Positions 1 to 64,000 of a stretch of DNA of 64,000 nt are shown here, piece by piece (position 1 is the first letter of the stretch; every line of letters begins with the position of its first letter). The DNA comes from Sedimentisphaeraceae bacterium JB056. Its GTDB lineage: Bacteria; Planctomycetota; Phycisphaerae; Sedimentisphaerales; Sedimentisphaeraceae. Under the pieces are notes generated by a model. That model searched no databases. It was given only the letters and a program-made list of their open reading frames with translations, and was not told the DNA's origin. Made by a program: the position numbers and the translations under genes. The stretch is from assembly GCA_044440125.1 (NCBI GenBank), contig JBITAJ010000012.1, forward strand, positions 96,001 through 160,000, read 5' to 3'.

Positions 1-538
1 TGAAGTTTGTCGCGAACGGATGCCCGTGATCGCCGGCATTACAGTCTACGATGTCAACATAATGTATCTCATCGAAATAATGCTTCTGTGCATATGCGCA
101 GAAAACGTTTGTTACGCCCGGATCGAATCCGCTGCCCAGAAGTGCCATTATACCGGCATCTTTGAATCTGTCCTGATACGCCCACTGCCATTTGTACTCG
201 AATTTTGCCTCATCGATAGGTTCGTAGTTGGCGGTGTCGAGATAGTCCACACCACATTCGAGAGCCGCATCCATTATCGGCAGGTCCTGATATGGCAGCG
301 CCACATTCAAGACCAAATCCGGTTTGAAGTCTTTTATCAATGCCGCAACCTGCGATGCATCATCAGCATCGACCTGTGCGGTCTTTATTTCTCTGTCGAG
401 TTCTGCCGCGATTTTGTCGCATTTGCTCTTTGTCCTGCTGGCAAGACAAATCTCCGTAAAAACTTCCGGCAGAGCGGCACATTTCTTGACAACAACGTTG
501 CCCACGCCGCCTGCACCAATAATCAATACTTTGCTCAA
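1..538 (-). CDS. Saccharopine dehydrogenase family protein (carboxynorspermidine dehydrogenase-like), 5' part; runs off window
   Basis: Manual translation from TTG at 538, after GGAG RBS and overlapping the upstream stop: MSKVLIIGAGGVG...NVALPYQDLPIMDA...YLDTANYEP...GSGFDPGVTN. Absent from the ORF track because it is truncated. Confidence 0.85.
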   Translation of the reverse strand, partial: MSKVLIIGAGGVGNVVVKKCAALPEVFTEICLASRTKSKCDKIAAELDREIKTAQVDADDASQVAALIKDFKPDLVLNVALPYQDLPIMDAALECGVDYLDTANYEPIDEAKFEYKWQWAYQDRFKDAGIMALLGSGFDPGVTNVFCAYAQKHYFDEIHYVDIVDCNAGDHGHPFATNF

Positions 539-2268
539 TGTACTTTCTCCTTTATCTGCTTCTCTGTAGCAATTACTTCTGCAATATTCACAAGATGATC
601 CTTGATCTTTCTGTATGATGTCAGAATATCGGTGTATGAGAGGCTCTTGAGCGGACTTATTGAGCCGGTACTTACCCTGTCGAGGTGACGGGTTCTGCAC
701 TGTTTCATAAGACGCGTAATCTTCTCACCTTTTATAACGGCAGCTTCACGAACTGCTTCTCCAACATTCATCTTCTTAATATCCTCACCAAGCATATTGA
801 CCATATCTTTTACCTCTTCGTGAAGAGATACCAGATCATCGAGTCCTTCACCGGATATCTTATCCTGAATATCGCGTATTTTCAAGTTCAATTTCAGGAT
901 GGTGGCCAGATAGTCGCTCACAGATTCCACTTCATCGGCAATCCTGATTTGTCTGTACGCATCAAAAGATATTTCAGGAAGCCCTGAGCTTGACATAAGT
1001 CCTGAGACGTATTCAGTTATTTCTTTCTGCACCAGGTCAAGCTTCTGTTCACTGTTCATTATCTCTTCGCATTCTTCCTGCAGGAATTTCTGTTTCTCTA
1101 TAACTTGCTGCAATTGGTCGAATATCGCTGGAAGCATGAAATACATATTAATAGTTTCACGCATTGATTGCTGAATACTGATTGCCGGTGTTTCGTATAC
1201 GAGCGGATCGAGATGAGTATATTTGATTTCTGTTGTCTTTATGCCCTTATCCGGTGCTATTTTTTCGAGTACCTTTGCAATATATCCTATCATTGGCAGC
1301 AGGATTATAACGTTTACGAGGTTGAATCCTGTATGAACAGCCGCGATGTTGGCTGCCATATGTGGGAAAGTAGCAAGCCCGTCATCGCCAATCACAGAAT
1401 AGCCCGGATCAGAGCTTATGAGCCATACTATTGCTTTTATATAGATACCGAAGATTGCCGTGATCCATAATACGCCGAACACATTGACGAAAATATGGGC
1501 GTAGGATGCACGTTTTGCATTTACCGAAGCTCCAAGTGATGCAAGGTAGGCGGTTATGGTAGTACCGATATTTTCACCGAGGACAAGTGCTGCGGCGGTT
1601 GGGAAATCGATGATTCCTACTGTTGCCAGCGAGATCGTTATACCCAGCGTTGCCGAGGATGACTGTACTATAGCAGTAAGAACAGCACCTACAAGGCAGC
1701 ATTTTATAACGCTGAAATATACTATGTCACCTGCTTCATTACACGGGCTGAACCTGGAGAACCACATTTGGAAGCCTTCCATGCTTCTGAGCGGCTTGAA
1801 ACCATTTTTCATAAGCTCAAGGCCGAAGAAAATCATACCCAGACCCAGAAGAAGCATAAAGGTATATTTGAGCTTGTCTTTACGGCTGAAAAGATAGAAT
1901 AGGGCAGAGACACCGATAATAGGCAGGCCGTATTTACCTACTTTGAGGGCAAGTATCCAGCCGGTAATCGTAGTACCGATATTGGCACCGAGTATCACGC
2001 CGATTGATTGTACCAGCGACATCACGCCGGCGTTGACCATACCTACAGCCATAACAGTTGTGATTGAACTGGACTGGATGAGACAGGTAACCATAACTCC
2101 AACAAGACAGGCGAGTATCCTGTTATTGGTTACTGCGTTTATGAGGCTTCTAAGCCTGTCGCCGGCTACAGCCTGCATACCGTCTGACATGTACCTCATT
2201 CCAAGAAGGAATATACCCAGTCCACCTGCTACTTGAAAAACTATTTCGGTTATAAGTGACGCATTCAT
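535..2268 (-). CDS. Na/Pi cotransporter family protein with C-terminal PhoU-like domain
   Basis: Duplicated QSSS...GANIGTT/GENIGTT motifs, hydrophobic N-half, helical C-terminus. Confidence 0.9.
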   Translation of the reverse strand: MNASLITEIVFQVAGGLGIFLLGMRYMSDGMQAVAGDRLRSLINAVTNNRILACLVGVMVTCLIQSSSITTVMAVGMVNAGVMSLVQSIGVILGANIGTTITGWILALKVGKYGLPIIGVSALFYLFSRKDKLKYTFMLLLGLGMIFFGLELMKNGFKPLRSMEGFQMWFSRFSPCNEAGDIVYFSVIKCCLVGAVLTAIVQSSSATLGITISLATVGIIDFPTAAALVLGENIGTTITAYLASLGASVNAKRASYAHIFVNVFGVLWITAIFGIYIKAIVWLISSDPGYSVIGDDGLATFPHMAANIAAVHTGFNLVNVIILLPMIGYIAKVLEKIAPDKGIKTTEIKYTHLDPLVYETPAISIQQSMRETINMYFMLPAIFDQLQQVIEKQKFLQEECEEIMNSEQKLDLVQKEITEYVSGLMSSSGLPEISFDAYRQIRIADEVESVSDYLATILKLNLKIRDIQDKISGEGLDDLVSLHEEVKDMVNMLGEDIKKMNVGEAVREAAVIKGEKITRLMKQCRTRHLDRVSTGSISPLKSLSYTDILTSYRKIKDHLVNIAEVIATEKQIKEKVH

Positions 2269-2367
2269 GAAATTATAGTTCCTATCTAATTTTGCTTCTG
2301 GTTTTAAACGAACCTATAGCGGGGAATTTTAACAAAATTCTTACAGATTGCTAACAGTTTATTTTAA

Positions 2368-2387
2368 ACCGTCCCCGAAGGGACGGT
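2368..2387 (-). terminator. Hairpin, probable terminator after the aminotransferase
   Basis: ACCGTCCC-TTCG-GGGACGGT on minus strand (C-UUCG-G loop), short T tail. Confidence 0.55.
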
Positions 2388-2402
2388 AAAATTTTAGATA
2401 TT

Positions 2403-3515
2403 TTAAGCCAGCGAGTTGAGTATCTTTAAGCCTTCGGCTATTTTTTCGTCAGTAGTAGCGTAACTTATCCTGAAATGAGTATCTCTTTGGCTGAAAATAC
2501 CGCCGGGGATAATCAAAACGTTGTTCTTTATCGCTCTCTCGACGAATTCAGTGGCGTTTCCTTCAGGCGTTTCAACGAACATGTAGAATGCGCCTTCCGG
2601 TTTTACAATATTGAACTTGTCTTTCAGACCGTTATAAATTGTATCTCTTTTTTTGGCATAAGAGTTTACATAACTGCTCACGTCGCAATCTAGGGCAGCC
2701 AGTGCGGCTTTCTGGAAAGGTGTAGGTGCACATACAAATGTGTACTGCTGGAGCTTTGTCATCTCGTTCAGTAGTGGTGTAAGTGACTTGTTTACAGCGA
2801 CATATGCCATTCTCCATCCTGTCATGGCGTAGCTCTTGCTGAAGCCTTTGAGCAGTACGGTCTTTTCATATATGCTTGCCGGTGACGGGCATTTGTCAAG
2901 ATAGCAGAATTTGTCGTATATCTCATCACTCATTATGATCAGGTCGTGTTTCTTTGCTACCTCAACGGCTTCCTCAACATCTTTCTGGCTGTAAACAAAG
3001 CCTGTCGGGTTAGCAGGTGAGTTCATTATGATGAGCTTTGTCTTATCTGTTACTGCTGCCTCAAGCTTCTCTGCCGAGAGTTTGAAATCTGGGTATGTGT
3101 CCACATAAACACATTTGCCGCCAAGAAGATGTATGACATGTTTGTATATAACGAAATAAGGGTCGGGAATTATGACCTCATCGCCTGGATTGATGAGCGA
3201 CATGAAAACCAGAAGCAGAGCTCCGCTGACGCCGCTTGCAACCATTGTTTGAGGGTCTTCCCAGCCGTATTCCTCTGCGGTTTTTTTTGCAAGTGCTTCT
3301 CTGAGCTCCGGGATACCTGATGTTAGCGAGTATCTGTTGTGTCCTTGTTCAATCGCTTCAATCGCGGCATTCTTTATAACCTGAGGCACGTCAAAATCGG
3401 GCAGCCCGATGGAAAAGTTTACCGGATCTTTCATTGTAGCGGCAAGATCGAATACTTTCCTTATACCGCTCGAATCTATAAGTGATGTTCTGTCTGCTAA
3501 ATAGTTTTTTGCCAT
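2403..3515 (-). CDS. PLP-dependent aminotransferase class I/II (aspartate aminotransferase-like)
   Basis: NSPANPTG, SDEIY and GFSKSYAMTGWR motifs. Confidence 0.92.
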   Translation of the reverse strand: MAKNYLADRTSLIDSSGIRKVFDLAATMKDPVNFSIGLPDFDVPQVIKNAAIEAIEQGHNRYSLTSGIPELREALAKKTAEEYGWEDPQTMVASGVSGALLLVFMSLINPGDEVIIPDPYFVIYKHVIHLLGGKCVYVDTYPDFKLSAEKLEAAVTDKTKLIIMNSPANPTGFVYSQKDVEEAVEVAKKHDLIIMSDEIYDKFCYLDKCPSPASIYEKTVLLKGFSKSYAMTGWRMAYVAVNKSLTPLLNEMTKLQQYTFVCAPTPFQKAALAALDCDVSSYVNSYAKKRDTIYNGLKDKFNIVKPEGAFYMFVETPEGNATEFVERAIKNNVLIIPGGIFSQRDTHFRISYATTDEKIAEGLKILNSLA

Positions 3516-3798
3516 CCCGTTAACCTCTATGCGTAAAAAGTGTGAGTGATCTGTTATATTTGCGATGAAAATCGAATTTCACGCGATATTTAATACGGCT
3601 TAAGCTGTGAGTTGGTAATCGTTGGTATGTATTTGTCTGCGCAGCTAAAATGCCGCCATTTGGGATGGTTAATCACCGAATGAGCGGCATGGAAATTCGA
3701 ACCGCATATATGAAAGAAAAATGGGCATTGATTTCAAGCAAGGTTCAATCAGTCTTATTTTGTTTAATAAGAGCACAATAACCCAGCCAGAATCAAAG

Positions 3799-3990
3799 TT
3801 ATTCTTCTTCTTTCTTCTTTTTCGCGCCTGCAACAGCTTTACGGTTAGAAACCTTAGGCAAGCCGGTTACACCGTTGCTGTCTTCCCATGAACCTTCGTC
3901 CATAAGTTTCAAAATACGCTCATCCCTTGAAAGTACATTTCTGTGCCTGTTAAGGGCATTGTTTACCTTTAATGAACGATCAATTGACAT
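3799..3990 (-). CDS. PVC-superphylum small basic protein
   Basis: MSIDRSLK...RHRNVLSRDERI...GLPKV pattern; AGGAG RBS. Confidence 0.8.
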   Translation of the reverse strand: MSIDRSLKVNNALNRHRNVLSRDERILKLMDEGSWEDSNGVTGLPKVSNRKAVAGAKKKKEEE

Positions 3991-4144
3991 CTTTATTACT
4001 CCTGTTTATCGTTATTTCTTATATTCTGAATATTAATAGTTACATCATAAACGAAAACACGCGGTATTATACCTTTAAAGGTGTTTTCGTCCATGTTTTT
4101 TTTCAAAAACCACCGGTAACACCCGGTTGTTTCATTGTTAAGGA

Positions 4145-4336
4145 TTAATCCTTAAATTTATCAGCCTTGCCGTCACCCTTATGGATGTCGAAGTATATTT
4201 CTTTACGGTGTACACTGACTTCAGAAGGAGCCTTGATTCCAAGACGAACCTTGCCGCCTCTTACATCAACTATCCTTATCTCTACATCGTCACCAATTAT
4301 TATTGATTCCTCTTTTTGTCTGCTTAGTACCAGCAT
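4145..4336 (-). CDS. csrA: Carbon storage regulator CsrA
   Basis: [17 protein letters not shown]...VRLGIKAP...VHRKEIY; start moved to ATG at 4336. Confidence 0.93.
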
Positions 4337-4490
4337 AAAGATTCCATTCCCGCCGCAATAATAAAAATACACAAAAACTATAAGACAATTATAACACCAA
4401 ACTCATTATTGACAAGAATTAATATTAACCTTGTCTGATTCTAATGTTATGATCGCCGTTACTGTACCTAACTAACCCAAATAAGAGCGA

Positions 4491-5483
4491 TCAGAATTGG
4501 TCGAGGAACCGCATGTCGTTTTCATACAGCAGACGTATATCGTATATGCCGTACTTACGCATTGCGAGCCTCTCAATTCCGAAACCAAAAGCCCATCCGG
4601 TGTATTTTTCGCTGTCGATACCGACAGAATCAAATACGTTCGGGTCGACCATACCGCAGCCACCCATTTCAACCCAGCTTTCACTGCCGTCTTTGCCGGT
4701 AAATAGAAGGTCTATTTCCGCACTTGGCTCTGTGAACGGGAAGAAACTTGGCCTGAAACGCCATTTTGTTCCTTTTCCGAAGAAAGTCTGGATGAACTGA
4801 TCGATTGTTGTTTTCATATCGACCATTGTTACACCTTCATCAACAACGAGTGCTTCGAGCTGATGAAACATGAACATATGCGTTGCGTCGACGGTATCAG
4901 GACGGTAAACCCTTCCCGGAGCCACTACCCTTATAGGCGGCTTGGTATTTTCCATCACGCGTATTTGTATCGTGGATGTCTGGGTTCTAAGCAGGGTGCT
5001 TTGGTCAATGTAGAAGTTATCAAGCGGGTCTCTGGCCGGATGCTCAGGAGGAATGTTGAGTGCAATGAAGTTGTGCCACTCATCCTCTACTTCCGGGCCG
5101 TAAGCTACACCAAAACCCATTCGCCCGAATATCTCCAGTAATTCGTTTGTTGTCTCACTTATTACGTGAGGTTTTCCAACGCTTACCGGGATACCTGGCA
5201 AAGTAACATCCTCTATCGGGCCGGAAGCTTTTTTGCTGTCGGCACCCATAGCCTGCTTAACCTCTTCAAAGGCAGCAGTTACTTCTTTTTTTATCTTGTT
5301 CGCAAGCTGTCCCGCAGCGGCTCTGTCTTCCTTGGCAACTTTGCCAATCTGACTTAACATCTGCGTAACATGGCCTTTGCGACCAAGGTATTTTATCCTG
5401 AACTCCTCCAGAGAGCTTCCGTCAGATATCTGCGAAAGCTTCTGAAGGGCTGATTTTCCGATGTTTTCAAACTCTTTAAGCAT
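4491..5483 (-). CDS. pheS: Phenylalanine--tRNA ligase alpha subunit
   Basis: HPARD, FHQLE, FRPSFFPFTEPSAE, GWAFGFGIERLAM. Confidence 0.97.
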   Translation of the reverse strand: MLKEFENIGKSALQKLSQISDGSSLEEFRIKYLGRKGHVTQMLSQIGKVAKEDRAAAGQLANKIKKEVTAAFEEVKQAMGADSKKASGPIEDVTLPGIPVSVGKPHVISETTNELLEIFGRMGFGVAYGPEVEDEWHNFIALNIPPEHPARDPLDNFYIDQSTLLRTQTSTIQIRVMENTKPPIRVVAPGRVYRPDTVDATHMFMFHQLEALVVDEGVTMVDMKTTIDQFIQTFFGKGTKWRFRPSFFPFTEPSAEIDLLFTGKDGSESWVEMGGCGMVDPNVFDSVGIDSEKYTGWAFGFGIERLAMRKYGIYDIRLLYENDMRFLDQF

Positions 5484-5508
5484 TTTTGATCTGTACCAGA
5501 TTTGCGGC

Positions 5509-5865
5509 TTAGGCTAAAGCTGCCTTTGCCTGCTCAACGATCTGAGTGAATGCTTCTGCATCACATACAGCAATCTCACTGAGCATTTTTCTGTTTAGAT
5601 TGATATTAGCTTTCTTGCAGCCGTTCATGAACTGGCTGTAGTTGATTCCGTTGAGGCTGCATGCAGCGCTTAGACGTGTGATCCAGAGTGCACGGAATTG
5701 TCTTTTACGTTGTTTACGTCCTACTCTTGCGTTGACGCCCGCTCTTACAGCGGCTTCTTTTGCAAGACGAAGCTGGCGACCGGCTGATCCGCGGTGGCCT
5801 TTAACTGCTTTTAACACTCTGTTGCTTGACTGCCTTCTGGCAGCGCCATTCTTTACTCTTGGCAT
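5509..5865 (-). CDS. rplT: 50S ribosomal protein L20
   Basis: MPRVK...RKRQFRALWITR...LNRKMLSEIA. Confidence 0.97.
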   Translation of the reverse strand: MPRVKNGAARRQSSNRVLKAVKGHRGSAGRQLRLAKEAAVRAGVNARVGRKQRKRQFRALWITRLSAACSLNGINYSQFMNGCKKANINLNRKMLSEIAVCDAEAFTQIVEQAKAALA

Positions 5866-5951
5866 ATTCAGCTTTCCTTTCGTTTTATTCCCGCTGGCGG
5901 CAGCTGATTGTGATAGCCATTTGGCGTATCCTAAAGCCGAGAAGCGGAGTT

Positions 5952-6041
5952 TTTTAAGTAATAAGTTTTAAGTAATAAGTTTTAAGTTAGATGTTGGCTT
6001 TGCCGTGTTCTCTGCGAACTACGAACCGCGAACTAATAACT
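5952..6041. repeat. Heptamer-array element in the rpmI-rplT spacer
   Basis: (TTTTAAG TAATAAG)x2.5 on the left and GCGAACT ACGAACC GCGAACT AATAACT on the right; core GTTGGCTTTGCC recurs inverted at 55634-55645. Confidence 0.7.
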
Positions 6042-6048
6042 ATGTTAC

Positions 6049-6258
6049 TTATTTAACCTTTGTAGCAAGGTGAAGAAGCTTACGCACAGTTGGCGCAAAC
6101 TCATCAGAAATCATACCGGGAGCACCGAGATTACGACGACGCTTTGGAGACATCGCACTCATCAGGTGGCTGCCGCCGGCCTTCTTGTTCTTGAGCTTAC
6201 CACTTGCTGTTACCTTGATTCTTTTTGCAAGGCCTTTGTGTGTTTTAAGCTTAGGCAT
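6049..6258 (-). CDS. rpmI: 50S ribosomal protein L35
   Basis: MPKLKTHKGLAKRIKVTASGK; directly upstream of rplT. Confidence 0.95.
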   Translation of the reverse strand: MPKLKTHKGLAKRIKVTASGKLKNKKAGGSHLMSAMSPKRRRNLGAPGMISDEFAPTVRKLLHLATKVK

Positions 6259-6540
6259 TTCGTTTTAACCTTTCAATATGTTATGACGCCGAAAAAACAC
6301 ACCTTTAATAAGGTGTCAATTGTACGTTTTTACCGGTGACTTTATTTAATATTCAAAGTTACAGACTTTGAAAACATCTTTCGAAAATACGATAAAGGCC
6401 GATAGTATAATAGAACAGGCAGCCCTTAGCAAGTTTAAAATGGCTTTTAAACGAGGTTTTTAGCAGGCTGGCTACGTTAAAATAGTTAGCCTAAAGCCCT
6501 CAATATTAACCGCATATCGCTTTGCTGCTATAGTAATTGG

Positions 6541-8661
6541 CTATATTCCCATTTCACTCTTAAATTCTTCAAATTGCTGGAGATACGTCTTGTCGTATTG
6601 CTCAATCTTGATGTTGTCACCTTGGAAATTACCGGTAAAAACATTATTTTCTATCTTAGGAGCAAGGTTTTTATCACTCAAAACAACAGCCCATGCCCCA
6701 TTATCAGTACACCTATTCCCTGATATTTCTATATTTTCATCGCAACTTATTTTTATACCGGCATAACAATTCTCTGTAATGTGATTATCCGAAATTTTGA
6801 TATCTTTGCTGCTTTTTATTATCCTGATTCCAGAAAACATATTCCATTTACAGGTATTTGATTTTACGATAATATTTTTAGCTTCTTGAATAGAAATTCC
6901 ATCATCACGATTTAACAATATTTCATTGTCAGTCAAAACAATACTACTTTTTTCTATAACGATACCGGAGTTTTTATTATCGACCGATTGGTTTTGGGTA
7001 AAGTCTGCCTTTACTTTAAAAAGGGAGAAGCCACTGCTAAAATTACGCAATGCGATATTTTCCTCAATGACTATATTTTTCATGTCGCTTGCTTGAATAC
7101 CATGCATACCGTTGTGCCAGCTTTTATTGCCTGTAATCAAGCCGCTGTTTGCTTCAAACATAACAATGCCAGAATCCTTATTACCAAATGTTATATTGTT
7201 TGATATTCTTGTTTTATCGTTGCATTTGTATGCACTTATGCCAAATCCTTTATTGTTTTTGCTGATATTGTTTATTATATGAACATCGCTATTATTGCAA
7301 TAAATTCCTGAGTCCTTAGAATTCGTAATTACGTTGTTATTAATCAGACCGGAAGAGTTGTTTATAAAAAAAGCAGTCGATGTGCAATTTTCAAAAAGAC
7401 AATCTCTTGCTATAAAATCGGTAGCATCTCTTGCACTAAATCCCTTATTTTCTACAAAAACGCAATTTTCAACGGTGTTAGTTTTTCCTCTATAAAAATA
7501 TAGACCATACTTCGGGAATTTATTAAAAACGCAATTTTTTACTGTGTTTTTGGCTCCAGCTGCGGTAACCATGATATTAGATTTACTATTGCTATTGCAA
7601 AAAGATATTGAATCTAACATGTTGTTATTGGCTAATATTAAATATGATTCCTTTTTGAAGATAAGGAGTGTTTTATCTCTATTTTCACCTATTAGATGCT
7701 TATTATTGCCGATTTGGAGTTGTTCATCAATAATATATTTACCAGATTTGATGAAAATTTTGTTGAACACGCCATCTTTTATGACCTGAATTAATTGCTC
7801 TGTGTTGTTTACTTCAACGCTATAATTTTCAGGATTACCATGATTTTCAAATATATTTATTGTGTTCTCAATTATTCTGATATCAACTGGCTCTATGTCA
7901 ACGCATTTTCTAAAATGAGAAGGTAGCGTACAAGGAGCAGACTTCATATCTTTATATATCGTCCAGGGGCTGTATTTCGACTCCCTAAGGAAATTTAAAG
8001 CGCGATTAAATCTTTTGTCTGTACCATCGCTATTTTCGTAAGACCAGTAATTTCTTCCAACCAAATAGTGATCTGCATATTCATCCCAGCTTTCATATTG
8101 TCTGGTAAGTCGTTTGTATAGGGAAAAACCCTCTATTAATCTAAAACCCTCATTCTTACTTATATAACCTGCGGTATAAGCCCTCCTAACTAATGACACC
8201 GCTCTTGCCAAATCACGAGCAATAAGCTTATCTCCTCTGAATTTTTCCGGATAATTTTTGGCAAGAAATAACCGATAAAGGGCATTTGTATTACCTTTCA
8301 CTTCCTTGAGACTCTTTGCATAATCAGATTTGCTCATCGAATTGATGAAATCAACTTGTTCTCTATAGTCACTTCGGCTACCCTCAAGGACAAGCCAACG
8401 TAAAGTCTCAAGCAAATCATTTCTGTCTTTAATACCCCACCAATCATCAAGCTGTTTTTTTTGATATTCAATTTCAAAAGGATTTTCAATATCACCAACT
8501 TCAAGCCTGCCGAAATAGAATCTGTTTGAATAATCTAGTAAATTTGCAAAACTAAGTAAATACTGCCTTTTTGCCTCCAAGCTGTCTTGCCCTTGAACTT
8601 CAGTCTGTGAAAAGCAAACAACACTAATTGATATAGTTACAAGCAAAATCCTTTTAATCAT
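6541..8661 (-). CDS. Secreted protein: DUF1266-like domain fused to right-handed parallel beta-helix repeats
   Basis: Signal peptide from MIKRILL (GGAG RBS); WWGI...ARDLAR...AYTAGYIS; C-terminal N..N...GI repeats; AT-rich. Confidence 0.65.
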   Translation of the reverse strand: MIKRILLVTISISVVCFSQTEVQGQDSLEAKRQYLLSFANLLDYSNRFYFGRLEVGDIENPFEIEYQKKQLDDWWGIKDRNDLLETLRWLVLEGSRSDYREQVDFINSMSKSDYAKSLKEVKGNTNALYRLFLAKNYPEKFRGDKLIARDLARAVSLVRRAYTAGYISKNEGFRLIEGFSLYKRLTRQYESWDEYADHYLVGRNYWSYENSDGTDKRFNRALNFLRESKYSPWTIYKDMKSAPCTLPSHFRKCVDIEPVDIRIIENTINIFENHGNPENYSVEVNNTEQLIQVIKDGVFNKIFIKSGKYIIDEQLQIGNNKHLIGENRDKTLLIFKKESYLILANNNMLDSISFCNSNSKSNIMVTAAGAKNTVKNCVFNKFPKYGLYFYRGKTNTVENCVFVENKGFSARDATDFIARDCLFENCTSTAFFINNSSGLINNNVITNSKDSGIYCNNSDVHIINNISKNNKGFGISAYKCNDKTRISNNITFGNKDSGIVMFEANSGLITGNKSWHNGMHGIQASDMKNIVIEENIALRNFSSGFSLFKVKADFTQNQSVDNKNSGIVIEKSSIVLTDNEILLNRDDGISIQEAKNIIVKSNTCKWNMFSGIRIIKSSKDIKISDNHITENCYAGIKISCDENIEISGNRCTDNGAWAVVLSDKNLAPKIENNVFTGNFQGDNIKIEQYDKTYLQQFEEFKSEMGI

Positions 8662-8901
8662 CGCGACTCCTTCCAGATTTAAACTATATAAAAGGAAATT
8701 AAAAGGATAAACATACAACATTTAATAAAATTATGCAAGTTTAAAAGAGACCTTTCATCAGTGTCAAAGAACAACACAATCAGCGATTTTACACACTCAG
8801 TGCAAAATAAAGATGAAATTTCGGCAAAAAATACTTGCAGTTGGAAACTTTTGTTGTAAAATACCCGTCCCACTGCAGATATTAATTTATCTGCCTATAA
8901 T

Positions 8902-8975
8902 GGCGACGTAGCTCAGTTGGTTAGAGCATGGGATTCATAAGCCCAGGGTCGGTGGTTCAAATCCACCCGTCGCTA
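8902..8975 (+). tRNA. tRNA-Met (CAT), elongator type (Ile2 not excluded)
   Basis: GGCGACG/CGTCGCT acceptor stem, TAGCTCAGTTGGTTAGAGC D arm, TT-CAT-AA loop, GGTTCAAATCC T arm; CCA not encoded. Confidence 0.9.
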
Positions 8976-8993
8976 TTTTTTGTTTTAAGAGCC

Positions 8994-9066
8994 GCCCCCA
9001 TCGTCTAGCGGCCTAGGACGCCGGGTTCTCATCCCGGTAACAGGGGTTCGAGTCCCCTTGGGGGTA
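8994..9066 (+). tRNA. tRNA-Glu (CTC), copy 1
   Basis: GCCCCCA/TGGGGGT stem, CCGGG-TTCTCAT-CCCGG anticodon arm, GGTTCGAGTCC T arm. Confidence 0.93.
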
Positions 9067-9237
9067 CTGTTTCATCTCTTGCAGCATTCAGCAAATTATT
9101 GTCTTTTTCCTGCATAAAAGTGTGCTTTCCAGATAAGAATCTCTTACGATAGTCAATTATTGACAATCCCTGCCAATCGCCTATAATTCATGAGCAATTA
9201 ATATTAAGAAAAATGGCGGAGCTGCTTAATTAAGGAG

Positions 9238-11154
9238 ATGGCATTGGAAAGAGAATACTTTTTGATCATAATTATCATTCTTGTTATACTTGTTTCAGCA
9301 ATAGTGATAGTTCGGTCATTATCCACCAAAAACAAGAATTTGTTCAAAAAAACACTTAAAAAAGCCGAAGAAGGATCCGTTGATTCTCAATACGCTTTGG
9401 CCTTAATGTATCATAATGGGGAAGGTGTTCAACAAAACTATCAAGAAGCCATTAAATGGTATACAAAGGCAGCTGAAGATAAATTCAGTAAGGCACAAAA
9501 CGCACTGGCTCGTATGTATTCCAATGGAGAGGGTGTTCAGCAAGACTATAAAAAAGCAATCGAATGGTTCACTGAAGCGGCTCAGCAAGGAAACTGCTAT
9601 GCTCAATATAATCTTGCTACGATGTATTCTTTTGGCGATGGTGTACAGCAGGATTACGAGGAAGCGATAAAATGGTATACAAAAGCAGCTGAACAAAAAC
9701 TTAGTGAGGCACAGGACGCTTTGGGGCTATTTTATACCAATGGTCAGGGAGTTCAGGCCGACGACGAGCAAGCAAGTAAATGGTATGCGAAAGCTGCTAA
9801 ACAGGGATATGATCAAGCTCAATATAACCTTGCCGTAATGTATGACAATGGCATGGGAGTAAAACAGAACCATAAAAAAGCCCTTAAATGGTACATAAAG
9901 GCCGCGAAACAGGGATTGGTGCATGCCCAATACAGACTGGGAGAATTGTGTATTGGTGATGAATGGGTTCTGCGAGATTACAAAAAAGCAGTTACGTGGT
10001 ATACGAAAGCTGCCGAACAAGGACTTTGTGAAGCTCAATACGATCTTGCGGTTATATATATTAATGGCATAGGTGTAAAACAAAACTATAAAGAAGCAAT
10101 TAAATGGTACACCAAAGCAGCTGAGCAGGGACTTATGTTTGCTCAATACACTCTTGGCTCAATATACGCTGAAGGTGACGGTGTGCAGCAGGACTATAAG
10201 GAAGCAATCAAGTGGTTTACTTTGTCTGCTGAGCAAGGATATGACAAGGCTCAATACAATCTTGGAGCAATGTACAATAATGGCGAGGGTGTATCACAAG
10301 ATTATGAGAATGCTCACAAATGGTTTGCTATGGCGGCTGAACAAGGACACATTAAAGCTCAATACAGTTTGGGGCTGATGTATTACAAGGGTGAGTATGT
10401 TCAGCAAGATTATATGGAAGCGATTAAATGGCTCACAGCTGCTGCCGAGGAAGGACACGCTAAAGCTCAATACATTCTTGGAGCAATATACAATAATGGT
10501 GAAGGTGTGTCTCAAGATATTAAGCAAGCAGTTAGATGGTTTGCGGCAGCAGCCGAACAGGGATACGATGTGGCTCAATACTGTCTTGGAGCAAAGTATT
10601 CCAATGGTCAAGGTGTTGAGCAAGATTATATGGAAGCACTCAAGTGGTACACAATGGCGGCTGAACAGGGATACGGTAAGGCTCAATATGATCTTGGCTG
10701 TATGTATGATAATGGTGAGGGCGTACAGCAAGACTATAAAAAAGCAGTAGAATTGTATACAAGAGCAGCCGAACAAGAAATTGCTGAGGCTCAAAATTCT
10801 CTGGGATTTATGTATTGCAAAGGCGAAGGTGTGTCGCAGGATTACAGGGAAGCACTCAAGTGGTATTCAATGGCGGCTGAAAATGGCCTTGTCGATGCAC
10901 AATACAATCTTGGTTTGATGCATGCTGATGGTGAAGGTGTTTCTCTAAATTATGAGGAAGCGATCAGGTTTTTCAAGATGGCAGCTCAGCAAGGGCATGT
11001 CCAGGCTCAATACAATCTCGGAGTGATGTATGCCAACGGTGAAGGTGTACCAGTAGATTATATGCAAGCTTATAAATGGTATGATCTTGCCGCAGAACAA
11101 GGCTTCACTGCTGCAAAAGAAAAAAGAGACGAACTGAAAACAGATGACCAATGA
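9238..11154 (+). CDS. Membrane-anchored Sel1-like repeat protein (about 16 repeats of 36 aa)
   Basis: N-terminal TM segment, then tandem AQYNLG.MY.NGEGV.QDY.EA.KWY..AAEQG. Confidence 0.95.
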   Translation: MALEREYFLIIIIILVILVSAIVIVRSLSTKNKNLFKKTLKKAEEGSVDSQYALALMYHNGEGVQQNYQEAIKWYTKAAEDKFSKAQNALARMYSNGEGVQQDYKKAIEWFTEAAQQGNCYAQYNLATMYSFGDGVQQDYEEAIKWYTKAAEQKLSEAQDALGLFYTNGQGVQADDEQASKWYAKAAKQGYDQAQYNLAVMYDNGMGVKQNHKKALKWYIKAAKQGLVHAQYRLGELCIGDEWVLRDYKKAVTWYTKAAEQGLCEAQYDLAVIYINGIGVKQNYKEAIKWYTKAAEQGLMFAQYTLGSIYAEGDGVQQDYKEAIKWFTLSAEQGYDKAQYNLGAMYNNGEGVSQDYENAHKWFAMAAEQGHIKAQYSLGLMYYKGEYVQQDYMEAIKWLTAAAEEGHAKAQYILGAIYNNGEGVSQDIKQAVRWFAAAAEQGYDVAQYCLGAKYSNGQGVEQDYMEALKWYTMAAEQGYGKAQYDLGCMYDNGEGVQQDYKKAVELYTRAAEQEIAEAQNSLGFMYCKGEGVSQDYREALKWYSMAAENGLVDAQYNLGLMHADGEGVSLNYEEAIRFFKMAAQQGHVQAQYNLGVMYANGEGVPVDYMQAYKWYDLAAEQGFTAAKEKRDELKTDDQ

Positions 11155-11209
11155 ATCCAGCCTCAATAAGGAAGCAGAATTTAGTTTTTTAGTATCGGGG
11201 ACAAGAGCC

Positions 11210-11282
11210 GCCCCCATCGTCTATGGGCCTAGGACGCCGGGTTCTCATCCCGGTAACAGGGGTTCGAGTCCCCTTGGGGGTA
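11210..11282 (+). tRNA. tRNA-Glu (CTC), copy 2 with altered D-loop (possibly non-functional)
   Basis: Identical to copy 1 except CTAGCGG>CTATGGG. Confidence 0.75.
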
Positions 11283-11330
11283 GTTTTCAATCTTTACTTG
11301 ATTCTCCAAATGATATTTTATGCTTGTCCT

Positions 11331-11936
11331 TTATTTGCAGATATTTGCAGAAGAATTGGGAATGTCTTTCTGCCTCTTATTTTCTTCAATTTTACGGTAT
11401 ACTCGGACGAATCCTGTCGGAATGTAATATTCAGTTGATTGCCCGAAATGTTTAATTAAACATTTCTCTGTCCTTTGGGAAAAAATAAAAACATCAAACA
11501 GTTTCGCGGTTCCAGTTTCCTCTGATATGTATTTGTCATAGTTTTCACAATCAACTATAGTACATAAGCCATCAAAAATCTGGAGATCAACACCCCTTTC
11601 ACCTTCTTCATCAACAGGGATTTTATTATCTGAACACCACCAAAGTCTATTAACATTCCATCCCAGAGTTGGTGACTCTACAATAATACATCCTTGCCCC
11701 TGAGATATTTTCTGTTTTACATTATTTAAAGAAATTGTCCGATTATTTTTACTTAAACGTTTCTTAAGCAACAGCCCTTTTACATATAAAGAAAGGTAAA
11801 CGTAAATCTGTCCCCCAAAGAATATAAGCAGGATTAATCCAATGTAACCTAAAAAAAGCCACCCGAAGATAGGGGAAAATATCGCAAAAGTTATTATTGT
11901 AACTATCAATAAAAGTTTCATTATTTTGTTAAGCAT
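11331..11936 (-). CDS. Hypothetical membrane-anchored protein
   Basis: 201 aa ORF, hydrophobic N-terminus, AT-rich. Confidence 0.6.
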   Translation of the reverse strand: MLNKIMKLLLIVTIITFAIFSPIFGWLFLGYIGLILLIFFGGQIYVYLSLYVKGLLLKKRLSKNNRTISLNNVKQKISQGQGCIIVESPTLGWNVNRLWWCSDNKIPVDEEGERGVDLQIFDGLCTIVDCENYDKYISEETGTAKLFDVFIFSQRTEKCLIKHFGQSTEYYIPTGFVRVYRKIEENKRQKDIPNSSANICK

Positions 11937-11951
11937 ATAAAATCCGGTGCT

Positions 11952-12566
11952 TTAAATATCATAGACCCATTTTAAAACCATTGATTCAGACCAATATCTA
12001 TATGGCAGCATCATTGTGGTATTTGTCTGCTCAGGATTAACAAGAATCGGAAACCGGTTATATGAGAGTCTTTTGGTTGGTAGATGCTTACGATCAACCA
12101 TTATACATGCATAGAAACATTCTATACCCTCAGTAAATGAAGGTGGTATGAGGAGCTTCATATCCATTACCATTTCATCTTCCAGCTTGTCAGCCAAAAT
12201 CTGAAGTTGCGGGTTAACCAATTGTTTGCCTCGCAGACCAAACAATTTCACTGCGGTTTCATCAAGAATTTCGGTATATGAATCTACCTGCGGATCAAGA
12301 CTGTAGACTATTGTCGCCGGATGACTGCTAAAACCACGCCTATACAACAGTTCATTAGCCTGAATAAGACGTCCCCAAACGACTCTGCCGTTTTTAAGAA
12401 GCTTCCATTGATCACGATACAACTCAAAAAATCGAAAATCTAACGACCTGATCGCCCAAAACGGTACTGATAAACTCGCCTTCCAAAGCTCAAAACCTTT
12501 AATCTGCCGTGGAGCATCACCGAATATCTCACGGCACTCTTCTATTATCTGCGATTCTTTATTCAT
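11952..12566 (-). CDS. Hypothetical protein
   Basis: 204 aa ORF tightly packed between co-oriented neighbours. Confidence 0.65.
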   Translation of the reverse strand: MNKESQIIEECREIFGDAPRQIKGFELWKASLSVPFWAIRSLDFRFFELYRDQWKLLKNGRVVWGRLIQANELLYRRGFSSHPATIVYSLDPQVDSYTEILDETAVKLFGLRGKQLVNPQLQILADKLEDEMVMDMKLLIPPSFTEGIECFYACIMVDRKHLPTKRLSYNRFPILVNPEQTNTTMMLPYRYWSESMVLKWVYDI

Positions 12567-12575
12567 TGGATATTG

Positions 12576-13850
12576 CTATTTGACAGAGTTTTTTGCTAAT
12601 TCCCTTGTTTCTTCTTCGCTGTCATATTTGATTTCCTCCCAGATTCTTTCCGGCAATACATCATTTTCTATCATTATTTTGACAATATCCTCTCTACAAA
12701 TTCCACAATTTATCCTGTCGTAAAGAGCCATTAAAGGTTTCAGACAATCTTTCGTTTTATTCTTTTCATAAATATCACGACAACTATGTGCAAGATCATG
12801 AAGCTTATGCGGATTTCTTGTTCTTTCAATAATATCATAAAGCCTCTTTCCATCACCTTCTTTATAGTTTTCCATCAAGAGATTTGTATATACTTCAGGC
12901 CTCTTAGATATCCTTATCTGTTTTAACGCGAACCGGCGTATATCGTCTCCTGTAAAAAATCCTAAGGCATCAACTGCACGCTCAACAAGCATATCTTTAC
13001 TGCTGTATGGTCGCTTTGCATGTTCCAATAAGATTCTATAGTCATATGGATATTTTACTGTAGTAAATATACCTAAATATTTTGCCTGCATGATTCTTGT
13101 CTTTTCTTTCAAAAAATCGTCAGCAAGCTTTTTTATATCATTCTCAGGCAATTCTTTCGCTCTTGATGGGGAGAGATAAAAGAAACGTCTTGTAAGTATC
13201 CATTTTTTAATTGTCTCGTAATTGCAATCCGATTTTCTCCTTCTTGGTCGCCGAAATTTATGCTTTAGAATCATATCAAGGTATATTTTGATATGCTTAT
13301 CTGACTTAGCTGCCTTCTTAAGCTCATCATATACCTTGATTTTAGGATTTTCTTTTTGAAAACAATCTACAGTAAAACTATCATCCCACATTTCAGGATC
13401 TTTGTCAAACACCTTACCATTAACATGTGCAACATAAAGTAAGCCTTTAAGCCCATCAATTTTTATAATTGCATTTTCCCCGTAAAATTCAGACGCTTTT
13501 ATTGCTTTATGACCATATCTTTTATAAACAGCTTTTTTAGCCTCAGAATCCCCTGCAACAGCAAATGATGCCGCCAGATCAAAAAGCTGATATAATGCGT
13601 AGGACTTTTCCTGTTCACGAGCAAGCCCTTTTAGTATTGCCTGCTTTATTTTATTTTTCTGTTTGGCAAGCTTAATTAAACCCCAAACATACTCCGCTCT
13701 ACTTTCACATTGATTATCGTAAGATAGATTTTTCAATGAAGCCCTTATTATATCAGCAGAAAAATCCAGATTCGGATATTGCATCATAAGCAGATAAGCC
13801 TCACCTGTTCCACGTTTTATAGAACTTTTGAACCGTTGCTTGACTGTCAC
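12576..13850 (-). CDS. Hypothetical basic alpha-helical protein
   Basis: Long ORF; GTG at 13850 preceded by AAGGA chosen as start (ORF track starts at 13895). Confidence 0.7.
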   Translation of the reverse strand: MTVKQRFKSSIKRGTGEAYLLMMQYPNLDFSADIIRASLKNLSYDNQCESRAEYVWGLIKLAKQKNKIKQAILKGLAREQEKSYALYQLFDLAASFAVAGDSEAKKAVYKRYGHKAIKASEFYGENAIIKIDGLKGLLYVAHVNGKVFDKDPEMWDDSFTVDCFQKENPKIKVYDELKKAAKSDKHIKIYLDMILKHKFRRPRRRKSDCNYETIKKWILTRRFFYLSPSRAKELPENDIKKLADDFLKEKTRIMQAKYLGIFTTVKYPYDYRILLEHAKRPYSSKDMLVERAVDALGFFTGDDIRRFALKQIRISKRPEVYTNLLMENYKEGDGKRLYDIIERTRNPHKLHDLAHSCRDIYEKNKTKDCLKPLMALYDRINCGICREDIVKIMIENDVLPERIWEEIKYDSEEETRELAKNSVK

Positions 13851-13891
13851 GAAATTCCTTCTCTCATAATTAACATTAGTACTGTATGTTC

Positions 13892-14668
13892 TCAAAATGG
13901 GATATAGAATGATATTAGTATGGCAAACATGTTATATAGGCCGTGGAATATTATTGCGGCTATTATGTATGGGTAAGCATGATGGAGCTGGGGGCGTTTG
14001 CGTTGTTTCATACACCTGCACCACATCTCCGTCACTCCCAATCCTGCAATCAGCGTTGCTGTTGTGTGCATCAGCGTACATATCGACCATCGCCATGCTA
14101 TTATCATTTCAGAAGGGTTTTCTATATATACATGCAGGTAGATGAGATTTTCTATAACCGCGAACATGAGTCCGCCCGCGGCAAAACACAGAATCAATTG
14201 GTATTTAGATCTAAAATAGAAAGGTCGCTTTTCTGCAACATAAAAGCCGATTGCAATTTTTATAAACTCTTCAGTTAGAGGCCCGAAAACGGCGATAATA
14301 ATGACTCCGGCGCTGAATACACGCACTTCGCTATAGCCGTTGAACAATGCTCCGATTATTGCCCATGGCCCGGCCGAAAGTACCACCGCGAGTGTTATAA
14401 GCCAGGATTTTGCCAGGCTTGTAGCTTTGATTTTCTTTTCCAGCCATGCGGCATATGTCAGATGCTCGTTTTCATTCGATCCGTGAAGCTCGCTGCTTAA
14501 TGAAGGCTCATCCCAAACACTGTGCTCTATTAGCTGGTCTTCGGATTCTTTTTCCGATTGCTTTTTCGAGAATATTCTGTCGGCTTTCAGTTCGCTTGGG
14601 TCTGCCTCTGTGTAATTCTCGCTGAAACAAGGCTCATCAAATACAGATTGTGATTTCCTTTTACCCAT
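13892..14668 (-). CDS. PrsW-family intramembrane metalloprotease
   Basis: GPLTEEFIK, FAVIENLIY, H..AT and FHGLYN motifs with TM helices. Confidence 0.85.
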   Translation of the reverse strand: MGKRKSQSVFDEPCFSENYTEADPSELKADRIFSKKQSEKESEDQLIEHSVWDEPSLSSELHGSNENEHLTYAAWLEKKIKATSLAKSWLITLAVVLSAGPWAIIGALFNGYSEVRVFSAGVIIIAVFGPLTEEFIKIAIGFYVAEKRPFYFRSKYQLILCFAAGGLMFAVIENLIYLHVYIENPSEMIIAWRWSICTLMHTTATLIAGLGVTEMWCRCMKQRKRPQLHHAYPYIIAAIIFHGLYNMFAILISFYIPF

Positions 14669-14752
14669 TTATGCTTCTACAGTTACGAATTAAGAATTAC
14701 AAGTTAGGAATTGAGATGTTCGCTGTCGCTATAAGTAAGTCCTAATTGTCCA

Positions 14753-15229
14753 TTATAAATTATATTTTCTGTTTGCAAAATATGCCGTGCCGCTTGCCAA
14801 AACTTCTATAGCGATAGCGTTATTTTTCCTCATGCCGCTGATATTTGAGAAAGATACTCGCACATTGCAGACGGAATTGTAACCTCTGGCCTGTGCTTCT
14901 TCCAGCATTCTAAGGATGGCTTCTTTCTCTGCTCTTTCCATAAGTGCTCTGTAGCTTTTCATTTCACCGCCGAATATCTTACGAAGTCCTGAAATGAAAT
15001 TTCTGAGGTAATCAGAGGTAAACACCGTTTCTCCTGTAACCAGAGTTGAATTTCTCAATGAGTCAACATTCCCATGTGTCGTTTTGAAATTTGTGACAAC
15101 CATATGGCTCAGAGCGATCTGGCGTTTCTTTATACTTCGTGAATGACATATGCCGATCAGTGTTCCGCTGATCAGGGCAAGAAGTAACAGGCCTGCAAAT
15201 ATAGATAGTTGTATTATTACAGGTTCCAT
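14753..15229 (-). CDS. YbjQ/UPF0145-family protein with N-terminal TM helix
   Basis: LRKIFGGEMKSY...EAILRM..EA...G.N.V.NVR...ASGTA. Confidence 0.8.
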   Translation of the reverse strand: MEPVIIQLSIFAGLLLLALISGTLIGICHSRSIKKRQIALSHMVVTNFKTTHGNVDSLRNSTLVTGETVFTSDYLRNFISGLRKIFGGEMKSYRALMERAEKEAILRMLEEAQARGYNSVCNVRVSFSNISGMRKNNAIAIEVLASGTAYFANRKYNL

Positions 15230-15230
15230 A

Positions 15231-15596
15231 TCATTGCTCTTGAATAGTTTGCATCTCTGGAGCAGGCTGTAATTCTGCGACCGGTTGAAGCACTACAGCT
15301 GTTCCGTAAACATAAAGCTCGGCAGCTCCCATCGTTATGGCACTTGTGCTGAATCTTACGTTCAATATAGCATTTGCTCCAAGTTGTGCCGCTTGTGCCA
15401 TCATTCGCTCAACGGCTTGCCTGCGCGCCTCGGTTAGCAGTTCGGTGTATCCTTTGAGTTCGCCTCCGACGAGATTCTTAAAACTTGCGGCGATATCACG
15501 ACCAACATGCTTGGCCCGTATAGTATTGCCCTGCACAAGTCCTCTGATATCAACTATTTCCATCCCCGGTACCGTTTCTGTGTTTACGATAATCAA
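15231..15596 (-). CDS. YbjQ/UPF0145-family protein
   Basis: GRDIAASFKNLVGGELKGYTELL.EAR..A.ERM; TTG start at 15596 after GGAGG. Confidence 0.9.
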   Translation of the reverse strand: MIIVNTETVPGMEIVDIRGLVQGNTIRAKHVGRDIAASFKNLVGGELKGYTELLTEARRQAVERMMAQAAQLGANAILNVRFSTSAITMGAAELYVYGTAVVLQPVAELQPAPEMQTIQEQ

Positions 15597-15810
15597 GCTG
15601 ACCTCCAATATCAATTATGAATTTAACATGGTTTTGTATTAAGATTCATAGTGATTATATGGAATATTATATTAAGTATCAAAAGAAAACTTATGATTTG
15701 TATTAAAAAACGAGCCGACAGTCATTGTGATAAATTATTTTGACATTTTAATCAAATTGTCGTAAAATCAAGACTTGGCTTTTAATTGTGTTTTTTAAGG
15801 AATTGGTATA

Positions 15811-16122
15811 ATGAAGCTTTGTGTTTATATTTCATTATTCTTTTTTGCCGCATTATCTCCTGCCGGTTGGGTTAATACTATAGGTAATTATTCAAATTGG
15901 AATTCCAGTAACAGGGAGTCTATAGCTGCGCAAAATGAAGATGTAATTTCTGGAATAAAAGACAGTTGTGTTGATTCTATGGATCAGAGGCAGAATGTTG
16001 ATATTGGCGGTGGAATCGATGATTCTAAAGTCTCAGGTTTTGCAAAAGTACCTGAACCGATGACATTCGCTATTCTGGGGCTTGGTGCTCTGTTTGTTGG
16101 AGGATTCAGACGCCGACGTTAA
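15811..16122 (+). CDS. Small secreted PEP-CTERM protein
   Basis: Signal peptide; C-terminal VPEPMTFAILGLGALFVGGFRRRR. Confidence 0.88.
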   Translation: MKLCVYISLFFFAALSPAGWVNTIGNYSNWNSSNRESIAAQNEDVISGIKDSCVDSMDQRQNVDIGGGIDDSKVSGFAKVPEPMTFAILGLGALFVGGFRRRR

Positions 16123-16140
16123 TTAGTGCCGTTATCTGTA

Positions 16141-16698
16141 TCAGCAATTTTGAGTATTTGCGATTTGTTTTACTGCATCAGCTATTGTTTCCGGCTCGCT
16201 CATTCTGCCGATGTTTTCGATGCCGCAGGCCAGACGGCCTGACTCAGGACCTACTATTTGCCATTTCTGTGCTTTGAGAATCTCTAAGTTTCGTTGTGTC
16301 GCGGGGTTTTGCCACATACCGGTATTCATTGCAGGGGCAAGAAGTACTGGTTTCTGCCATCCTGCGCAGAGTGTCGTGCTTAACATATCATCGGCTATCC
16401 CGTTTGCGGCTTTTGCTATTATATTCGCGGTGGCAGGTGCTACCACGATGATATCGCTTTTTTCAATCAGATTTATATGGCCGATATGATATTTGCTGCC
16501 TGTTTCCCACATACTTGTTATTACCGTATTATTTGTAATGGCTTCAAAAGTTCGGGCAGTGATAAGTTTTGCGGCATTCTCGGTCAGTATGCAACGCACG
16601 ACGGCACCCTGCTTGACAAGTATGCTTGCCAAAGAAGCCGCTTTGTAAGCCGCGATGCCTCCACTTACGCCTAAAAGTATGTTAAGTTTTTGCAGCAT
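16141..16698 (-). CDS. coaC: Phosphopantothenoylcysteine decarboxylase (stand-alone CoaC flavoprotein)
   Basis: GVSGGIAAYK, APATANIIAK, APAMNTGMW, LACG..GRM; no CoaB domain. Confidence 0.88.
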   Translation of the reverse strand: MLQKLNILLGVSGGIAAYKAASLASILVKQGAVVRCILTENAAKLITARTFEAITNNTVITSMWETGSKYHIGHINLIEKSDIIVVAPATANIIAKAANGIADDMLSTTLCAGWQKPVLLAPAMNTGMWQNPATQRNLEILKAQKWQIVGPESGRLACGIENIGRMSEPETIADAVKQIANTQNC

Positions 16699-16734
16699 AA
16701 TATATTAAGCCGGGCTTGATGTGCCCGGCCTAAA

Positions 16735-16941
16735 TCATTTATCTTCTGGAAGTTCGTAAGATATCTTGTCTTCAAGTATCTCTTGAACAACTATTTCCAT
16801 AAGTGTTTTGTTTTTTGTATCTTCGATCAACGGCCTTGAACCGTTCATGATCTCTTTCATACGTTTCTGTATGAGTACTGACAGTTTGAAACTGCCGCCG
16901 ACTTTGTCCATAAGGTTTTCGTGCTTAAGAGCTTCTATCAT
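16735..16941 (-). CDS. rpoZ: RNA polymerase omega subunit
   Basis: [14 protein letters not shown]; gmk-rpoZ-coaC synteny. Confidence 0.85.
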
Positions 16942-17023
16942 TTTTCTCTCCTTTGTTTTATAGCGAGAAGTAAGAAGTGAGAAGTTTGGCTTCTCTTATC
17001 ATATTTTATTGTATATTTTTATA

Positions 17024-17602
17024 TCAACAAGCATTTTTGCCTGTATCTACCGTTTTTATTATTTCAATGACATTATTAACCGCATCCTCGAGTTTATCAT
17101 TTACGACGAAATGCGTGTAATGTTCTTTTCCTATTTCAATCTCTTTTTGAGCTTTGGCAAGTCTCACCTTTATTGTGTCTTCGGTATCTCTGCCGCGTCC
17201 CCTGATTCTTTGTTCAAGCTGCTGCATATCAGGCGGCAAAATAAAAATCATTACGGCATCAGGATATTTATCCTTTACCTGAAGCCCGCCCTGAACATCT
17301 ATTTCAAGTATTACAGGTTTGCCCTGCTCAAGCATCTGGTCCGTTTTGTCTTTTCTTGTGCCGTAAAGGTTGCCGAAAACATCCGCATATTCGAGGAACT
17401 GGCCTTTTTCAACCATCTCTTCAAACTCACAACGATCCATGAACCAGTAATTAACGCCGTTCTGTTCGCCTTTACCGGGCTGTCTGGTAGTTGCCGAGAT
17501 ACTAAGCTGTAAATCGTACTGCTTCACAACCTGGGAAACAATTGTTCCTTTTCCGACACCGCTGGGGCCGCTCAAAACTATTAATCTGCCTTTATTCGAC
17601 AT
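17024..17602 (-). CDS. gmk: Guanylate kinase
   Basis: SGPSGVGKGT, SATTR.P, YGT, LEIDVQG. Confidence 0.96.
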   Translation of the reverse strand: MSNKGRLIVLSGPSGVGKGTIVSQVVKQYDLQLSISATTRQPGKGEQNGVNYWFMDRCEFEEMVEKGQFLEYADVFGNLYGTRKDKTDQMLEQGKPVILEIDVQGGLQVKDKYPDAVMIFILPPDMQQLEQRIRGRGRDTEDTIKVRLAKAQKEIEIGKEHYTHFVVNDKLEDAVNNVIEIIKTVDTGKNAC

Positions 17603-18473
17603 TCTGAACCTGTTCTTTGATTCTGTCAACAGAGCACTTCATGTCAACTACCCATTGGCATATCTGTGAATCAGAAGCTTTGCTGCCTATTGTGTTTACC
17701 TCTCTGAACATTTCCTGACAGAGAAAATCGAGTCGTCTTCCAACACTCTGATTGCTGTTCGCTTCTTTATCGAACAGGTTCAGATGCGAGCGAAGACGGG
17801 CTATTTCCTCAGAAATATCACAACGGTCGGCAAATACGGCTACCTCTCTTATCAGCATTTGCTCATCAAGTGTGAGTTTTGCCGATTTAAGCAAGTCGTT
17901 AACCCGCTTTTCGAGTTTTTCCCTGTATTCATTCACAACTACAGGGGCTTTTTCCGATATCTTTTCAAGCACATTCGCGATATTGCCGCAATGCGAGAGC
18001 AAATCGGCGGTCAGTTCTTCACCTTCAGCCTTTCGCATGTTCTTGAGATTTTCAATGGCATCGGCTGCTACTTTACAGACGGCCTTTTCAATTTCTTTTT
18101 GCTGCTGTTCATCGGGCTCGTAAGGTTCGACTACGCCCGGGTAGTTCAACAGGCTCGAGGCGTTTATAGTGCAGTTCTGGCAATCTTCTATAGAACTGTT
18201 GAGCTGTTCAACATAAAACTTTATTATCTCGGTGTTTATGTTTATAAGCGGCTTTTCTGACGTACTCTTCATCTGGAGCGTGAAATATACGGTACCTCTT
18301 GTAAGGTTTTCACGTATCATCTTCTCGATTTTCTCTTCAAGAAAAGTTACGTTATCAGGCAGCTTCAGTGTTGATTTGAGGAATTTGTTATTTACGGTTC
18401 TTATCTGAGCCGAATAGTATAAACCCTCGTCCTGATATACCGCTTCCCCATAACCTGTCATGCTTTGTAACAT
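17592..18473 (-). CDS. yicC: YicC/YloC family endoribonuclease
   Basis: MLQSMTGYG, DISEEIARL.SH, GRRLDFL.QEM.RE.NTIGSK, EQVQNVE. Confidence 0.93.
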   Translation of the reverse strand: MLQSMTGYGEAVYQDEGLYYSAQIRTVNNKFLKSTLKLPDNVTFLEEKIEKMIRENLTRGTVYFTLQMKSTSEKPLININTEIIKFYVEQLNSSIEDCQNCTINASSLLNYPGVVEPYEPDEQQQKEIEKAVCKVAADAIENLKNMRKAEGEELTADLLSHCGNIANVLEKISEKAPVVVNEYREKLEKRVNDLLKSAKLTLDEQMLIREVAVFADRCDISEEIARLRSHLNLFDKEANSNQSVGRRLDFLCQEMFREVNTIGSKASDSQICQWVVDMKCSVDRIKEQVQNVE

Positions 18474-18641
18474 ATTTACATCCCACTCATGAACCCAATA
18501 TTAAGCACACTATAATGCCGTTCATTTGCTATAATTTAAACCGTATGACAGGACACACAACACCCTTTACCGTTATTTTGCGGTAAAACAGGCTGTTGCG
18601 AGTCCTGCCTTTATATTGTCAAACTATTTTACGGAAACGGA

Positions 18642-19124
18642 TTATTCCGTATCAGCTGCTTTTTCTGCTTCTTCGGCAGTTTCTTGAGCAGCGGCTTCAG
18701 CTTCCTGTGCCTTAACTTCGACAGTTTGCTGAGCTTCCTGAGCTTCTGTAGCAGTTTCCTGCTCAACAGCGGCGGCTTCTTCCTCAATCGTTGCTTCTGA
18801 ATCCTCAAGCAGACTGCTTGTGTCAACAGCTGAGATATCAACGTCATCCTGAAGTCCTTCAAGAGCTACCGGCTTGTAGAATTTAGCCATTATTACTCCA
18901 ACGAAAAGGAATATAACGGTAAGTCCGATAGTTATCCATGTCAGGAAGTCTCCTGTTTTTGTACCAAGAAGGCTGTTAGAACCCGCACCGCCAAATGCAG
19001 CACCAAGACCGCCGCCTTTACCCTTTTGGATAAGGATAAGAAGAATCAGCAATGCTGCGGCAATAAACCATATAAAGCCGACAAGCATCATAATGAAAGG
19101 TACTTTAGCAAGTAAAAAAGTCAT
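18642..19124 (-). CDS. secG: Preprotein translocase SecG with acidic C-terminal tail
   Basis: ILIQKGKGGGLGAAFGG..S, two TMs, follows tpiA. Confidence 0.9.
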   Translation of the reverse strand: MTFLLAKVPFIMMLVGFIWFIAAALLILLILIQKGKGGGLGAAFGGAGSNSLLGTKTGDFLTWITIGLTVIFLFVGVIMAKFYKPVALEGLQDDVDISAVDTSSLLEDSEATIEEEAAAVEQETATEAQEAQQTVEVKAQEAEAAAQETAEEAEKAADTE

Positions 19125-19175
19125 ACTTAAGTTATCCTGAATTAAATATTTACCACAATTAGTCTAACAAGGTCC

Positions 19176-19946
19176 TTACGCATAGACCTCGGCTGTTATT
19201 TTGATCATTTCTGAGAAGCTCTCAACCTTGAGTCCGGCACCGCCTACAAGCAGGCCGTCAACGTCAGGGCAGCTCATGAGTTCTTTTGTGTTCTCAGGTT
19301 TTGCAGAACCACCGTACTGGATTACGATGCTGTCAGCTGTTTGCTGGTCATATATGTCAGCAAGGATGCCGCGAACGAACGCGTGTACTTCCTGTGCCTG
19401 CTGAGAAGTTGCAGTCTTACCTGTTCCAATTGCCCATACCGGCTCATAAGCAACAGTTACCTTCAAAGCGTCTTCCTTAGAGATGCCTTCGAAGCCTTTT
19501 CTTACCTGAGCTTCGCAAACGTCATTTGTTTTTCCAGACTCTCTCTCTTCGAGAAGTTCACCAATGCAGAATATAGGAAGAAGTCCTGCTTCAAGAGTTG
19601 CACGTGTCTTCTTGTTTATAAGCTCATCGCTTTCACCGATAACGTGTCTTCTTTCAGAGTGGCCTGTGATTACATACTGGCAGCATATGTCTTTGAGCAT
19701 ATCGCAGCTTATCTCACCTGTGAAAGCACCATTGCCTTCAAAGTAAACATCCTGAGAACCTACAGCAACATTACCTTCATGTGAAAGATTTGAAGCTACT
19801 GACTGAAGATAAACGAAAGGCGGGCAAACCGCTACGCTAACGTTGTCAATGCCGGCAATTGCTTTCTCAAGACCGGTTGCAAGCTCTACCGCGTATTTAC
19901 TGTCGGTATTCATCTTCCAGTTGGCTGCTATAAATGGTTTTCTCAT
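19176..19946 (-). CDS. tpiA: Triosephosphate isomerase
   Basis: ANWKMN, GHSERR, AYEPVWAIGTG, YGGS, LVGGA. Confidence 0.98.
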   Translation of the reverse strand: MRKPFIAANWKMNTDSKYAVELATGLEKAIAGIDNVSVAVCPPFVYLQSVASNLSHEGNVAVGSQDVYFEGNGAFTGEISCDMLKDICCQYVITGHSERRHVIGESDELINKKTRATLEAGLLPIFCIGELLEERESGKTNDVCEAQVRKGFEGISKEDALKVTVAYEPVWAIGTGKTATSQQAQEVHAFVRGILADIYDQQTADSIVIQYGGSAKPENTKELMSCPDVDGLLVGGAGLKVESFSEMIKITAEVYA

Positions 19947-19981
19947 AGTTATAAACTCCTGTGTAAGTCGTTAAAATTCAA

Positions 19982-21073
19982 TTATTTATTTTTCGTTTTA
20001 TCAAAGGACTGAAACTTGGGATAGCTTCCAAGTATCGAGACCTGAAGTGTTTTATCTCTAAGCTTTGCTACGGCTTTCTTGATAGATTCGTCGGTTCTAT
20101 GTCCTGCAAGTTCTACAAAGAAATGGTATTCCCATGTCCTTGTACTGTTTGGACGAGATTCTATTCTTGTGAGGTTTATATCATATTTGTCAAATATGCT
20201 TAGTACCTCAAACAGTGAACCTGGTTTATGAGCCGTTGTAAACATAAGCATTGTCTTGTCGTCACCGGTTCTTGGCGTATCCTTCTTTGACAGGATCAGG
20301 AAACGAGTGGTATTGCTTACATTATCTTCAATATTTTCACATATTATATTGAGGCCGTAAAGTTTTCCGGCCAGATTCGATCCGATAGCTGCGGCATTTG
20401 ATGAGCCGGAGGCCAACTGTGCAGCCTGCGCGGTACTTGCTTCAGCGATCGTTTTATCCTGATTGCCGGTTTCAGCCAGCCACTTACGGCACTGAGCAAA
20501 AACTTCCGGCTTGGAGTATATCTTTTCGATATCACCTAAACTGCAATTAGCAAGCAGGTTATGGTGTATGGCCATTTCCATTTCCGCACATATCATCAAT
20601 TTTGTGCCGATAAGGGCATCGAGTGTCTCAACTATTCCGCCGCCGGTGGAATTTTCGATTGGTACAACACCGAAATCGCACTGATCGCGAGCAACTTCAT
20701 CAAAGACGCCTTGAATGTCCGTTATCGGATTATATTCTACGCTTTGACCGAATTTCATCATCGCCGCCTGATGAGAATAACTGCCGCGAGGCCCTAAAAA
20801 TCCTATGCGGAGCGGGCGCTCAAGGAAGAATGAGCCGCTCATCAGTTCACGCCAAACGGAAAGCAATGTTTTGTCTGGCAGGGGGCCTTCGTTCAGGCCG
20901 CATATCTTTTCAAGTACCGCCTTTTCCCTGTCCGGGGCATATATAGGTGCAGCGCCTGTACGTTTCTTATATTTGCCGACTTCGACAACTACGCGCGCAC
21001 GCTCATTTAGCAACTTTACAAGTTGCTGGTCTATTGAATCTATCTGTTTTCGTAGTTCTTCTAAAGACGGCAT
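19982..21073 (-). CDS. pheA: Chorismate mutase/prephenate dehydratase
   Basis: LEELRKQID (CM), PIENS and NTTRF (PDT), ACT domain IESRP. Confidence 0.95.
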   Translation of the reverse strand: MPSLEELRKQIDSIDQQLVKLLNERARVVVEVGKYKKRTGAAPIYAPDREKAVLEKICGLNEGPLPDKTLLSVWRELMSGSFFLERPLRIGFLGPRGSYSHQAAMMKFGQSVEYNPITDIQGVFDEVARDQCDFGVVPIENSTGGGIVETLDALIGTKLMICAEMEMAIHHNLLANCSLGDIEKIYSKPEVFAQCRKWLAETGNQDKTIAEASTAQAAQLASGSSNAAAIGSNLAGKLYGLNIICENIEDNVSNTTRFLILSKKDTPRTGDDKTMLMFTTAHKPGSLFEVLSIFDKYDINLTRIESRPNSTRTWEYHFFVELAGHRTDESIKKAVAKLRDKTLQVSILGSYPKFQSFDKTKNK

Positions 21074-21135
21074 TTTTATAAAATCTCAATTTTAAAATAA
21101 CTTATTCGGGCGGAAATGAAAACAAATCCCCCGCA

Positions 21136-21182
21136 CCACTACATATAGTGGTTAGTTAGAAAATTTATACTAATTATAGCAT
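21136..21182. promoter_or_regulatory. Tandem NrdR-box-like sites
   Basis: CCACTACATATAGTGG (21136-21151) and ATACTAATTATAGCAT (21167-21182), 31 bp period. Confidence 0.6.
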
Positions 21183-21461
21183 CAAAGGCAAAGTCGCGCG
21201 CAACTTACCCTTGAAAATCAGCTATTTATAACAAAAACAGGGTGTTAGGTCAATAAAATAAACGTTCAAATCATTTATTTACTCGCCAATCATCTTTAAT
21301 TTTAATTTTTGTCTTATCACGGCAGGCTCCGGTAAGCTTGTTTCGGCCGATGGTTCTATGACAAATATATTGCAAGGCTGACTGAAAGCTGGTAATATTA
21401 TCAATGGCAGAGGGATGATTTTCGGTTGTGAGTATTAAATTATATTAAGGCAAAGGGTGTT

Positions 21462-21899
21462 ATGGATAACGATGGTTCTAAAGATCTTGAGTTGCTTTCC
21501 ATCTTTCATTATATACTGGGCGGCTTTATCGCATTGTGTTCATTTTTTCCACTTATCCACCTTTTTATAGGACTAATGCTGCTTCGAGGAGATTTTGCCG
21601 AAGCAGAGGGGGATATGCCGCCGGCTTTTATCGGCTGGTTTTTCGTGGCAATGGCGGTTTTATTGATAACAAGCGGTCTTTTGTTGGCTCTTTGTATAAT
21701 AATAACGGGCAGCAAACTGAAAAAAAGAAGAAGCTGGCTGTTCTGCATTATAATAGCAGCAATAGAATGCTCAATTATTCCTTTCGGAATAATTGTCGGT
21801 GTTTTTACCATAGTGGTACTCAACAGAGATTATGTAAAAGCGAGTTTTTATTCTCGCAGCGATCCATCTTTAAATGGTGAAGATCTGCAAGGGGGCTGA
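21462..21899 (+). CDS. Hypothetical membrane protein (3-4 TM)
   Basis: Hydrophobic 145 aa ORF. Confidence 0.75.
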   Translation: MDNDGSKDLELLSIFHYILGGFIALCSFFPLIHLFIGLMLLRGDFAEAEGDMPPAFIGWFFVAMAVLLITSGLLLALCIIITGSKLKKRRSWLFCIIIAAIECSIIPFGIIVGVFTIVVLNRDYVKASFYSRSDPSLNGEDLQGG

Positions 21900-22021
21900 T
21901 ATTTACCAGTTGTAAACATAAATACCTGTAAATAAATGATATAAAAAGGTCTGTCTCCCCTTGATTCTCTATTATTTCTACAAAAACTTGTTTTTGTCGA
22001 TTTGGAAGGTATATTATTCTT

Positions 22022-22432
22022 ATGGATATTCACCTAATGAAAAAGAAACTTACGGATGCGGCGATTTTACGGCTGGTTGGGATTTTTTATCTTGTGGGTC
22101 TGCCGTTCAATTTTATATGTTTGGCAAAGCATTTCTGCATGGCGGGGCATTTTCAGCATCCGCCTTATTCTGTGTGGAGTTATGTGAACGATATCTTCTG
22201 GACGACAATGTTTGCCCTATGTACAGTTATATCTTTATGGGCCGTTCTTCGAGGGGCAAGATGGCTGGGAGCGATGTGTTTTGTTTGTATACTTTTGCGA
22301 TTTTATGCGAGAGGCGAAGAGTTATTGCTTCCTGCAGTGATATATTTTGTCTGGATGTCGTTTAAGTATGTATTTGTGCCTCAAAAGGTTTTGGCTAAAA
22401 AGAAGTCGAAGAGTGAGAAGTGCGTTAAGTGA
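22022..22432 (+). CDS. Hypothetical membrane protein
   Basis: About 4 hydrophobic segments, basic tail. Confidence 0.55.
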   Translation: MDIHLMKKKLTDAAILRLVGIFYLVGLPFNFICLAKHFCMAGHFQHPPYSVWSYVNDIFWTTMFALCTVISLWAVLRGARWLGAMCFVCILLRFYARGEELLLPAVIYFVWMSFKYVFVPQKVLAKKKSKSEKCVK

Positions 22433-22542
22433 AACTTTGAGAGTTAAAATTCTCGGTTTTGGCTAAAATGTCCATTTATAACTTATTTATAACAAACGTT
22501 AAGTCTCCGAGTATCTGGCTTTCATAGTTTCTTAATTATACT

Positions 22543-23256
22543 ATGATTGTTAAACTTAAAAAATTCAAGAATTTGAAGAAAACTCAATATGGTTGGTCTC
22601 TGTCTAAAAAACCTGATAGGTTACATTATGTGCTTGGTATATCAGATGATAGTTATCGGATAATTAATGATATGCGAGAACCGATTATTTATCCAATGCG
22701 GATGTTCGATATAGTTGACAATACTATACCGAAAAATTGGAAAAGAAGATATGGTGAAGACAAAGAGCTTTATACGGCTCCTCCTATTTTGGAACAACCA
22801 GGGTTTTATGAGGATTACTTTGATGATATATTAAAGGTTCGTAGGCAGTTCTGGGATTATTTTGATTCAAATGTTCCTCGCAATTTTTATTGTGACAAGA
22901 GTCATGTAAAACCTGGAGCAGTAACTGTAATGCTAAAAAGCAGCTGTGAGATAAAATTCCTGTCTCATAATAGATTATATTATATACTTGGTATCGAAAA
23001 TGATGAATATAGAATAATTAGTGACTTAAGAGACCCTGTCCTTGTAGATATGAATTGTTTTGATATTATTGACAATGAAATTCAAAAAGATTGGGTAACA
23101 GTATTTTATACAAAAAAAACTTGCACATATCCAAAATGTATAATTGAAGAAAAGACTATTGAGAACTATAATCATCTGATGCAATCACTTGAAAATTTTT
23201 GGAACTATATTGATTCAAATCCTAAGATACCATTTTGGGGATTTGTAGATATATAA
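22543..23256 (+). CDS. Hypothetical protein with internal tandem domain duplication
   Basis: Y.LGI..D.YRII.D.R.P....M..FDI.DN.I.K.W occurs twice; AT-rich. Confidence 0.7.
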   Translation: MIVKLKKFKNLKKTQYGWSLSKKPDRLHYVLGISDDSYRIINDMREPIIYPMRMFDIVDNTIPKNWKRRYGEDKELYTAPPILEQPGFYEDYFDDILKVRRQFWDYFDSNVPRNFYCDKSHVKPGAVTVMLKSSCEIKFLSHNRLYYILGIENDEYRIISDLRDPVLVDMNCFDIIDNEIQKDWVTVFYTKKTCTYPKCIIEEKTIENYNHLMQSLENFWNYIDSNPKIPFWGFVDI

Positions 23257-23841
23257 CTATGGACCCAATTAAGGGGTCGAGTTTCTTTTTTTGCTCTTTA
23301 GCATCTTTATTTACAATTACTTATGACTATACCATCTGTATATTAATCAAACTCATAAAACCGGCATAAGTGGCATTTTCATAATCACCATAAACTATTA
23401 TATTATCCGATGCATGGTCGTGCAAGTTGGAAATATTTATATTTGCAAAGCAGATTAAAGCAGCGGCATTCTCTTGCGATACTTTCGGCGGCAACCGTCA
23501 GTATTGCAAGCGGAAGAGAGCCGGTTCTATCCTGTAAATCCTGTCATCTCGTCTGAAAATGAATTCCAAAGCGGCATTGCGCTGTCGCTTCCTGCCGCAG
23601 TCCAAGCCCGTTCCCTGCCGGTCGCGATACTGTTTAACTTTGGAGCTATAGAATTCAGATGCGATTGCTCCGTAACAATCACATAAAATCTTGACTTTTC
23701 GGGCCTGTATTTATGATTATCCTTTGCAAATTGTGCGTGTTTCTGGTAAATTAACCTAATTCGTATATAAGGGGGCATTGCCGCCTTGATTTTTTAGATT
23801 TTAAAGGATTTTTAGTAATAATTGGACAGTTGAGGTCTTGA

Positions 23842-24945
23842 ATGAAGATAAGATTTAACCGTGTATCACTTCAGGAAGCATTGGGCTTTGTAGCGAGTAT
23901 TGTGCCTTCAAAGTCTCCTAAGCCTATATTGCAATGTGTTAAGATCACTGCTGATGAAAACGGCGTACGTTTAAGCAGTACCGATCTTGAGGTAGGCATA
24001 AATTTCCGCATAGTTCAAGCGGAGGTTGACCGCGGCGGGGCCATTGTAATTCCTGCGGCTAAGGTTAATGCCATTGTTCGTGAGAGCATTGACGATGTTC
24101 TTGAATTTGAAGCGGATGAGTCCGAAGTCCATATTCGCGGTAATGACAGCCATTTCAGTATTTACAGTCATATGCCTGAGCAGTATCCGGAAGTAGTGTG
24201 CGAGGATGTTGAATCTGATATAGGTATTCCGCTTGGCTTGCTTCAGGAAGGTGTTGAGCAGACGCTGTTTGCTGCGGCAAAAGAATGCTCCAAGTATGCT
24301 TTTAACGGTGTATTATGGGAAATAGATGAGAACTACCTGAATCTTGTCGGAACCGACGGCAGACGTCTTGTCCGCAAGATGGTTAGTCTTGACGCACCGA
24401 TGCCCGATAACTTCATCGGCAAAAGAGTTATTGTTCCAACTAAAACAATGACGCTTATCGATCGTATAGGTGAAGGGCCTAAAGAAGATGTAGGTGTACG
24501 CTTCTTTGATAATCACATTGTTTTGAGTTGCGGTGATGTACTTATACACTCTAACTTGATTGACGGGGTATTCCCAAGATATCAGGATATTATACCTGAG
24601 AACAATGAAAAGAAGATAATGATCAATACTGATGCGATGCTCAGTGCGGTAAGGCGTTCTTCATTGCTTGTAAGTGAGGATAGTAAGAGCATCAAAGTTG
24701 CTATTGGTAAAGGAGTTATGGTGTTCTCAGGACGTGCTCCTGAGACAGGTGATGCCCAGGTTGATATGGCAATCGAATATGATGGCCCTTCTATTGACAT
24801 CGGTTTTGATCCAAGCTATCTTATTGAAGGCCTTAAGGTCATCAAGGAAGACCAGATATGCTTTGAAGTATGCGATGGTGAGAGACCGGTTTTGATACGC
24901 GGCGGTGAGAGTTTCATGTATCTCATTATGCCGATCGAGTATTAA
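23842..24945 (+). CDS. dnaN: DNA polymerase III beta sliding clamp
   Basis: STDLEVG, GTDGRRL, LIDG.FPRYQDIIP, YLIMP. Confidence 0.96.
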   Translation: MKIRFNRVSLQEALGFVASIVPSKSPKPILQCVKITADENGVRLSSTDLEVGINFRIVQAEVDRGGAIVIPAAKVNAIVRESIDDVLEFEADESEVHIRGNDSHFSIYSHMPEQYPEVVCEDVESDIGIPLGLLQEGVEQTLFAAAKECSKYAFNGVLWEIDENYLNLVGTDGRRLVRKMVSLDAPMPDNFIGKRVIVPTKTMTLIDRIGEGPKEDVGVRFFDNHIVLSCGDVLIHSNLIDGVFPRYQDIIPENNEKKIMINTDAMLSAVRRSSLLVSEDSKSIKVAIGKGVMVFSGRAPETGDAQVDMAIEYDGPSIDIGFDPSYLIEGLKVIKEDQICFEVCDGERPVLIRGGESFMYLIMPIEY

Positions 24946-24981
24946 GAGCTTAACGTCGTTATATTGTGATGATCGGATCTT

Positions 24982-25329
24982 ATGAGTATAGAAAGCGATC
25001 AGGATCGATTACTTAAGCTTGCGACACATTGGAAAACCCGTAGGCCTTACCGTTTTACGAGTGTCGGCGATGTACTTGGCAATTATGTACGCAGGAATGT
25101 TAAAGCTCCTAAAAGGCGGAGTCCTGTGGTTGATGCCTGGAATAAAGTTGTGCCGCCAATGTTTGATGAATTTTGCCGCATAGAGAGTTTCCAAAACGGC
25201 ATACTGAAAGTTGCCGTTTCTGATGCGACTTATCGTTTTCAGATGGAAATGCTTAAGGCGGAACTGATAGAATCCATAGAAGCCGAGATCAAGGGAAGAA
25301 TCAGGCTTCGGGATATTAAATTCGTATAA
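24982..25329 (+). CDS. DUF721/DciA-family protein
   Basis: Located between dnaN and gyrB; W..VV...C.......G.L.VAV....F pattern, ends IKF. Confidence 0.7.
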   Translation: MSIESDQDRLLKLATHWKTRRPYRFTSVGDVLGNYVRRNVKAPKRRSPVVDAWNKVVPPMFDEFCRIESFQNGILKVAVSDATYRFQMEMLKAELIESIEAEIKGRIRLRDIKFV

Positions 25330-25411
25330 AGAATTTAATGATAGTTACTTATATATTAAAAAGACTAAAGATTATTTTGAAAATACCGGTTTGACCGGAA
25401 CAGGAAATTAA

Positions 25412-27877
<2,466 letters not shown>

Positions 27878-27987
27878 TAACGACATCATGGTCTGGTTTC
27901 AGGATTTTATGGATAGACAAAAAAGTATATGGATGTACACAGCTTCGGCTGAATTAAATTAAGAATAACTCTGTAATGGAGGAAACA

Positions 27988-28689
27988 ATGAAAAAAATAT
28001 CTTGCATAATAACTTTGGCTTTGATTGTTACGATGATAGGTGGGTGTTCATTATTTAAGAAAGATGAAGACAAAGTTTTGAATCAAAAGCTTGAAAAGAC
28101 ACCTGAACAGCAGAGACTTTCCAAAATTGAGAGTCGATTGGCGAACAATTTTGAAGATTCTGATGCTCATTACCAGCTTGGTAAGATATATACATTTGAC
28201 AGGCTTTACTCCAAAGCTGAGTATGAATTCAGTCTTGCTATAGGTTTTGACCCGCTGAACAGGGATGCTCAGGCGGCTCATGTGAAAATTTACAAGCTTA
28301 TGGGTAATGAGCAGAAATCTTCACAGCTTGCCGAAATATATATGAGGCAGGTAAATTCAAGGGCAGAAGATGCTCTTTTGCTTGGAAGAGGTTTCCAGAA
28401 TGAAGGGCTTGACGATTACGCTATTGCCTGTTACGAGAAGGCATTGACTCTTGCTCCGAATTCTGCAGTACTAAATAAGCAGATTGGTTATTACTACCTT
28501 AATAAAGGTGATAAAACAAGGGCTGAAAGTTATCTTACAAGAAGTATTCAGCTGGACCCATATCAAGCGGATGTTGCCGGTGAACTTGGCAAGATGGGTG
28601 TAAAGGTTGAGGTTCCTCGTAAGCAAAGCAGCGGACTTTCTCTTGATAATCTGTTTAAGAAAAAAGAGAAAGAGGCTGAAGCGAAATAG
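27988..28689 (+). CDS. TPR-repeat lipoprotein
   Basis: MKK...IGGC lipobox-like sequence, TPR-like helices; GGAGG RBS. Confidence 0.75.
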   Translation: MKKISCIITLALIVTMIGGCSLFKKDEDKVLNQKLEKTPEQQRLSKIESRLANNFEDSDAHYQLGKIYTFDRLYSKAEYEFSLAIGFDPLNRDAQAAHVKIYKLMGNEQKSSQLAEIYMRQVNSRAEDALLLGRGFQNEGLDDYAIACYEKALTLAPNSAVLNKQIGYYYLNKGDKTRAESYLTRSIQLDPYQADVAGELGKMGVKVEVPRKQSSGLSLDNLFKKKEKEAEAK

Positions 28690-28844
28690 TTTTTTTGTGT
28701 TGGTATTATCCGATATTGATCGTTGCAGGGTGGCTTTATTAGTCACCCTTAATTACGAAAGGGCAGGAAGCCCATGATCGTTGCCGCTGTTTCCAACTGA
28801 TATAAAAATTGAAGACAGGCATCGGATTATTAAAAGGGATTGCT

Positions 28845-31415
28845 ATGAAAAGCAGAGATCTGGCGCGAGTAGGTATTGACCTTATATTTTTAGCGATTTG
28901 CGTTTTTCTTTTTATAAGCTGCGCAAGTTTCGACATAGCAGATGCGCCAAGCAGGTATGTTTTCCCGAATAATCAGCCGCCAGTTAATGTTTTTGGCAAG
29001 GTCGGTGCTTTCTGTGCTTACTACTGCCTTTATTATCTTGGTCCTGGTATTTATATAGTTCTTGCTTCTCTCAGTATTTTCCTTTTCACGAACCTTATCG
29101 GTAAAAAGACAAATCAGATTGTACTGCGTTTTATCGGTATGCTGTTGCTTGCGATAGTGGTATCGTGTTCGGCTTATTTATTATGCAGATTCGGGTCCAA
29201 TTCCTTTCCGATGGGTAATGGCGGAATACTTGGTATAGGCGGTTCTTATTTTCTGCTCCGTGACTTTGGTATTCTCGGCAGAGCATTGATACTGGTAGGC
29301 GCGGCAATTGTTGGGGCTGTTCTTCTTGCTGACACACTTGTAATAGCATTGCTCAGAGCTCTTGGCGGATTTTTCTATAAGCTTATGTTTGGAGCAAAGC
29401 CTGCCGCCGAGGCGGTTAAAATCGTAGCGGAAGAGAAAAAAGAGGTAACCAGAAGCTGGATAAGCAAGATATTCAAATCGTCACCTAAAGAGGATAAAAA
29501 AGCTGCTACTAAAGGCGGTGAAACTTATGATGCTATAGAAGTTGAGTCCGAAGATGAAGAAAAGGCCCAGCGCAAAAAGTTTACTATCAGTTCTAAAAAA
29601 CAAAAACTTGAGCCGGTACAGCTTCATCCTGATATAGATCCTGTTGATGCTATACAAAGCATACCTGATGAAGATGCTCCGGGCGTTATAAGTGTTGAAG
29701 AGAAAAATAAAGAAATTGAAGATATCAAGGACCCCGATGTTTCTAAGAAATCGTCAGGAACCGAAGATGAATCTCAGCAGGAATCGGAGACACCTAAGCG
29801 AGCTCCTGTAAAGGTGACAAAAAGGAAACAGCCCAAGCCGAAGAAATATGTCCAGCCTACATACGATGATTACAAACTTCCGCCTTTGAAACTTCTCGAT
29901 GATCCTGTTGGCAATTATGCCAAGGTTCAGGAAGAAATGGTTCGTGATAAGGCCAAGGTACTTCAGCAGACGCTGGATGATTTCAAGGTCAATGCCACTG
30001 TCATCAATGCTGAACCGGGGCCTGCGATTACTATGTATGAGATTGAGCTTGCCGCCGGTATCAAGGTCAGTCAGATAAATGGACTTGCCAATGATATCGC
30101 CCGTTCGATGGCAGTTTCGGTTGTGCGTGTTGTTGCTCCGATACCGGGACGTGATACGATTGGTATCGAAGTTCCCAACAGTGAGAGAGAGATTGTACGT
30201 ATCAAGGATCTGATAAATCGTGCGGGAAGCCTGCCGGGTAAGATGCGTATTCCTATATTCCTCGGGAAGGATTCCTCGGGTTCGGCTCTTGTTGCCGATC
30301 TTGCGGCGATGCCTCACGGCCTTATTGCAGGTACTACAGGTTCAGGTAAGAGTGTCTGCATTAATACTATCATTACAAGCATTATGCTGACCCGCCGCCC
30401 TGACGAAGTTAAGCTTGTACTGATTGATCCGAAGCAGGTTGAGATGGCGCCTTATGAGAATATTCCTCATCTGATGTGCCCGATTGTTACGGAAATGACA
30501 AAGGCGGCCAAGATACTTGAGTGGGCCGTGAATAAAATGGATGAGCGTTACATTCTGCTTAAGGAAGCGGGCGTTCGCCAGATAAGTGAGTTCAACAAGC
30601 TGACGACTGAGCAGCTTTACAAGAGATTCGGCGCGGTAACTCCTGAGGAGCAGCTCCGCGTTCCAAAGAAGATGCCGAGCATTGTTATTATCGTTGATGA
30701 GCTTTCCGATCTTATGATGACGGCGGCCAAGGAAGTAGAGGCGTATATCGTCCGTATTGCTCAGAAGAGTCGTGCGGTTGGAATACACGTAATCCTTGCT
30801 ACTCAGAGACCACAGGCTACAGTTGTTACCGGTCTTATCAAATCCAATCTTCCTGCAAGAATAAGTTTCCAGGTTGCTTCGAGGATGGACAGTCGTATTA
30901 TTCTTGATAAGACGGGCGCTGAAACTCTGCTTGGAAAAGGTGATATGCTCTATCTCAAACCGGGAACCAGTGAACTTGTAAGGGCGCAAGGTGCTTATCT
31001 TGATGATGAAGAGATAAATGGCGTTGTGGATTATCTGAAGAACACGGCTCAGCCTGATTATCATCCAGAACTCATGCAGATGAACAGTGTCAGTACCGAT
31101 GGATTTGAGGAAGATGAATTATTTGATGAAGCGGTTAGGATTGTGCTTGATACCAGACGCGGATCTGTTTCACTGCTCCAGAGGAAGCTTGCGATTGGTT
31201 ACGGCAGGGCTTCGAGAATGATTGAGATGATGGAGCAGGCCGGAATAATAGGTGAGCATAAGAATGCTCAGGCGAGGGAAGTCTTGCTTACGCTTGATGA
31301 GTGGGATGCGCTTCGAAACGGTGATGAGCAAGGTCAGTCGGGAGGCTATGAAGAGGATTTTGACTATGGTGATGATTATGATTCACCGATAGAAGAGATA
31401 CCTGATCGAGATTGA
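28845..31415 (+). CDS. ftsK: DNA translocase FtsK
   Basis: N-terminal TM domain, linker, IAGTTGSGKS, IIVDE, ATQRP, C-terminal gamma domain. Confidence 0.96.
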   Translation: MKSRDLARVGIDLIFLAICVFLFISCASFDIADAPSRYVFPNNQPPVNVFGKVGAFCAYYCLYYLGPGIYIVLASLSIFLFTNLIGKKTNQIVLRFIGMLLLAIVVSCSAYLLCRFGSNSFPMGNGGILGIGGSYFLLRDFGILGRALILVGAAIVGAVLLADTLVIALLRALGGFFYKLMFGAKPAAEAVKIVAEEKKEVTRSWISKIFKSSPKEDKKAATKGGETYDAIEVESEDEEKAQRKKFTISSKKQKLEPVQLHPDIDPVDAIQSIPDEDAPGVISVEEKNKEIEDIKDPDVSKKSSGTEDESQQESETPKRAPVKVTKRKQPKPKKYVQPTYDDYKLPPLKLLDDPVGNYAKVQEEMVRDKAKVLQQTLDDFKVNATVINAEPGPAITMYEIELAAGIKVSQINGLANDIARSMAVSVVRVVAPIPGRDTIGIEVPNSEREIVRIKDLINRAGSLPGKMRIPIFLGKDSSGSALVADLAAMPHGLIAGTTGSGKSVCINTIITSIMLTRRPDEVKLVLIDPKQVEMAPYENIPHLMCPIVTEMTKAAKILEWAVNKMDERYILLKEAGVRQISEFNKLTTEQLYKRFGAVTPEEQLRVPKKMPSIVIIVDELSDLMMTAAKEVEAYIVRIAQKSRAVGIHVILATQRPQATVVTGLIKSNLPARISFQVASRMDSRIILDKTGAETLLGKGDMLYLKPGTSELVRAQGAYLDDEEINGVVDYLKNTAQPDYHPELMQMNSVSTDGFEEDELFDEAVRIVLDTRRGSVSLLQRKLAIGYGRASRMIEMMEQAGIIGEHKNAQAREVLLTLDEWDALRNGDEQGQSGGYEEDFDYGDDYDSPIEEIPDRD

Positions 31416-31618
31416 TGAGGTATTTCTCTTTTAAGGATTCGGCAGTGCGGAAGTTATTTGATTTTGTAATTCTTTGTAAGCGTTCATTCTGCTGCTTAGA
31501 ATTCTACTCTAACACACTGTGATTGCTGTTTGCCAAAAAACAAACGGCATTTAATGTATAAAGCAGTAGTGTTTTTGGTAAACGTGTGAACGGTTACAAT
31601 TCTTTTGGAATTAGAAAA

Positions 31619-32581
31619 ATGACGATTGGCAAGGGTAAAATAATTACAGTAGGTATAAATCCCGCATGGGATATAAATTGTATGATTGATGGTATTGACT
31701 GGGGAGACCATAAGATCATAGATGAGCAGATATCCACACCTGCCGGAAAGGCACTGAATGTTTCCAAATCACTTGCCTATCTGGGATACATGAGCGTGGC
31801 TGCGGGGCTTTGGGGTGAGCACGATTATGATGATATGGTTGCCAAGCTGCGGCCTTTGAGCGGTTTTCTCGATCTGAGCTTTACTGTTGCCAACGGCAGA
31901 ACAAGGAGGAATGTCTGCATCAGCGATACTCATAATCACAGGCAGATGCATCTTAGACTTTCGGGTACTCTCGCTTCAAGAACCAATATCAAGAAACTTG
32001 CCGATCAGGTGTTGAAGCTTGTTGACAAGGATGATGTTTGCATATTCGCAGGAAGCATACCTGAAGGTAATTTCAGTGATGACATTGTGTCTTTATTCTG
32101 GGATTGCCGTCAAAAGGAGGCGATGATTATTCTCGACAGTTCTGGAAGTATGTTCAACCGGCTGGTTGAAACCGGTCAGGTTTCTGTGATCGCTCCCAAT
32201 ACTCAGGAACTTGAGGAGCTTATAGACAGCAATGTGAAAGAGGAGCCTTCGGCGATAGCGCGAGCCGGTAAGAAACTTCTCGATAAAGTTGATATGATAC
32301 TTGTAAGCATGGGAGCATTGGGGTCGGTGCTTGTAAATAAGGAAGGCTACTGGCATACTGAGCTTGTCGGTGTTCCAATGCCTGTTAAAAAGACTGTTGG
32401 CTGCGGCGACAATCTACTCGGCGGTTTTGTTTCCGGGCTTCACGAAGACAGCGATCCGGGCTATGCTTTGGAAAAGGCCGTAAGAATTGCCACAGGATTT
32501 GCATACGGTCTTTGCGATACTCATGAATTCTGGGAGCTTGAGGAAAAGGTTCACACCGAAACTTCCTTTTATAAATTTTAA
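31619..32581 (+). CDS. PfkB-family hexose kinase (1-phosphofructokinase-like)
   Basis: NPAWD, AGKALNVS, PNTQEL, TVGCGD. Confidence 0.85.
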   Translation: MTIGKGKIITVGINPAWDINCMIDGIDWGDHKIIDEQISTPAGKALNVSKSLAYLGYMSVAAGLWGEHDYDDMVAKLRPLSGFLDLSFTVANGRTRRNVCISDTHNHRQMHLRLSGTLASRTNIKKLADQVLKLVDKDDVCIFAGSIPEGNFSDDIVSLFWDCRQKEAMIILDSSGSMFNRLVETGQVSVIAPNTQELEELIDSNVKEEPSAIARAGKKLLDKVDMILVSMGALGSVLVNKEGYWHTELVGVPMPVKKTVGCGDNLLGGFVSGLHEDSDPGYALEKAVRIATGFAYGLCDTHEFWELEEKVHTETSFYKF

Positions 32582-32592
32582 GATTTTACAGA

Positions 32593-33393
32593 ATGCGTAT
32601 AATGATAAACTTTTTAAGACAATTGATTGCTCTGCCTCTGGTGGTTCTAAGAGATTTGCTTTCCATTATTCCGATATACAATAAATTGGAAGTGATGCGG
32701 TGGATATGCATAGTTACCGATCAGGCAGATGATGCGCTCGCTTATATTTCCGGTCTTGTCAATGCGTACGGCGTTGAACAGTTCAAGGAGCCGGCTTTTG
32801 AGCAGATGAAGAAATACAAGGATGCCCGTTTTGCGTTGGCTTTGGGAATGGGCTATTATAATTCCAATAAACTTGATTCTGCAAAAGAATGCGTTGATAT
32901 TGCCGAGCAGTGCGGCTGCAAAAATCTACATGAGCTTTTGATGCTGAAGTTTTTGCTTGCCGGCAATTCAGACAAAAATACCAAAGAACAAATCATTGAG
33001 CAGATTATAAACTCAACGAATCTTGGTGCTGAATGCTCGCAGTTTGCCTGGACATTCAAATGCTGGTCGCTTCTGGAAAATCGCAAATTTGAAGAGGCTT
33101 CGGTTGTTGCCGACAGGATTCTTGAGATACAGGAAAACGCAATCGCTATCCTTGTGAAATGGGCTACGACCTTCGAGCGAAATCCGATAGCTGCCAGAGA
33201 TTATTTTGATAAGGCAAAGGCTGCCTGGAAGTTTCCGCATTTTGAGGCATCAGTTGCTCAGGGGTGGTTTCTTCTCGGTAATATGGAGGCGGCGGTTGAG
33301 TATCTGCGGATTGCCCAGCGTGATGGATTCCGACCCGATAGCGATGATGCTATTTTCGAAGAGATAATGAACAGCGAAGAATATAAGAAGTAG
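32593..33393 (+). CDS. Hypothetical TPR-like protein
   Basis: 266 aa helical ORF in operon context. Confidence 0.6.
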   Translation: MRIMINFLRQLIALPLVVLRDLLSIIPIYNKLEVMRWICIVTDQADDALAYISGLVNAYGVEQFKEPAFEQMKKYKDARFALALGMGYYNSNKLDSAKECVDIAEQCGCKNLHELLMLKFLLAGNSDKNTKEQIIEQIINSTNLGAECSQFAWTFKCWSLLENRKFEEASVVADRILEIQENAIAILVKWATTFERNPIAARDYFDKAKAAWKFPHFEASVAQGWFLLGNMEAAVEYLRIAQRDGFRPDSDDAIFEEIMNSEEYKK

Positions 33394-33423
33394 TTTGGGC
33401 AAAGCCTGCTTAGGAGATGACAT

Positions 33424-34455
33424 ATGAAAGCGATGAAACTTACAGGTATCAGGCAGATAGAGATGATGGATGTGCCTGATGTTGAGATAAAGAATGATAC
33501 GGATGTATTGGTGCAGCTCAAAGCGGTTGGCGTTTGCGGTTCGGATGTGCATTATTATAATACCGGCAGGATAGGTTCGCAGGTTGTGGAGTTTCCGTTT
33601 GCTGTCGGTCATGAGTGCGCTGGTGTTGTGGCAGGCGTTGGAAGCAAAGTAACAGGGCTTAAGGCTGGCGACAGGATTGCTGTTGATCCTGCGGTGAGCT
33701 GCTGGGAATGCGATCAGTGCAAATCGGGAAGGCATCACACTTGCCGTAAGCTCTTGTTTTTGGGATGTCCCGGGCAGATTGAAGGGTGCCTCAGCGAGTA
33801 TATCGTGATGCCGCAGGAGAGCTGTTACAAGATTAAGGATTCGATGAGCTTTCAGCAGGCGGCGATTTCTGAACCGCTGGCGATTGGTGTTTACGCGGTG
33901 AAGAAATCTATACCGATGCAGGATGCGAAGATTGGTATTCTGGGAAGCGGGCCGATTGGACTTAGCGTGCTGCTGCCGGCGAAGATGCAGGGCGTGGGGA
34001 AGGTTTATGTGACCGATAAGATTGATTCTCGGCTGGATGTGGCGAAAAAATGCGGGGCTGATTGGTGCGGTAATCCCGACAGCAGCGATATCGTGGCTGA
34101 TATCACGGCCAAAGAGCCGCTGCTTCTTGATGTGGTATTTGAATGCTGCGGACAGCAGGATGCACTTGATCAGGCGATAGAGCTTTTGAAGCCGGGCGGC
34201 AAGCTCATTATGATCGGGATTCCGGAGGTTGACAGGGTATCTTTCTCGATAGACAAGCTTAGACGCAAGGAGATCTGTATACAGAATATAAGAAGGCAGG
34301 TTGGCTGCGTGCAGGATGCTCTGGATATGATAGACAACGGTCTGGATGTGGATATGATGGCGACTCACCATTTTACCTTCGAACAGACAAAAGATGCATT
34401 CGATTTAGTAGCCGCATATAAAGACGGCGTAGTGAAAGCAATGATTGAGTTTTAA
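33424..34455 (+). CDS. Zn-dependent medium-chain dehydrogenase (sorbitol/polyol dehydrogenase-like)
   Basis: GVCGSD, GHE, CxxCxxC...C, GSGPIG. Confidence 0.92.
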   Translation: MKAMKLTGIRQIEMMDVPDVEIKNDTDVLVQLKAVGVCGSDVHYYNTGRIGSQVVEFPFAVGHECAGVVAGVGSKVTGLKAGDRIAVDPAVSCWECDQCKSGRHHTCRKLLFLGCPGQIEGCLSEYIVMPQESCYKIKDSMSFQQAAISEPLAIGVYAVKKSIPMQDAKIGILGSGPIGLSVLLPAKMQGVGKVYVTDKIDSRLDVAKKCGADWCGNPDSSDIVADITAKEPLLLDVVFECCGQQDALDQAIELLKPGGKLIMIGIPEVDRVSFSIDKLRRKEICIQNIRRQVGCVQDALDMIDNGLDVDMMATHHFTFEQTKDAFDLVAAYKDGVVKAMIEF

Positions 34456-34482
34456 AAGAGGATATTTTGACGAGGAGTTGAT

Positions 34483-34623
34483 ATGAAGATTTTAATCAAT
34501 ATTGGTTTTGGTCTGTTTGTCTTTTTATTTTTACTTGGTCTTGGCAATTCAAAGCTGTTAACTCCCGCAAGTATTTTGGGTGGAAGCTCACTGATTGCAT
34601 TGGCTATACATAATAAGAAGTGA
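34483..34623 (+). CDS. Putative 46 aa small membrane protein
   Basis: GAGGAG RBS; MKILINIGFGLFVFLFLLGLGNSKLLTPASILGGSSLIALAIHNKK. Confidence 0.45.
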   Translation: MKILINIGFGLFVFLFLLGLGNSKLLTPASILGGSSLIALAIHNKK

Positions 34624-34646
34624 TAAGTGAAAGATATGTATTTTAA

Positions 34647-34828
34647 CGCCCCGAAAGGGGCATAACAATATAGGCATGGGTATCGCCCATGTTTTGGTTT
34701 TGAAGATGATGTCCTTCTCTCTCCTGCCCTTGTCCGCCGCCGGCGGACAAGGGCAGGAGAGAGGATTATGTGGTGGTGCTTGAATCCTACGGCGTTGCCG
34801 TAGGCTATGTTGTTTTTGCCTTACAGGC
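34647..34828. repeat. REP/MITE-like palindromic element
   Basis: Perfect 23 bp-arm palindrome at 34717-34763, flanked by GCCCCGAAGGGGC, CATGGG..CCCATG and CCTACGGC..GCCGTAGG hairpins. Confidence 0.7.
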
Positions 34829-34856
34829 AAAGTGATTGTTTTATATTTATAAATGA

Positions 34857-35936
34857 ATGATATTTATTAAGGTTTTGGAGAAAGAAGTGAAATTTTCCGC
34901 AAAGTGTTTTTTGTTACTGCTATTTTGTCCAGTATTGTTTGGTGCTGATACTGCATCTGATACACAAAAGAACGATGATTCCGATTCGAAGAAAACCGCA
35001 GTTGTTGCCGATGACCATCAATCCTGGGAAGAGGGAAGGGTTCATGTTGAGGGGACTCATGTATCAATAGTACCACCTGAAGGGTTTGAAGTTACAGACG
35101 GCTTTAAAGGTTTCGTGATGCGTGAAAAAACAGCGTCAATAGTTGTTATTGAAATGACTGAATCATATTCAAAGTTTGTAGAAGAGTTTAAAAAAGAAAG
35201 TTTGGAGAATAGAAGTTTCCATTTAATAAGCCAACAAAATGTTAAAATAGATGGTAAGGAAGCTTTGCTTTTCAAGCTTGAGCAAGAAATTGATGAGATT
35301 GTATACAATAAGCATGTTTTGATATATGGAACAGAGACTATTATATCAATGGTTTGTGCTATATACCCAGCTAAATATGAAGGTTCGTTTTCGGAGTTGA
35401 TGAAGGAAAGTATTCTAACTGTACGGTATTATGAGCTATCCGAGGAAGAGGCTGAGCAGTCTATATCATTTTCCATCAGAGAATATGATGATTTCAAGGT
35501 TGTATCTGAAATGTCTGATACAATAGCTTACTCTATTAATGGTGAGGCGGCAGAGGCTTCTGATGAGCCAGTATTTCTTGCGTCAAAATCCTTATCAATT
35601 GATATTTCTCTTACTCTTGATGACAGAAAGCCGTTTGCAATAAAGAGGCTGAAACTGCTTAAACATCTTGATAATATTGTTGTTATATCGAGCTCGCCGA
35701 TAACAGTAGATGGGCTTAGTGGGTATAAAATCATGGCGAAAGGCAAGAGTATTGATGATTCATTACCGATTTCGGTCTATTTTGTAATGCTTTTTGATGA
35801 TGATTGCTATTACGCTATGGTAGGAGAGGTTGGGTCAAGTCTTCGAGGTAAATATTTTCCATCTTTTAAAAGAATGATTCGGTCTTTTAAGGTGAAGAGT
35901 GACGAGACATCTTCTCAACGTTCTGGCCGCAGATGA
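34857..35936 (+). CDS. Hypothetical secreted protein, probably two similar domains (DcrB/PsbP-like)
   Basis: Signal-like N-terminus; V/I-D-G followed by beta strands and a C-terminal helix, seen twice. Confidence 0.6.
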   Translation: MIFIKVLEKEVKFSAKCFLLLLFCPVLFGADTASDTQKNDDSDSKKTAVVADDHQSWEEGRVHVEGTHVSIVPPEGFEVTDGFKGFVMREKTASIVVIEMTESYSKFVEEFKKESLENRSFHLISQQNVKIDGKEALLFKLEQEIDEIVYNKHVLIYGTETIISMVCAIYPAKYEGSFSELMKESILTVRYYELSEEEAEQSISFSIREYDDFKVVSEMSDTIAYSINGEAAEASDEPVFLASKSLSIDISLTLDDRKPFAIKRLKLLKHLDNIVVISSSPITVDGLSGYKIMAKGKSIDDSLPISVYFVMLFDDDCYYAMVGEVGSSLRGKYFPSFKRMIRSFKVKSDETSSQRSGRR

Positions 35937-35974
35937 TTGTGTTTAATTCTAACTCAAGAGTGACAGATGTTTTT

Positions 35975-36829
35975 TCAGCCCTGGCAGAGGTGAGCTAACT
36001 CGCAGTTTTTGCAGTAGTCGCAGCTTGTGCCGTTGCAGCTTTCCACTATGCCGACACGGCTAAGACAGAAGTCGTATCTTACCGGATCTTCGGGGCATAT
36101 CTCGGCGAATCTTCGGGTTACTTCTACTGCGGTTTTCAAGTTGACGGTTTTCTTGTTGTGGAAACCGATGATGCGAGAAAGACGCGCGAGGTGAGTATCC
36201 ATAGGCACGATAAGCTTCGAGGCAGGAATGCTTTTCCAAACGCCCGGGTCGACTTCGTCGTCTCTCACCATCCAGCGGAGGAACATATTGAGCCGTTTGC
36301 ATGGACTGCCGCCGCTTGGTGAGCTGAGCAGATATTTTACCGCTTTCGATTGCGGCAGGAGCGGGTTGGCATCTATGTGCTTGAATAGAAAATCGCAGAA
36401 GCCGCCGAGTGCTGGCAATACGTTTTCATCATCGGGGCTATATGAGGCGAGCAGACAGTTTTCGATTGTGCCGTACTTTTTCAACATATCTTTCATTGCT
36501 TCGATCAGCAGGATGATGTCGTGCTCATCATTGAAGCGGTGTTTGAAACCGGTCAGCAGTTTACGGTCTTTCTTTTTGAAATTGATAACGAACTCTCGCG
36601 GCGAGTCTCCCATTACGCCGAGCAGTTTTCTTACCGATGCCTGTATCTGAGCAACGCGGCCGTAAGCCAGTGATGTTGCAAGAAGTCCGACCACTTCACG
36701 GTCAGCCGTTGTGTCGTAATCAAAAACGAACATAAGCGGGTCGCTGCCGATATACTCACTGCGATTGTATTTCAAATATAAAGCTTCAAGCTGATCTTTT
36801 AGGTTTTTCATAATGTTTTTGTCTGACAT
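35975..36829 (-). CDS. TIGR02757/DUF2400 family protein
   Basis: SDP, LAYG.V, S.CKRLNMFLRWMVR, P.DTH, DPVRYDF. Confidence 0.88.
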   Translation of the reverse strand: MSDKNIMKNLKDQLEALYLKYNRSEYIGSDPLMFVFDYDTTADREVVGLLATSLAYGRVAQIQASVRKLLGVMGDSPREFVINFKKKDRKLLTGFKHRFNDEHDIILLIEAMKDMLKKYGTIENCLLASYSPDDENVLPALGGFCDFLFKHIDANPLLPQSKAVKYLLSSPSGGSPCKRLNMFLRWMVRDDEVDPGVWKSIPASKLIVPMDTHLARLSRIIGFHNKKTVNLKTAVEVTRRFAEICPEDPVRYDFCLSRVGIVESCNGTSCDYCKNCELAHLCQG

Positions 36830-36858
36830 GTCTGACTCCTCGGACGAGTCGGACGTGG

Positions 36859-37456
36859 TTACTCTTTTCGTTTTGCGTATTTTCTCTTATTATACAGTCT
36901 TTCAGTAAAACCGCCAGTGTTCATAAAATCTTCTTCAAGACGTTTGATCTGTTTGCCGAGCAGGTAGCTTGCCTGATTAATTAGACACAGTATCGCATTT
37001 GCGGCAATTTCCGGCTGGCATACTTTTATGAATTCACACAAATCATTCAAGCCTGTTAGTTGAGGTTTGTTATCGTTTCTGGAAGGAAGGTTTATTTTAT
37101 CTTCTTGCAGTCGTTTTCTCATTGTTTGAGATTTCAAATCATCCTTATCCCATATACAGAAATTTCGTTGTCGCAGAAAATCTTCATAGTCAAGAAGCAG
37201 CTCTTCAAGACTTGCCCTTGCAACGTTGGTCAGTGTAATTTCTATTTTTTTTGCTTGTTGCACTTGCCGCACTTCCTTCTGCTATATTCTGAACTCCGCT
37301 TCGTGCTGCCTGCACCATCTGGTCAGTCATTCTTCTTTCAGTTATGAATCTGTTACAGAATACAACCGTAGCGTCATAACAAACTCGTGCAATTTGAAAG
37401 CTTCTAAGTTTTCTGTAGCCGCCATGCGGAAATACCACTCTTTCATTCTTCTCCAT
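36859..37456 (-). pseudogene. Four-helix-bundle protein with suffix domain, frameshifted in an A8 run
   Basis: 5' ORF HGGYRKL...DQMVQAARSGVQNIAEGS joins 3' ORF KKIEITLTNVARASLEELLLDYEDFLRQR...GGFTERLY if one A is removed at 37245-37252. Confidence 0.85.
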
Positions 37457-37469
37457 CTCAACCTCCGTT

Positions 37470-37509
37470 AAAAAAAGTCCGACTTGTCAGATATGTCAGA
37501 CAGGTCGGA
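37470..37509 (-). terminator. Terminator-like hairpin built of 9-mer repeats (copy 1)
   Basis: TCCGACCTGTC...GACAAGTCGGA followed by CTTTTTTT on minus strand. Confidence 0.55.
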
Positions 37510-37594
37510 GAATAGTTTTTTATTTCTCCAATGGTTAATGTTGTGGTGATTTTAGATTGAGTTTCCTTGTCCTTCTCCATTTAAAACCTTCCTC

Positions 37595-37634
37595 AAAAAA
37601 AGTCCGACTTGTCATTTAAGTCTGACAAGTCGGA
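37595..37634 (-). terminator. Intrinsic terminator after nifS (copy 2 of the repeat)
   Basis: 12 bp stem TCCGACTTGTCA/TGACAAGTCGGA plus T7. Confidence 0.7.
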
Positions 37635-37644
37635 TGATAGATTT

Positions 37645-38805
37645 TTATTTTCCAAATGGTGAGAGTTCTCGCAGCCTTGTAATAATCGGCGGCATCTCCT
37701 TTATCACTTTGTCTACTTCTGCCTCTGTTGTGTACATGCTTAGGCTGAATCTGATTGAGCCGTGCGCTGCCGTGAACGGTACGCCCATTGCCCTGAGCAC
37801 ATGGCTTGGCTCAAGCGAGCCGCTGGTGCATGCGCTGCCGCTGCTTGCGCAGATTCCGAAGCGATCGAGCATGAGCAGGATTGCTTCACCTTCGATAAAC
37901 TCAAAGCTGATATTGGCTGTGTTGGGCAGGCGGTTGTCAGGGTCGCCGTTGAGCATTGCATTCGGGCAACTGGTCATGAGGGCTTGCTGAAGCTTGTCGC
38001 GAAGTGCCTTGACCTTGGTGTTTTCCAGTTCAATGTGCTGCTTTGCCAGTTCGCACGCTTTGCCAAGTCCGATGATGGCGGGGGCGTTCTCAGTGCCGGC
38101 GCGTCGTCCGCCTTCCTGATGTCCACCGGTCATGTACGGATGAAGCATTGTGCCTTTTCGAATATAAAGTACGCCGATTCCTTTTGGAGCGTGAAGTTTG
38201 TGGCCGGATATACTGAGAAGGTCAATATTGCTGCCCTCAAGGCTTATTGGAATTTTGCCCACAGCCTGCACGGCATCGGTATGGAAAGTGGCTCCATTTT
38301 CCTTTGACAGTCTGGCAACCTCATCGATTGGAAAGATTGTTCCCGTTTCGTTGTTGGCCCACATCATCGTTACAAGTGCTGTCTCTTCATCGATGGCGTC
38401 TTTGAACTCGTCCATATCAAGACGACCGTTTTCATCAACACCTATTTCTACGACTTGGTATCCGTGGGGAGCCATTGCCCTGCACGTAGTAAGTACTGCC
38501 GGGTGTTCAACTCGTGTGGTTATCAGTTTGCGTTTAGCGGGGTTGGCCGATAATGTGCCTTTGATGGCCCAGTTGTCGCTTTCGGTGCCGCCGCTTGTGA
38601 AGAAAATCTCCGAAGGGTCGCAGTTAAGCAGTGCTGCTACTTTTTCACGCGCATTGCGAAGCTTGGTGCTTACCTGCCCGCCGAAATTGTGCATGCTTGA
38701 GGCGTTGCCGTAAAATTCGCCGAAGTACGGCATCATTTCTTCTATAACTTCATCGGCAACCCTTGTAGTTGCATTATTGTCGAGATAAATCGTGTCCATT
38801 GGCAT
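37645..38805 (-). CDS. nifS: Cysteine desulfurase NifS/IscS
   Basis: YLDNNATT, SGGTESDN, SGHKLH, SSGSACTS; adjacent to nifU. Confidence 0.95.
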   Translation of the reverse strand: MPMDTIYLDNNATTRVADEVIEEMMPYFGEFYGNASSMHNFGGQVSTKLRNAREKVAALLNCDPSEIFFTSGGTESDNWAIKGTLSANPAKRKLITTRVEHPAVLTTCRAMAPHGYQVVEIGVDENGRLDMDEFKDAIDEETALVTMMWANNETGTIFPIDEVARLSKENGATFHTDAVQAVGKIPISLEGSNIDLLSISGHKLHAPKGIGVLYIRKGTMLHPYMTGGHQEGGRRAGTENAPAIIGLGKACELAKQHIELENTKVKALRDKLQQALMTSCPNAMLNGDPDNRLPNTANISFEFIEGEAILLMLDRFGICASSGSACTSGSLEPSHVLRAMGVPFTAAHGSIRFSLSMYTTEAEVDKVIKEMPPIITRLRELSPFGK

Positions 38806-38840
38806 TTCTCTCTTTCTTTATGCCGCTTTTGCGATATAAA

Positions 38841-39689
38841 TTATTTCTCCTCGGTTACAGTGATCTTGTCACTTACGTATTCCCTGAGCTTTGCCTGGAC
38901 GACATCTCTGAGTGTAAGTTCTGCCATCTTGCAGTTGGCACACATCCCGCGGAATGCAACCACTACCTCGTCACCGATTATATCTATGAGATCGATGTCG
39001 CCGCCGTCGGCCTTAAGTGCCGGACGAACCTGCTCATCGATAACTTCCTGTATGAGCTGTATTTTCTGTATATTGGTGAGTTTTGCCGGACGTTTTACAA
39101 CCGGTTTGTGCTCAACCTTGGCTTTTTCGCCCTGAACCTGCTCGATTATTTTTTCAATTTCATGGAAACATCCGCCGCAGCCGCCGCCGGCCTTGCAGTA
39201 GTTGGTTACTTCCTCTACTGTTGTCAGGTCGTTTTCACGTACAACGGTTTCGATTTCCTTGTCTGTGAGGCCAAAGCACTTGCAAACAACTTCGCCTTCA
39301 AGCTTATGTACGGTTGTAGAACCTGTGCGGTAATTCTCAATCGCGGCTTCGAGTGCCTCTTTACCCATTACTGAGCAGTGCATTTTCTGGTCCGGCAGGC
39401 CGCCAAGGAAATCCGCGATGTCCTTATTATTTACTTTTTCAGCTTCTTCAAGAGTCATTCCCTTGATCATTTCAGTCAGTGCGGAGCTTGATGCGATGGC
39501 TGAGGCACATCCGAATGTCTGGAATTTGACATCTTCGATACGTTTGTCGGCATCAAGTTTGAATGTCAGTTTGAGTGCGTCGCCGCAAGCCAGCGACCCA
39601 ACTTCCCCGACACCGTCAGGGTCTTTAACTTCGCCAACATTTCGAGGGTTGATGAAGTGATCTTTAACTTTCTCTGTATAATCCCACAT
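38841..39689 (-). CDS. nifU: Fe-S cluster scaffold NifU (IscU + [2Fe-2S] + Nfu domains)
   Basis: ACGD, FGCASAIAS, MHCS, CxC...GGCGGC, DGGD...CxxC. Confidence 0.95.
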   Translation of the reverse strand: MWDYTEKVKDHFINPRNVGEVKDPDGVGEVGSLACGDALKLTFKLDADKRIEDVKFQTFGCASAIASSSALTEMIKGMTLEEAEKVNNKDIADFLGGLPDQKMHCSVMGKEALEAAIENYRTGSTTVHKLEGEVVCKCFGLTDKEIETVVRENDLTTVEEVTNYCKAGGGCGGCFHEIEKIIEQVQGEKAKVEHKPVVKRPAKLTNIQKIQLIQEVIDEQVRPALKADGGDIDLIDIIGDEVVVAFRGMCANCKMAELTLRDVVQAKLREYVSDKITVTEEK

Positions 39690-39845
39690 AAAATTCCTCG
39701 CTTTCAATTAAGCGGTTATTTCAAAAGTATTTAACTCGCCAATAAGGCTACTACAAATTACTACTCACATTATAAGGATTTTGTTTGCCGGTAAAAGGCT
39801 AAAATCTACATCAGTTGTGTTGAGATCGTACCGAAAAGAAAATAC

Positions 39846-39882
39846 TTGACATTTTTTTATGATGTTGTTAGTATTTACTTAC
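39846..39882 (+). promoter_or_regulatory. Sigma70 promoter overlapped by putative TetR operator 1
   Basis: TTGACA (39846) -17 bp- TAGTAT; imperfect palindrome GTTAGTATTTACTTAC at 39867-39882. Confidence 0.7.
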
Positions 39883-39903
39883 AGTTTATTTGTGAGGATA
39901 ATT

Positions 39904-40482
39904 ATGGGTAATACCAAAGAACAAAAACGTGAAAATTTACTTCCGCTGCTTTCGGCAAAATTTGCAGAGGTTGGATTCAGGCGGGCAACAACCGCACAAT
40001 TAGCAAAATCATGCGGTGTTCAGGAGACAATTCTGTATAGGCTCTGGCCGGGCAAAAAAGAAATGTTTGTAGACTCAATAGATTATATAACAGAGAACTT
40101 GATATCTGTCTGGCAAAATGAGGCAGGTAAGTATCAATCACTGGCAGAATCACTGAAAAACCTGCTTAATTATGAATCAGAGCACTTTGGAGAGCTTGGA
40201 AATTACATAATAATCTTCTCCGGACTCAATGACGCTGACGATCCTGATATAAAAGGAGCACTGAGCAGGATGTATTTCAGGATACATTCTTTTCTTGTAG
40301 AACTTATCACTAAATACAGGGTTGCGGCGGGTAAGAGTGATAATATTGATGTCGCAATGCAGGTCTGGTCGCTTATCGGTCTTGGCACAATGATAACCAT
40401 TACAAAACGTCTTGGGCTGCTTAGTGACGCTGACAGACAGCGGCTTATGAATCAGATGGGCGGCTTTATGCTTGGTCTTTAA
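39904..40482 (+). CDS. TetR/AcrR family transcriptional regulator
   Basis: F...GF...TT..LA...GV....LY...PGKKEM HTH. Confidence 0.9.
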   Translation: MGNTKEQKRENLLPLLSAKFAEVGFRRATTAQLAKSCGVQETILYRLWPGKKEMFVDSIDYITENLISVWQNEAGKYQSLAESLKNLLNYESEHFGELGNYIIIFSGLNDADDPDIKGALSRMYFRIHSFLVELITKYRVAAGKSDNIDVAMQVWSLIGLGTMITITKRLGLLSDADRQRLMNQMGGFMLGL

Positions 40483-40498
40483 GTTAGTATATACTAAC
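40483..40498. promoter_or_regulatory. Putative TetR operator 2
   Basis: Perfect palindrome GTTAGTATATACTAAC directly upstream of the UbiA gene. Confidence 0.75.
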
Positions 40499-40533
40499 AA
40501 TATGTAGCGTTAGGTTTATTGAGGAATTGAGAT

Positions 40534-41499
40534 ATGGTTAAGTTTATCAAAGCGTATATAAAATCAATGAGACTCTATTATGCCTTCGTAACCGGTATAT
40601 CGGGATGGGTTGGGCTTTCTTTCTATAAGTTTCTTTATCCAGAGGATTTAACAGTTGCAAGGACTCTGCTGATACTTGGGCTTTTGTTTTTAAGTTGGGG
40701 GATAAACCAGATCGTCAATGATTATCTGGGGCTTAAGGAAGACAGGATAAACGCTCCAAATCGCCCAATGGTTACCGGTGAACTTAAACCACTGCCGGCA
40801 ATGATAGTTACGTGTATTTTGCTGCTTTGTATGATGGTGATATCGTGGATGCTTAATCCATGGTCGCTTATTCCTGCCTTAGCTGGTATTCTGCTCAATG
40901 TGGTTTATGAGTATTCCAAGGCATGGGGACTTACCGCCAATATTGTATTTGGCGTCATGATTTCAATGTGTACTGCATACGGATTTCTTGCCGGTGGCAA
41001 AATGCCAGATCCTTTGTTTACTACCAATCGAATATCAGGGTTAGTATTAATAGCTATAATTAATGGACTTATGACGTATTATACGTATTTCAAAGACCAT
41101 TATGGCGACAAAATGGCGGGCAAGAAGACTTTTATTGTCCGGTATGGGGTGAATGTTGGGCGGTATGTAGGTATCTTTGGTGCGTTTGTCTCCGCGATAG
41201 CGTTGTTGTTCTTCATAACTATAAACTGGCTGCCTGTGGAGACCATTCTTTATAAGGAAACGTTCGTTTTTTGCTGTATAGTGACGTTTTTTCTGCAATG
41301 CCGTACCGCACAGCTTTATTTTTCCTATCCAGAAGGTGAGCGGGCATATTTCAGTCTTGTTACAAACATAAGGGCATGCGTTGCCGGTCAAACCGCTCTT
41401 ATCGCAATATTCAACCAGACTCTCGCCCTTTATCTACTTGTCGCAAGTTATATTCTTATCGGTGTGTTTTTTGAACAGTATAAGGATGCCAAATCATGA
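40534..41499 (+). CDS. UbiA-family prenyltransferase
   Basis: NDY....EDRINAPNRP and KD..GD...GKKT Asp-rich motifs; multiple TMs. Confidence 0.9.
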   Translation: MVKFIKAYIKSMRLYYAFVTGISGWVGLSFYKFLYPEDLTVARTLLILGLLFLSWGINQIVNDYLGLKEDRINAPNRPMVTGELKPLPAMIVTCILLLCMMVISWMLNPWSLIPALAGILLNVVYEYSKAWGLTANIVFGVMISMCTAYGFLAGGKMPDPLFTTNRISGLVLIAIINGLMTYYTYFKDHYGDKMAGKKTFIVRYGVNVGRYVGIFGAFVSAIALLFFITINWLPVETILYKETFVFCCIVTFFLQCRTAQLYFSYPEGERAYFSLVTNIRACVAGQTALIAIFNQTLALYLLVASYILIGVFFEQYKDAKS

Positions 41500-42764
41500 G
41501 ATACGTAACCGGTATATCAAAACTTCTGCTTTACATACGGATTGCCGTGGATGTTGCGATTCGATATATGTTCAGGATGAATCCTGTTCAATATGTGGTA
41601 TTTCTCCGCAGGGCATCAATATTGCTTTGCTGTTTCTGGCACAACAAAACGGTTAAGATGGCTAATGGTTATAAGCTCCAGCTTTATCTGCCGGCATATC
41701 CTTCAAAGGCGTTTTTCTATACGATAGATTCAAAATTGCTCCGCAAAAATCCAGGACCTGCGACAGTGGTTTACTCAATGACTAAGGCATGCAATTATAA
41801 ATGTCCGCATTGTTATCAAAGGTGTGATCAGGGAATTGATATGAGTGAGCAGGTGCTTGCCGAGACAGCGAGAAAAATTCATGAAGCTGGTGTTTCAATG
41901 TTTGATATTGAAGGGGGTGAGCCGTTTTTGAGATTTGAGAGGCTCAAAAAGATTTTTACTGTTCTTGATGAAGAAAGTGAGATATGGGTAAATACTCACG
42001 GCGGAGATGTGGCGGCGGCTCAGCTTAAGGAACTAAAGAGCATGGGGCTTTTAGGATTGATGGTTTCAATACATTCACCTCAGGAAAATCTACATGATGA
42101 ATTTACCGGCATTCCGGGTTCGTTCAAAAATGCTTGCCGGACGATAAAGATTGCCAGAGAGCTTGGACTTGCGGTAACTATTAACAGTGTGCTTTCCGCA
42201 GAGCAAATCGAGAGCGGCTTGCTTGATGATTTGATGGAGCTTGCTAAAAGTTTGGATTGCGATTTTGTTCAGTTGATTCATCCCAAGCCTTCTGGGTTGT
42301 GGCTATCGTGCGAAAAGCAGATACATCAAAGCGGTGAAGTTGTAAAAGCGGCGAGAGAAAAACACAAGCAATATAATTCACATAGCTTTAAAGATTATCC
42401 GGTTTTGATGGCGCAGGTTTTTGAAGAGGATGCTGATTGTCTGGGGTGTACTGCCGGAGGTGTCGACAGATTTTATGTTAATGCTGCCGGTGAAGTTCAG
42501 CCTTGTGAATTTTTGAATATATCTTTTGGGAATGTCAATGAGGAGAGTTTTGAAAAAATATTCGACAGGATGCGAAGTTGTTTTTCTGTGCCGTGCAGTC
42601 AGTGGCTTTGTTGTAGTAAGTCGCAGGAGATCGCTGCGATGATTGAAAAGTATCAGCCGGGTTCTACTCCGCTCAAGTGGCAATATACAAAAGAGCTTGT
42701 GAAAGATTGGAACAGAGGAGAGCCGACAAAACTTTACGGGAGATTGGGAGTGTATCAAAAATGA
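41496..42764 (+). CDS. Radical SAM protein with SPASM/twitch domain
   Basis: CNYKCPHC, GGEP, C..G...FYVN..G.VQPC. Confidence 0.93.
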   Translation: MRYVTGISKLLLYIRIAVDVAIRYMFRMNPVQYVVFLRRASILLCCFWHNKTVKMANGYKLQLYLPAYPSKAFFYTIDSKLLRKNPGPATVVYSMTKACNYKCPHCYQRCDQGIDMSEQVLAETARKIHEAGVSMFDIEGGEPFLRFERLKKIFTVLDEESEIWVNTHGGDVAAAQLKELKSMGLLGLMVSIHSPQENLHDEFTGIPGSFKNACRTIKIARELGLAVTINSVLSAEQIESGLLDDLMELAKSLDCDFVQLIHPKPSGLWLSCEKQIHQSGEVVKAAREKHKQYNSHSFKDYPVLMAQVFEEDADCLGCTAGGVDRFYVNAAGEVQPCEFLNISFGNVNEESFEKIFDRMRSCFSVPCSQWLCCSKSQEIAAMIEKYQPGSTPLKWQYTKELVKDWNRGEPTKLYGRLGVYQK

Positions 42765-43660
42765 TTCTTGTGATGTGTCCAAAAGCAAGATCTGGAAAAG
42801 GCAAAAAACTTTGGAGCAGCTGGCTCAAGATTTTTGATTCAGCAAACGCTGAATACAAAACGGTTGAAACTGAATACAGCGGTCATGCTTTTGAAATTGC
42901 CAGAGAGGCAGACGATACAGTAGTTGCCGCAGGCGGCGATGGCACAATCAATGAAGTGATCAACGGGGTGATGAAATCTTCCCGCGAAAAAGAGATGGGG
43001 ATTCTTTATTGCGGCACGAGCCCTGATTTTTGCCGTTTCCATAAAATACCAATACAGCCAAAGCAGGCCGCCGAAGCGTTGCTGAAAAAGAAAGAACGTT
43101 TGATTGATGTTGCAGAGATAGAATATACAAAAAACGGATTGAAAGAAAATGCTTTTTTCGGTTGCAGCTGCAACATTGGTATGGGAGCGATGGTTGCGGA
43201 ATTTGCTAATAAGTATCGCAAGTTTTTAGGTGATACCTGCGGGACGCTTTGGGGTGTGTTGCTTGCAGTGATGAAAAACAAAATGGTTGATGTTGAACTT
43301 ACCATTGATAATGAAAAAAAGAAATTGCCGCGATGCAATCATATTGTTATTTTGAAAAATCCGTTTATTGCTTCAGGTTTGAAATTGAATGTTGACATAA
43401 AACCTGATGATGGGCTTGGTGTTGTCATTGCGATAAATGATAAAAATAAATTACAGTTGCTCTCTATGCTACCTGGATTTTATAATGGTAATATCATAAA
43501 CGATAAAACAGTTTTGGTTCGTAAGTTTAAAAGTATTGATGTAAAGCCTGTGAACGGGATGATGGATGTAGAGTTTGACGGTGATCCTAAAGGGATGCTT
43601 CCTGTTAGAGTTGAGATTGTCAGCAACGCAATGAAATTAATAGGTGTAGAAGATGCGTGA
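42761..43660 (+). CDS. Diacylglycerol/sphingosine kinase family lipid kinase
   Basis: P.ARSG, AAGGDGTINEV, GT..DF, EFDGD; ATG at 42761 overlaps the upstream stop. Confidence 0.88.
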   Translation: MILVMCPKARSGKGKKLWSSWLKIFDSANAEYKTVETEYSGHAFEIAREADDTVVAAGGDGTINEVINGVMKSSREKEMGILYCGTSPDFCRFHKIPIQPKQAAEALLKKKERLIDVAEIEYTKNGLKENAFFGCSCNIGMGAMVAEFANKYRKFLGDTCGTLWGVLLAVMKNKMVDVELTIDNEKKKLPRCNHIVILKNPFIASGLKLNVDIKPDDGLGVVIAINDKNKLQLLSMLPGFYNGNIINDKTVLVRKFKSIDVKPVNGMMDVEFDGDPKGMLPVRVEIVSNAMKLIGVEDA

Positions 43661-44606
43661 AGAAAATTTTATTGAAGATGTGATCAGCCGTTTTGAAAGA
43701 AGCAGTCAGCAGAAAAATAAACCGTTTACCTGCGATGCCGAGATTGTTGAAATCTCAGGAAAGTTCTGGGCTGTTACGGTTGATGAGTTTTCGCCGCAGG
43801 AAGATTTGTTTTTTGATACTGATGCGTATCTGCTTGGACAGAATCTCGCAACCGCGACTTTAAGTGATTTGTTTGCGTGCGGAGCTAAACCGCAATTCTT
43901 TCTGCATTCTGTTGTTGCCGGTGAAAAAATGGAGTCAGCTTTTTTTGATGGTTTAAATGATGTTCTTGAGCAGTGCGGGTGTTTCCTGCTTGGCGGTGAT
44001 ACCGGCGGTGGAGAATATTTCAGATACACCGCAATTGCGATGGGGCAAATAGAGAACGAAAAAATTATCAGTAGAGTGATGCCTTGCGATGAACAATTGC
44101 TTTGGATAACAGGCAGTGTTGGTGATGCGAATTTATCAGCCTTTTCTCAAAAATCAATGCCGCAGTTTGAATTGCGAATTGAAGAGTCTGAATTTATTGC
44201 GGCAAATGCGGCAAGTTGTATTGATACGAGCGGCGGTTTGATTGATGCGTTGTGGATGTTGAAAAAAGTTAATCCTGATATGAGATTTGAGATAGATGCG
44301 GATATGATTCCATTTGATATCAAGGTGAAGGAATTCTGCAAGGCAGCGGGATTGCCCCCGATGGCTTTTGCTTTTGGAGGTGCGGGAGAGTATGAGTTGT
44401 TGTTTACAACGCCTTACTCTGTGAAGCCGCCGTTTGCCGCAACGTGCATTGGTCGTTGCTGCAGCGATCAGGAAAGCGGTATATATATAAAGACTGATGA
44501 TAAGTCGAGAAGGATAAAAGATGCTCCGCCGTGCGGTCGTGAAATTAAAGATAAGGATGCGTATGTGAAAAAAATATTGGAGCAGGTTAATGACATCATC
44601 TGTTGA
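43653..44606 (+). CDS. ThiL-like (PurM/AIR synthase fold) monophosphate kinase
   Basis: DA, SDL.A.GA.P, LLGGDT, TG.VG, IDTSGGL, GEYELLFT. Confidence 0.8.
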   Translation: MREENFIEDVISRFERSSQQKNKPFTCDAEIVEISGKFWAVTVDEFSPQEDLFFDTDAYLLGQNLATATLSDLFACGAKPQFFLHSVVAGEKMESAFFDGLNDVLEQCGCFLLGGDTGGGEYFRYTAIAMGQIENEKIISRVMPCDEQLLWITGSVGDANLSAFSQKSMPQFELRIEESEFIAANAASCIDTSGGLIDALWMLKKVNPDMRFEIDADMIPFDIKVKEFCKAAGLPPMAFAFGGAGEYELLFTTPYSVKPPFAATCIGRCCSDQESGIYIKTDDKSRRIKDAPPCGREIKDKDAYVKKILEQVNDIIC

Positions 44607-45810
44607 ACATAAAATCTTTTCTCCTCTTAAATTGAAGAATATAACTTTGCCAAATCGTTTTGTCCGTTCGGCAACTTATGAAGGTATGTCGGATTCCAAT
44701 GGTGTTGTGAATAAAAAGATTGGAGAGCTTTACGGCAAGCTTGCTCAAGGAGGAGTTGGGACAATAATAACCGGTTTCTGTTTTGTTTCAAAACAGGGAC
44801 GCGCTATGCAGCTATCGCAGGCAGGTCTCTATAATCAGCAGACAATGAATGCCTGGAAACAAGCATTAGAAATTTTTAGAGAATTCAGGACAGATACAAA
44901 AATATTCGCGCAGCTTGCCCATACGGGAAGGCAGACACTTTCTTCTGTTACAGGATGTGCAGTTGTTGGAGCTGGAAATAAAAAGAGCTTATACTTTCGT
45001 GAGAAGACACGAAAGCTTGATGCTGATGAAGTTCAATCCATTGTTAAAGAATTTGCCGACTCAGCGTTAATGGCAAAGCTGGCAGGTTTCGATGGTGTGC
45101 AACTTCATGGTGCGCACGGCTATCTGATTCATCAGTTTCTTTCACCCGAAACAAACAGGCGAAATGATAAATGGAAAGACGGGAGTTTGTTTCTGCTAAA
45201 TATCATAGAAAAAATAAAAAGCAAATGTGGTGACGATTTTCCTGTGCTTGTGAAATTAAGCTGGGCAGACGACAGGCAACTGAAGATTGATGATACCATA
45301 AAGACGGTAAGAAAAATCGAACAGCTTGTTGACGCCGTTGAGATAAGTTATGGCACAATGGATTTTGCGATGAATATTTTCAGGGGTTCGTGTCCGGTTG
45401 AAGTTGCTTTTAAAATTAATCCGATATTCAAAAATATGAGCTGGTTTTCAAAAGGTCTCTGGAAATATTTTATTGCTCCGCAATATTTGAAAAGATTAAA
45501 ACCTTTTACAGAAAATTACAATCTTGCTGCCGCGATGAAGATAAAAGAAAATACAAATGCTGAAGTTTTTTCTGTTGGCGGTTTTAGAAAATTAAGTTCG
45601 ATGAAGAATGCGATAGACAGAGGCATTTCTGCTGTCTCTCTTTGCAGGCCTTTTATATGTGAACATGATTTGATTCATAAATTCAGGAATGGTTCTGCCG
45701 ATAAATCAAAATGTATTAATTGCAATCTTTGTGCAGTACATTGCGATGGAGATTTATCATCGTCGACTTTACGATTGAATACAAAATGTTATTATCAAAA
45801 TAAAGATTAA
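44590..45810 (+). CDS. NADH:flavin oxidoreductase (Old Yellow Enzyme family)
   Basis: NRFVRSAT, QLAHTGR, GFDGVQLHGAHGYLI.QFLSP..N.R.D, C-terminal CxxCNxC. Confidence 0.92.
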   Translation: MTSSVEHKIFSPLKLKNITLPNRFVRSATYEGMSDSNGVVNKKIGELYGKLAQGGVGTIITGFCFVSKQGRAMQLSQAGLYNQQTMNAWKQALEIFREFRTDTKIFAQLAHTGRQTLSSVTGCAVVGAGNKKSLYFREKTRKLDADEVQSIVKEFADSALMAKLAGFDGVQLHGAHGYLIHQFLSPETNRRNDKWKDGSLFLLNIIEKIKSKCGDDFPVLVKLSWADDRQLKIDDTIKTVRKIEQLVDAVEISYGTMDFAMNIFRGSCPVEVAFKINPIFKNMSWFSKGLWKYFIAPQYLKRLKPFTENYNLAAAMKIKENTNAEVFSVGGFRKLSSMKNAIDRGISAVSLCRPFICEHDLIHKFRNGSADKSKCINCNLCAVHCDGDLSSSTLRLNTKCYYQNKD

Positions 45811-45830
45811 TAAATTGAGGTAATGGGGAC

Positions 45831-47081
45831 ATGACTGTAGTGGTGAAAAAAAAGTTTGAGGATTTCGTGAATACGAAAAATCAGGATGTTTTCAGTAAGG
45901 CGTTCGAACTCAATGCTTATCTTCAGGAGAATCCTGAGAAGATGTTGTCGGGGCTTGGTCTTAAAATGCAGGGTCCGGCAGCGCCCAATACTGTTCTGCT
46001 TGACGATGCTGAGCATGAAGTGATAATGCTTGGCTCGAATTCATATCTGAATCTTACAACTCATCCCGATGTAGTGGCAGCATCAAAAGCTGCTTGCGAA
46101 AAATATGGTTATGGTATGGGTGCAGTGTCGCTTTATGCCGGAATCACAGAACTGCACCGTGAGCTTGAAATCGCAATCGCAGACTTTTACAGTACCGAAG
46201 ATGCGATTGTCTTTCCTTCCGGTTATGGAACTAATATAGGGGTTATCTCGGCGATATGTAATCACGATGATATTATAATCAATGATTCGGCAAATCACTC
46301 TTCAATTTTTGATGGCTCGGTTCTCTCCGGTGCAACGCTGAAAATTTATCTGCACAGGGATATGAAAAAACTTGAGCATGTATTGTCTCGAATCGATCGG
46401 AAAGGTCGCGGCGTACTGATTATAACCGATGGCGTTTTTTCAATGCATGGTGATCTTGCACCGCTTGATGAAATTGTTTCTCTTGCGGAAAAATATGATG
46501 CCAGAGTTATGGTTGATGATGCGCATGGAATTGGGATTGTCGGCCCCGGAGGTCGCGGCACTGCGGCGGCTTTTGGCGTGCGTGATAAGATTGATTTGAA
46601 TATTGGAATGCTTAGCAAAGCACCGGGAGGCCTTGGCGGTTTCTGTGCGGCTAAAAAAGAAATCGTCGATTATCTGCGCCTGTACGCAAGGTCATATTTT
46701 TTCTCCACAGCTCTTCCTGCTCCGATAGTTGCCGGTCTCTTGGAAGTGTTCAAGTTGCTGAAGGCAAATGCTGCCGGCCGTAATCAGTTGTGGGATAATA
46801 TTAATTATCTTAAAAGTAGACTGATTGCCGCCGGTTTCAATACCGGTGAGAGTGCATCGGGAATAATACCGATTATTGTAGGTGATGAGGTTGCCTTGGC
46901 AGGATTCCATCGCGACCTTATAGATAATGGTGTGTATACAAATATTGTAAGTTATCCTGCTCTTCGGCGTAAAGAGTCAAGAGTCAGGTTGTGTGTGATG
47001 AGTTCGCTCACAACTCAGCAGATGAATAAGGCTTTGAGTGTAATAATGCAGGCGGGGAAAAAATGGCAGATAATAAAATAG
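45831..47081 (+). CDS. PLP-dependent alpha-oxoamine synthase (serine palmitoyltransferase/AONS/KBL family)
   Basis: SNSYL, FPSGY..N, NHSSI, DGVFSMHGD, DDAHG, LSKA. Confidence 0.9.
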   Translation: MTVVVKKKFEDFVNTKNQDVFSKAFELNAYLQENPEKMLSGLGLKMQGPAAPNTVLLDDAEHEVIMLGSNSYLNLTTHPDVVAASKAACEKYGYGMGAVSLYAGITELHRELEIAIADFYSTEDAIVFPSGYGTNIGVISAICNHDDIIINDSANHSSIFDGSVLSGATLKIYLHRDMKKLEHVLSRIDRKGRGVLIITDGVFSMHGDLAPLDEIVSLAEKYDARVMVDDAHGIGIVGPGGRGTAAAFGVRDKIDLNIGMLSKAPGGLGGFCAAKKEIVDYLRLYARSYFFSTALPAPIVAGLLEVFKLLKANAAGRNQLWDNINYLKSRLIAAGFNTGESASGIIPIIVGDEVALAGFHRDLIDNGVYTNIVSYPALRRKESRVRLCVMSSLTTQQMNKALSVIMQAGKKWQIIK

Positions 47082-48058
47082 CTCTCATAACCGGAGCCGC
47101 AGGGTTTATCGGTTTGCATACTGTTAAGAGGTTTGTATCTGAAGGCTGGTTTGTTTATGCCGTGATTCATCGCAGGCAAAGCAGCAGGCTTGATGAACTC
47201 CAGCATCAGGGAAAGGTTTTGATCTTCAAATCAGATGTTACGGATTTTGAAGAGTTGAAACAGCTTTTCGAAAAATTGCCGGAGAAAATATCAGCGGTCG
47301 TTCATTGTGCCGGACGAGCAAGCGATATTGGACGGGCTAAAGAATTCAGGACAACTAATTTTGATTCGGTTCGTTATCTTGGCGAGCTTGTCAGTAGTTA
47401 CGATATACCGAGATTTGTTTTCGTATCAACAACCGATGTCTATGGTATGAGAGATTTTCACGGTGAGGATGAGTCGCAGCTTGATTACGCAGCCAGGCCT
47501 ATCAATAATTATCCTAAATACAAAATCTTGGCTGAAAAGTGTATAAAGGATAACATGGCGCCAGAGAAATGGTGCATATTGCGACCGGCGGCTGTTTGGG
47601 GATGCGATGATCCTACGATGACCAAACGTCTGCGCGATTTTTTTGCTTCATCACCCTTTATTATTCATTTCGGTAAATGGAAGGGACAAAACAGATGGCC
47701 GGCGGTTCATGTAGACTCCGTAGCAGATGCCTGTTATCTGGGAGCAGTTGCCGATGAGGCGGCAGGTGAGGAGATAAATGTCATTGATACGGAAAAAATC
47801 AGCGTTGATCAATTCTATAGGCGAATTATTAAGCAGTATTTCCCTGACAAGAAGTTTTACAAAATCTGCTTGCCTTTCTGGGTTGGCTGGTGCGCTGGTG
47901 CAGTTGTGAGCGGTATATCAAATTTATTCAATTTATCTACTCCGATAGCTGATCCATCCCTATATGCCGCATATTCTGTGAGCAGTAATCTTGATTTCAG
48001 CGGTCAAAAACTCTTGAGAATTAAAAAACGTTACGAAAATCGCAGAAATGCGCATTAA
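47063..48058 (+). CDS. Extended SDR (NAD-dependent epimerase/3-beta-HSD-like)
   Basis: TGAAGFIG, HCAG, VST..VY, YPKYK (YxxxK), LRP..VWG. Confidence 0.88.
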   Translation: MADNKIALITGAAGFIGLHTVKRFVSEGWFVYAVIHRRQSSRLDELQHQGKVLIFKSDVTDFEELKQLFEKLPEKISAVVHCAGRASDIGRAKEFRTTNFDSVRYLGELVSSYDIPRFVFVSTTDVYGMRDFHGEDESQLDYAARPINNYPKYKILAEKCIKDNMAPEKWCILRPAAVWGCDDPTMTKRLRDFFASSPFIIHFGKWKGQNRWPAVHVDSVADACYLGAVADEAAGEEINVIDTEKISVDQFYRRIIKQYFPDKKFYKICLPFWVGWCAGAVVSGISNLFNLSTPIADPSLYAAYSVSSNLDFSGQKLLRIKKRYENRRNAH

Positions 48059-48059
48059 A

Positions 48060-48092
48060 AAGGCTTTGAAAGCATTATGCTCTCAAAGCCTT
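48060..48092. terminator. Hairpin between convergent SDR and ferredoxin genes
   Basis: AAGGCTTTGA...TCAAAGCCTT stem; A-run on the left gives a U-tail on the minus strand. Confidence 0.65.
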
Positions 48093-48115
48093 GATGTTTT
48101 AAACTTATCTCTGGA

Positions 48116-48286
48116 CTATTCCATAGAGATAGCTTCAACTGGACACTCATCAACGCAAGCGCCACAGTCTACACATGTATCGGCATCGATAACTGCTTTG
48201 TCGTCCATAGAAATTGCTTCGCAAGGACAAGCGTCTACGCAAGCACCGCAACCTGTGCATGTTTCTGCATCTACTACTGCTGCCAT
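48116..48286 (-). CDS. 2x[4Fe-4S] clostridial-type ferredoxin (56 aa)
   Basis: Manual translation MAAVVDAETCTGCGACVDACPCEAISMDDKAVIDADTCVDCGACVDECPVEAISME; below the ORF-track cutoff. Confidence 0.95.
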   Translation of the reverse strand: MAAVVDAETCTGCGACVDACPCEAISMDDKAVIDADTCVDCGACVDECPVEAISME

Positions 48287-48936
48287 AATAAATTTCCTTT
48301 CAAAAAAAGAATCATTCCATAAGGTTACATACTTTAAAATAAAAATTACTAACGTGATATATATAAAGAAATAGGCGATTATTCCAGTAAAAAATTGAGA
48401 ATTTAGTAAAAAAATGCACAGTTTTTGCCGGGGGGCTTAAGAGGTCTCGAAAGTTGAAAGCCATGACTAACAATTGTGTTTGCTTGTAACATTTATAAGT
48501 GGTTTACATAGCTCATTTAATAAAAATCCCAGATTTACATGAAACTGAATTTTAAGGGTTTAAGGTGCTTCATTTTTTTGATTTAAATTGTTACTTGAGA
48601 AATCATAAAATTGCAATGGATTATTGTGGTATTCATTCATTCGGAGTGGTCTGATATTATTTGCTTAATGTAAGCCGTACGCTGAAAAATGTACGAATAT
48701 GATATTTTGATTTTTTTGAAGGAATTGAGAACTTTTGAAATATTGGATTGAAATAAAGTTTTTTGTAAATTCTTAAATCATTCTTTAGGCGTTGTTTAAG
48801 GCTTGTTTTGTTAGGTTTTTGTTCGGGAAATATAAAATAAATCTTGAATCGATTCAGCTGTGGTGATAAAATTTGTTAGATAAATATATAACTTTTGGAT
48901 TTGTTAATTATTTATCTAACAAGGAAAGGAGCGATA

Positions 48937-49380
48937 ATGTCCCGATTTAATGAGAATACGTGTTGTGGGGTCCAGAAGCATGCAGTTGTGGCTTGTCGTG
49001 ATGATATTGACCTTATCAGAATGCGTGCGGAGAGTGTTTTCAGCGGCAAACGGCTTGCAATGATCCGTCTTTATTTTGATCGCGGAGCGACATGCCGTGA
49101 AATTGCACAGATAGCTGGCAAGAGTGAGGGGCAGATATGCCGGATAATCAATTCACTTGTGAGGAGATTGAAAGATAGTGACTGCCTGTTTTTTCTGCGG
49201 CATCGGCAGCTTTTTTCAGTTTCCGAGCAGAAAATACTCTACTCAACACTTTTTGATGCTTTGAGTTATAGAAAAGCAGCAGCCAGGCACAGGTGCAGCA
49301 TTTACAAAGTGAGGAAAGCTGTTGAGAAGCTTGGTCGTCTTAAGAAAATAGATATATCAGGAGGATTTAATGGAGATTGA
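48937..49380 (+). CDS. Sigma-70 region 4-like HTH protein
   Basis: LYF..G....EIA...G.S...I.R; second HTH-like segment; AAGGAG RBS. Confidence 0.6.
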   Translation: MSRFNENTCCGVQKHAVVACRDDIDLIRMRAESVFSGKRLAMIRLYFDRGATCREIAQIAGKSEGQICRIINSLVRRLKDSDCLFFLRHRQLFSVSEQKILYSTLFDALSYRKAAARHRCSIYKVRKAVEKLGRLKKIDISGGFNGD

Positions 49381-50029
49381 CATACAAAAGCGAGTGATGC
49401 CGCGGATAAAACTTACACCGAATATTCGGTCCATGATGCGAATTTTTTCACTGACAACTGACGATTTGAAAAGACCGCTGATTGATCTGAGCGTGAGTTT
49501 TGATCTGAAACCGGGTGAGATTTACTTTATAACCGGTCCCAGTGGATGTGGTAAAAGCTTGTTATTAAGGGAGATGAGGCGGGCGATACCATCAGATGAA
49601 AGAATAGATATTAATGATTTGCCGTTATCTGCTGTTACTACCATGATCGATTGCTTCAAAAGTGCACCTCTTGGTTTGCGGGCTTTGTCGAGGATGGGGC
49701 TTTCGGATGTATCTGCTATGCTGCTTCCGCCGGCGATTCTCAGCGAAGGGCAGAAATATCGCTACAGACTTGCAAAGGCGATAAGCTCCGGCAAACAGAT
49801 TATTATCGCTGATGAATTTTGCTCTACACTTGACAAGGTTACGGCTGGTTTACTGTGTCTCAAGCTTCGCCGCATTGCCGACAGGACTGGTAAAATATTC
49901 ATTCTTGCCGGTCATAGCCGTGGGCTGTTGCCTGATTTGATGCCCGATTGTGTCTTGCAGGTGCATTCCAACAGTGAGATTATCAAGCTTAAGCGTATTG
50001 ACCAGACAGATATGTATGAGAGGGCGTGA
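49370..50029 (+). CDS. Stand-alone ABC-type ATPase (COG2401-like)
   Basis: GPSGCGKS, LSEGQKYR, IIIADEF, H-loop; no permease nearby. Confidence 0.8.
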   Translation: MEIDIQKRVMPRIKLTPNIRSMMRIFSLTTDDLKRPLIDLSVSFDLKPGEIYFITGPSGCGKSLLLREMRRAIPSDERIDINDLPLSAVTTMIDCFKSAPLGLRALSRMGLSDVSAMLLPPAILSEGQKYRYRLAKAISSGKQIIIADEFCSTLDKVTAGLLCLKLRRIADRTGKIFILAGHSRGLLPDLMPDCVLQVHSNSEIIKLKRIDQTDMYERA

Positions 50030-50733
50030 TGTGCGGTATTGGGAATATTCTAAAAGAAGCTTATATTGAGCAGGTAACGAAGGCCGACTATCAACCATTT
50101 GCTTGTTTTCATTATCGAAAAGGGCGTTTGCCGGTTGTGGACAAGGTGTTTGCGTTGGTGTTACCGGAATTTGGACGGATTGCCATTGTGGTCTACTCCT
50201 TTCCGCCTTGCCACTTACTTGCCAGACGTATGGCTTTGGGTGATTGGTTGCCGCGATTAGATCGCTCATCAATGATGCGGTTTATAAATGCCAATATTCG
50301 CTCAATATCGAGGGTTGTGGTTGTGCCTGAGTTTCGGGGGATTTCGGCGGCATCTTTGCTTATTAGCAACAGTTTGGATAGGCTATGTGTGCCGCTTATT
50401 GAATCGGTAGCGGCTATGGGCGAGTTTAACAGCTTTTTTGAGAAGGCGGGGTTTGTCAAGTCTACTGCGCCTGTCAGTGACAGGTGCCGGAATATGGCTA
50501 ACATATTGCGAGAAAATGGTTTAGGTGGTGATATGCTCTTTGATGCGGATTTGGCATTGAGGTATATCAATACGCTGAGCGATAAGCAAAAACCGCGTAT
50601 ATGGCATGAGATAGACCGCTTTATTGGAGCTTATGGCAGGAAAAGATTGCTTTCCGATAAGCGGCAACGGGTGAATATTGTTTTGTCGAGACTTAACGGT
50701 TCTGGGACATATTTCTACAAATTTTGCAATTAA
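50026..50733 (+). CDS. GNAT-fold acetyltransferase (COG2401/Mom-like)
   Basis: FHY, ISRVVV.PEFRG (acetyl-CoA motif A), E..A.M...N.FFEKAGF. Confidence 0.75.
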   Translation: MMCGIGNILKEAYIEQVTKADYQPFACFHYRKGRLPVVDKVFALVLPEFGRIAIVVYSFPPCHLLARRMALGDWLPRLDRSSMMRFINANIRSISRVVVVPEFRGISAASLLISNSLDRLCVPLIESVAAMGEFNSFFEKAGFVKSTAPVSDRCRNMANILRENGLGGDMLFDADLALRYINTLSDKQKPRIWHEIDRFIGAYGRKRLLSDKRQRVNIVLSRLNGSGTYFYKFCN

Positions 50734-50842
50734 TTTAAAACTATCAGAGCTTCCCATATGAGGAAGCATATAAAACGCATAGAGTTTGCTGCCGGCTTAC
50801 TGACGTGCACGGCTCTGAAAGCTTATTAAAGAGGGAGAGAAG

Positions 50843-51238
50843 ATGGCTAAGATAAGTAAAAAGCAGAGGGATTTTCTGGACTGTATAATTGACAGCCGGA
50901 TAGAGGTTGAGGCGGCGATGGAGCAGCTTGGCATCAGCAGCGACACGATTTGTCGTTGGTTTTCAATGGAAGCGTTTACTCAGGAAATCACGCGCCGCAT
51001 TGATGTGATAACCAGACGTGCTGATATGATTATTTCGCAAAACAGGCTTCTTGCCGCCAAACGGCTTGTGAAGCTGACGAATTGTGAGAAGGAGGAGACT
51101 GCGAGAAAGGCGTGTCTTGATATACTGGAGCTTACCGCGGCGGGAAAGGTAGAGGAGAATCAGGGCACAATGCCGCAGATATCACAGCAGACCGCCGCAA
51201 AACTGCTGGAAATACTCGCAAACGAAAAGCAAATGTAA
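50843..51238 (+). CDS. HTH protein, putative terminase small subunit-like
   Basis: N-terminal HTH (..KKQ..FL...A...LGIS..TI.RW...F) and A..L..L.....E..R.A..DIL; upstream of TerL. Confidence 0.55.
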   Translation: MAKISKKQRDFLDCIIDSRIEVEAAMEQLGISSDTICRWFSMEAFTQEITRRIDVITRRADMIISQNRLLAAKRLVKLTNCEKEETARKACLDILELTAAGKVEENQGTMPQISQQTAAKLLEILANEKQM

Positions 51239-51353
51239 AGAAGAAAGCTTTATTTTGTCTGTGGTGGTTTCATTTTTTCATAAAAACAGTAAAATATCTA
51301 CAGTTTAGTTGGCATTAAAGATATTTATAACGATAAGTTTGAAAGGTTAGAGA

Positions 51354-51782
51354 ATGAAGATTGCTATAGCATCAGATCACGCGGGTTTTGATTACAAAGA
51401 AGCGGTTAAGGCATTTTTGCTCGAAAAAGGCTACGAAGTAGAAGACTTCGGCACATATTCTAAGGATTCCTGCGACTATCCTGATTTTATTTTTCCAGCG
51501 GCACGCGCGGTTGCTGAAGGCAAGTGCGAGAGGGGTATTGTATTCGGCGGCAGCGGCAACGGCGAAGCTATCGCGGCTAACAAGATCAAGGGTGTACGCT
51601 GCGGGCTTGCATGGGACTTGCGTTCAGCACGTCTTTGCCGTGAGCACAATGATGCGAATGTACTGTCAATGGGGCAGAGAATGTTAGCGGTAGAAGAAAT
51701 GCTCGAAATTACTGAGCTCTGGCTCAACACGGATTACGAAGGCGGCCGCCATCAGAAGAGAATTGATAAGCTCGATATCTGA
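51354..51782 (+). CDS. rpiB: Ribose-5-phosphate isomerase B
   Basis: IASDHAG, DYPD, GGSGNG..IAANK, HNDANVL, GGRH..R. Confidence 0.95.
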   Translation: MKIAIASDHAGFDYKEAVKAFLLEKGYEVEDFGTYSKDSCDYPDFIFPAARAVAEGKCERGIVFGGSGNGEAIAANKIKGVRCGLAWDLRSARLCREHNDANVLSMGQRMLAVEEMLEITELWLNTDYEGGRHQKRIDKLDI

Positions 51783-51812
51783 CAGTTATCAGTAAACAGT
51801 TATCAATTATCA
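51783..51812. repeat. Left heptamer array of four-helix-bundle element
   Basis: CAGTTAT CAGTAAA CAGTTAT CAATTAT CA. Confidence 0.8.
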
Positions 51813-51856
51813 TAGGCTCTCGCCGTTTGCAGAGATAGAAATTATAGGAGGAGAAA

Positions 51857-52255
51857 TTGAATAACGGAATTGACAGCAAAGTTTATAAGTTGGCGTGTAA
51901 GTTTTCGATAAAAATAGTTAAGCAATGTCGAATCTTACGTGACGAAAAAGAATTTGTTCTTTCAACTCAACTGCTTAAGAGTGGCACTTCAATAGGCGCA
52001 AATATTGCAGAAGCCAACGGTGCTATATCTATGGCTGATTTTTCGGCTAAGATATCAATTTCGTATAAGGAAGCTTTGGAAACAAAGTACTGGCTCGATC
52101 TTTTGAAGGATACTGATACAATAGGTCTTGAATGTTATGATGAGCTATTTCGATCCGTTGATGAAATTGCGAAAATTTTGTATTCCATATTGAAGACGAC
52201 AAGAAATATAAATCCTGAGAAAAAATCTGATATTGCAGATGGCGATAGCCGATAA
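51857..52255 (+). CDS. Four-helix-bundle protein (23S rRNA IVP/Avd-like family)
   Basis: QLLKSGTSIGANIAEA...S..DF..K..IS.KEA.ET.YWL.LL. Confidence 0.92.
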   Translation: MNNGIDSKVYKLACKFSIKIVKQCRILRDEKEFVLSTQLLKSGTSIGANIAEANGAISMADFSAKISISYKEALETKYWLDLLKDTDTIGLECYDELFRSVDEIAKILYSILKTTRNINPEKKSDIADGDSR

Positions 52256-52279
52256 CTGTTAACTGATAATTGATAACTG
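52244..52279. repeat. Right heptamer array, inverted relative to the left array
   Basis: GATAGCC GATAACT GTTAACT GATAATT GATAACT G. Confidence 0.8.
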
Positions 52280-52297
52280 AATTTGGAGGAGAAAATC

Positions 52298-53761
52298 ATG
52301 TCTATTTCTGCGGCCAGTTTGCGCGCGGCGGGTGGGGTTTATCGTGCGCTTCGTAAAATCAAACCTCAAACAAAAGAGCAGTTGCTCAATTATGTAAAGG
52401 TATTTTTAGGTGTCAGCGTGCCTGATCAGGTAGTTTGTTCGGGGCATAGCTCACCGGCGGATTATCTTTGGCATGCTTTCAACTGTGATGATGATGCGTC
52501 CGTTTCAAACGGAGATTGTGTTGTGTGGGCAAACCGCGGCGGCGGCAAAACTATGATGGCGGCGGTTGCCACTCTTCTTGATTGTCTATTCAAAGATGCT
52601 GCGCAGGTTCGTATACTTGCAGGCTCTTTCGATCAGGCTTCCAGGATGTATGAGTATCTTGTGAAGTTTGTCTCTGATGGTTTTGAGGATAAGCTTGCCG
52701 AGCCGATTAAAAAAAGCGGTATGTCTTTTGTCAACGGCTCGAAAGTTGAAGTGCTCACGCAATCTGCAAAGAGTGTTCGCGGGTGTCATATTCATAAGCT
52801 GAGATGTGATGAAGTGGAGATGTTTGATACGGAAGTTTTCGAGGCGGCGCAATTCATAACACAATCGACTGACGGCAAAAAAGCCGCGATGGAAATTGCT
52901 TCAACAATGCACAGGCCGTATGGTTTGATGCAGGATGTTGTTGCCGGTGCTAAAGAAAATTCTGTGCCGATATTCAAATGGTGTCTGTGGGAAGTTATTG
53001 AAAAATGCACGCAGCAGAGTTGTTCGCGATGTCCTTTGAATGATGATTGTCGCGGCCGTGCAAAACATGCCGATGGCTACTATAGGATTGATGATGCAAT
53101 AAGTCAGATGCGGCGTTCAAGTCGACAGAGCTGGCAGGCGGAAGTTTTGTGTGAGCGTCCGCTTAATGATAAGCTTGTGTTCTCTGATTTCGAAAGAACG
53201 GTTCATGTTAAGCCGGTAGAGTTTGATATTCGTTTGCCGCTTTATCGCACGATCGATTTTGGTTTTGTCAATCCGTTTGTCTGTCTATGGATACAGGTTG
53301 ATGGAAGCGGGGTGGTGCGTGTGTTGCGGGAGTATCAGCAGAGCCGCATGACAATACTTGCCAACACCGAAAAAATAATTTCGATAACGCCGTGCGATGA
53401 AGCTTGCGTTGCCGCGACATTTTGCGATCCCGCAGGCAATCAGCATAGCGATATTACAGGCACAAACTGTGTGCAGGAAATGCGCCGTGCGGGAGTTCGT
53501 GTGAGAAGCTGTAAGAGCGGCATACTTGAAGGTATTGAAAAAATACGCAAAGCTCTTAAAGACGGCTTCGGCAATTCACGAATTGTCATAGACCCCAAAT
53601 GCACAAATCTTATAAAGTCGCTTGAGACGTATCACTATCCCGACAACTCTCCATCAGAGCTGCCGGTAAAAGACGGCATAAGCGATCATCACATAGATGC
53701 TCTGCGATACTTCTTTGTTAATTATGAAAAAAATACAAAGGTCATTCAGCGACGGTATTGA
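52298..53761 (+). CDS. Phage terminase large subunit-like protein
   Basis: Walker A ANRGGGKT, RG plus Walker B LRCDEVE, ST motif, nuclease IDFG..NP, CDPAG, DHHIDALRY. Confidence 0.88.
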   Translation: MSISAASLRAAGGVYRALRKIKPQTKEQLLNYVKVFLGVSVPDQVVCSGHSSPADYLWHAFNCDDDASVSNGDCVVWANRGGGKTMMAAVATLLDCLFKDAAQVRILAGSFDQASRMYEYLVKFVSDGFEDKLAEPIKKSGMSFVNGSKVEVLTQSAKSVRGCHIHKLRCDEVEMFDTEVFEAAQFITQSTDGKKAAMEIASTMHRPYGLMQDVVAGAKENSVPIFKWCLWEVIEKCTQQSCSRCPLNDDCRGRAKHADGYYRIDDAISQMRRSSRQSWQAEVLCERPLNDKLVFSDFERTVHVKPVEFDIRLPLYRTIDFGFVNPFVCLWIQVDGSGVVRVLREYQQSRMTILANTEKIISITPCDEACVAATFCDPAGNQHSDITGTNCVQEMRRAGVRVRSCKSGILEGIEKIRKALKDGFGNSRIVIDPKCTNLIKSLETYHYPDNSPSELPVKDGISDHHIDALRYFFVNYEKNTKVIQRRY

Positions 53762-54476
53762 GTTGCTGCAATTTCTTTTTCTTGTGTTTTGTAATTAATG
53801 TTACCGATAGAATGATAATACCGGCAACTATAAAGCAGATTACTCCTATTGCTTTGGGCAGTAGGGAGTATAATTGTTCCATGCCGCAGGCTTGATAACG
53901 GGTTGTCAGTTTCTGCGGGGTAGCGGTGAGTTTTTCACAGCCTTTAGTTACGTTGATTTTGAACTGATATTGGCCTTCCGCGATTGGGAAAAAGCGGATA
54001 AGCATTATGTAGCTGCCTGAGCTTTCGTTATGTAAGGTGTAATCTGCAGAGGAATCTCCGCTGATGTATATTTCGCCGTCAGGTTTTAGAATTTGCCATG
54101 AGTATTCCAACTCTTCAAGCAGAGTTTCCCGTGAGAGAAGTTTGCTATCCAATTCAGGAATAAACAAATCGATTGTCTGCGAGTGAGATACGGAAAGATG
54201 CTGGATGAATTCGCTTTCGTATTCGCCTGGTTTAGAAAAGTCAACTTCTATATCCATTGCCGACTTGGGCAGGTTTGTCTTTATGTGGTCTTTGATTCTA
54301 AATCCTTCGATCAGACAATAAGTACCAAAGCCAATAAGCCCTGTGGCTATGATACAAAAAAATATTCTGAATATAGGTGGTAGTTTCTTTATCTTATTTT
54401 TGATTGATGCTGATTTGCTCATAAAATCCGATGGGTCAGGACTGAGGCATTTCTCTGCCTTCTTTTCATTTGACAT
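53742..54476 (-). CDS. Hypothetical protein with two TM helices
   Basis: Hydrophobic segments near both ends; GGAG RBS. Confidence 0.65.
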   Translation of the reverse strand: MSNEKKAEKCLSPDPSDFMSKSASIKNKIKKLPPIFRIFFCIIATGLIGFGTYCLIEGFRIKDHIKTNLPKSAMDIEVDFSKPGEYESEFIQHLSVSHSQTIDLFIPELDSKLLSRETLLEELEYSWQILKPDGEIYISGDSSADYTLHNESSGSYIMLIRFFPIAEGQYQFKINVTKGCEKLTATPQKLTTRYQACGMEQLYSLLPKAIGVICFIVAGIIILSVTLITKHKKKKLQQLNTVAE

Positions 54477-54502
54477 TTCCCTCTCCTTGCATTATGAAAT
54501 TT

Positions 54503-54530
54503 GTAGAGACGCGATTAATCGCGTCTCTAC
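54503..54530. repeat. GTAG-type REP palindrome
   Basis: Perfect 28 bp palindrome GTAGAGACGCGATTAATCGCGTCTCTAC. Confidence 0.8.
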
Positions 54531-54541
54531 TGTCTGGCTGT

Positions 54542-55558
54542 TTAGTTATCCTTAATTTCGAAGATTAGTTCGAAATCTTTTTTCTCGTGAGGCTTCAGGA
54601 TTGTAAGGCAGTCTTGTTCTCTTGCTGCTTTTTGTCCTATTGGGAAATTAGTTCCCGGTTCGATACCTGTAACATATTCGCCGCGTCCCCAGTGCTGCCA
54701 GTTTGTGAGGCATGGCAGTTGAGTGTTCTTGAATTTCAGTTGTGCGGTGATGCCGAGTTTTGGATTTTTAATTCCCGCGGTGCAAAGCCCATCGCTTCCG
54801 GCCTTTGGTGTTATGAATCCGCACGCTTCGCCGAAGCCGTTGTGTTTCTCCTGCGGCGCGCAGCATTTTTTATAATCGTTGCTGTCGTTGAAAATGTCAT
54901 TGTCTCCATCGCCGCCGCGTGATTTCACATCGCCATCATAAAACAGTTCGCATCCTTCGTCTACCAATGGCCATCCGAAGTTACAATGGTAGAGCAGCAT
55001 AAGCGGGGCATCGGTATTGCCGGCGTTACAGACTCTGTCATTGATTTGTATTTTTGACTGTCCGGCAAACGCGGTGATGGTCCGTTTGAGTTTGAGATTA
55101 GGACCAAAGAGAGAGCTTTCCTTGATCGTGGCTGTGATTTTCATTGTTGGCTGGTCATCGCAAAGACACGGCTGTATGACAGACTCAAGCTCTGCCGGAA
55201 GATTGCTGTATTTTCCGTGCAGACCGTGGCCTTCTTCGGGGCCGCCAAAATGTGACAATCCGCATGTTGTTACAAGCCCGCCGCTGAAATTGCTCAGCCA
55301 ATGCAAGCCTTCACCAATATCACGACGCGGTGCACTTAAACCCACATGGCTGAGCCACGCCAGTGAGTAAGGCCCGTAGAATGCGTCAACGATATCAAGC
55401 CCGCGATCTATCGCTACCTTGAATCGCAGTCCTGAGCCTGTGTTTACCCATGCGATGCGTGAGCCTCTTGCGTTTCCGTTGTCTGCGGTGTATGTTTCGA
55501 TGCCGCAGAGCTGGTTGTGGTTGATTATTTTACCCTTAAATTCGCTTAGCAAATCCAT
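54542..55558 (-). CDS. Aldose 1-epimerase family protein (DUF4432-like)
   Basis: DRGLDI, TTCGL, LHG, LYHCNFG.PL, GIEPG. Confidence 0.85.
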   Translation of the reverse strand: MDLLSEFKGKIINHNQLCGIETYTADNGNARGSRIAWVNTGSGLRFKVAIDRGLDIVDAFYGPYSLAWLSHVGLSAPRRDIGEGLHWLSNFSGGLVTTCGLSHFGGPEEGHGLHGKYSNLPAELESVIQPCLCDDQPTMKITATIKESSLFGPNLKLKRTITAFAGQSKIQINDRVCNAGNTDAPLMLLYHCNFGWPLVDEGCELFYDGDVKSRGGDGDNDIFNDSNDYKKCCAPQEKHNGFGEACGFITPKAGSDGLCTAGIKNPKLGITAQLKFKNTQLPCLTNWQHWGRGEYVTGIEPGTNFPIGQKAAREQDCLTILKPHEKKDFELIFEIKDN

Positions 55559-55841
55559 TATGCTGCTCCTTATTAAAGCCGTACAGGTTAAAAAACAGTT
55601 TTTAGTTCGTAGTTCGTAGAGAGTAGAAAATATGGCAAAGCCAACGTTAAATTATTTATAAATATTAAAATATAATAATACTTGGATAAACAGTTGCTGT
55701 CCAGATAAATTTTACAGGGCAAGGGGTTTATTTAAGCATTTGGCAATACTGATATTAAGGATTTTACTTGTTTATTCTGTCGTTTGTTTTTGTACAATAC
55801 TTACTGTCAGTACAGATAATCTATAATTAAAAGGAGAAAAA

Positions 55842-56849
55842 ATGGACTATAGGCCACTTGGAAGAACAGGAGTAAAGGTAAGTTCTTTGTGTCTTGGCTG
55901 CATGAACTTTGGCGGCAAGACCAATATGGAAGATTCATCCGAAATAATGGATCATGCGATTGACAGCGGGATAAATTTCTTTGATACCGCTAATGTTTAC
56001 AGTCGCGGCGAAAGTGAAAAGACTGTCGGTGCGGCTCTCAAGGCCAACGGCAAGCGTGATAAGATTGTTTTGGCGACTAAGGTTCACGGCAAAATGGATG
56101 ACGATGATGTAAATGCTCAGGGCAACAACCGCAGGCATATAATTCAGCAGTGCGAAGCCTCGTTAAAACGGCTAAAGACTGATTGGATAGACCTTTATCA
56201 GATTCACAGGCCTGACAGTACTATACCGATAGATGAGACGTTGCGTGCTCTGGACGATTTGATCCGTGCCGGCAAGGTGCGATATGTCGGAACCAGTACT
56301 TTCGCTGCGTGGCAGATGGTAAAGGCTCACTGGATTGCCAAAGAGCTGGGGCTCAACCGTTTTATCTGTGAGCAGCCGCCTTATAATCTGCTCGATCGCC
56401 GTATAGAGAGGGAGCTTATACCGATGGCCATCAGTTTCGGTATGGCGATTATACCATGGTCACCGCTTGCAAGTGGTTTTCTCACAGGGAAATACAAACG
56501 AAACGAGGATAGGCCCGAGGGATCAAGGCTAAAGACGAACAAATTCCACGAGGATTGTTTCGAGGACCGATGTTTTGATGTTGTGGAGGAAGTTGAAAAG
56601 ATGGCCAAGGAAAAAGGCTGCACTCCGAGTCAGCTGAGTCTTGCATGGTGCGTTGGCCAGCCGGGTGTCACCAGCCCGATAATCGGACCTCGTACTATGG
56701 AGCAGCTTAAGGATAATCTTGGTGCTCTTGATGTTGAGCTGGATTCTGAATATTTGGCAAGGCTTGATAAGATCAGCGAGCCGGGGCACGGCAGTGCCAG
56801 GTTCTACGAGGCGGATTTTGGGCCTGAAAAATTTGTCGGTTTGTTATAA
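55842..56849 (+). CDS. Aldo/keto reductase
   Basis: LGRTGVKVS.LCLG, FDTANVY, ATK, DLYQIH, WSPLA.G.LTGKY. Confidence 0.95.
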   Translation: MDYRPLGRTGVKVSSLCLGCMNFGGKTNMEDSSEIMDHAIDSGINFFDTANVYSRGESEKTVGAALKANGKRDKIVLATKVHGKMDDDDVNAQGNNRRHIIQQCEASLKRLKTDWIDLYQIHRPDSTIPIDETLRALDDLIRAGKVRYVGTSTFAAWQMVKAHWIAKELGLNRFICEQPPYNLLDRRIERELIPMAISFGMAIIPWSPLASGFLTGKYKRNEDRPEGSRLKTNKFHEDCFEDRCFDVVEEVEKMAKEKGCTPSQLSLAWCVGQPGVTSPIIGPRTMEQLKDNLGALDVELDSEYLARLDKISEPGHGSARFYEADFGPEKFVGLL

Positions 56850-56867
56850 GCTGGATTTAATATAAAG

Positions 56868-56905
56868 AAAAAGGAAGCGGTATATTGTTTCCCGCTTCCT
56901 TTTTT
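56868..56905. terminator. Bidirectional intrinsic terminator
   Basis: AAAAAGGAAGCGG...CCGCTTCCTTTTTT between convergent genes. Confidence 0.8.
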
Positions 56906-56913
56906 ATTGATTT

Positions 56914-58188
56914 TTAGTTTTTCAAAAAGCTTTTGTAGTATTCATCTACATTTACGACTTTGCCTTCTACCCTTGCTTTTTCAGCGGCAAATGCTGCGAT
57001 GTGACTATGCATCGCGGAACCGATTTTTGATCCGCTTTGTGATGTGAAGTCGTCGTAGAAGTCGTGCATCAGGCCGTAGTCTCCTCCGCCGTGATGTCCG
57101 TAACCTTCTTCATTGTCTATTTTTATGTTGATTCTTTCGATGTCTCTGGTGAGGTGGTCGCGAATCATGATATCTGCGTCTGTGCTTAGTTTTTCGATTG
57201 CCCAGCCGTAAAGAGTACCCTTTGTTCCGAGTATTTGGAGCTGGCGACCATAATTGAATGCACTCATTGTAAATGTTCCGGTTGCGCCGCTTTCAAACTC
57301 AAAGCTGAGTACCTGGTGGTCAACGGCAGTGTTGTCGCATTTGAATGCGCAGCGACCCCATTTGCTTTCCTTGAGCCATTTATCGATCTCGGAATCAGTC
57401 ATTTTGTCGCCATTAGGCAACAGATATGTCAGCCATTCCTTGTTCTTTGTTTTGTATGTTTGTGCATCATAGAGACAGCTTTCGCTTGCCGGGCATCCGT
57501 CAATACATCTTTCGGGAGAGTTCTCCGGTGCGTGTGCCTTGTCAAAGTATGAGATACGTCCGAAGCTTGCTATGTTTTCGAATTTACTTGATGTGAGCCA
57601 GTGCAGTATATCCATGTCGTGGCATGATTTGGCAACGATCATTGGCGTGCTGTCTTCCGTTACTGCCCAGTGTCCGCGTACGAATGAGTGACTTTGATGC
57701 CACGGGTCAACGCCTTCGACCGCGCTTATTGATACTATTTCGCCAAGGCGGCCAGAATCAATAATCTCTTTTACCTTCTTGTAGAAAGGTGTGTATCTCA
57801 ATACGTAGCAGATAGTTACGCTTTTGTTGAGCTTCTCGGCGGTTTGCTGTATCGATATTATCTTCTCGATAGTGTCGGCAGCTGGTTTTTCAAGGATGAT
57901 GTCGTATCCTTTTTCCATTGCCTCAATACATGGCTCGTAATGGTAGTTGTCCTGCGTGCCGATTATCATTACATCGGCAAGTTTGTCGCAGGCGAGTATT
58001 TCCTTGTCGCTTTTGAATAACTGGAAGTCCGGATTGTCAGATACGGCCTTGATTTTCTCGGCCTTTTCAGTTATCGGGTCGGCAGCGGCGGTTATCTCGT
58101 ATCTGTCCTTCATCATCGCTGCTACTGATGTGTAAGTCTGTGCGCGCGGGCCACAACCAATAGCAGCCAGCCTTATTTTCTTTTCCAT
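56914..58188 (-). CDS. Gfo/Idh/MocA family oxidoreductase
   Basis: IGCG.R, LEKP, KSCHDMD, HGGGD. Confidence 0.92.
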   Translation of the reverse strand: MEKKIRLAAIGCGPRAQTYTSVAAMMKDRYEITAAADPITEKAEKIKAVSDNPDFQLFKSDKEILACDKLADVMIIGTQDNYHYEPCIEAMEKGYDIILEKPAADTIEKIISIQQTAEKLNKSVTICYVLRYTPFYKKVKEIIDSGRLGEIVSISAVEGVDPWHQSHSFVRGHWAVTEDSTPMIVAKSCHDMDILHWLTSSKFENIASFGRISYFDKAHAPENSPERCIDGCPASESCLYDAQTYKTKNKEWLTYLLPNGDKMTDSEIDKWLKESKWGRCAFKCDNTAVDHQVLSFEFESGATGTFTMSAFNYGRQLQILGTKGTLYGWAIEKLSTDADIMIRDHLTRDIERINIKIDNEEGYGHHGGGDYGLMHDFYDDFTSQSGSKIGSAMHSHIAAFAAEKARVEGKVVNVDEYYKSFLKN

Positions 58189-58356
58189 AATTTCATCACC
58201 CTTTTCAAATCTGTATAAGAAATTTCATCCTGTATGCATCAAAAGTCTTTATAGCTTTAATAATTCTACAGTCAAGCAGTAATTTATAAAAAATTGAAGA
58301 CTTATTGCTTTATATTCTTGCTATATTGAAAGTTAAGTGATATTTTAGTGATAATA

Positions 58357-58451
58357 ATTACTGTAATATTACCGCGGCCTGTGTATTTTTTGACGTTTTG
58401 GGCGATATTTTAGTAAAAAGTACTTGACTATTACTGTAATAATGCTATAAA
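58357..58451 (+). promoter_or_regulatory. Promoter with two ATTACTGTAAT palindromes (putative GntR operators)
   Basis: ATTACTGTAAT at 58357-58367; TATTACTGTAATA at 58429-58441 lies between TTGACT and TATAAA. Confidence 0.6.
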
Positions 58452-58482
58452 TAATATATATAGAGTAATAAAAGGGTTATTT

Positions 58483-59676
58483 ATGTTTGAACAACTTACT
58501 ATAGACAGATGCTCAGGTAAACCGGTCAGTTCGCAGATCGCTCATTTTGTGAAACAGCAAATCGCGAACAACGAGCTTTCTCCGGGCGACAAATTCCCCA
58601 CCACTCAGGAGTTTGTTAAGAACATAGGTGTTGGACCGCACACAGTCAGGCAGGCTATGAAGGCTCTTGAAAAAGAAGGTCTTGTTCGATGTACCCCTCG
58701 CCTTGGAACGGTTGTATGTGAAAAGGCATATAATATTGTCAGCAATAATACAGATGATGCTGTTATTGTTGATACCGTTGTTACGCCTAAGTTCAGGCGA
58801 ATTGGTGTTCTGGGACTTTTTCAAAAAGTTACCAATGGCGGTATGAGGTATTGTGTTGAAACCGCCGAAGGTATAACATCCGAATGCGAGCGTCTTGGTG
58901 TAACTGCCATAATCCTTCCGAATAAACTGCAGAATATGAAAGCCCAAGAGATCTATCAGGAGCTTATGGGGCTTGGATGTGAAGGTTTGATATGGATGTA
59001 TACAGAGCGGCCTGATGATCCAATCCTGTTTGACTACCTTAATGAGAAGGGTATAAAGATCATATTCAAGCGTAGAAGTCAGGCCAATGACGGAAGACCT
59101 TGTATTGATGCTGATTATGAGACTGCCGGTTACAAGACCGGGCAGTATTTTCATGAGAACGGGATTAAGGACCTGCTTGTATTCAGCCACTTTGATTTCA
59201 ACACAGCGGATGCCGGTATTAAACTGCAAAGCTGCCCTACAATGCTTAAAAGCGGCCTTTTGCGGGCTTATGAGCACAATTATCTTGAGCCTAATATCGA
59301 GGTGAATGTCCATATCAATGAGGACACAGATACAAGCAAGCGTATATACAGCAAGCTGTGTCAGATACCCGATACAACAGGTGTTATATTCACTAATGGT
59401 TATCAGCTGCTTAACTATCTTTCTCATAATGGCTTACAGGGTTATGAGCTCCTGAGGACATTCAAAATCGTTGCGGTTAGCAACCTTACTATCAATTATC
59501 AACTGCGTCCGTTTGTCAACGGGCTTGATCTTATGGTCCTTGTAGACAATTTCAAGGAATCAGGAAAACTCATCGTCGGTAATCTCATAGGTATGCTTGA
59601 GGGTTACTTTGACAGCGGTGCTACAACTCTTACCGGCGTCGATTTCAGTTCATTTGAAGATTCATTCAAAAATTAA
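58483..59676 (+). CDS. GntR-family regulator with periplasmic-binding-protein-like effector domain
   Basis: L.PGDK.PT...V...TVRQA...L..EG......GT.V HTH; LacI-like C-terminal domain. Confidence 0.85.
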   Translation: MFEQLTIDRCSGKPVSSQIAHFVKQQIANNELSPGDKFPTTQEFVKNIGVGPHTVRQAMKALEKEGLVRCTPRLGTVVCEKAYNIVSNNTDDAVIVDTVVTPKFRRIGVLGLFQKVTNGGMRYCVETAEGITSECERLGVTAIILPNKLQNMKAQEIYQELMGLGCEGLIWMYTERPDDPILFDYLNEKGIKIIFKRRSQANDGRPCIDADYETAGYKTGQYFHENGIKDLLVFSHFDFNTADAGIKLQSCPTMLKSGLLRAYEHNYLEPNIEVNVHINEDTDTSKRIYSKLCQIPDTTGVIFTNGYQLLNYLSHNGLQGYELLRTFKIVAVSNLTINYQLRPFVNGLDLMVLVDNFKESGKLIVGNLIGMLEGYFDSGATTLTGVDFSSFEDSFKN

Positions 59677-59703
59677 AAGAAAATTTATAATAGGAGATTT
59701 GTT

Positions 59704-60546
59704 ATGAATAGTAAAAAAGCCTTTACATTGATAGAACTTCTTGTGGTCATCTCAATCATAGCGGTACTTATGGCAATAATGATGCCGGCACTTGGTAAAG
59801 TGAGGCAGCAGGCTGTAGGATTAATCGGAAGAACACAGTTAAAAGATATGGGTACTATGGTTAACCTATATATGGCTGAAAATGATGGCAGAATGGTTTC
59901 AAATTGCTATGAGCCTATGTCCAATGGTACGGGGCGCTGGACAGTTAGACTTGCTGCATATTATGAGAGGAATGACAGCAGTGCAGGCGATCACAATAGA
60001 TACAACACTGATATATTTTATTGCCCAATTGAGTGGAAAAAAAGACTTAAGAATCCTGAAGTGCAGGGTGAAGAAGGGGTTTTCAGTGAGCCGGATAGAG
60101 GATTTTATTATCAAATTAATAGTTATATCACTGACAACGGCAGGATAAACAACTCAGAGAAAACTCTATTGCGGGCTAAATTTGGTAAAAGTGATCAATG
60201 GAAAGATCCTGCAACCTTGCCGATGTTCCATGATACCAACAGCACAGCTGACTTTGCACCTTTACCACAGTGGCCTCTGGATGCTCCGATGTATCCGAAT
60301 CAGACTCTTCTGCAGTATGGCTGGGATCCAGCGGCATCAAGAAGTCCGAAGATCAATCGGTTTGGCCCTGCGGCAAATCATGGACGTGGAATTAACTATC
60401 TTTTTGCTGATGGACATGCTGATATGACAATGTGGCCTTATGCCGATACAATAGATGCACCAGAGGACGCGGATTATTATAATAAATACTGGCATCCACT
60501 CAGAAATACAAAAATTGCTACATATGAACGTGTAAATGTTAATTGA
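59704..60546 (+). CDS. Prepilin-type N-methylation / H-X9-DG domain protein
   Basis: KKAFTLIELLVVISIIAVL..I.MPAL; NHGRGINYLFADGH. Confidence 0.92.
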   Translation: MNSKKAFTLIELLVVISIIAVLMAIMMPALGKVRQQAVGLIGRTQLKDMGTMVNLYMAENDGRMVSNCYEPMSNGTGRWTVRLAAYYERNDSSAGDHNRYNTDIFYCPIEWKKRLKNPEVQGEEGVFSEPDRGFYYQINSYITDNGRINNSEKTLLRAKFGKSDQWKDPATLPMFHDTNSTADFAPLPQWPLDAPMYPNQTLLQYGWDPAASRSPKINRFGPAANHGRGINYLFADGHADMTMWPYADTIDAPEDADYYNKYWHPLRNTKIATYERVNVN

Positions 60547-60606
60547 CAGTTTGAAATTAAAATCGTGAATTAAAGATAAATTCTATTATTTTTCAAGGAG
60601 CTATTT

Positions 60607-63042
60607 ATGAAGAAGTTATCGATTTTATTGTTATTGGCTTATTGCGGCGTGAGTGCTGCCTCAATTGCCTTGCCTAATATTGACAGTGAAGGCACTAACG
60701 CATTATGGAACATGAATGCGGTAAGAAGTGACAAGTACGTTGATGATGATGACAGTGCTAACGCAGACAGAGATGCTACATTGCTTCTTGCGCCTAATCC
60801 AGCTTCAACATCGGGTGGTCCAGCATTGACCGATCCTTCTGTTGCCGGGATAGGCTATCCTGCGGGTAATCCTGCTTATGGTAATTGTCTTTACCTGAAC
60901 GGTACTACAGCTTATTGTGCAATAGGCAACGCAAACCTTTCTCTCGATCCAACCGACCTTAGGATTGAGGGCTGGTTTAAGGCTGATGCGGCTGTTGATG
61001 GACAGATGCTGTTTGACCGTTGGAATCAGATAATGATTTGGAGCTATGCTACCAAGCTGGTAGTGTGGGTAGATGGTGCAAGCAATGATGTTGTTTATCC
61101 TGCCGGCACAGTTCCTACAGACTGGACACATTTTTCAGTAGAAGTATTGGGCACTGATGTGGCCGTTTATATCAATGACGAGCTTATCAGTTCTATAACT
61201 ATGACAAATACTCTTGGCGTTCCGAGTAAGACAACAACTTTTGTTGGTCAAAGGTACAACGGAAGCCAGAAATTTGCGGGTTATATTGATGATTTCAGAA
61301 TTTCCAAGGCGAGTGCTCCGGATGTAGTTCCTGAATGGGCAGCACCTTATATTGATGAAACCGGTACTGTTTCGGCTCTTTATCACTTTGATGCTTTAGC
61401 AGACCCTAATGTAGTGGGTAATACTGATGAACTTCTACCTGATGATGATAGTGACAATCCTGACCGTGATGCCGATATGTTCGTTTACAGCGGCGGAACA
61501 AGATTAGCTGTTGGCGAAAGTGGCGGACCTGCTCTGATTGACCCTGTTGCAGAGGGTATCGGTTATCCTCTTGGCGATGCTTCTTTTGGCAATTGTGCTA
61601 AATTTGATGATCCTGTTCTTGTAGAGGCCGATACGTTTAGAGCCAGCCATTCGGATGTAGTGTTTGATTCATCAAACGTTGCGATTGAATGCTGGGTTCG
61701 TCCTGCTGATGATTTAATTGCTCTACCTGGTGACGGCGTAGTTTATAACTACTATATACTTGACCGTTGGGGTGAGATAGATTTGAAAATAATGCAGTTG
61801 GGAGATGGAAGCTTCCAGTTCCAGGCAATGGTTTGGGATGCTAATGGTGCGGTGAATTATCTTACAGTACCTTACGCTAATATTGGCCTTGATCCGAGTG
61901 ATTGGGCACACATGAGATTCGAGAACTATTTGGGTGAAGCCAAGCTTTACATAAACGGTTCCGTTGCAGCGTCTACAACGCTTGACACGACTTCCCTTGG
62001 AACAGTCATTAAGACAACAACCATAATCGGTGCAAGATACAATCCTAAAGAATACTTCTGGGGTTATATTGATGAGATGAAGATAAGCCAGGCTGTTTAC
62101 AGTGTTGGCTGCGGCGCATGGGGCTATGCTGCCGGCGACCTTGATGCTGACTGTGTTGTCGGTGTTTCCGATCTTGATATTATAGCGGCTCAGTGGCTTG
62201 CTGATGTAACTACTCCATCGGATGTTGACGGTGTTGACAGTGGTATTTATGATGATTATGCATCATACAATATTCCAATGGCCAGCTCTACGCCAACAAT
62301 TGACGGTACTCTATCTGCCGGTGAGTGGGCAGATGCCAAAGAGATTTATCTTGCAATGCCAGAGCTTACTACATCTCCTAATGTTGGCGGTTTCAAGTAT
62401 GACATACCTGAGCATGCTGATTTCAGTGGTTACTACTATATGAAGTGGGATGCTGCAAATCTTTATGTAGGTATAAGCATTATTGATGAGGCGCTTGTAT
62501 TTGATGCCGGTTATCCTGATGACCATGCGACGCTCGCATTCAATCTGAATAATATGGCAGGTGCGGTACAGGCTGATGTTGCCTTCTATAATATGTACCG
62601 CGATTACTTCGGTGACAGCCAGGTAGTGAACGCAGGTGGTTTCAATGCCGCATTCAATCCTGATAACGCGGTTGTTGCAAGTGCAGCTTCTGCTACCGGA
62701 TGGACTTTCGAAGCGGCCTTCAAGTGGAGCGACTTCGGTTATACTCCAACAGTAGGCGATACTCACGGCACTGCAATCATGATCTGCGACAACGATGTTG
62801 CTGATGGTGAAAGGGACACATTCCTCTTTGATTCAGGCAGTGGAGACACTAACGTCTTGGTTACTCCTTCACTCTACAGGACTGCTACTCTTACAAGCGG
62901 ACTTGTATGCGGCGACAACGGTTATCTTGCTGAAGACTTGAACACTGATTGTGACGTAACTCTGCTTGATTATGCAGTAATGGCAGATCAGTGGCTTGTA
63001 TGTACAACACCAGGTGCTGAAGGTTGTATTGATGCCCGCTGA
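60607..63042 (+). CDS. Secreted protein: 2x LamG-like, CBM9-like sugar-binding domain, dockerin-like motifs
   Basis: Signal peptide; G.IDD/E..IS twice; PTIDG.L..EW; DL..DC.V...D.....QWL twice. Confidence 0.75.
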   Translation: MKKLSILLLLAYCGVSAASIALPNIDSEGTNALWNMNAVRSDKYVDDDDSANADRDATLLLAPNPASTSGGPALTDPSVAGIGYPAGNPAYGNCLYLNGTTAYCAIGNANLSLDPTDLRIEGWFKADAAVDGQMLFDRWNQIMIWSYATKLVVWVDGASNDVVYPAGTVPTDWTHFSVEVLGTDVAVYINDELISSITMTNTLGVPSKTTTFVGQRYNGSQKFAGYIDDFRISKASAPDVVPEWAAPYIDETGTVSALYHFDALADPNVVGNTDELLPDDDSDNPDRDADMFVYSGGTRLAVGESGGPALIDPVAEGIGYPLGDASFGNCAKFDDPVLVEADTFRASHSDVVFDSSNVAIECWVRPADDLIALPGDGVVYNYYILDRWGEIDLKIMQLGDGSFQFQAMVWDANGAVNYLTVPYANIGLDPSDWAHMRFENYLGEAKLYINGSVAASTTLDTTSLGTVIKTTTIIGARYNPKEYFWGYIDEMKISQAVYSVGCGAWGYAAGDLDADCVVGVSDLDIIAAQWLADVTTPSDVDGVDSGIYDDYASYNIPMASSTPTIDGTLSAGEWADAKEIYLAMPELTTSPNVGGFKYDIPEHADFSGYYYMKWDAANLYVGISIIDEALVFDAGYPDDHATLAFNLNNMAGAVQADVAFYNMYRDYFGDSQVVNAGGFNAAFNPDNAVVASAASATGWTFEAAFKWSDFGYTPTVGDTHGTAIMICDNDVADGERDTFLFDSGSGDTNVLVTPSLYRTATLTSGLVCGDNGYLAEDLNTDCDVTLLDYAVMADQWLVCTTPGAEGCIDAR

Positions 63043-63076
63043 TTACGATCAGAATAAATAACTTTGAATCTTTTAA

Positions 63077-63104
63077 GGGGGGCAGATTTACGGGTCTGTC
63101 CCCC
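63077..63104 (+). terminator. GC-rich hairpin, possible terminator or stabiliser
   Basis: GGGGGCAGA...TCTGTCCCCC with weak U-tail. Confidence 0.45.
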
Positions 63105-63144
63105 ATTATTACATAAAGTGTCATATTGGCTCTATGGATAAAAC

Positions 63145-64000
63145 ATGAGATTAACAGTTCTTATATATATTCTTCTAATTGCCTCGTTGGGGTGGTGCCT
63201 GAGTGATCAGGATATAGCGGAGATAACCTCCGGTTTTGAAGCAAGACGTGATTCTATGCTTGCTTCACAGGTTGCCAGTCCATATCCATCGATTGACAGT
63301 TTTGTGTGGAATAGACAAGATTTTGCGCTTTCTGCTTTGTATCTTAATACGCAGTTGTCTGAGGCTAATCAGGCTATAATAGATGCCTGTAATTATCTTA
63401 AAGATAATCCGACCGAATATGATGTCGACTTTCATTGGAGAGGCAATCTCTTTTACAGGATATATAAATATTTCTATCATGACAGCGAGTATTTCCCCGG
63501 CAGACTGACAACGGCCGCAGAAGAAGCTATTTATGATATATTCTGGAACTGGGCGAAATACAAGAGTGTATTGTCCGATGCTGATTATTCGCAAAGTCAG
63601 ACATGGTACACATGGGGCAGCGAAAATCATGATGCTATGAGAAAGTCGACAAGTTACAGTGCTGCTGATATATTGAAAGATGCACCTGCTTATCAGAACC
63701 TCGCATTTGATGACGGCTCTACGGCAGCGCAGCAATATGAGGCATGGAACGCATACTTCAAGGAATATTTGAGGGAAAGGGCAAAGAAGGGATTGCTTAT
63801 AGAAGTTGGTTCCCATACCTATTCAAAATATACTTTGCAGGGCTGGTACAACTTTTATGATTTTGCTCCTGATGCCGAGCTTAGGAAACTTGCCGGAATG
63901 TCACTTGATCTCTGGTGGGCAGATTGGGCTCAGGATCAGATTGGAGGCGTTCGCGGGGGTGGTAAGAGCCGTATATATCAGGATGCTGATGAATTAGCAC
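63145..64000 (+). CDS. Secreted hypothetical protein, 5' part; runs off window
   Basis: Manual translation MRLTVLIYILLIASLGWC...WGSENH...Y.KYTL..WYNFYDFA.D; open to the window end. Confidence 0.75.
   Translation, partial: MRLTVLIYILLIASLGWCLSDQDIAEITSGFEARRDSMLASQVASPYPSIDSFVWNRQDFALSALYLNTQLSEANQAIIDACNYLKDNPTEYDVDFHWRGNLFYRIYKYFYHDSEYFPGRLTTAAEEAIYDIFWNWAKYKSVLSDADYSQSQTWYTWGSENHDAMRKSTSYSAADILKDAPAYQNLAFDDGSTAAQQYEAWNAYFKEYLRERAKKGLLIEVGSHTYSKYTLQGWYNFYDFAPDAELRKLAGMSLDLWWADWAQDQIGGVRGGGKSRIYQDADELA

What the first reader, a model, noticed from the sequence alone, without database searches (positions are those of the whole stretch)
39846..48058. TetR-controlled 7-gene cluster for a probable uncharacterised sphingoid/amino-lipid pathway
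Seen: UbiA, radical SAM-SPASM, DAG/sphingosine-kinase family, ThiL-like kinase, Old Yellow Enzyme, alpha-oxoamine synthase and extended SDR genes, nearly all with overlapping stop/start codons, downstream of tetR. Known: alpha-oxoamine synthases such as SPT condense acyl-thioesters with amino acids; SDRs can reduce 3-keto products; OYEs reduce enones; UbiA enzymes transfer a lipid chain from a diphosphate donor. Inference: the SPT-like enzyme, SDR and OYE build a long-chain amino alcohol that is phosphorylated, radical-modified and coupled by UbiA, giving a hybrid sphingoid/ether or prenylated lipid. No GNAT ceramide synthase, ACP, bio or thi gene is present in the cluster. I know of no described pathway with this gene set.
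Basis: partly seen in the sequence, partly recalled or inferred. Interest (0 to 1): 0.88.

Follow-up and report, generated by a model that had tools for sequence, protein, structure and literature searches.

The report
Orphan anaerobe amino-lipid biosynthesis operon
This is a real, tightly packed seven-enzyme operon shared by many unrelated oxygen-avoiding bacteria; it matches no described pathway and most likely builds an unknown nitrogen-containing lipid-like molecule, using two kinases and a prenyltransferase whose active site is altered.

Summary
Confirmed: tetR plus seven coupled genes (UbiA, radical SAM, DAGK-type kinase, ThiL-like kinase, Fe-S OYE, oxoamine synthase, SDR). A palindromic operator flanks tetR. 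The cassette recurs in 15 named phyla of mostly anaerobes; 36 of the best 80 of 253 genome hits keep this exact order, and a second form adds ACP and KAS. This scan found the cassette before on other genomes. Added here: the oxoamine synthase is not an SPT. It groups with prodigiosin-type PigH (97/96; SPT grouping rejected, p=0.023), and none of 57 orthologues has the SPT serine gatekeeper. The UbiA has lost a Mg2+-binding Asp (NDxxGxxED in 80 of 80 loci). The OYE is repeatedly lost, so it is a tailoring step. The genome has a separate true ThiL and no GGGP synthase or ceramide synthase homologue. Best reading (0.4): an amino alcohol from Gly/Ala plus an acyl chain is phosphorylated twice, and the diphosphate is the non-isoprenoid donor of the altered UbiA. 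Rivals: prenylated sphingoid phosphate (0.25), PigH/RedL-type alkylpyrrole (0.15). No product is shown. I found no paper on it; cultured Desulfosporosinus carriers and non-carriers make it testable.

The parts
39846..39874 (+). sigma-70-like promoter (-35 TTGACA, 17 nt, extended -10)
   Evidence: top-scoring site; the region as a whole has no excess of such sites (27 found vs 23.0+/-4.8 shuffled), so inferred from position
39867..39882 (.). operator-like imperfect palindrome overlapping the -10 box
   Evidence: one of only 2 sites in the 4.54 Mb genome within 2 mismatches of the 40483 palindrome; chance of a second copy within 700 bp about 0.0005
39904..40482 (+). TetR-family regulator, likely 192 aa (longest ORF from 39859)
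   Evidence: PF00440 E 2.7e-08; start inferred from promoter and ribosome site
40483..40498 (.). perfect 16-bp palindrome between tetR and ubiA, second operator-like site
   Evidence: related palindromes upstream of the orthologous tetR in L003 (two copies) and L007
40534..41499 (+). UbiA-family membrane enzyme, DGGGPS-like fold, motifs altered to NDxxGxxED and TYFKDxxGD
   Evidence: motif census
41496..42764 (+). radical SAM enzyme with N-terminal helical extension, CxxxCxHC and a C-terminal Twitch/SPASM-like part; own subfamily
42761..43660 (+). soluble DAGK/sphingosine-kinase-family lipid kinase (GGDGT intact, DGD in place of DGE)
43653..44606 (+). ThiL-like (PurM-fold) kinase, paralogue of the true ThiL
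   Evidence: TIGR01379 107.6 bits, below cut-off 184; true ThiL over cut-off on contig C15; acidic ligands conserved
44590..45810 (+). Old Yellow Enzyme with HxxHxY and a C-terminal CxxCxxC-xn-C motif (probable 4Fe-4S), optional in the cassette
   Evidence: loss
45831..47081 (+). alpha-oxoamine synthase, PigH-related clade, Val99 gatekeeper
47063..48058 (+). extended SDR (TGxxGxxG, STT...YxxxK), OleD/3-beta-HSD-like
48060..48092 (.). 16-nt inverted repeat between sdr and the convergent ferredoxin gene; terminator-like
   Evidence: 94% complementary arms; function inferred

Best explanation
The operon makes an undescribed nitrogen-containing lipid. (1) The oxoamine synthase condenses a fatty acyl thioester (host acyl-ACP/CoA here; dedicated ACP and KAS in the second architecture) with a small amino acid, probably Gly or Ala, to an alpha-aminoketone. 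(2) The SDR reduces it to a vicinal amino alcohol of 1-deoxysphingoid type, whose only hydroxyl is next to the chain. (3) The DAGK-type kinase phosphorylates that hydroxyl and (4) the ThiL-like enzyme adds a second phosphate, as ThiL does for thiamine monophosphate. (5) The altered UbiA uses this non-isoprenoid diphosphate as its donor, helped by an allylic double bond or the neighbouring amine, and transfers the chain to an acceptor (a second amino-alcohol molecule, a lyso-lipid hydroxyl, or the molecule's own amine). (6) The radical SAM enzyme does an oxygen-free C-H step (desaturation or cross-link). (7) The OYE reduces a conjugated double bond as optional tailoring. TetR represses the operon from two palindromes. 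Shown: genes, families, motifs, co-conservation, dispensability of OYE, operator-like sites. Inferred: every substrate, the order of steps and the product.
For: AOS, SDR, DAGK, ThiL-like, UbiA and rSAM travel together in both architectures, although the AOS and SDR of the two forms are different lineages (32% and 25% identity), which points to an interchangeable 'aminoketone then reduction' module. Gatekeeper is Val in 45 and Thr in 12 cluster AOS rows, Ser in none (leaving out the unrelated L048 row); PMC11906848 (passages) gives Val for KBL, Ser for SPT, and reports ThAOS V79T active only with Ala. The ThiL-like protein is nearest ThiL (107.6 bits vs SelD 37, HypE 30) while a true ThiL exists elsewhere. 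The UbiA has Gly at the Asp equivalent to MjDGGGPS D66 / AfUbiA D72 and an invariant Glu three residues on, in 80 of 80 genome loci (position not fixed by the search patterns) and 120 of 120 listed proteins; D72A abolishes GPP binding (PMC4106721 passages) and D66A strongly cuts activity (PMC9385802 passages). No GGGP synthase and no YghO/ceramide-synthase-like protein was found in the genome. Riflebacteria forms add a hot-dog dehydratase-like protein (5 loci) and an MMPL/RND transporter (12 loci). Precedent for alcohol to P to PP to UbiA: phytol kinase and phytyl-phosphate kinase (PMC7999835 passage).
Against: No biochemical, lipidomic or expression evidence. Wild-type ThAOS with Val also accepts Ser, so serine is not excluded. 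A saturated secondary diphosphate is a poor UbiA donor (own knowledge), and the source of an activating double bond is unknown; the OYE cannot be it, since it is dispensable. The motif change could reflect a different acceptor, not a different donor (in MjDGGGPS these mutations impaired acceptor binding). The second-motif Tyr was part of the search pattern, so its count in loci is biased. The nearest characterised AOS type (PigH) makes a pyrrole, not an amino alcohol. The kinase-relay idea was taken from an earlier AI note, not found independently.
Confidence: 0.4

Rival explanations
1. Prenylated sphingoid phosphate (closest to the first reader). AOS and SDR make a sphingoid-type base, DAGK phosphorylates it, and the DGGGPS-like UbiA attaches an ordinary isoprenoid chain to its amine or hydroxyl in place of a ceramide synthase; the ThiL-like enzyme makes a diphosphate head group or recycles a prenyl phosphate.
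For: UbiA's nearest solved relative is DGGGPS by profile (E 5.9e-14) and Foldseek; UbiA enzymes are said to cluster by acceptor (PMC9385802 passage), and a long-chain base 1-phosphate resembles GGGP (inference). No ceramide synthase homologue found. Parabacteroides spt lies beside a DAGK gene.
Against: AOS outside the SPT group (AU p=0.023); no Ser gatekeeper; DGGGPS match ties with ApUbiA structurally (Z 22.2 vs 21.7); a dedicated second kinase is hard to explain if the donor is a housekeeping prenyl diphosphate; no prenyl synthase among gene families conserved in 4 or more loci.
Confidence: 0.25
2. Alkylpyrrole pathway. As PigH/RedN (Ser) or RedL plus RedK (Gly) do, the AOS condenses a beta-ketoacyl thioester with the amino acid and cyclises it; the SDR finishes the pyrrole; the kinases activate a pyrrolylmethanol to a diphosphate (like HMP-PP), which UbiA couples, or UbiA prenylates the ring; the radical SAM enzyme cyclises the tail without oxygen.
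For: Best annotated non-family hits are ACP-fused AOS genes in pig-type clusters (39%, 310-318 bits vs KBL 261, SPT 206-242), sharing an N-terminal extension; clade support 97/96 and 95/89 with wider sampling. KAS+ACP+AOS+reductase in the second architecture mirrors RedL/RedK (PMC11188435 passages). A heteroarylmethyl diphosphate would need less Mg2+ activation (inference).
Against: Closer relatives are uncharacterised PilZ/GNAT/FemAB-fused AOS proteins, so the PigH link is clade-level only. The second architecture uses a non-PigH AOS. PigH has Cys, not Val, at the gatekeeper. No PigC/D/F-like gene in any locus. A dehydratase in Riflebacteria loci would remove the beta-oxygen. The window's form has no KAS or ACP.
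Confidence: 0.15
3. Salvage or detoxification: the operon is induced by an outside lipid alcohol or amino-lipid (for example phytol or sphingoid bases in sediments), activates it with the two kinases and remodels or attaches it.
For: Ligand-sensing regulators in front (TetR here, L003, L007, L199; MarR-like by eye in L010, L012, L061, L068); patchy spread among sediment anaerobes; plant phytol recycling precedent.
Against: Oxoamine synthases are decarboxylative, effectively one-way synthases; dedicated ACP and KAS in the second architecture indicate de novo synthesis; no conserved uptake or beta-oxidation genes.
Confidence: 0.1
4. Housekeeping genes collected by chance (BioF or KBL, ThiL, DgkB, a quinone prenyltransferase).
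For: The AOS is the only oxoamine synthase found in this genome and scores highest on KBL-type models (373 bits); a Zn-dependent dehydrogenase lies at 33424-34455.
Against: All scores below cut-offs; separate KBL and BioF clades; true ThiL elsewhere; strict synteny across 15 named phyla; the dehydrogenase scores 203-207 vs Tdh cut-offs 380-458 and is not among conserved neighbours.
Confidence: 0.02

Closest known systems
Bacterial ceramide/sphingolipid synthesis (Spt, ACP, CerR, bCerS; E. coli BL21 spt locus; Bacteroidota spt)
   Same: Oxoamine synthase, extended SDR, DAGK-family kinase; ACP in the second architecture.
   Different: AOS outside the SPT group with Val/Thr gatekeeper; SDR only 27% over 195 aa to the BL21 spt-locus SDR; no YghO/bCerS-like gene; adds UbiA, ThiL-like kinase, radical SAM and OYE.
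Prodiginine pyrrole synthesis (PigH/RedN; RedL with RedK)
   Same: Nearest characterised type of AOS; KS+ACP+AOS+reductase logic in the second architecture. The PigH name for L132-L134 is my assignment from cluster context (PigD, RedY, PigC-like neighbours), not a tested protein.
   Different: Stand-alone AOS without fused ACP, different gatekeeper, none of PigC/D/F in the loci, and UbiA, two kinases and radical SAM are foreign to pig/red clusters.
Archaeal DGGGP synthase (MjDGGGPS, PDB 6m31), UbiA family
   Same: Fold (TM 0.65/0.73; Z 22.2), N62, D70, Y125, K129, D188 and D192 equivalents kept.
   Different: About 20% identity; D66 is Gly, D180 is Tyr, new invariant Glu69 and Lys187; no GGGP synthase in the genome.
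Phytol recycling (VTE5 phytol kinase, VTE6 phytyl-phosphate kinase, then a UbiA-family transferase)
   Same: Logic only: alcohol to monophosphate to diphosphate to UbiA donor.
   Different: Unrelated kinase families (own knowledge); here the alcohol is probably made in the pathway and is not isoprenoid.
Membrane-spanning lipid synthase Mss (PMC13159169)
   Same: Radical SAM of similar length with N-terminal extension and a GCxAGG...N..G.V.PC.F-type C-terminal block.
   Different: Block I is CxxxCxHC, not CNxxCxGC; VQPC not VEPC; an Mss-motif protein from Desulfosporosinus scores 81 bits on the cluster profile, below AhbD/NirJ2-like proteins at about 100-106.
Thiamine-monophosphate kinase ThiL
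   Same: PurM fold, conserved acidic ATP/Mg ligands, best PDB hits are ThiL.
   Different: Below cut-off; true ThiL present elsewhere; own conserved N- and C-terminal residues.

Membership tests
Serine palmitoyltransferase | Score over a curated SPT model cut-off | tested here: not met
   333/640, 311/500, 272/670 bits
Serine palmitoyltransferase | Groups with SPTs in a tree | tested here: not met
   AU p=0.0234. Only 3 SPTs (E. coli BL21, Prevotella, Parabacteroides), no alphaproteobacterial one; the exact group was chosen after seeing the tree
Serine palmitoyltransferase | Ser at the ThAOS-V79 position | tested here: not met
   Val99; Val 45, Thr 12, Ser 0 of 57 cluster rows
Serine palmitoyltransferase | Makes 3-ketosphinganine from Ser and acyl thioester | not testable with these tools
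   needs an assay
Bacterial ceramide pathway | bCerS (GNAT) present | tested here: inconclusive
   E. coli YghO (recalled as the bCerS homologue) has no hit in the genome or in any locus; one query only
BioF / KBL | Score over cut-off and placement in the BioF or KBL clade | tested here: not met
   332/426 and 373/460 bits; separate clades
PigH/RedN pyrrole-forming AOS | Same AOS clade | tested here: met
   97/96; 95/89 with 23 more relatives, which include closer uncharacterised fusions
PigH/RedN pyrrole-forming AOS | Fused ACP domains and pig/red partner genes | tested here: not met
   416-aa single domain; no PigC/D/F-like hit in the loci
DGGGP synthase | UbiA fold | tested here: met
DGGGP synthase | Asp-rich motifs D66xxxD70 and D180xxD183xxxD187 | tested here: not met
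   Gly and Tyr at the first Asp of each motif
DGGGP synthase | GGGP synthase to supply the acceptor | tested here: not met
   PF01884 not found in G000, 99.8% complete; control rang in 7 of 14 genomes
ThiL | Over TIGR01379 cut-off | tested here: not met
   107.6/184; true ThiL 223 bits on C15
Mss | CNxxCxGC block I and VEPC block V | tested here: not met
   motifs from supplement passages
Mss | Sister relationship to Mss-type proteins | tested here: inconclusive
   weak open fork (75) in a quick tree, using motif-defined stand-ins, not the tested Mss sequence
Old Yellow Enzyme | HxxHxY catalytic motif on FMN barrel | tested here: met
   PF00724 E 2.8e-46

The most novel reading that the evidence does not exclude
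A widespread anaerobe pathway in which a UbiA enzyme with a rebuilt active site uses a fatty-acid- and amino-acid-derived diphosphate (amino-alkenyl or pyrrolylmethyl), made on the spot by a lipid kinase and a repurposed ThiL, as its donor, and a new radical SAM family cross-links or desaturates the product without oxygen: a new class of membrane lipid or lipophilic cofactor and the first non-isoprenoid alkyl transfer by a DGGGPS-like enzyme.
Probability: 0.4. Interest if true: 0.9.

Novelty: categorically new. Interest (0 to 1): 0.74.

Why it matters
Anoxic waters and sediments hold hundreds of unassigned sphingolipid-like molecules, including 1-deoxy forms (PMC11334938 abstract and passages; PMC12619533 passages), and few enzymes are linked to them. 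This cassette is a concrete candidate source of an unassigned amino-lipid class, and it warns that 'Spt-like' genes in such genomes need not be SPTs. It carries three subfamilies with no characterised member that I could find (altered UbiA, ThiL-like kinase, radical SAM). It is directly testable: 20 of 42 Desulfosporosinus genomes carry the UbiA, including the cultured D. lacus DSM 15449, D. hippei DSM 8344 and D. fructosivorans 63.6F.

Tried and rejected
Mss identity of the radical SAM enzyme: motifs do not match and scores are no better than for heme-synthesis rSAMs; its model (pLDDT 88) matches only generic rSAM folds, TM about 0.5 (BlsE, viperin, SkfB); the Atlas gave only unnamed rSAM and UbiA clusters. 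My own idea that the OYE creates the allylic double bond needed by UbiA: rejected as a general step because OYE is absent from L006, L011, L017, L039, L218, L220, L224 and a remnant in L007, L018, L046 (shortened in L019); of 5 such genomes searched, one has the orthologue 2 Mb away, one only the remnant, one a 34% partial paralogue, two nothing (MAGs). KBL paired with the nearby dehydrogenase: not Tdh by score. Viral carriage: none of 66 candidate stretches confirmed. No complex prediction was run. Literature searches that found no description: 0 papers; 0; 0; 1 unrelated review, listing only; 19 papers with 2 of 3 terms, 10 listed, 1 of them read in passages; UbiA, prenyl and radical do not occur in the main text of PMC11334938. 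Most subscription papers are not in the library. Not seen: Fig. S12 and Data S1/S2 of PMC13159169 and the supplements of PMC11334938, whose broad 'Spt-like clade B' might include some of these enzymes.

Full report
Observation. The window is G000:C12:96001-160000 of a 4.54 Mb, 99.8% complete genome. No curated NCBIfam model shown reaches its cut-off. Five of six junctions among the seven enzyme genes overlap. GC is close to the genome's (0.38-0.44 vs 0.416). The operon sits between divergent iscS/nifU-like genes and a convergent 56-aa ferredoxin, and ends in a 16-nt inverted repeat.

Regulation. A perfect 16-bp palindrome follows the tetR stop (40483-40498) and a two-mismatch copy overlaps the -10 box (39867-39882). 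They are the only two sites within two mismatches in the genome; about 3 are expected genome-wide by chance, but a second one within 700 bp has probability about 0.0005. The two other genome loci with the orthologous TetR carry related palindromes upstream of it (L003 two, L007 one). This supports 'TetR-controlled' and moves the TetR start to 39904. TetR is not part of the core: it was found in 2 of the 80 genome loci.

Conservation. The UbiA has 1062 relatives at E<=0.001, the best 120 at 59-99% identity. A scan of 185,579 species genomes found 253 stretches encoding a relative; the best 80 were kept, from 15 named phyla plus 18 unnamed records, by their names mostly anaerobes (own knowledge). 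Of these 80: 36 have the full order ubiA-rSAM-dagk-thiL-oye-aos-sdr (3 with only an OYE remnant, 1 shortened), 4 have it without OYE, 17 are collinear as far as they go (16 to a contig end, L051 broken after oye), 21 belong to a second architecture with a different order and, where the contig reaches, ACP and KAS (Desulfosporosinus, Cloacimonadota; Riflebacteria-type loci add an MMPL/RND gene and some a hot-dog dehydratase-like protein), L048 ends at the UbiA and L049 has the UbiA alone. A metagenome scan (252 relatives, best 80 kept, loci over 5 kb mapped) shows the same two forms. Spread is patchy: UbiA in 2 of 401 genomes of the own phylum, no AOS orthologue in 40 close relatives (best 41%), UbiA in 20 of 42 Desulfosporosinus genomes. 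Earlier notes of this scan describe the cassette on other genomes; these are AI notes, and I re-tested synteny myself.

Core and options. UbiA, rSAM, DAGK, ThiL-like and OYE are clear orthologues between the forms, but the AOS (32%) and SDR (25%) are not: two lineages fill the same slot. OYE is lost or reduced in at least ten loci of both forms and is 2 Mb away in one complete chromosome, so it is tailoring.

The AOS. It is the only oxoamine synthase found in the genome and is below BioF, KBL and SPT cut-offs. Its best annotated matches among 72,556 plasmid records are ACP-fused AOS genes inside prodigiosin-type clusters, which I read as PigH from their neighbours. Bit scores: PigH-type 310-318, KBL 261, SPT 206-242, BioF 238. 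A careful 25-row tree joins the window-type AOS with PigH (97/96) apart from the SPT group (98/96); holding it with SPTs is rejected at p-AU 0.0234 (group fixed after seeing the tree, three SPTs plus one unnamed Priestia AOS). Against over-reading: a search of 1.84 billion representatives shows that closer relatives are uncharacterised PilZ-, GNAT- or FemAB-fused AOS proteins; the 43-row tree keeps all of them with PigH at 95/89. The second-form AOS is a long separate branch of unstable position. The gatekeeper residue (ThAOS V79; Val in KBL, Ser in SPT; PMC11906848, passages) is Val99 here, Val in 45 and Thr in 12 cluster rows and never Ser. That leans to Gly/Ala, but wild-type ThAOS also takes Ser.

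The UbiA. The model (pLDDT 89.8) has the UbiA fold, with DGGGPS first by profile and Foldseek and tied with ApUbiA by Z. The first motif reads NDxxGxxED in 80 of 80 genome loci and 120 of 120 proteins (119 by pattern, P0032 by eye): the Asp equal to MjDGGGPS D66 and AfUbiA D72 is Gly, and a Glu appears three residues later, on the same helix face (inference), which could take over the Mg2+. The second motif has Tyr for D180/D198 and an added Lys (120 of 120 proteins; the locus count is biased by the search pattern). AfUbiA D72A abolishes GPP binding and D198A weakens it 45-fold (PMC4106721, passages); MjDGGGPS D66A and D180A strongly cut activity (PMC9385802, passages). High conservation argues for a working enzyme with a different substrate, not a dead one. 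The genome has no GGGP synthase hit.

Kinases, rSAM, OYE, SDR. DAGK keeps GGDGT. The ThiL-like protein keeps the acidic ligands while a true ThiL lies on contig C15, so it is free for another monophosphate. The rSAM is its own subfamily and not Mss by the published motifs (PMC13159169 passages and supplement passages); lipid-modifying SPASM/Twitch enzymes with N-terminal extensions are known (bioRxiv 2023.10.20.563219, passages), a resemblance only. OYE keeps HxxHxY and a four-Cys motif. The SDR keeps its catalytic residues.

Mechanism. Best (0.4): acyl thioester plus Gly/Ala gives an aminoketone, SDR gives an amino alcohol, DAGK then ThiL-like give its diphosphate, and the altered UbiA transfers this non-isoprenoid chain to an unknown acceptor; rSAM does an anaerobic C-H step; OYE optionally saturates. 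Rivals: prenylated sphingoid phosphate (0.25), PigH/RedL-type alkylpyrrole (0.15; chemistry from PMC11188435, passages), salvage (0.1), chance housekeeping (0.02). All substrates are inferred.

Comparison and verdict. It works partly like ceramide synthesis, partly like prodiginine pyrrole synthesis and partly like phytol recycling (PMC7999835, passage), and fails the membership tests for SPT, BioF/KBL, DGGGPS, ThiL and Mss. Searches found no description; unseen supplements and subscription papers limit that claim. Unassigned sphingolipid-like molecules abound in euxinic settings (PMC11334938, abstract and passages; PMC12619533, passages). Real, conserved, undescribed, already met several times by this scan, and testable in cultured strains: interest 0.74.

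Noticed in passing
L092:8798-11728 (G000:C18 about 158800-161730): A second radical SAM of the same wider family (29% identity; sister to the cluster clade, support 98 in a quick tree) lies convergent with a canonical-motif DGGGPS-like UbiA and a SAM methyltransferase; a CDP-alcohol transferase-like gene is 6 kb away. This rSAM family may be tied to UbiA products; no GGGP synthase is present.
   Followed up: partly
window 48116-48286 (-): 56-aa 2[4Fe-4S]-type ferredoxin convergent with the operon; the 108-aa + strand ORF at 48048-48374 is its shadow. Possible electron donor for the rSAM or OYE, not checked in other loci.
   Followed up: no
window 37645-39707 (-): Cysteine desulfurase and NifU-like Fe-S assembly genes diverge from the operon's promoter; convenient for two Fe-S enzymes but not conserved beside other copies.
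   Followed up: partly
window 48895-53761: Terminase-like DNA-packaging genes interleaved with rpiB, already covered by note e1-7823714.
   Followed up: no
P0124, P0127, P0131, P0152: An uncharacterised family of PilZ-AOS-GNAT or PilZ-AOS-FemAB fusion proteins, the nearest relatives of the cluster AOS: possibly c-di-GMP-controlled one-protein N-acyl amino-lipid synthases.
   Followed up: partly
L132-L134: Prodigiosin-type gene clusters on plasmids of Thioclava spp. and Methylocystis iwaonis as well as Pseudoalteromonas xiamenensis.
   Followed up: no
L070:12153-20775, L060, L062, L075, L077, L164: Riflebacteria-type loci carry either AOS lineage, an MMPL/RND transporter, a second KAS/ACP type and a hot-dog dehydratase-like protein, fused to the AOS in L060.
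   Followed up: partly
L069:13036-15570; L218 about 6040-8292: Apparent SDR-rSAM fusion (Cloacimonas) and apparent AOS-DAGK fusion in the second architecture; real fusions or assembly artefacts not checked.
   Followed up: no
L135:3980-5940: A conjugative Bacteroides plasmid carries an unclassified AOS with a TetR gene near a MAC/perforin-domain gene.
   Followed up: no
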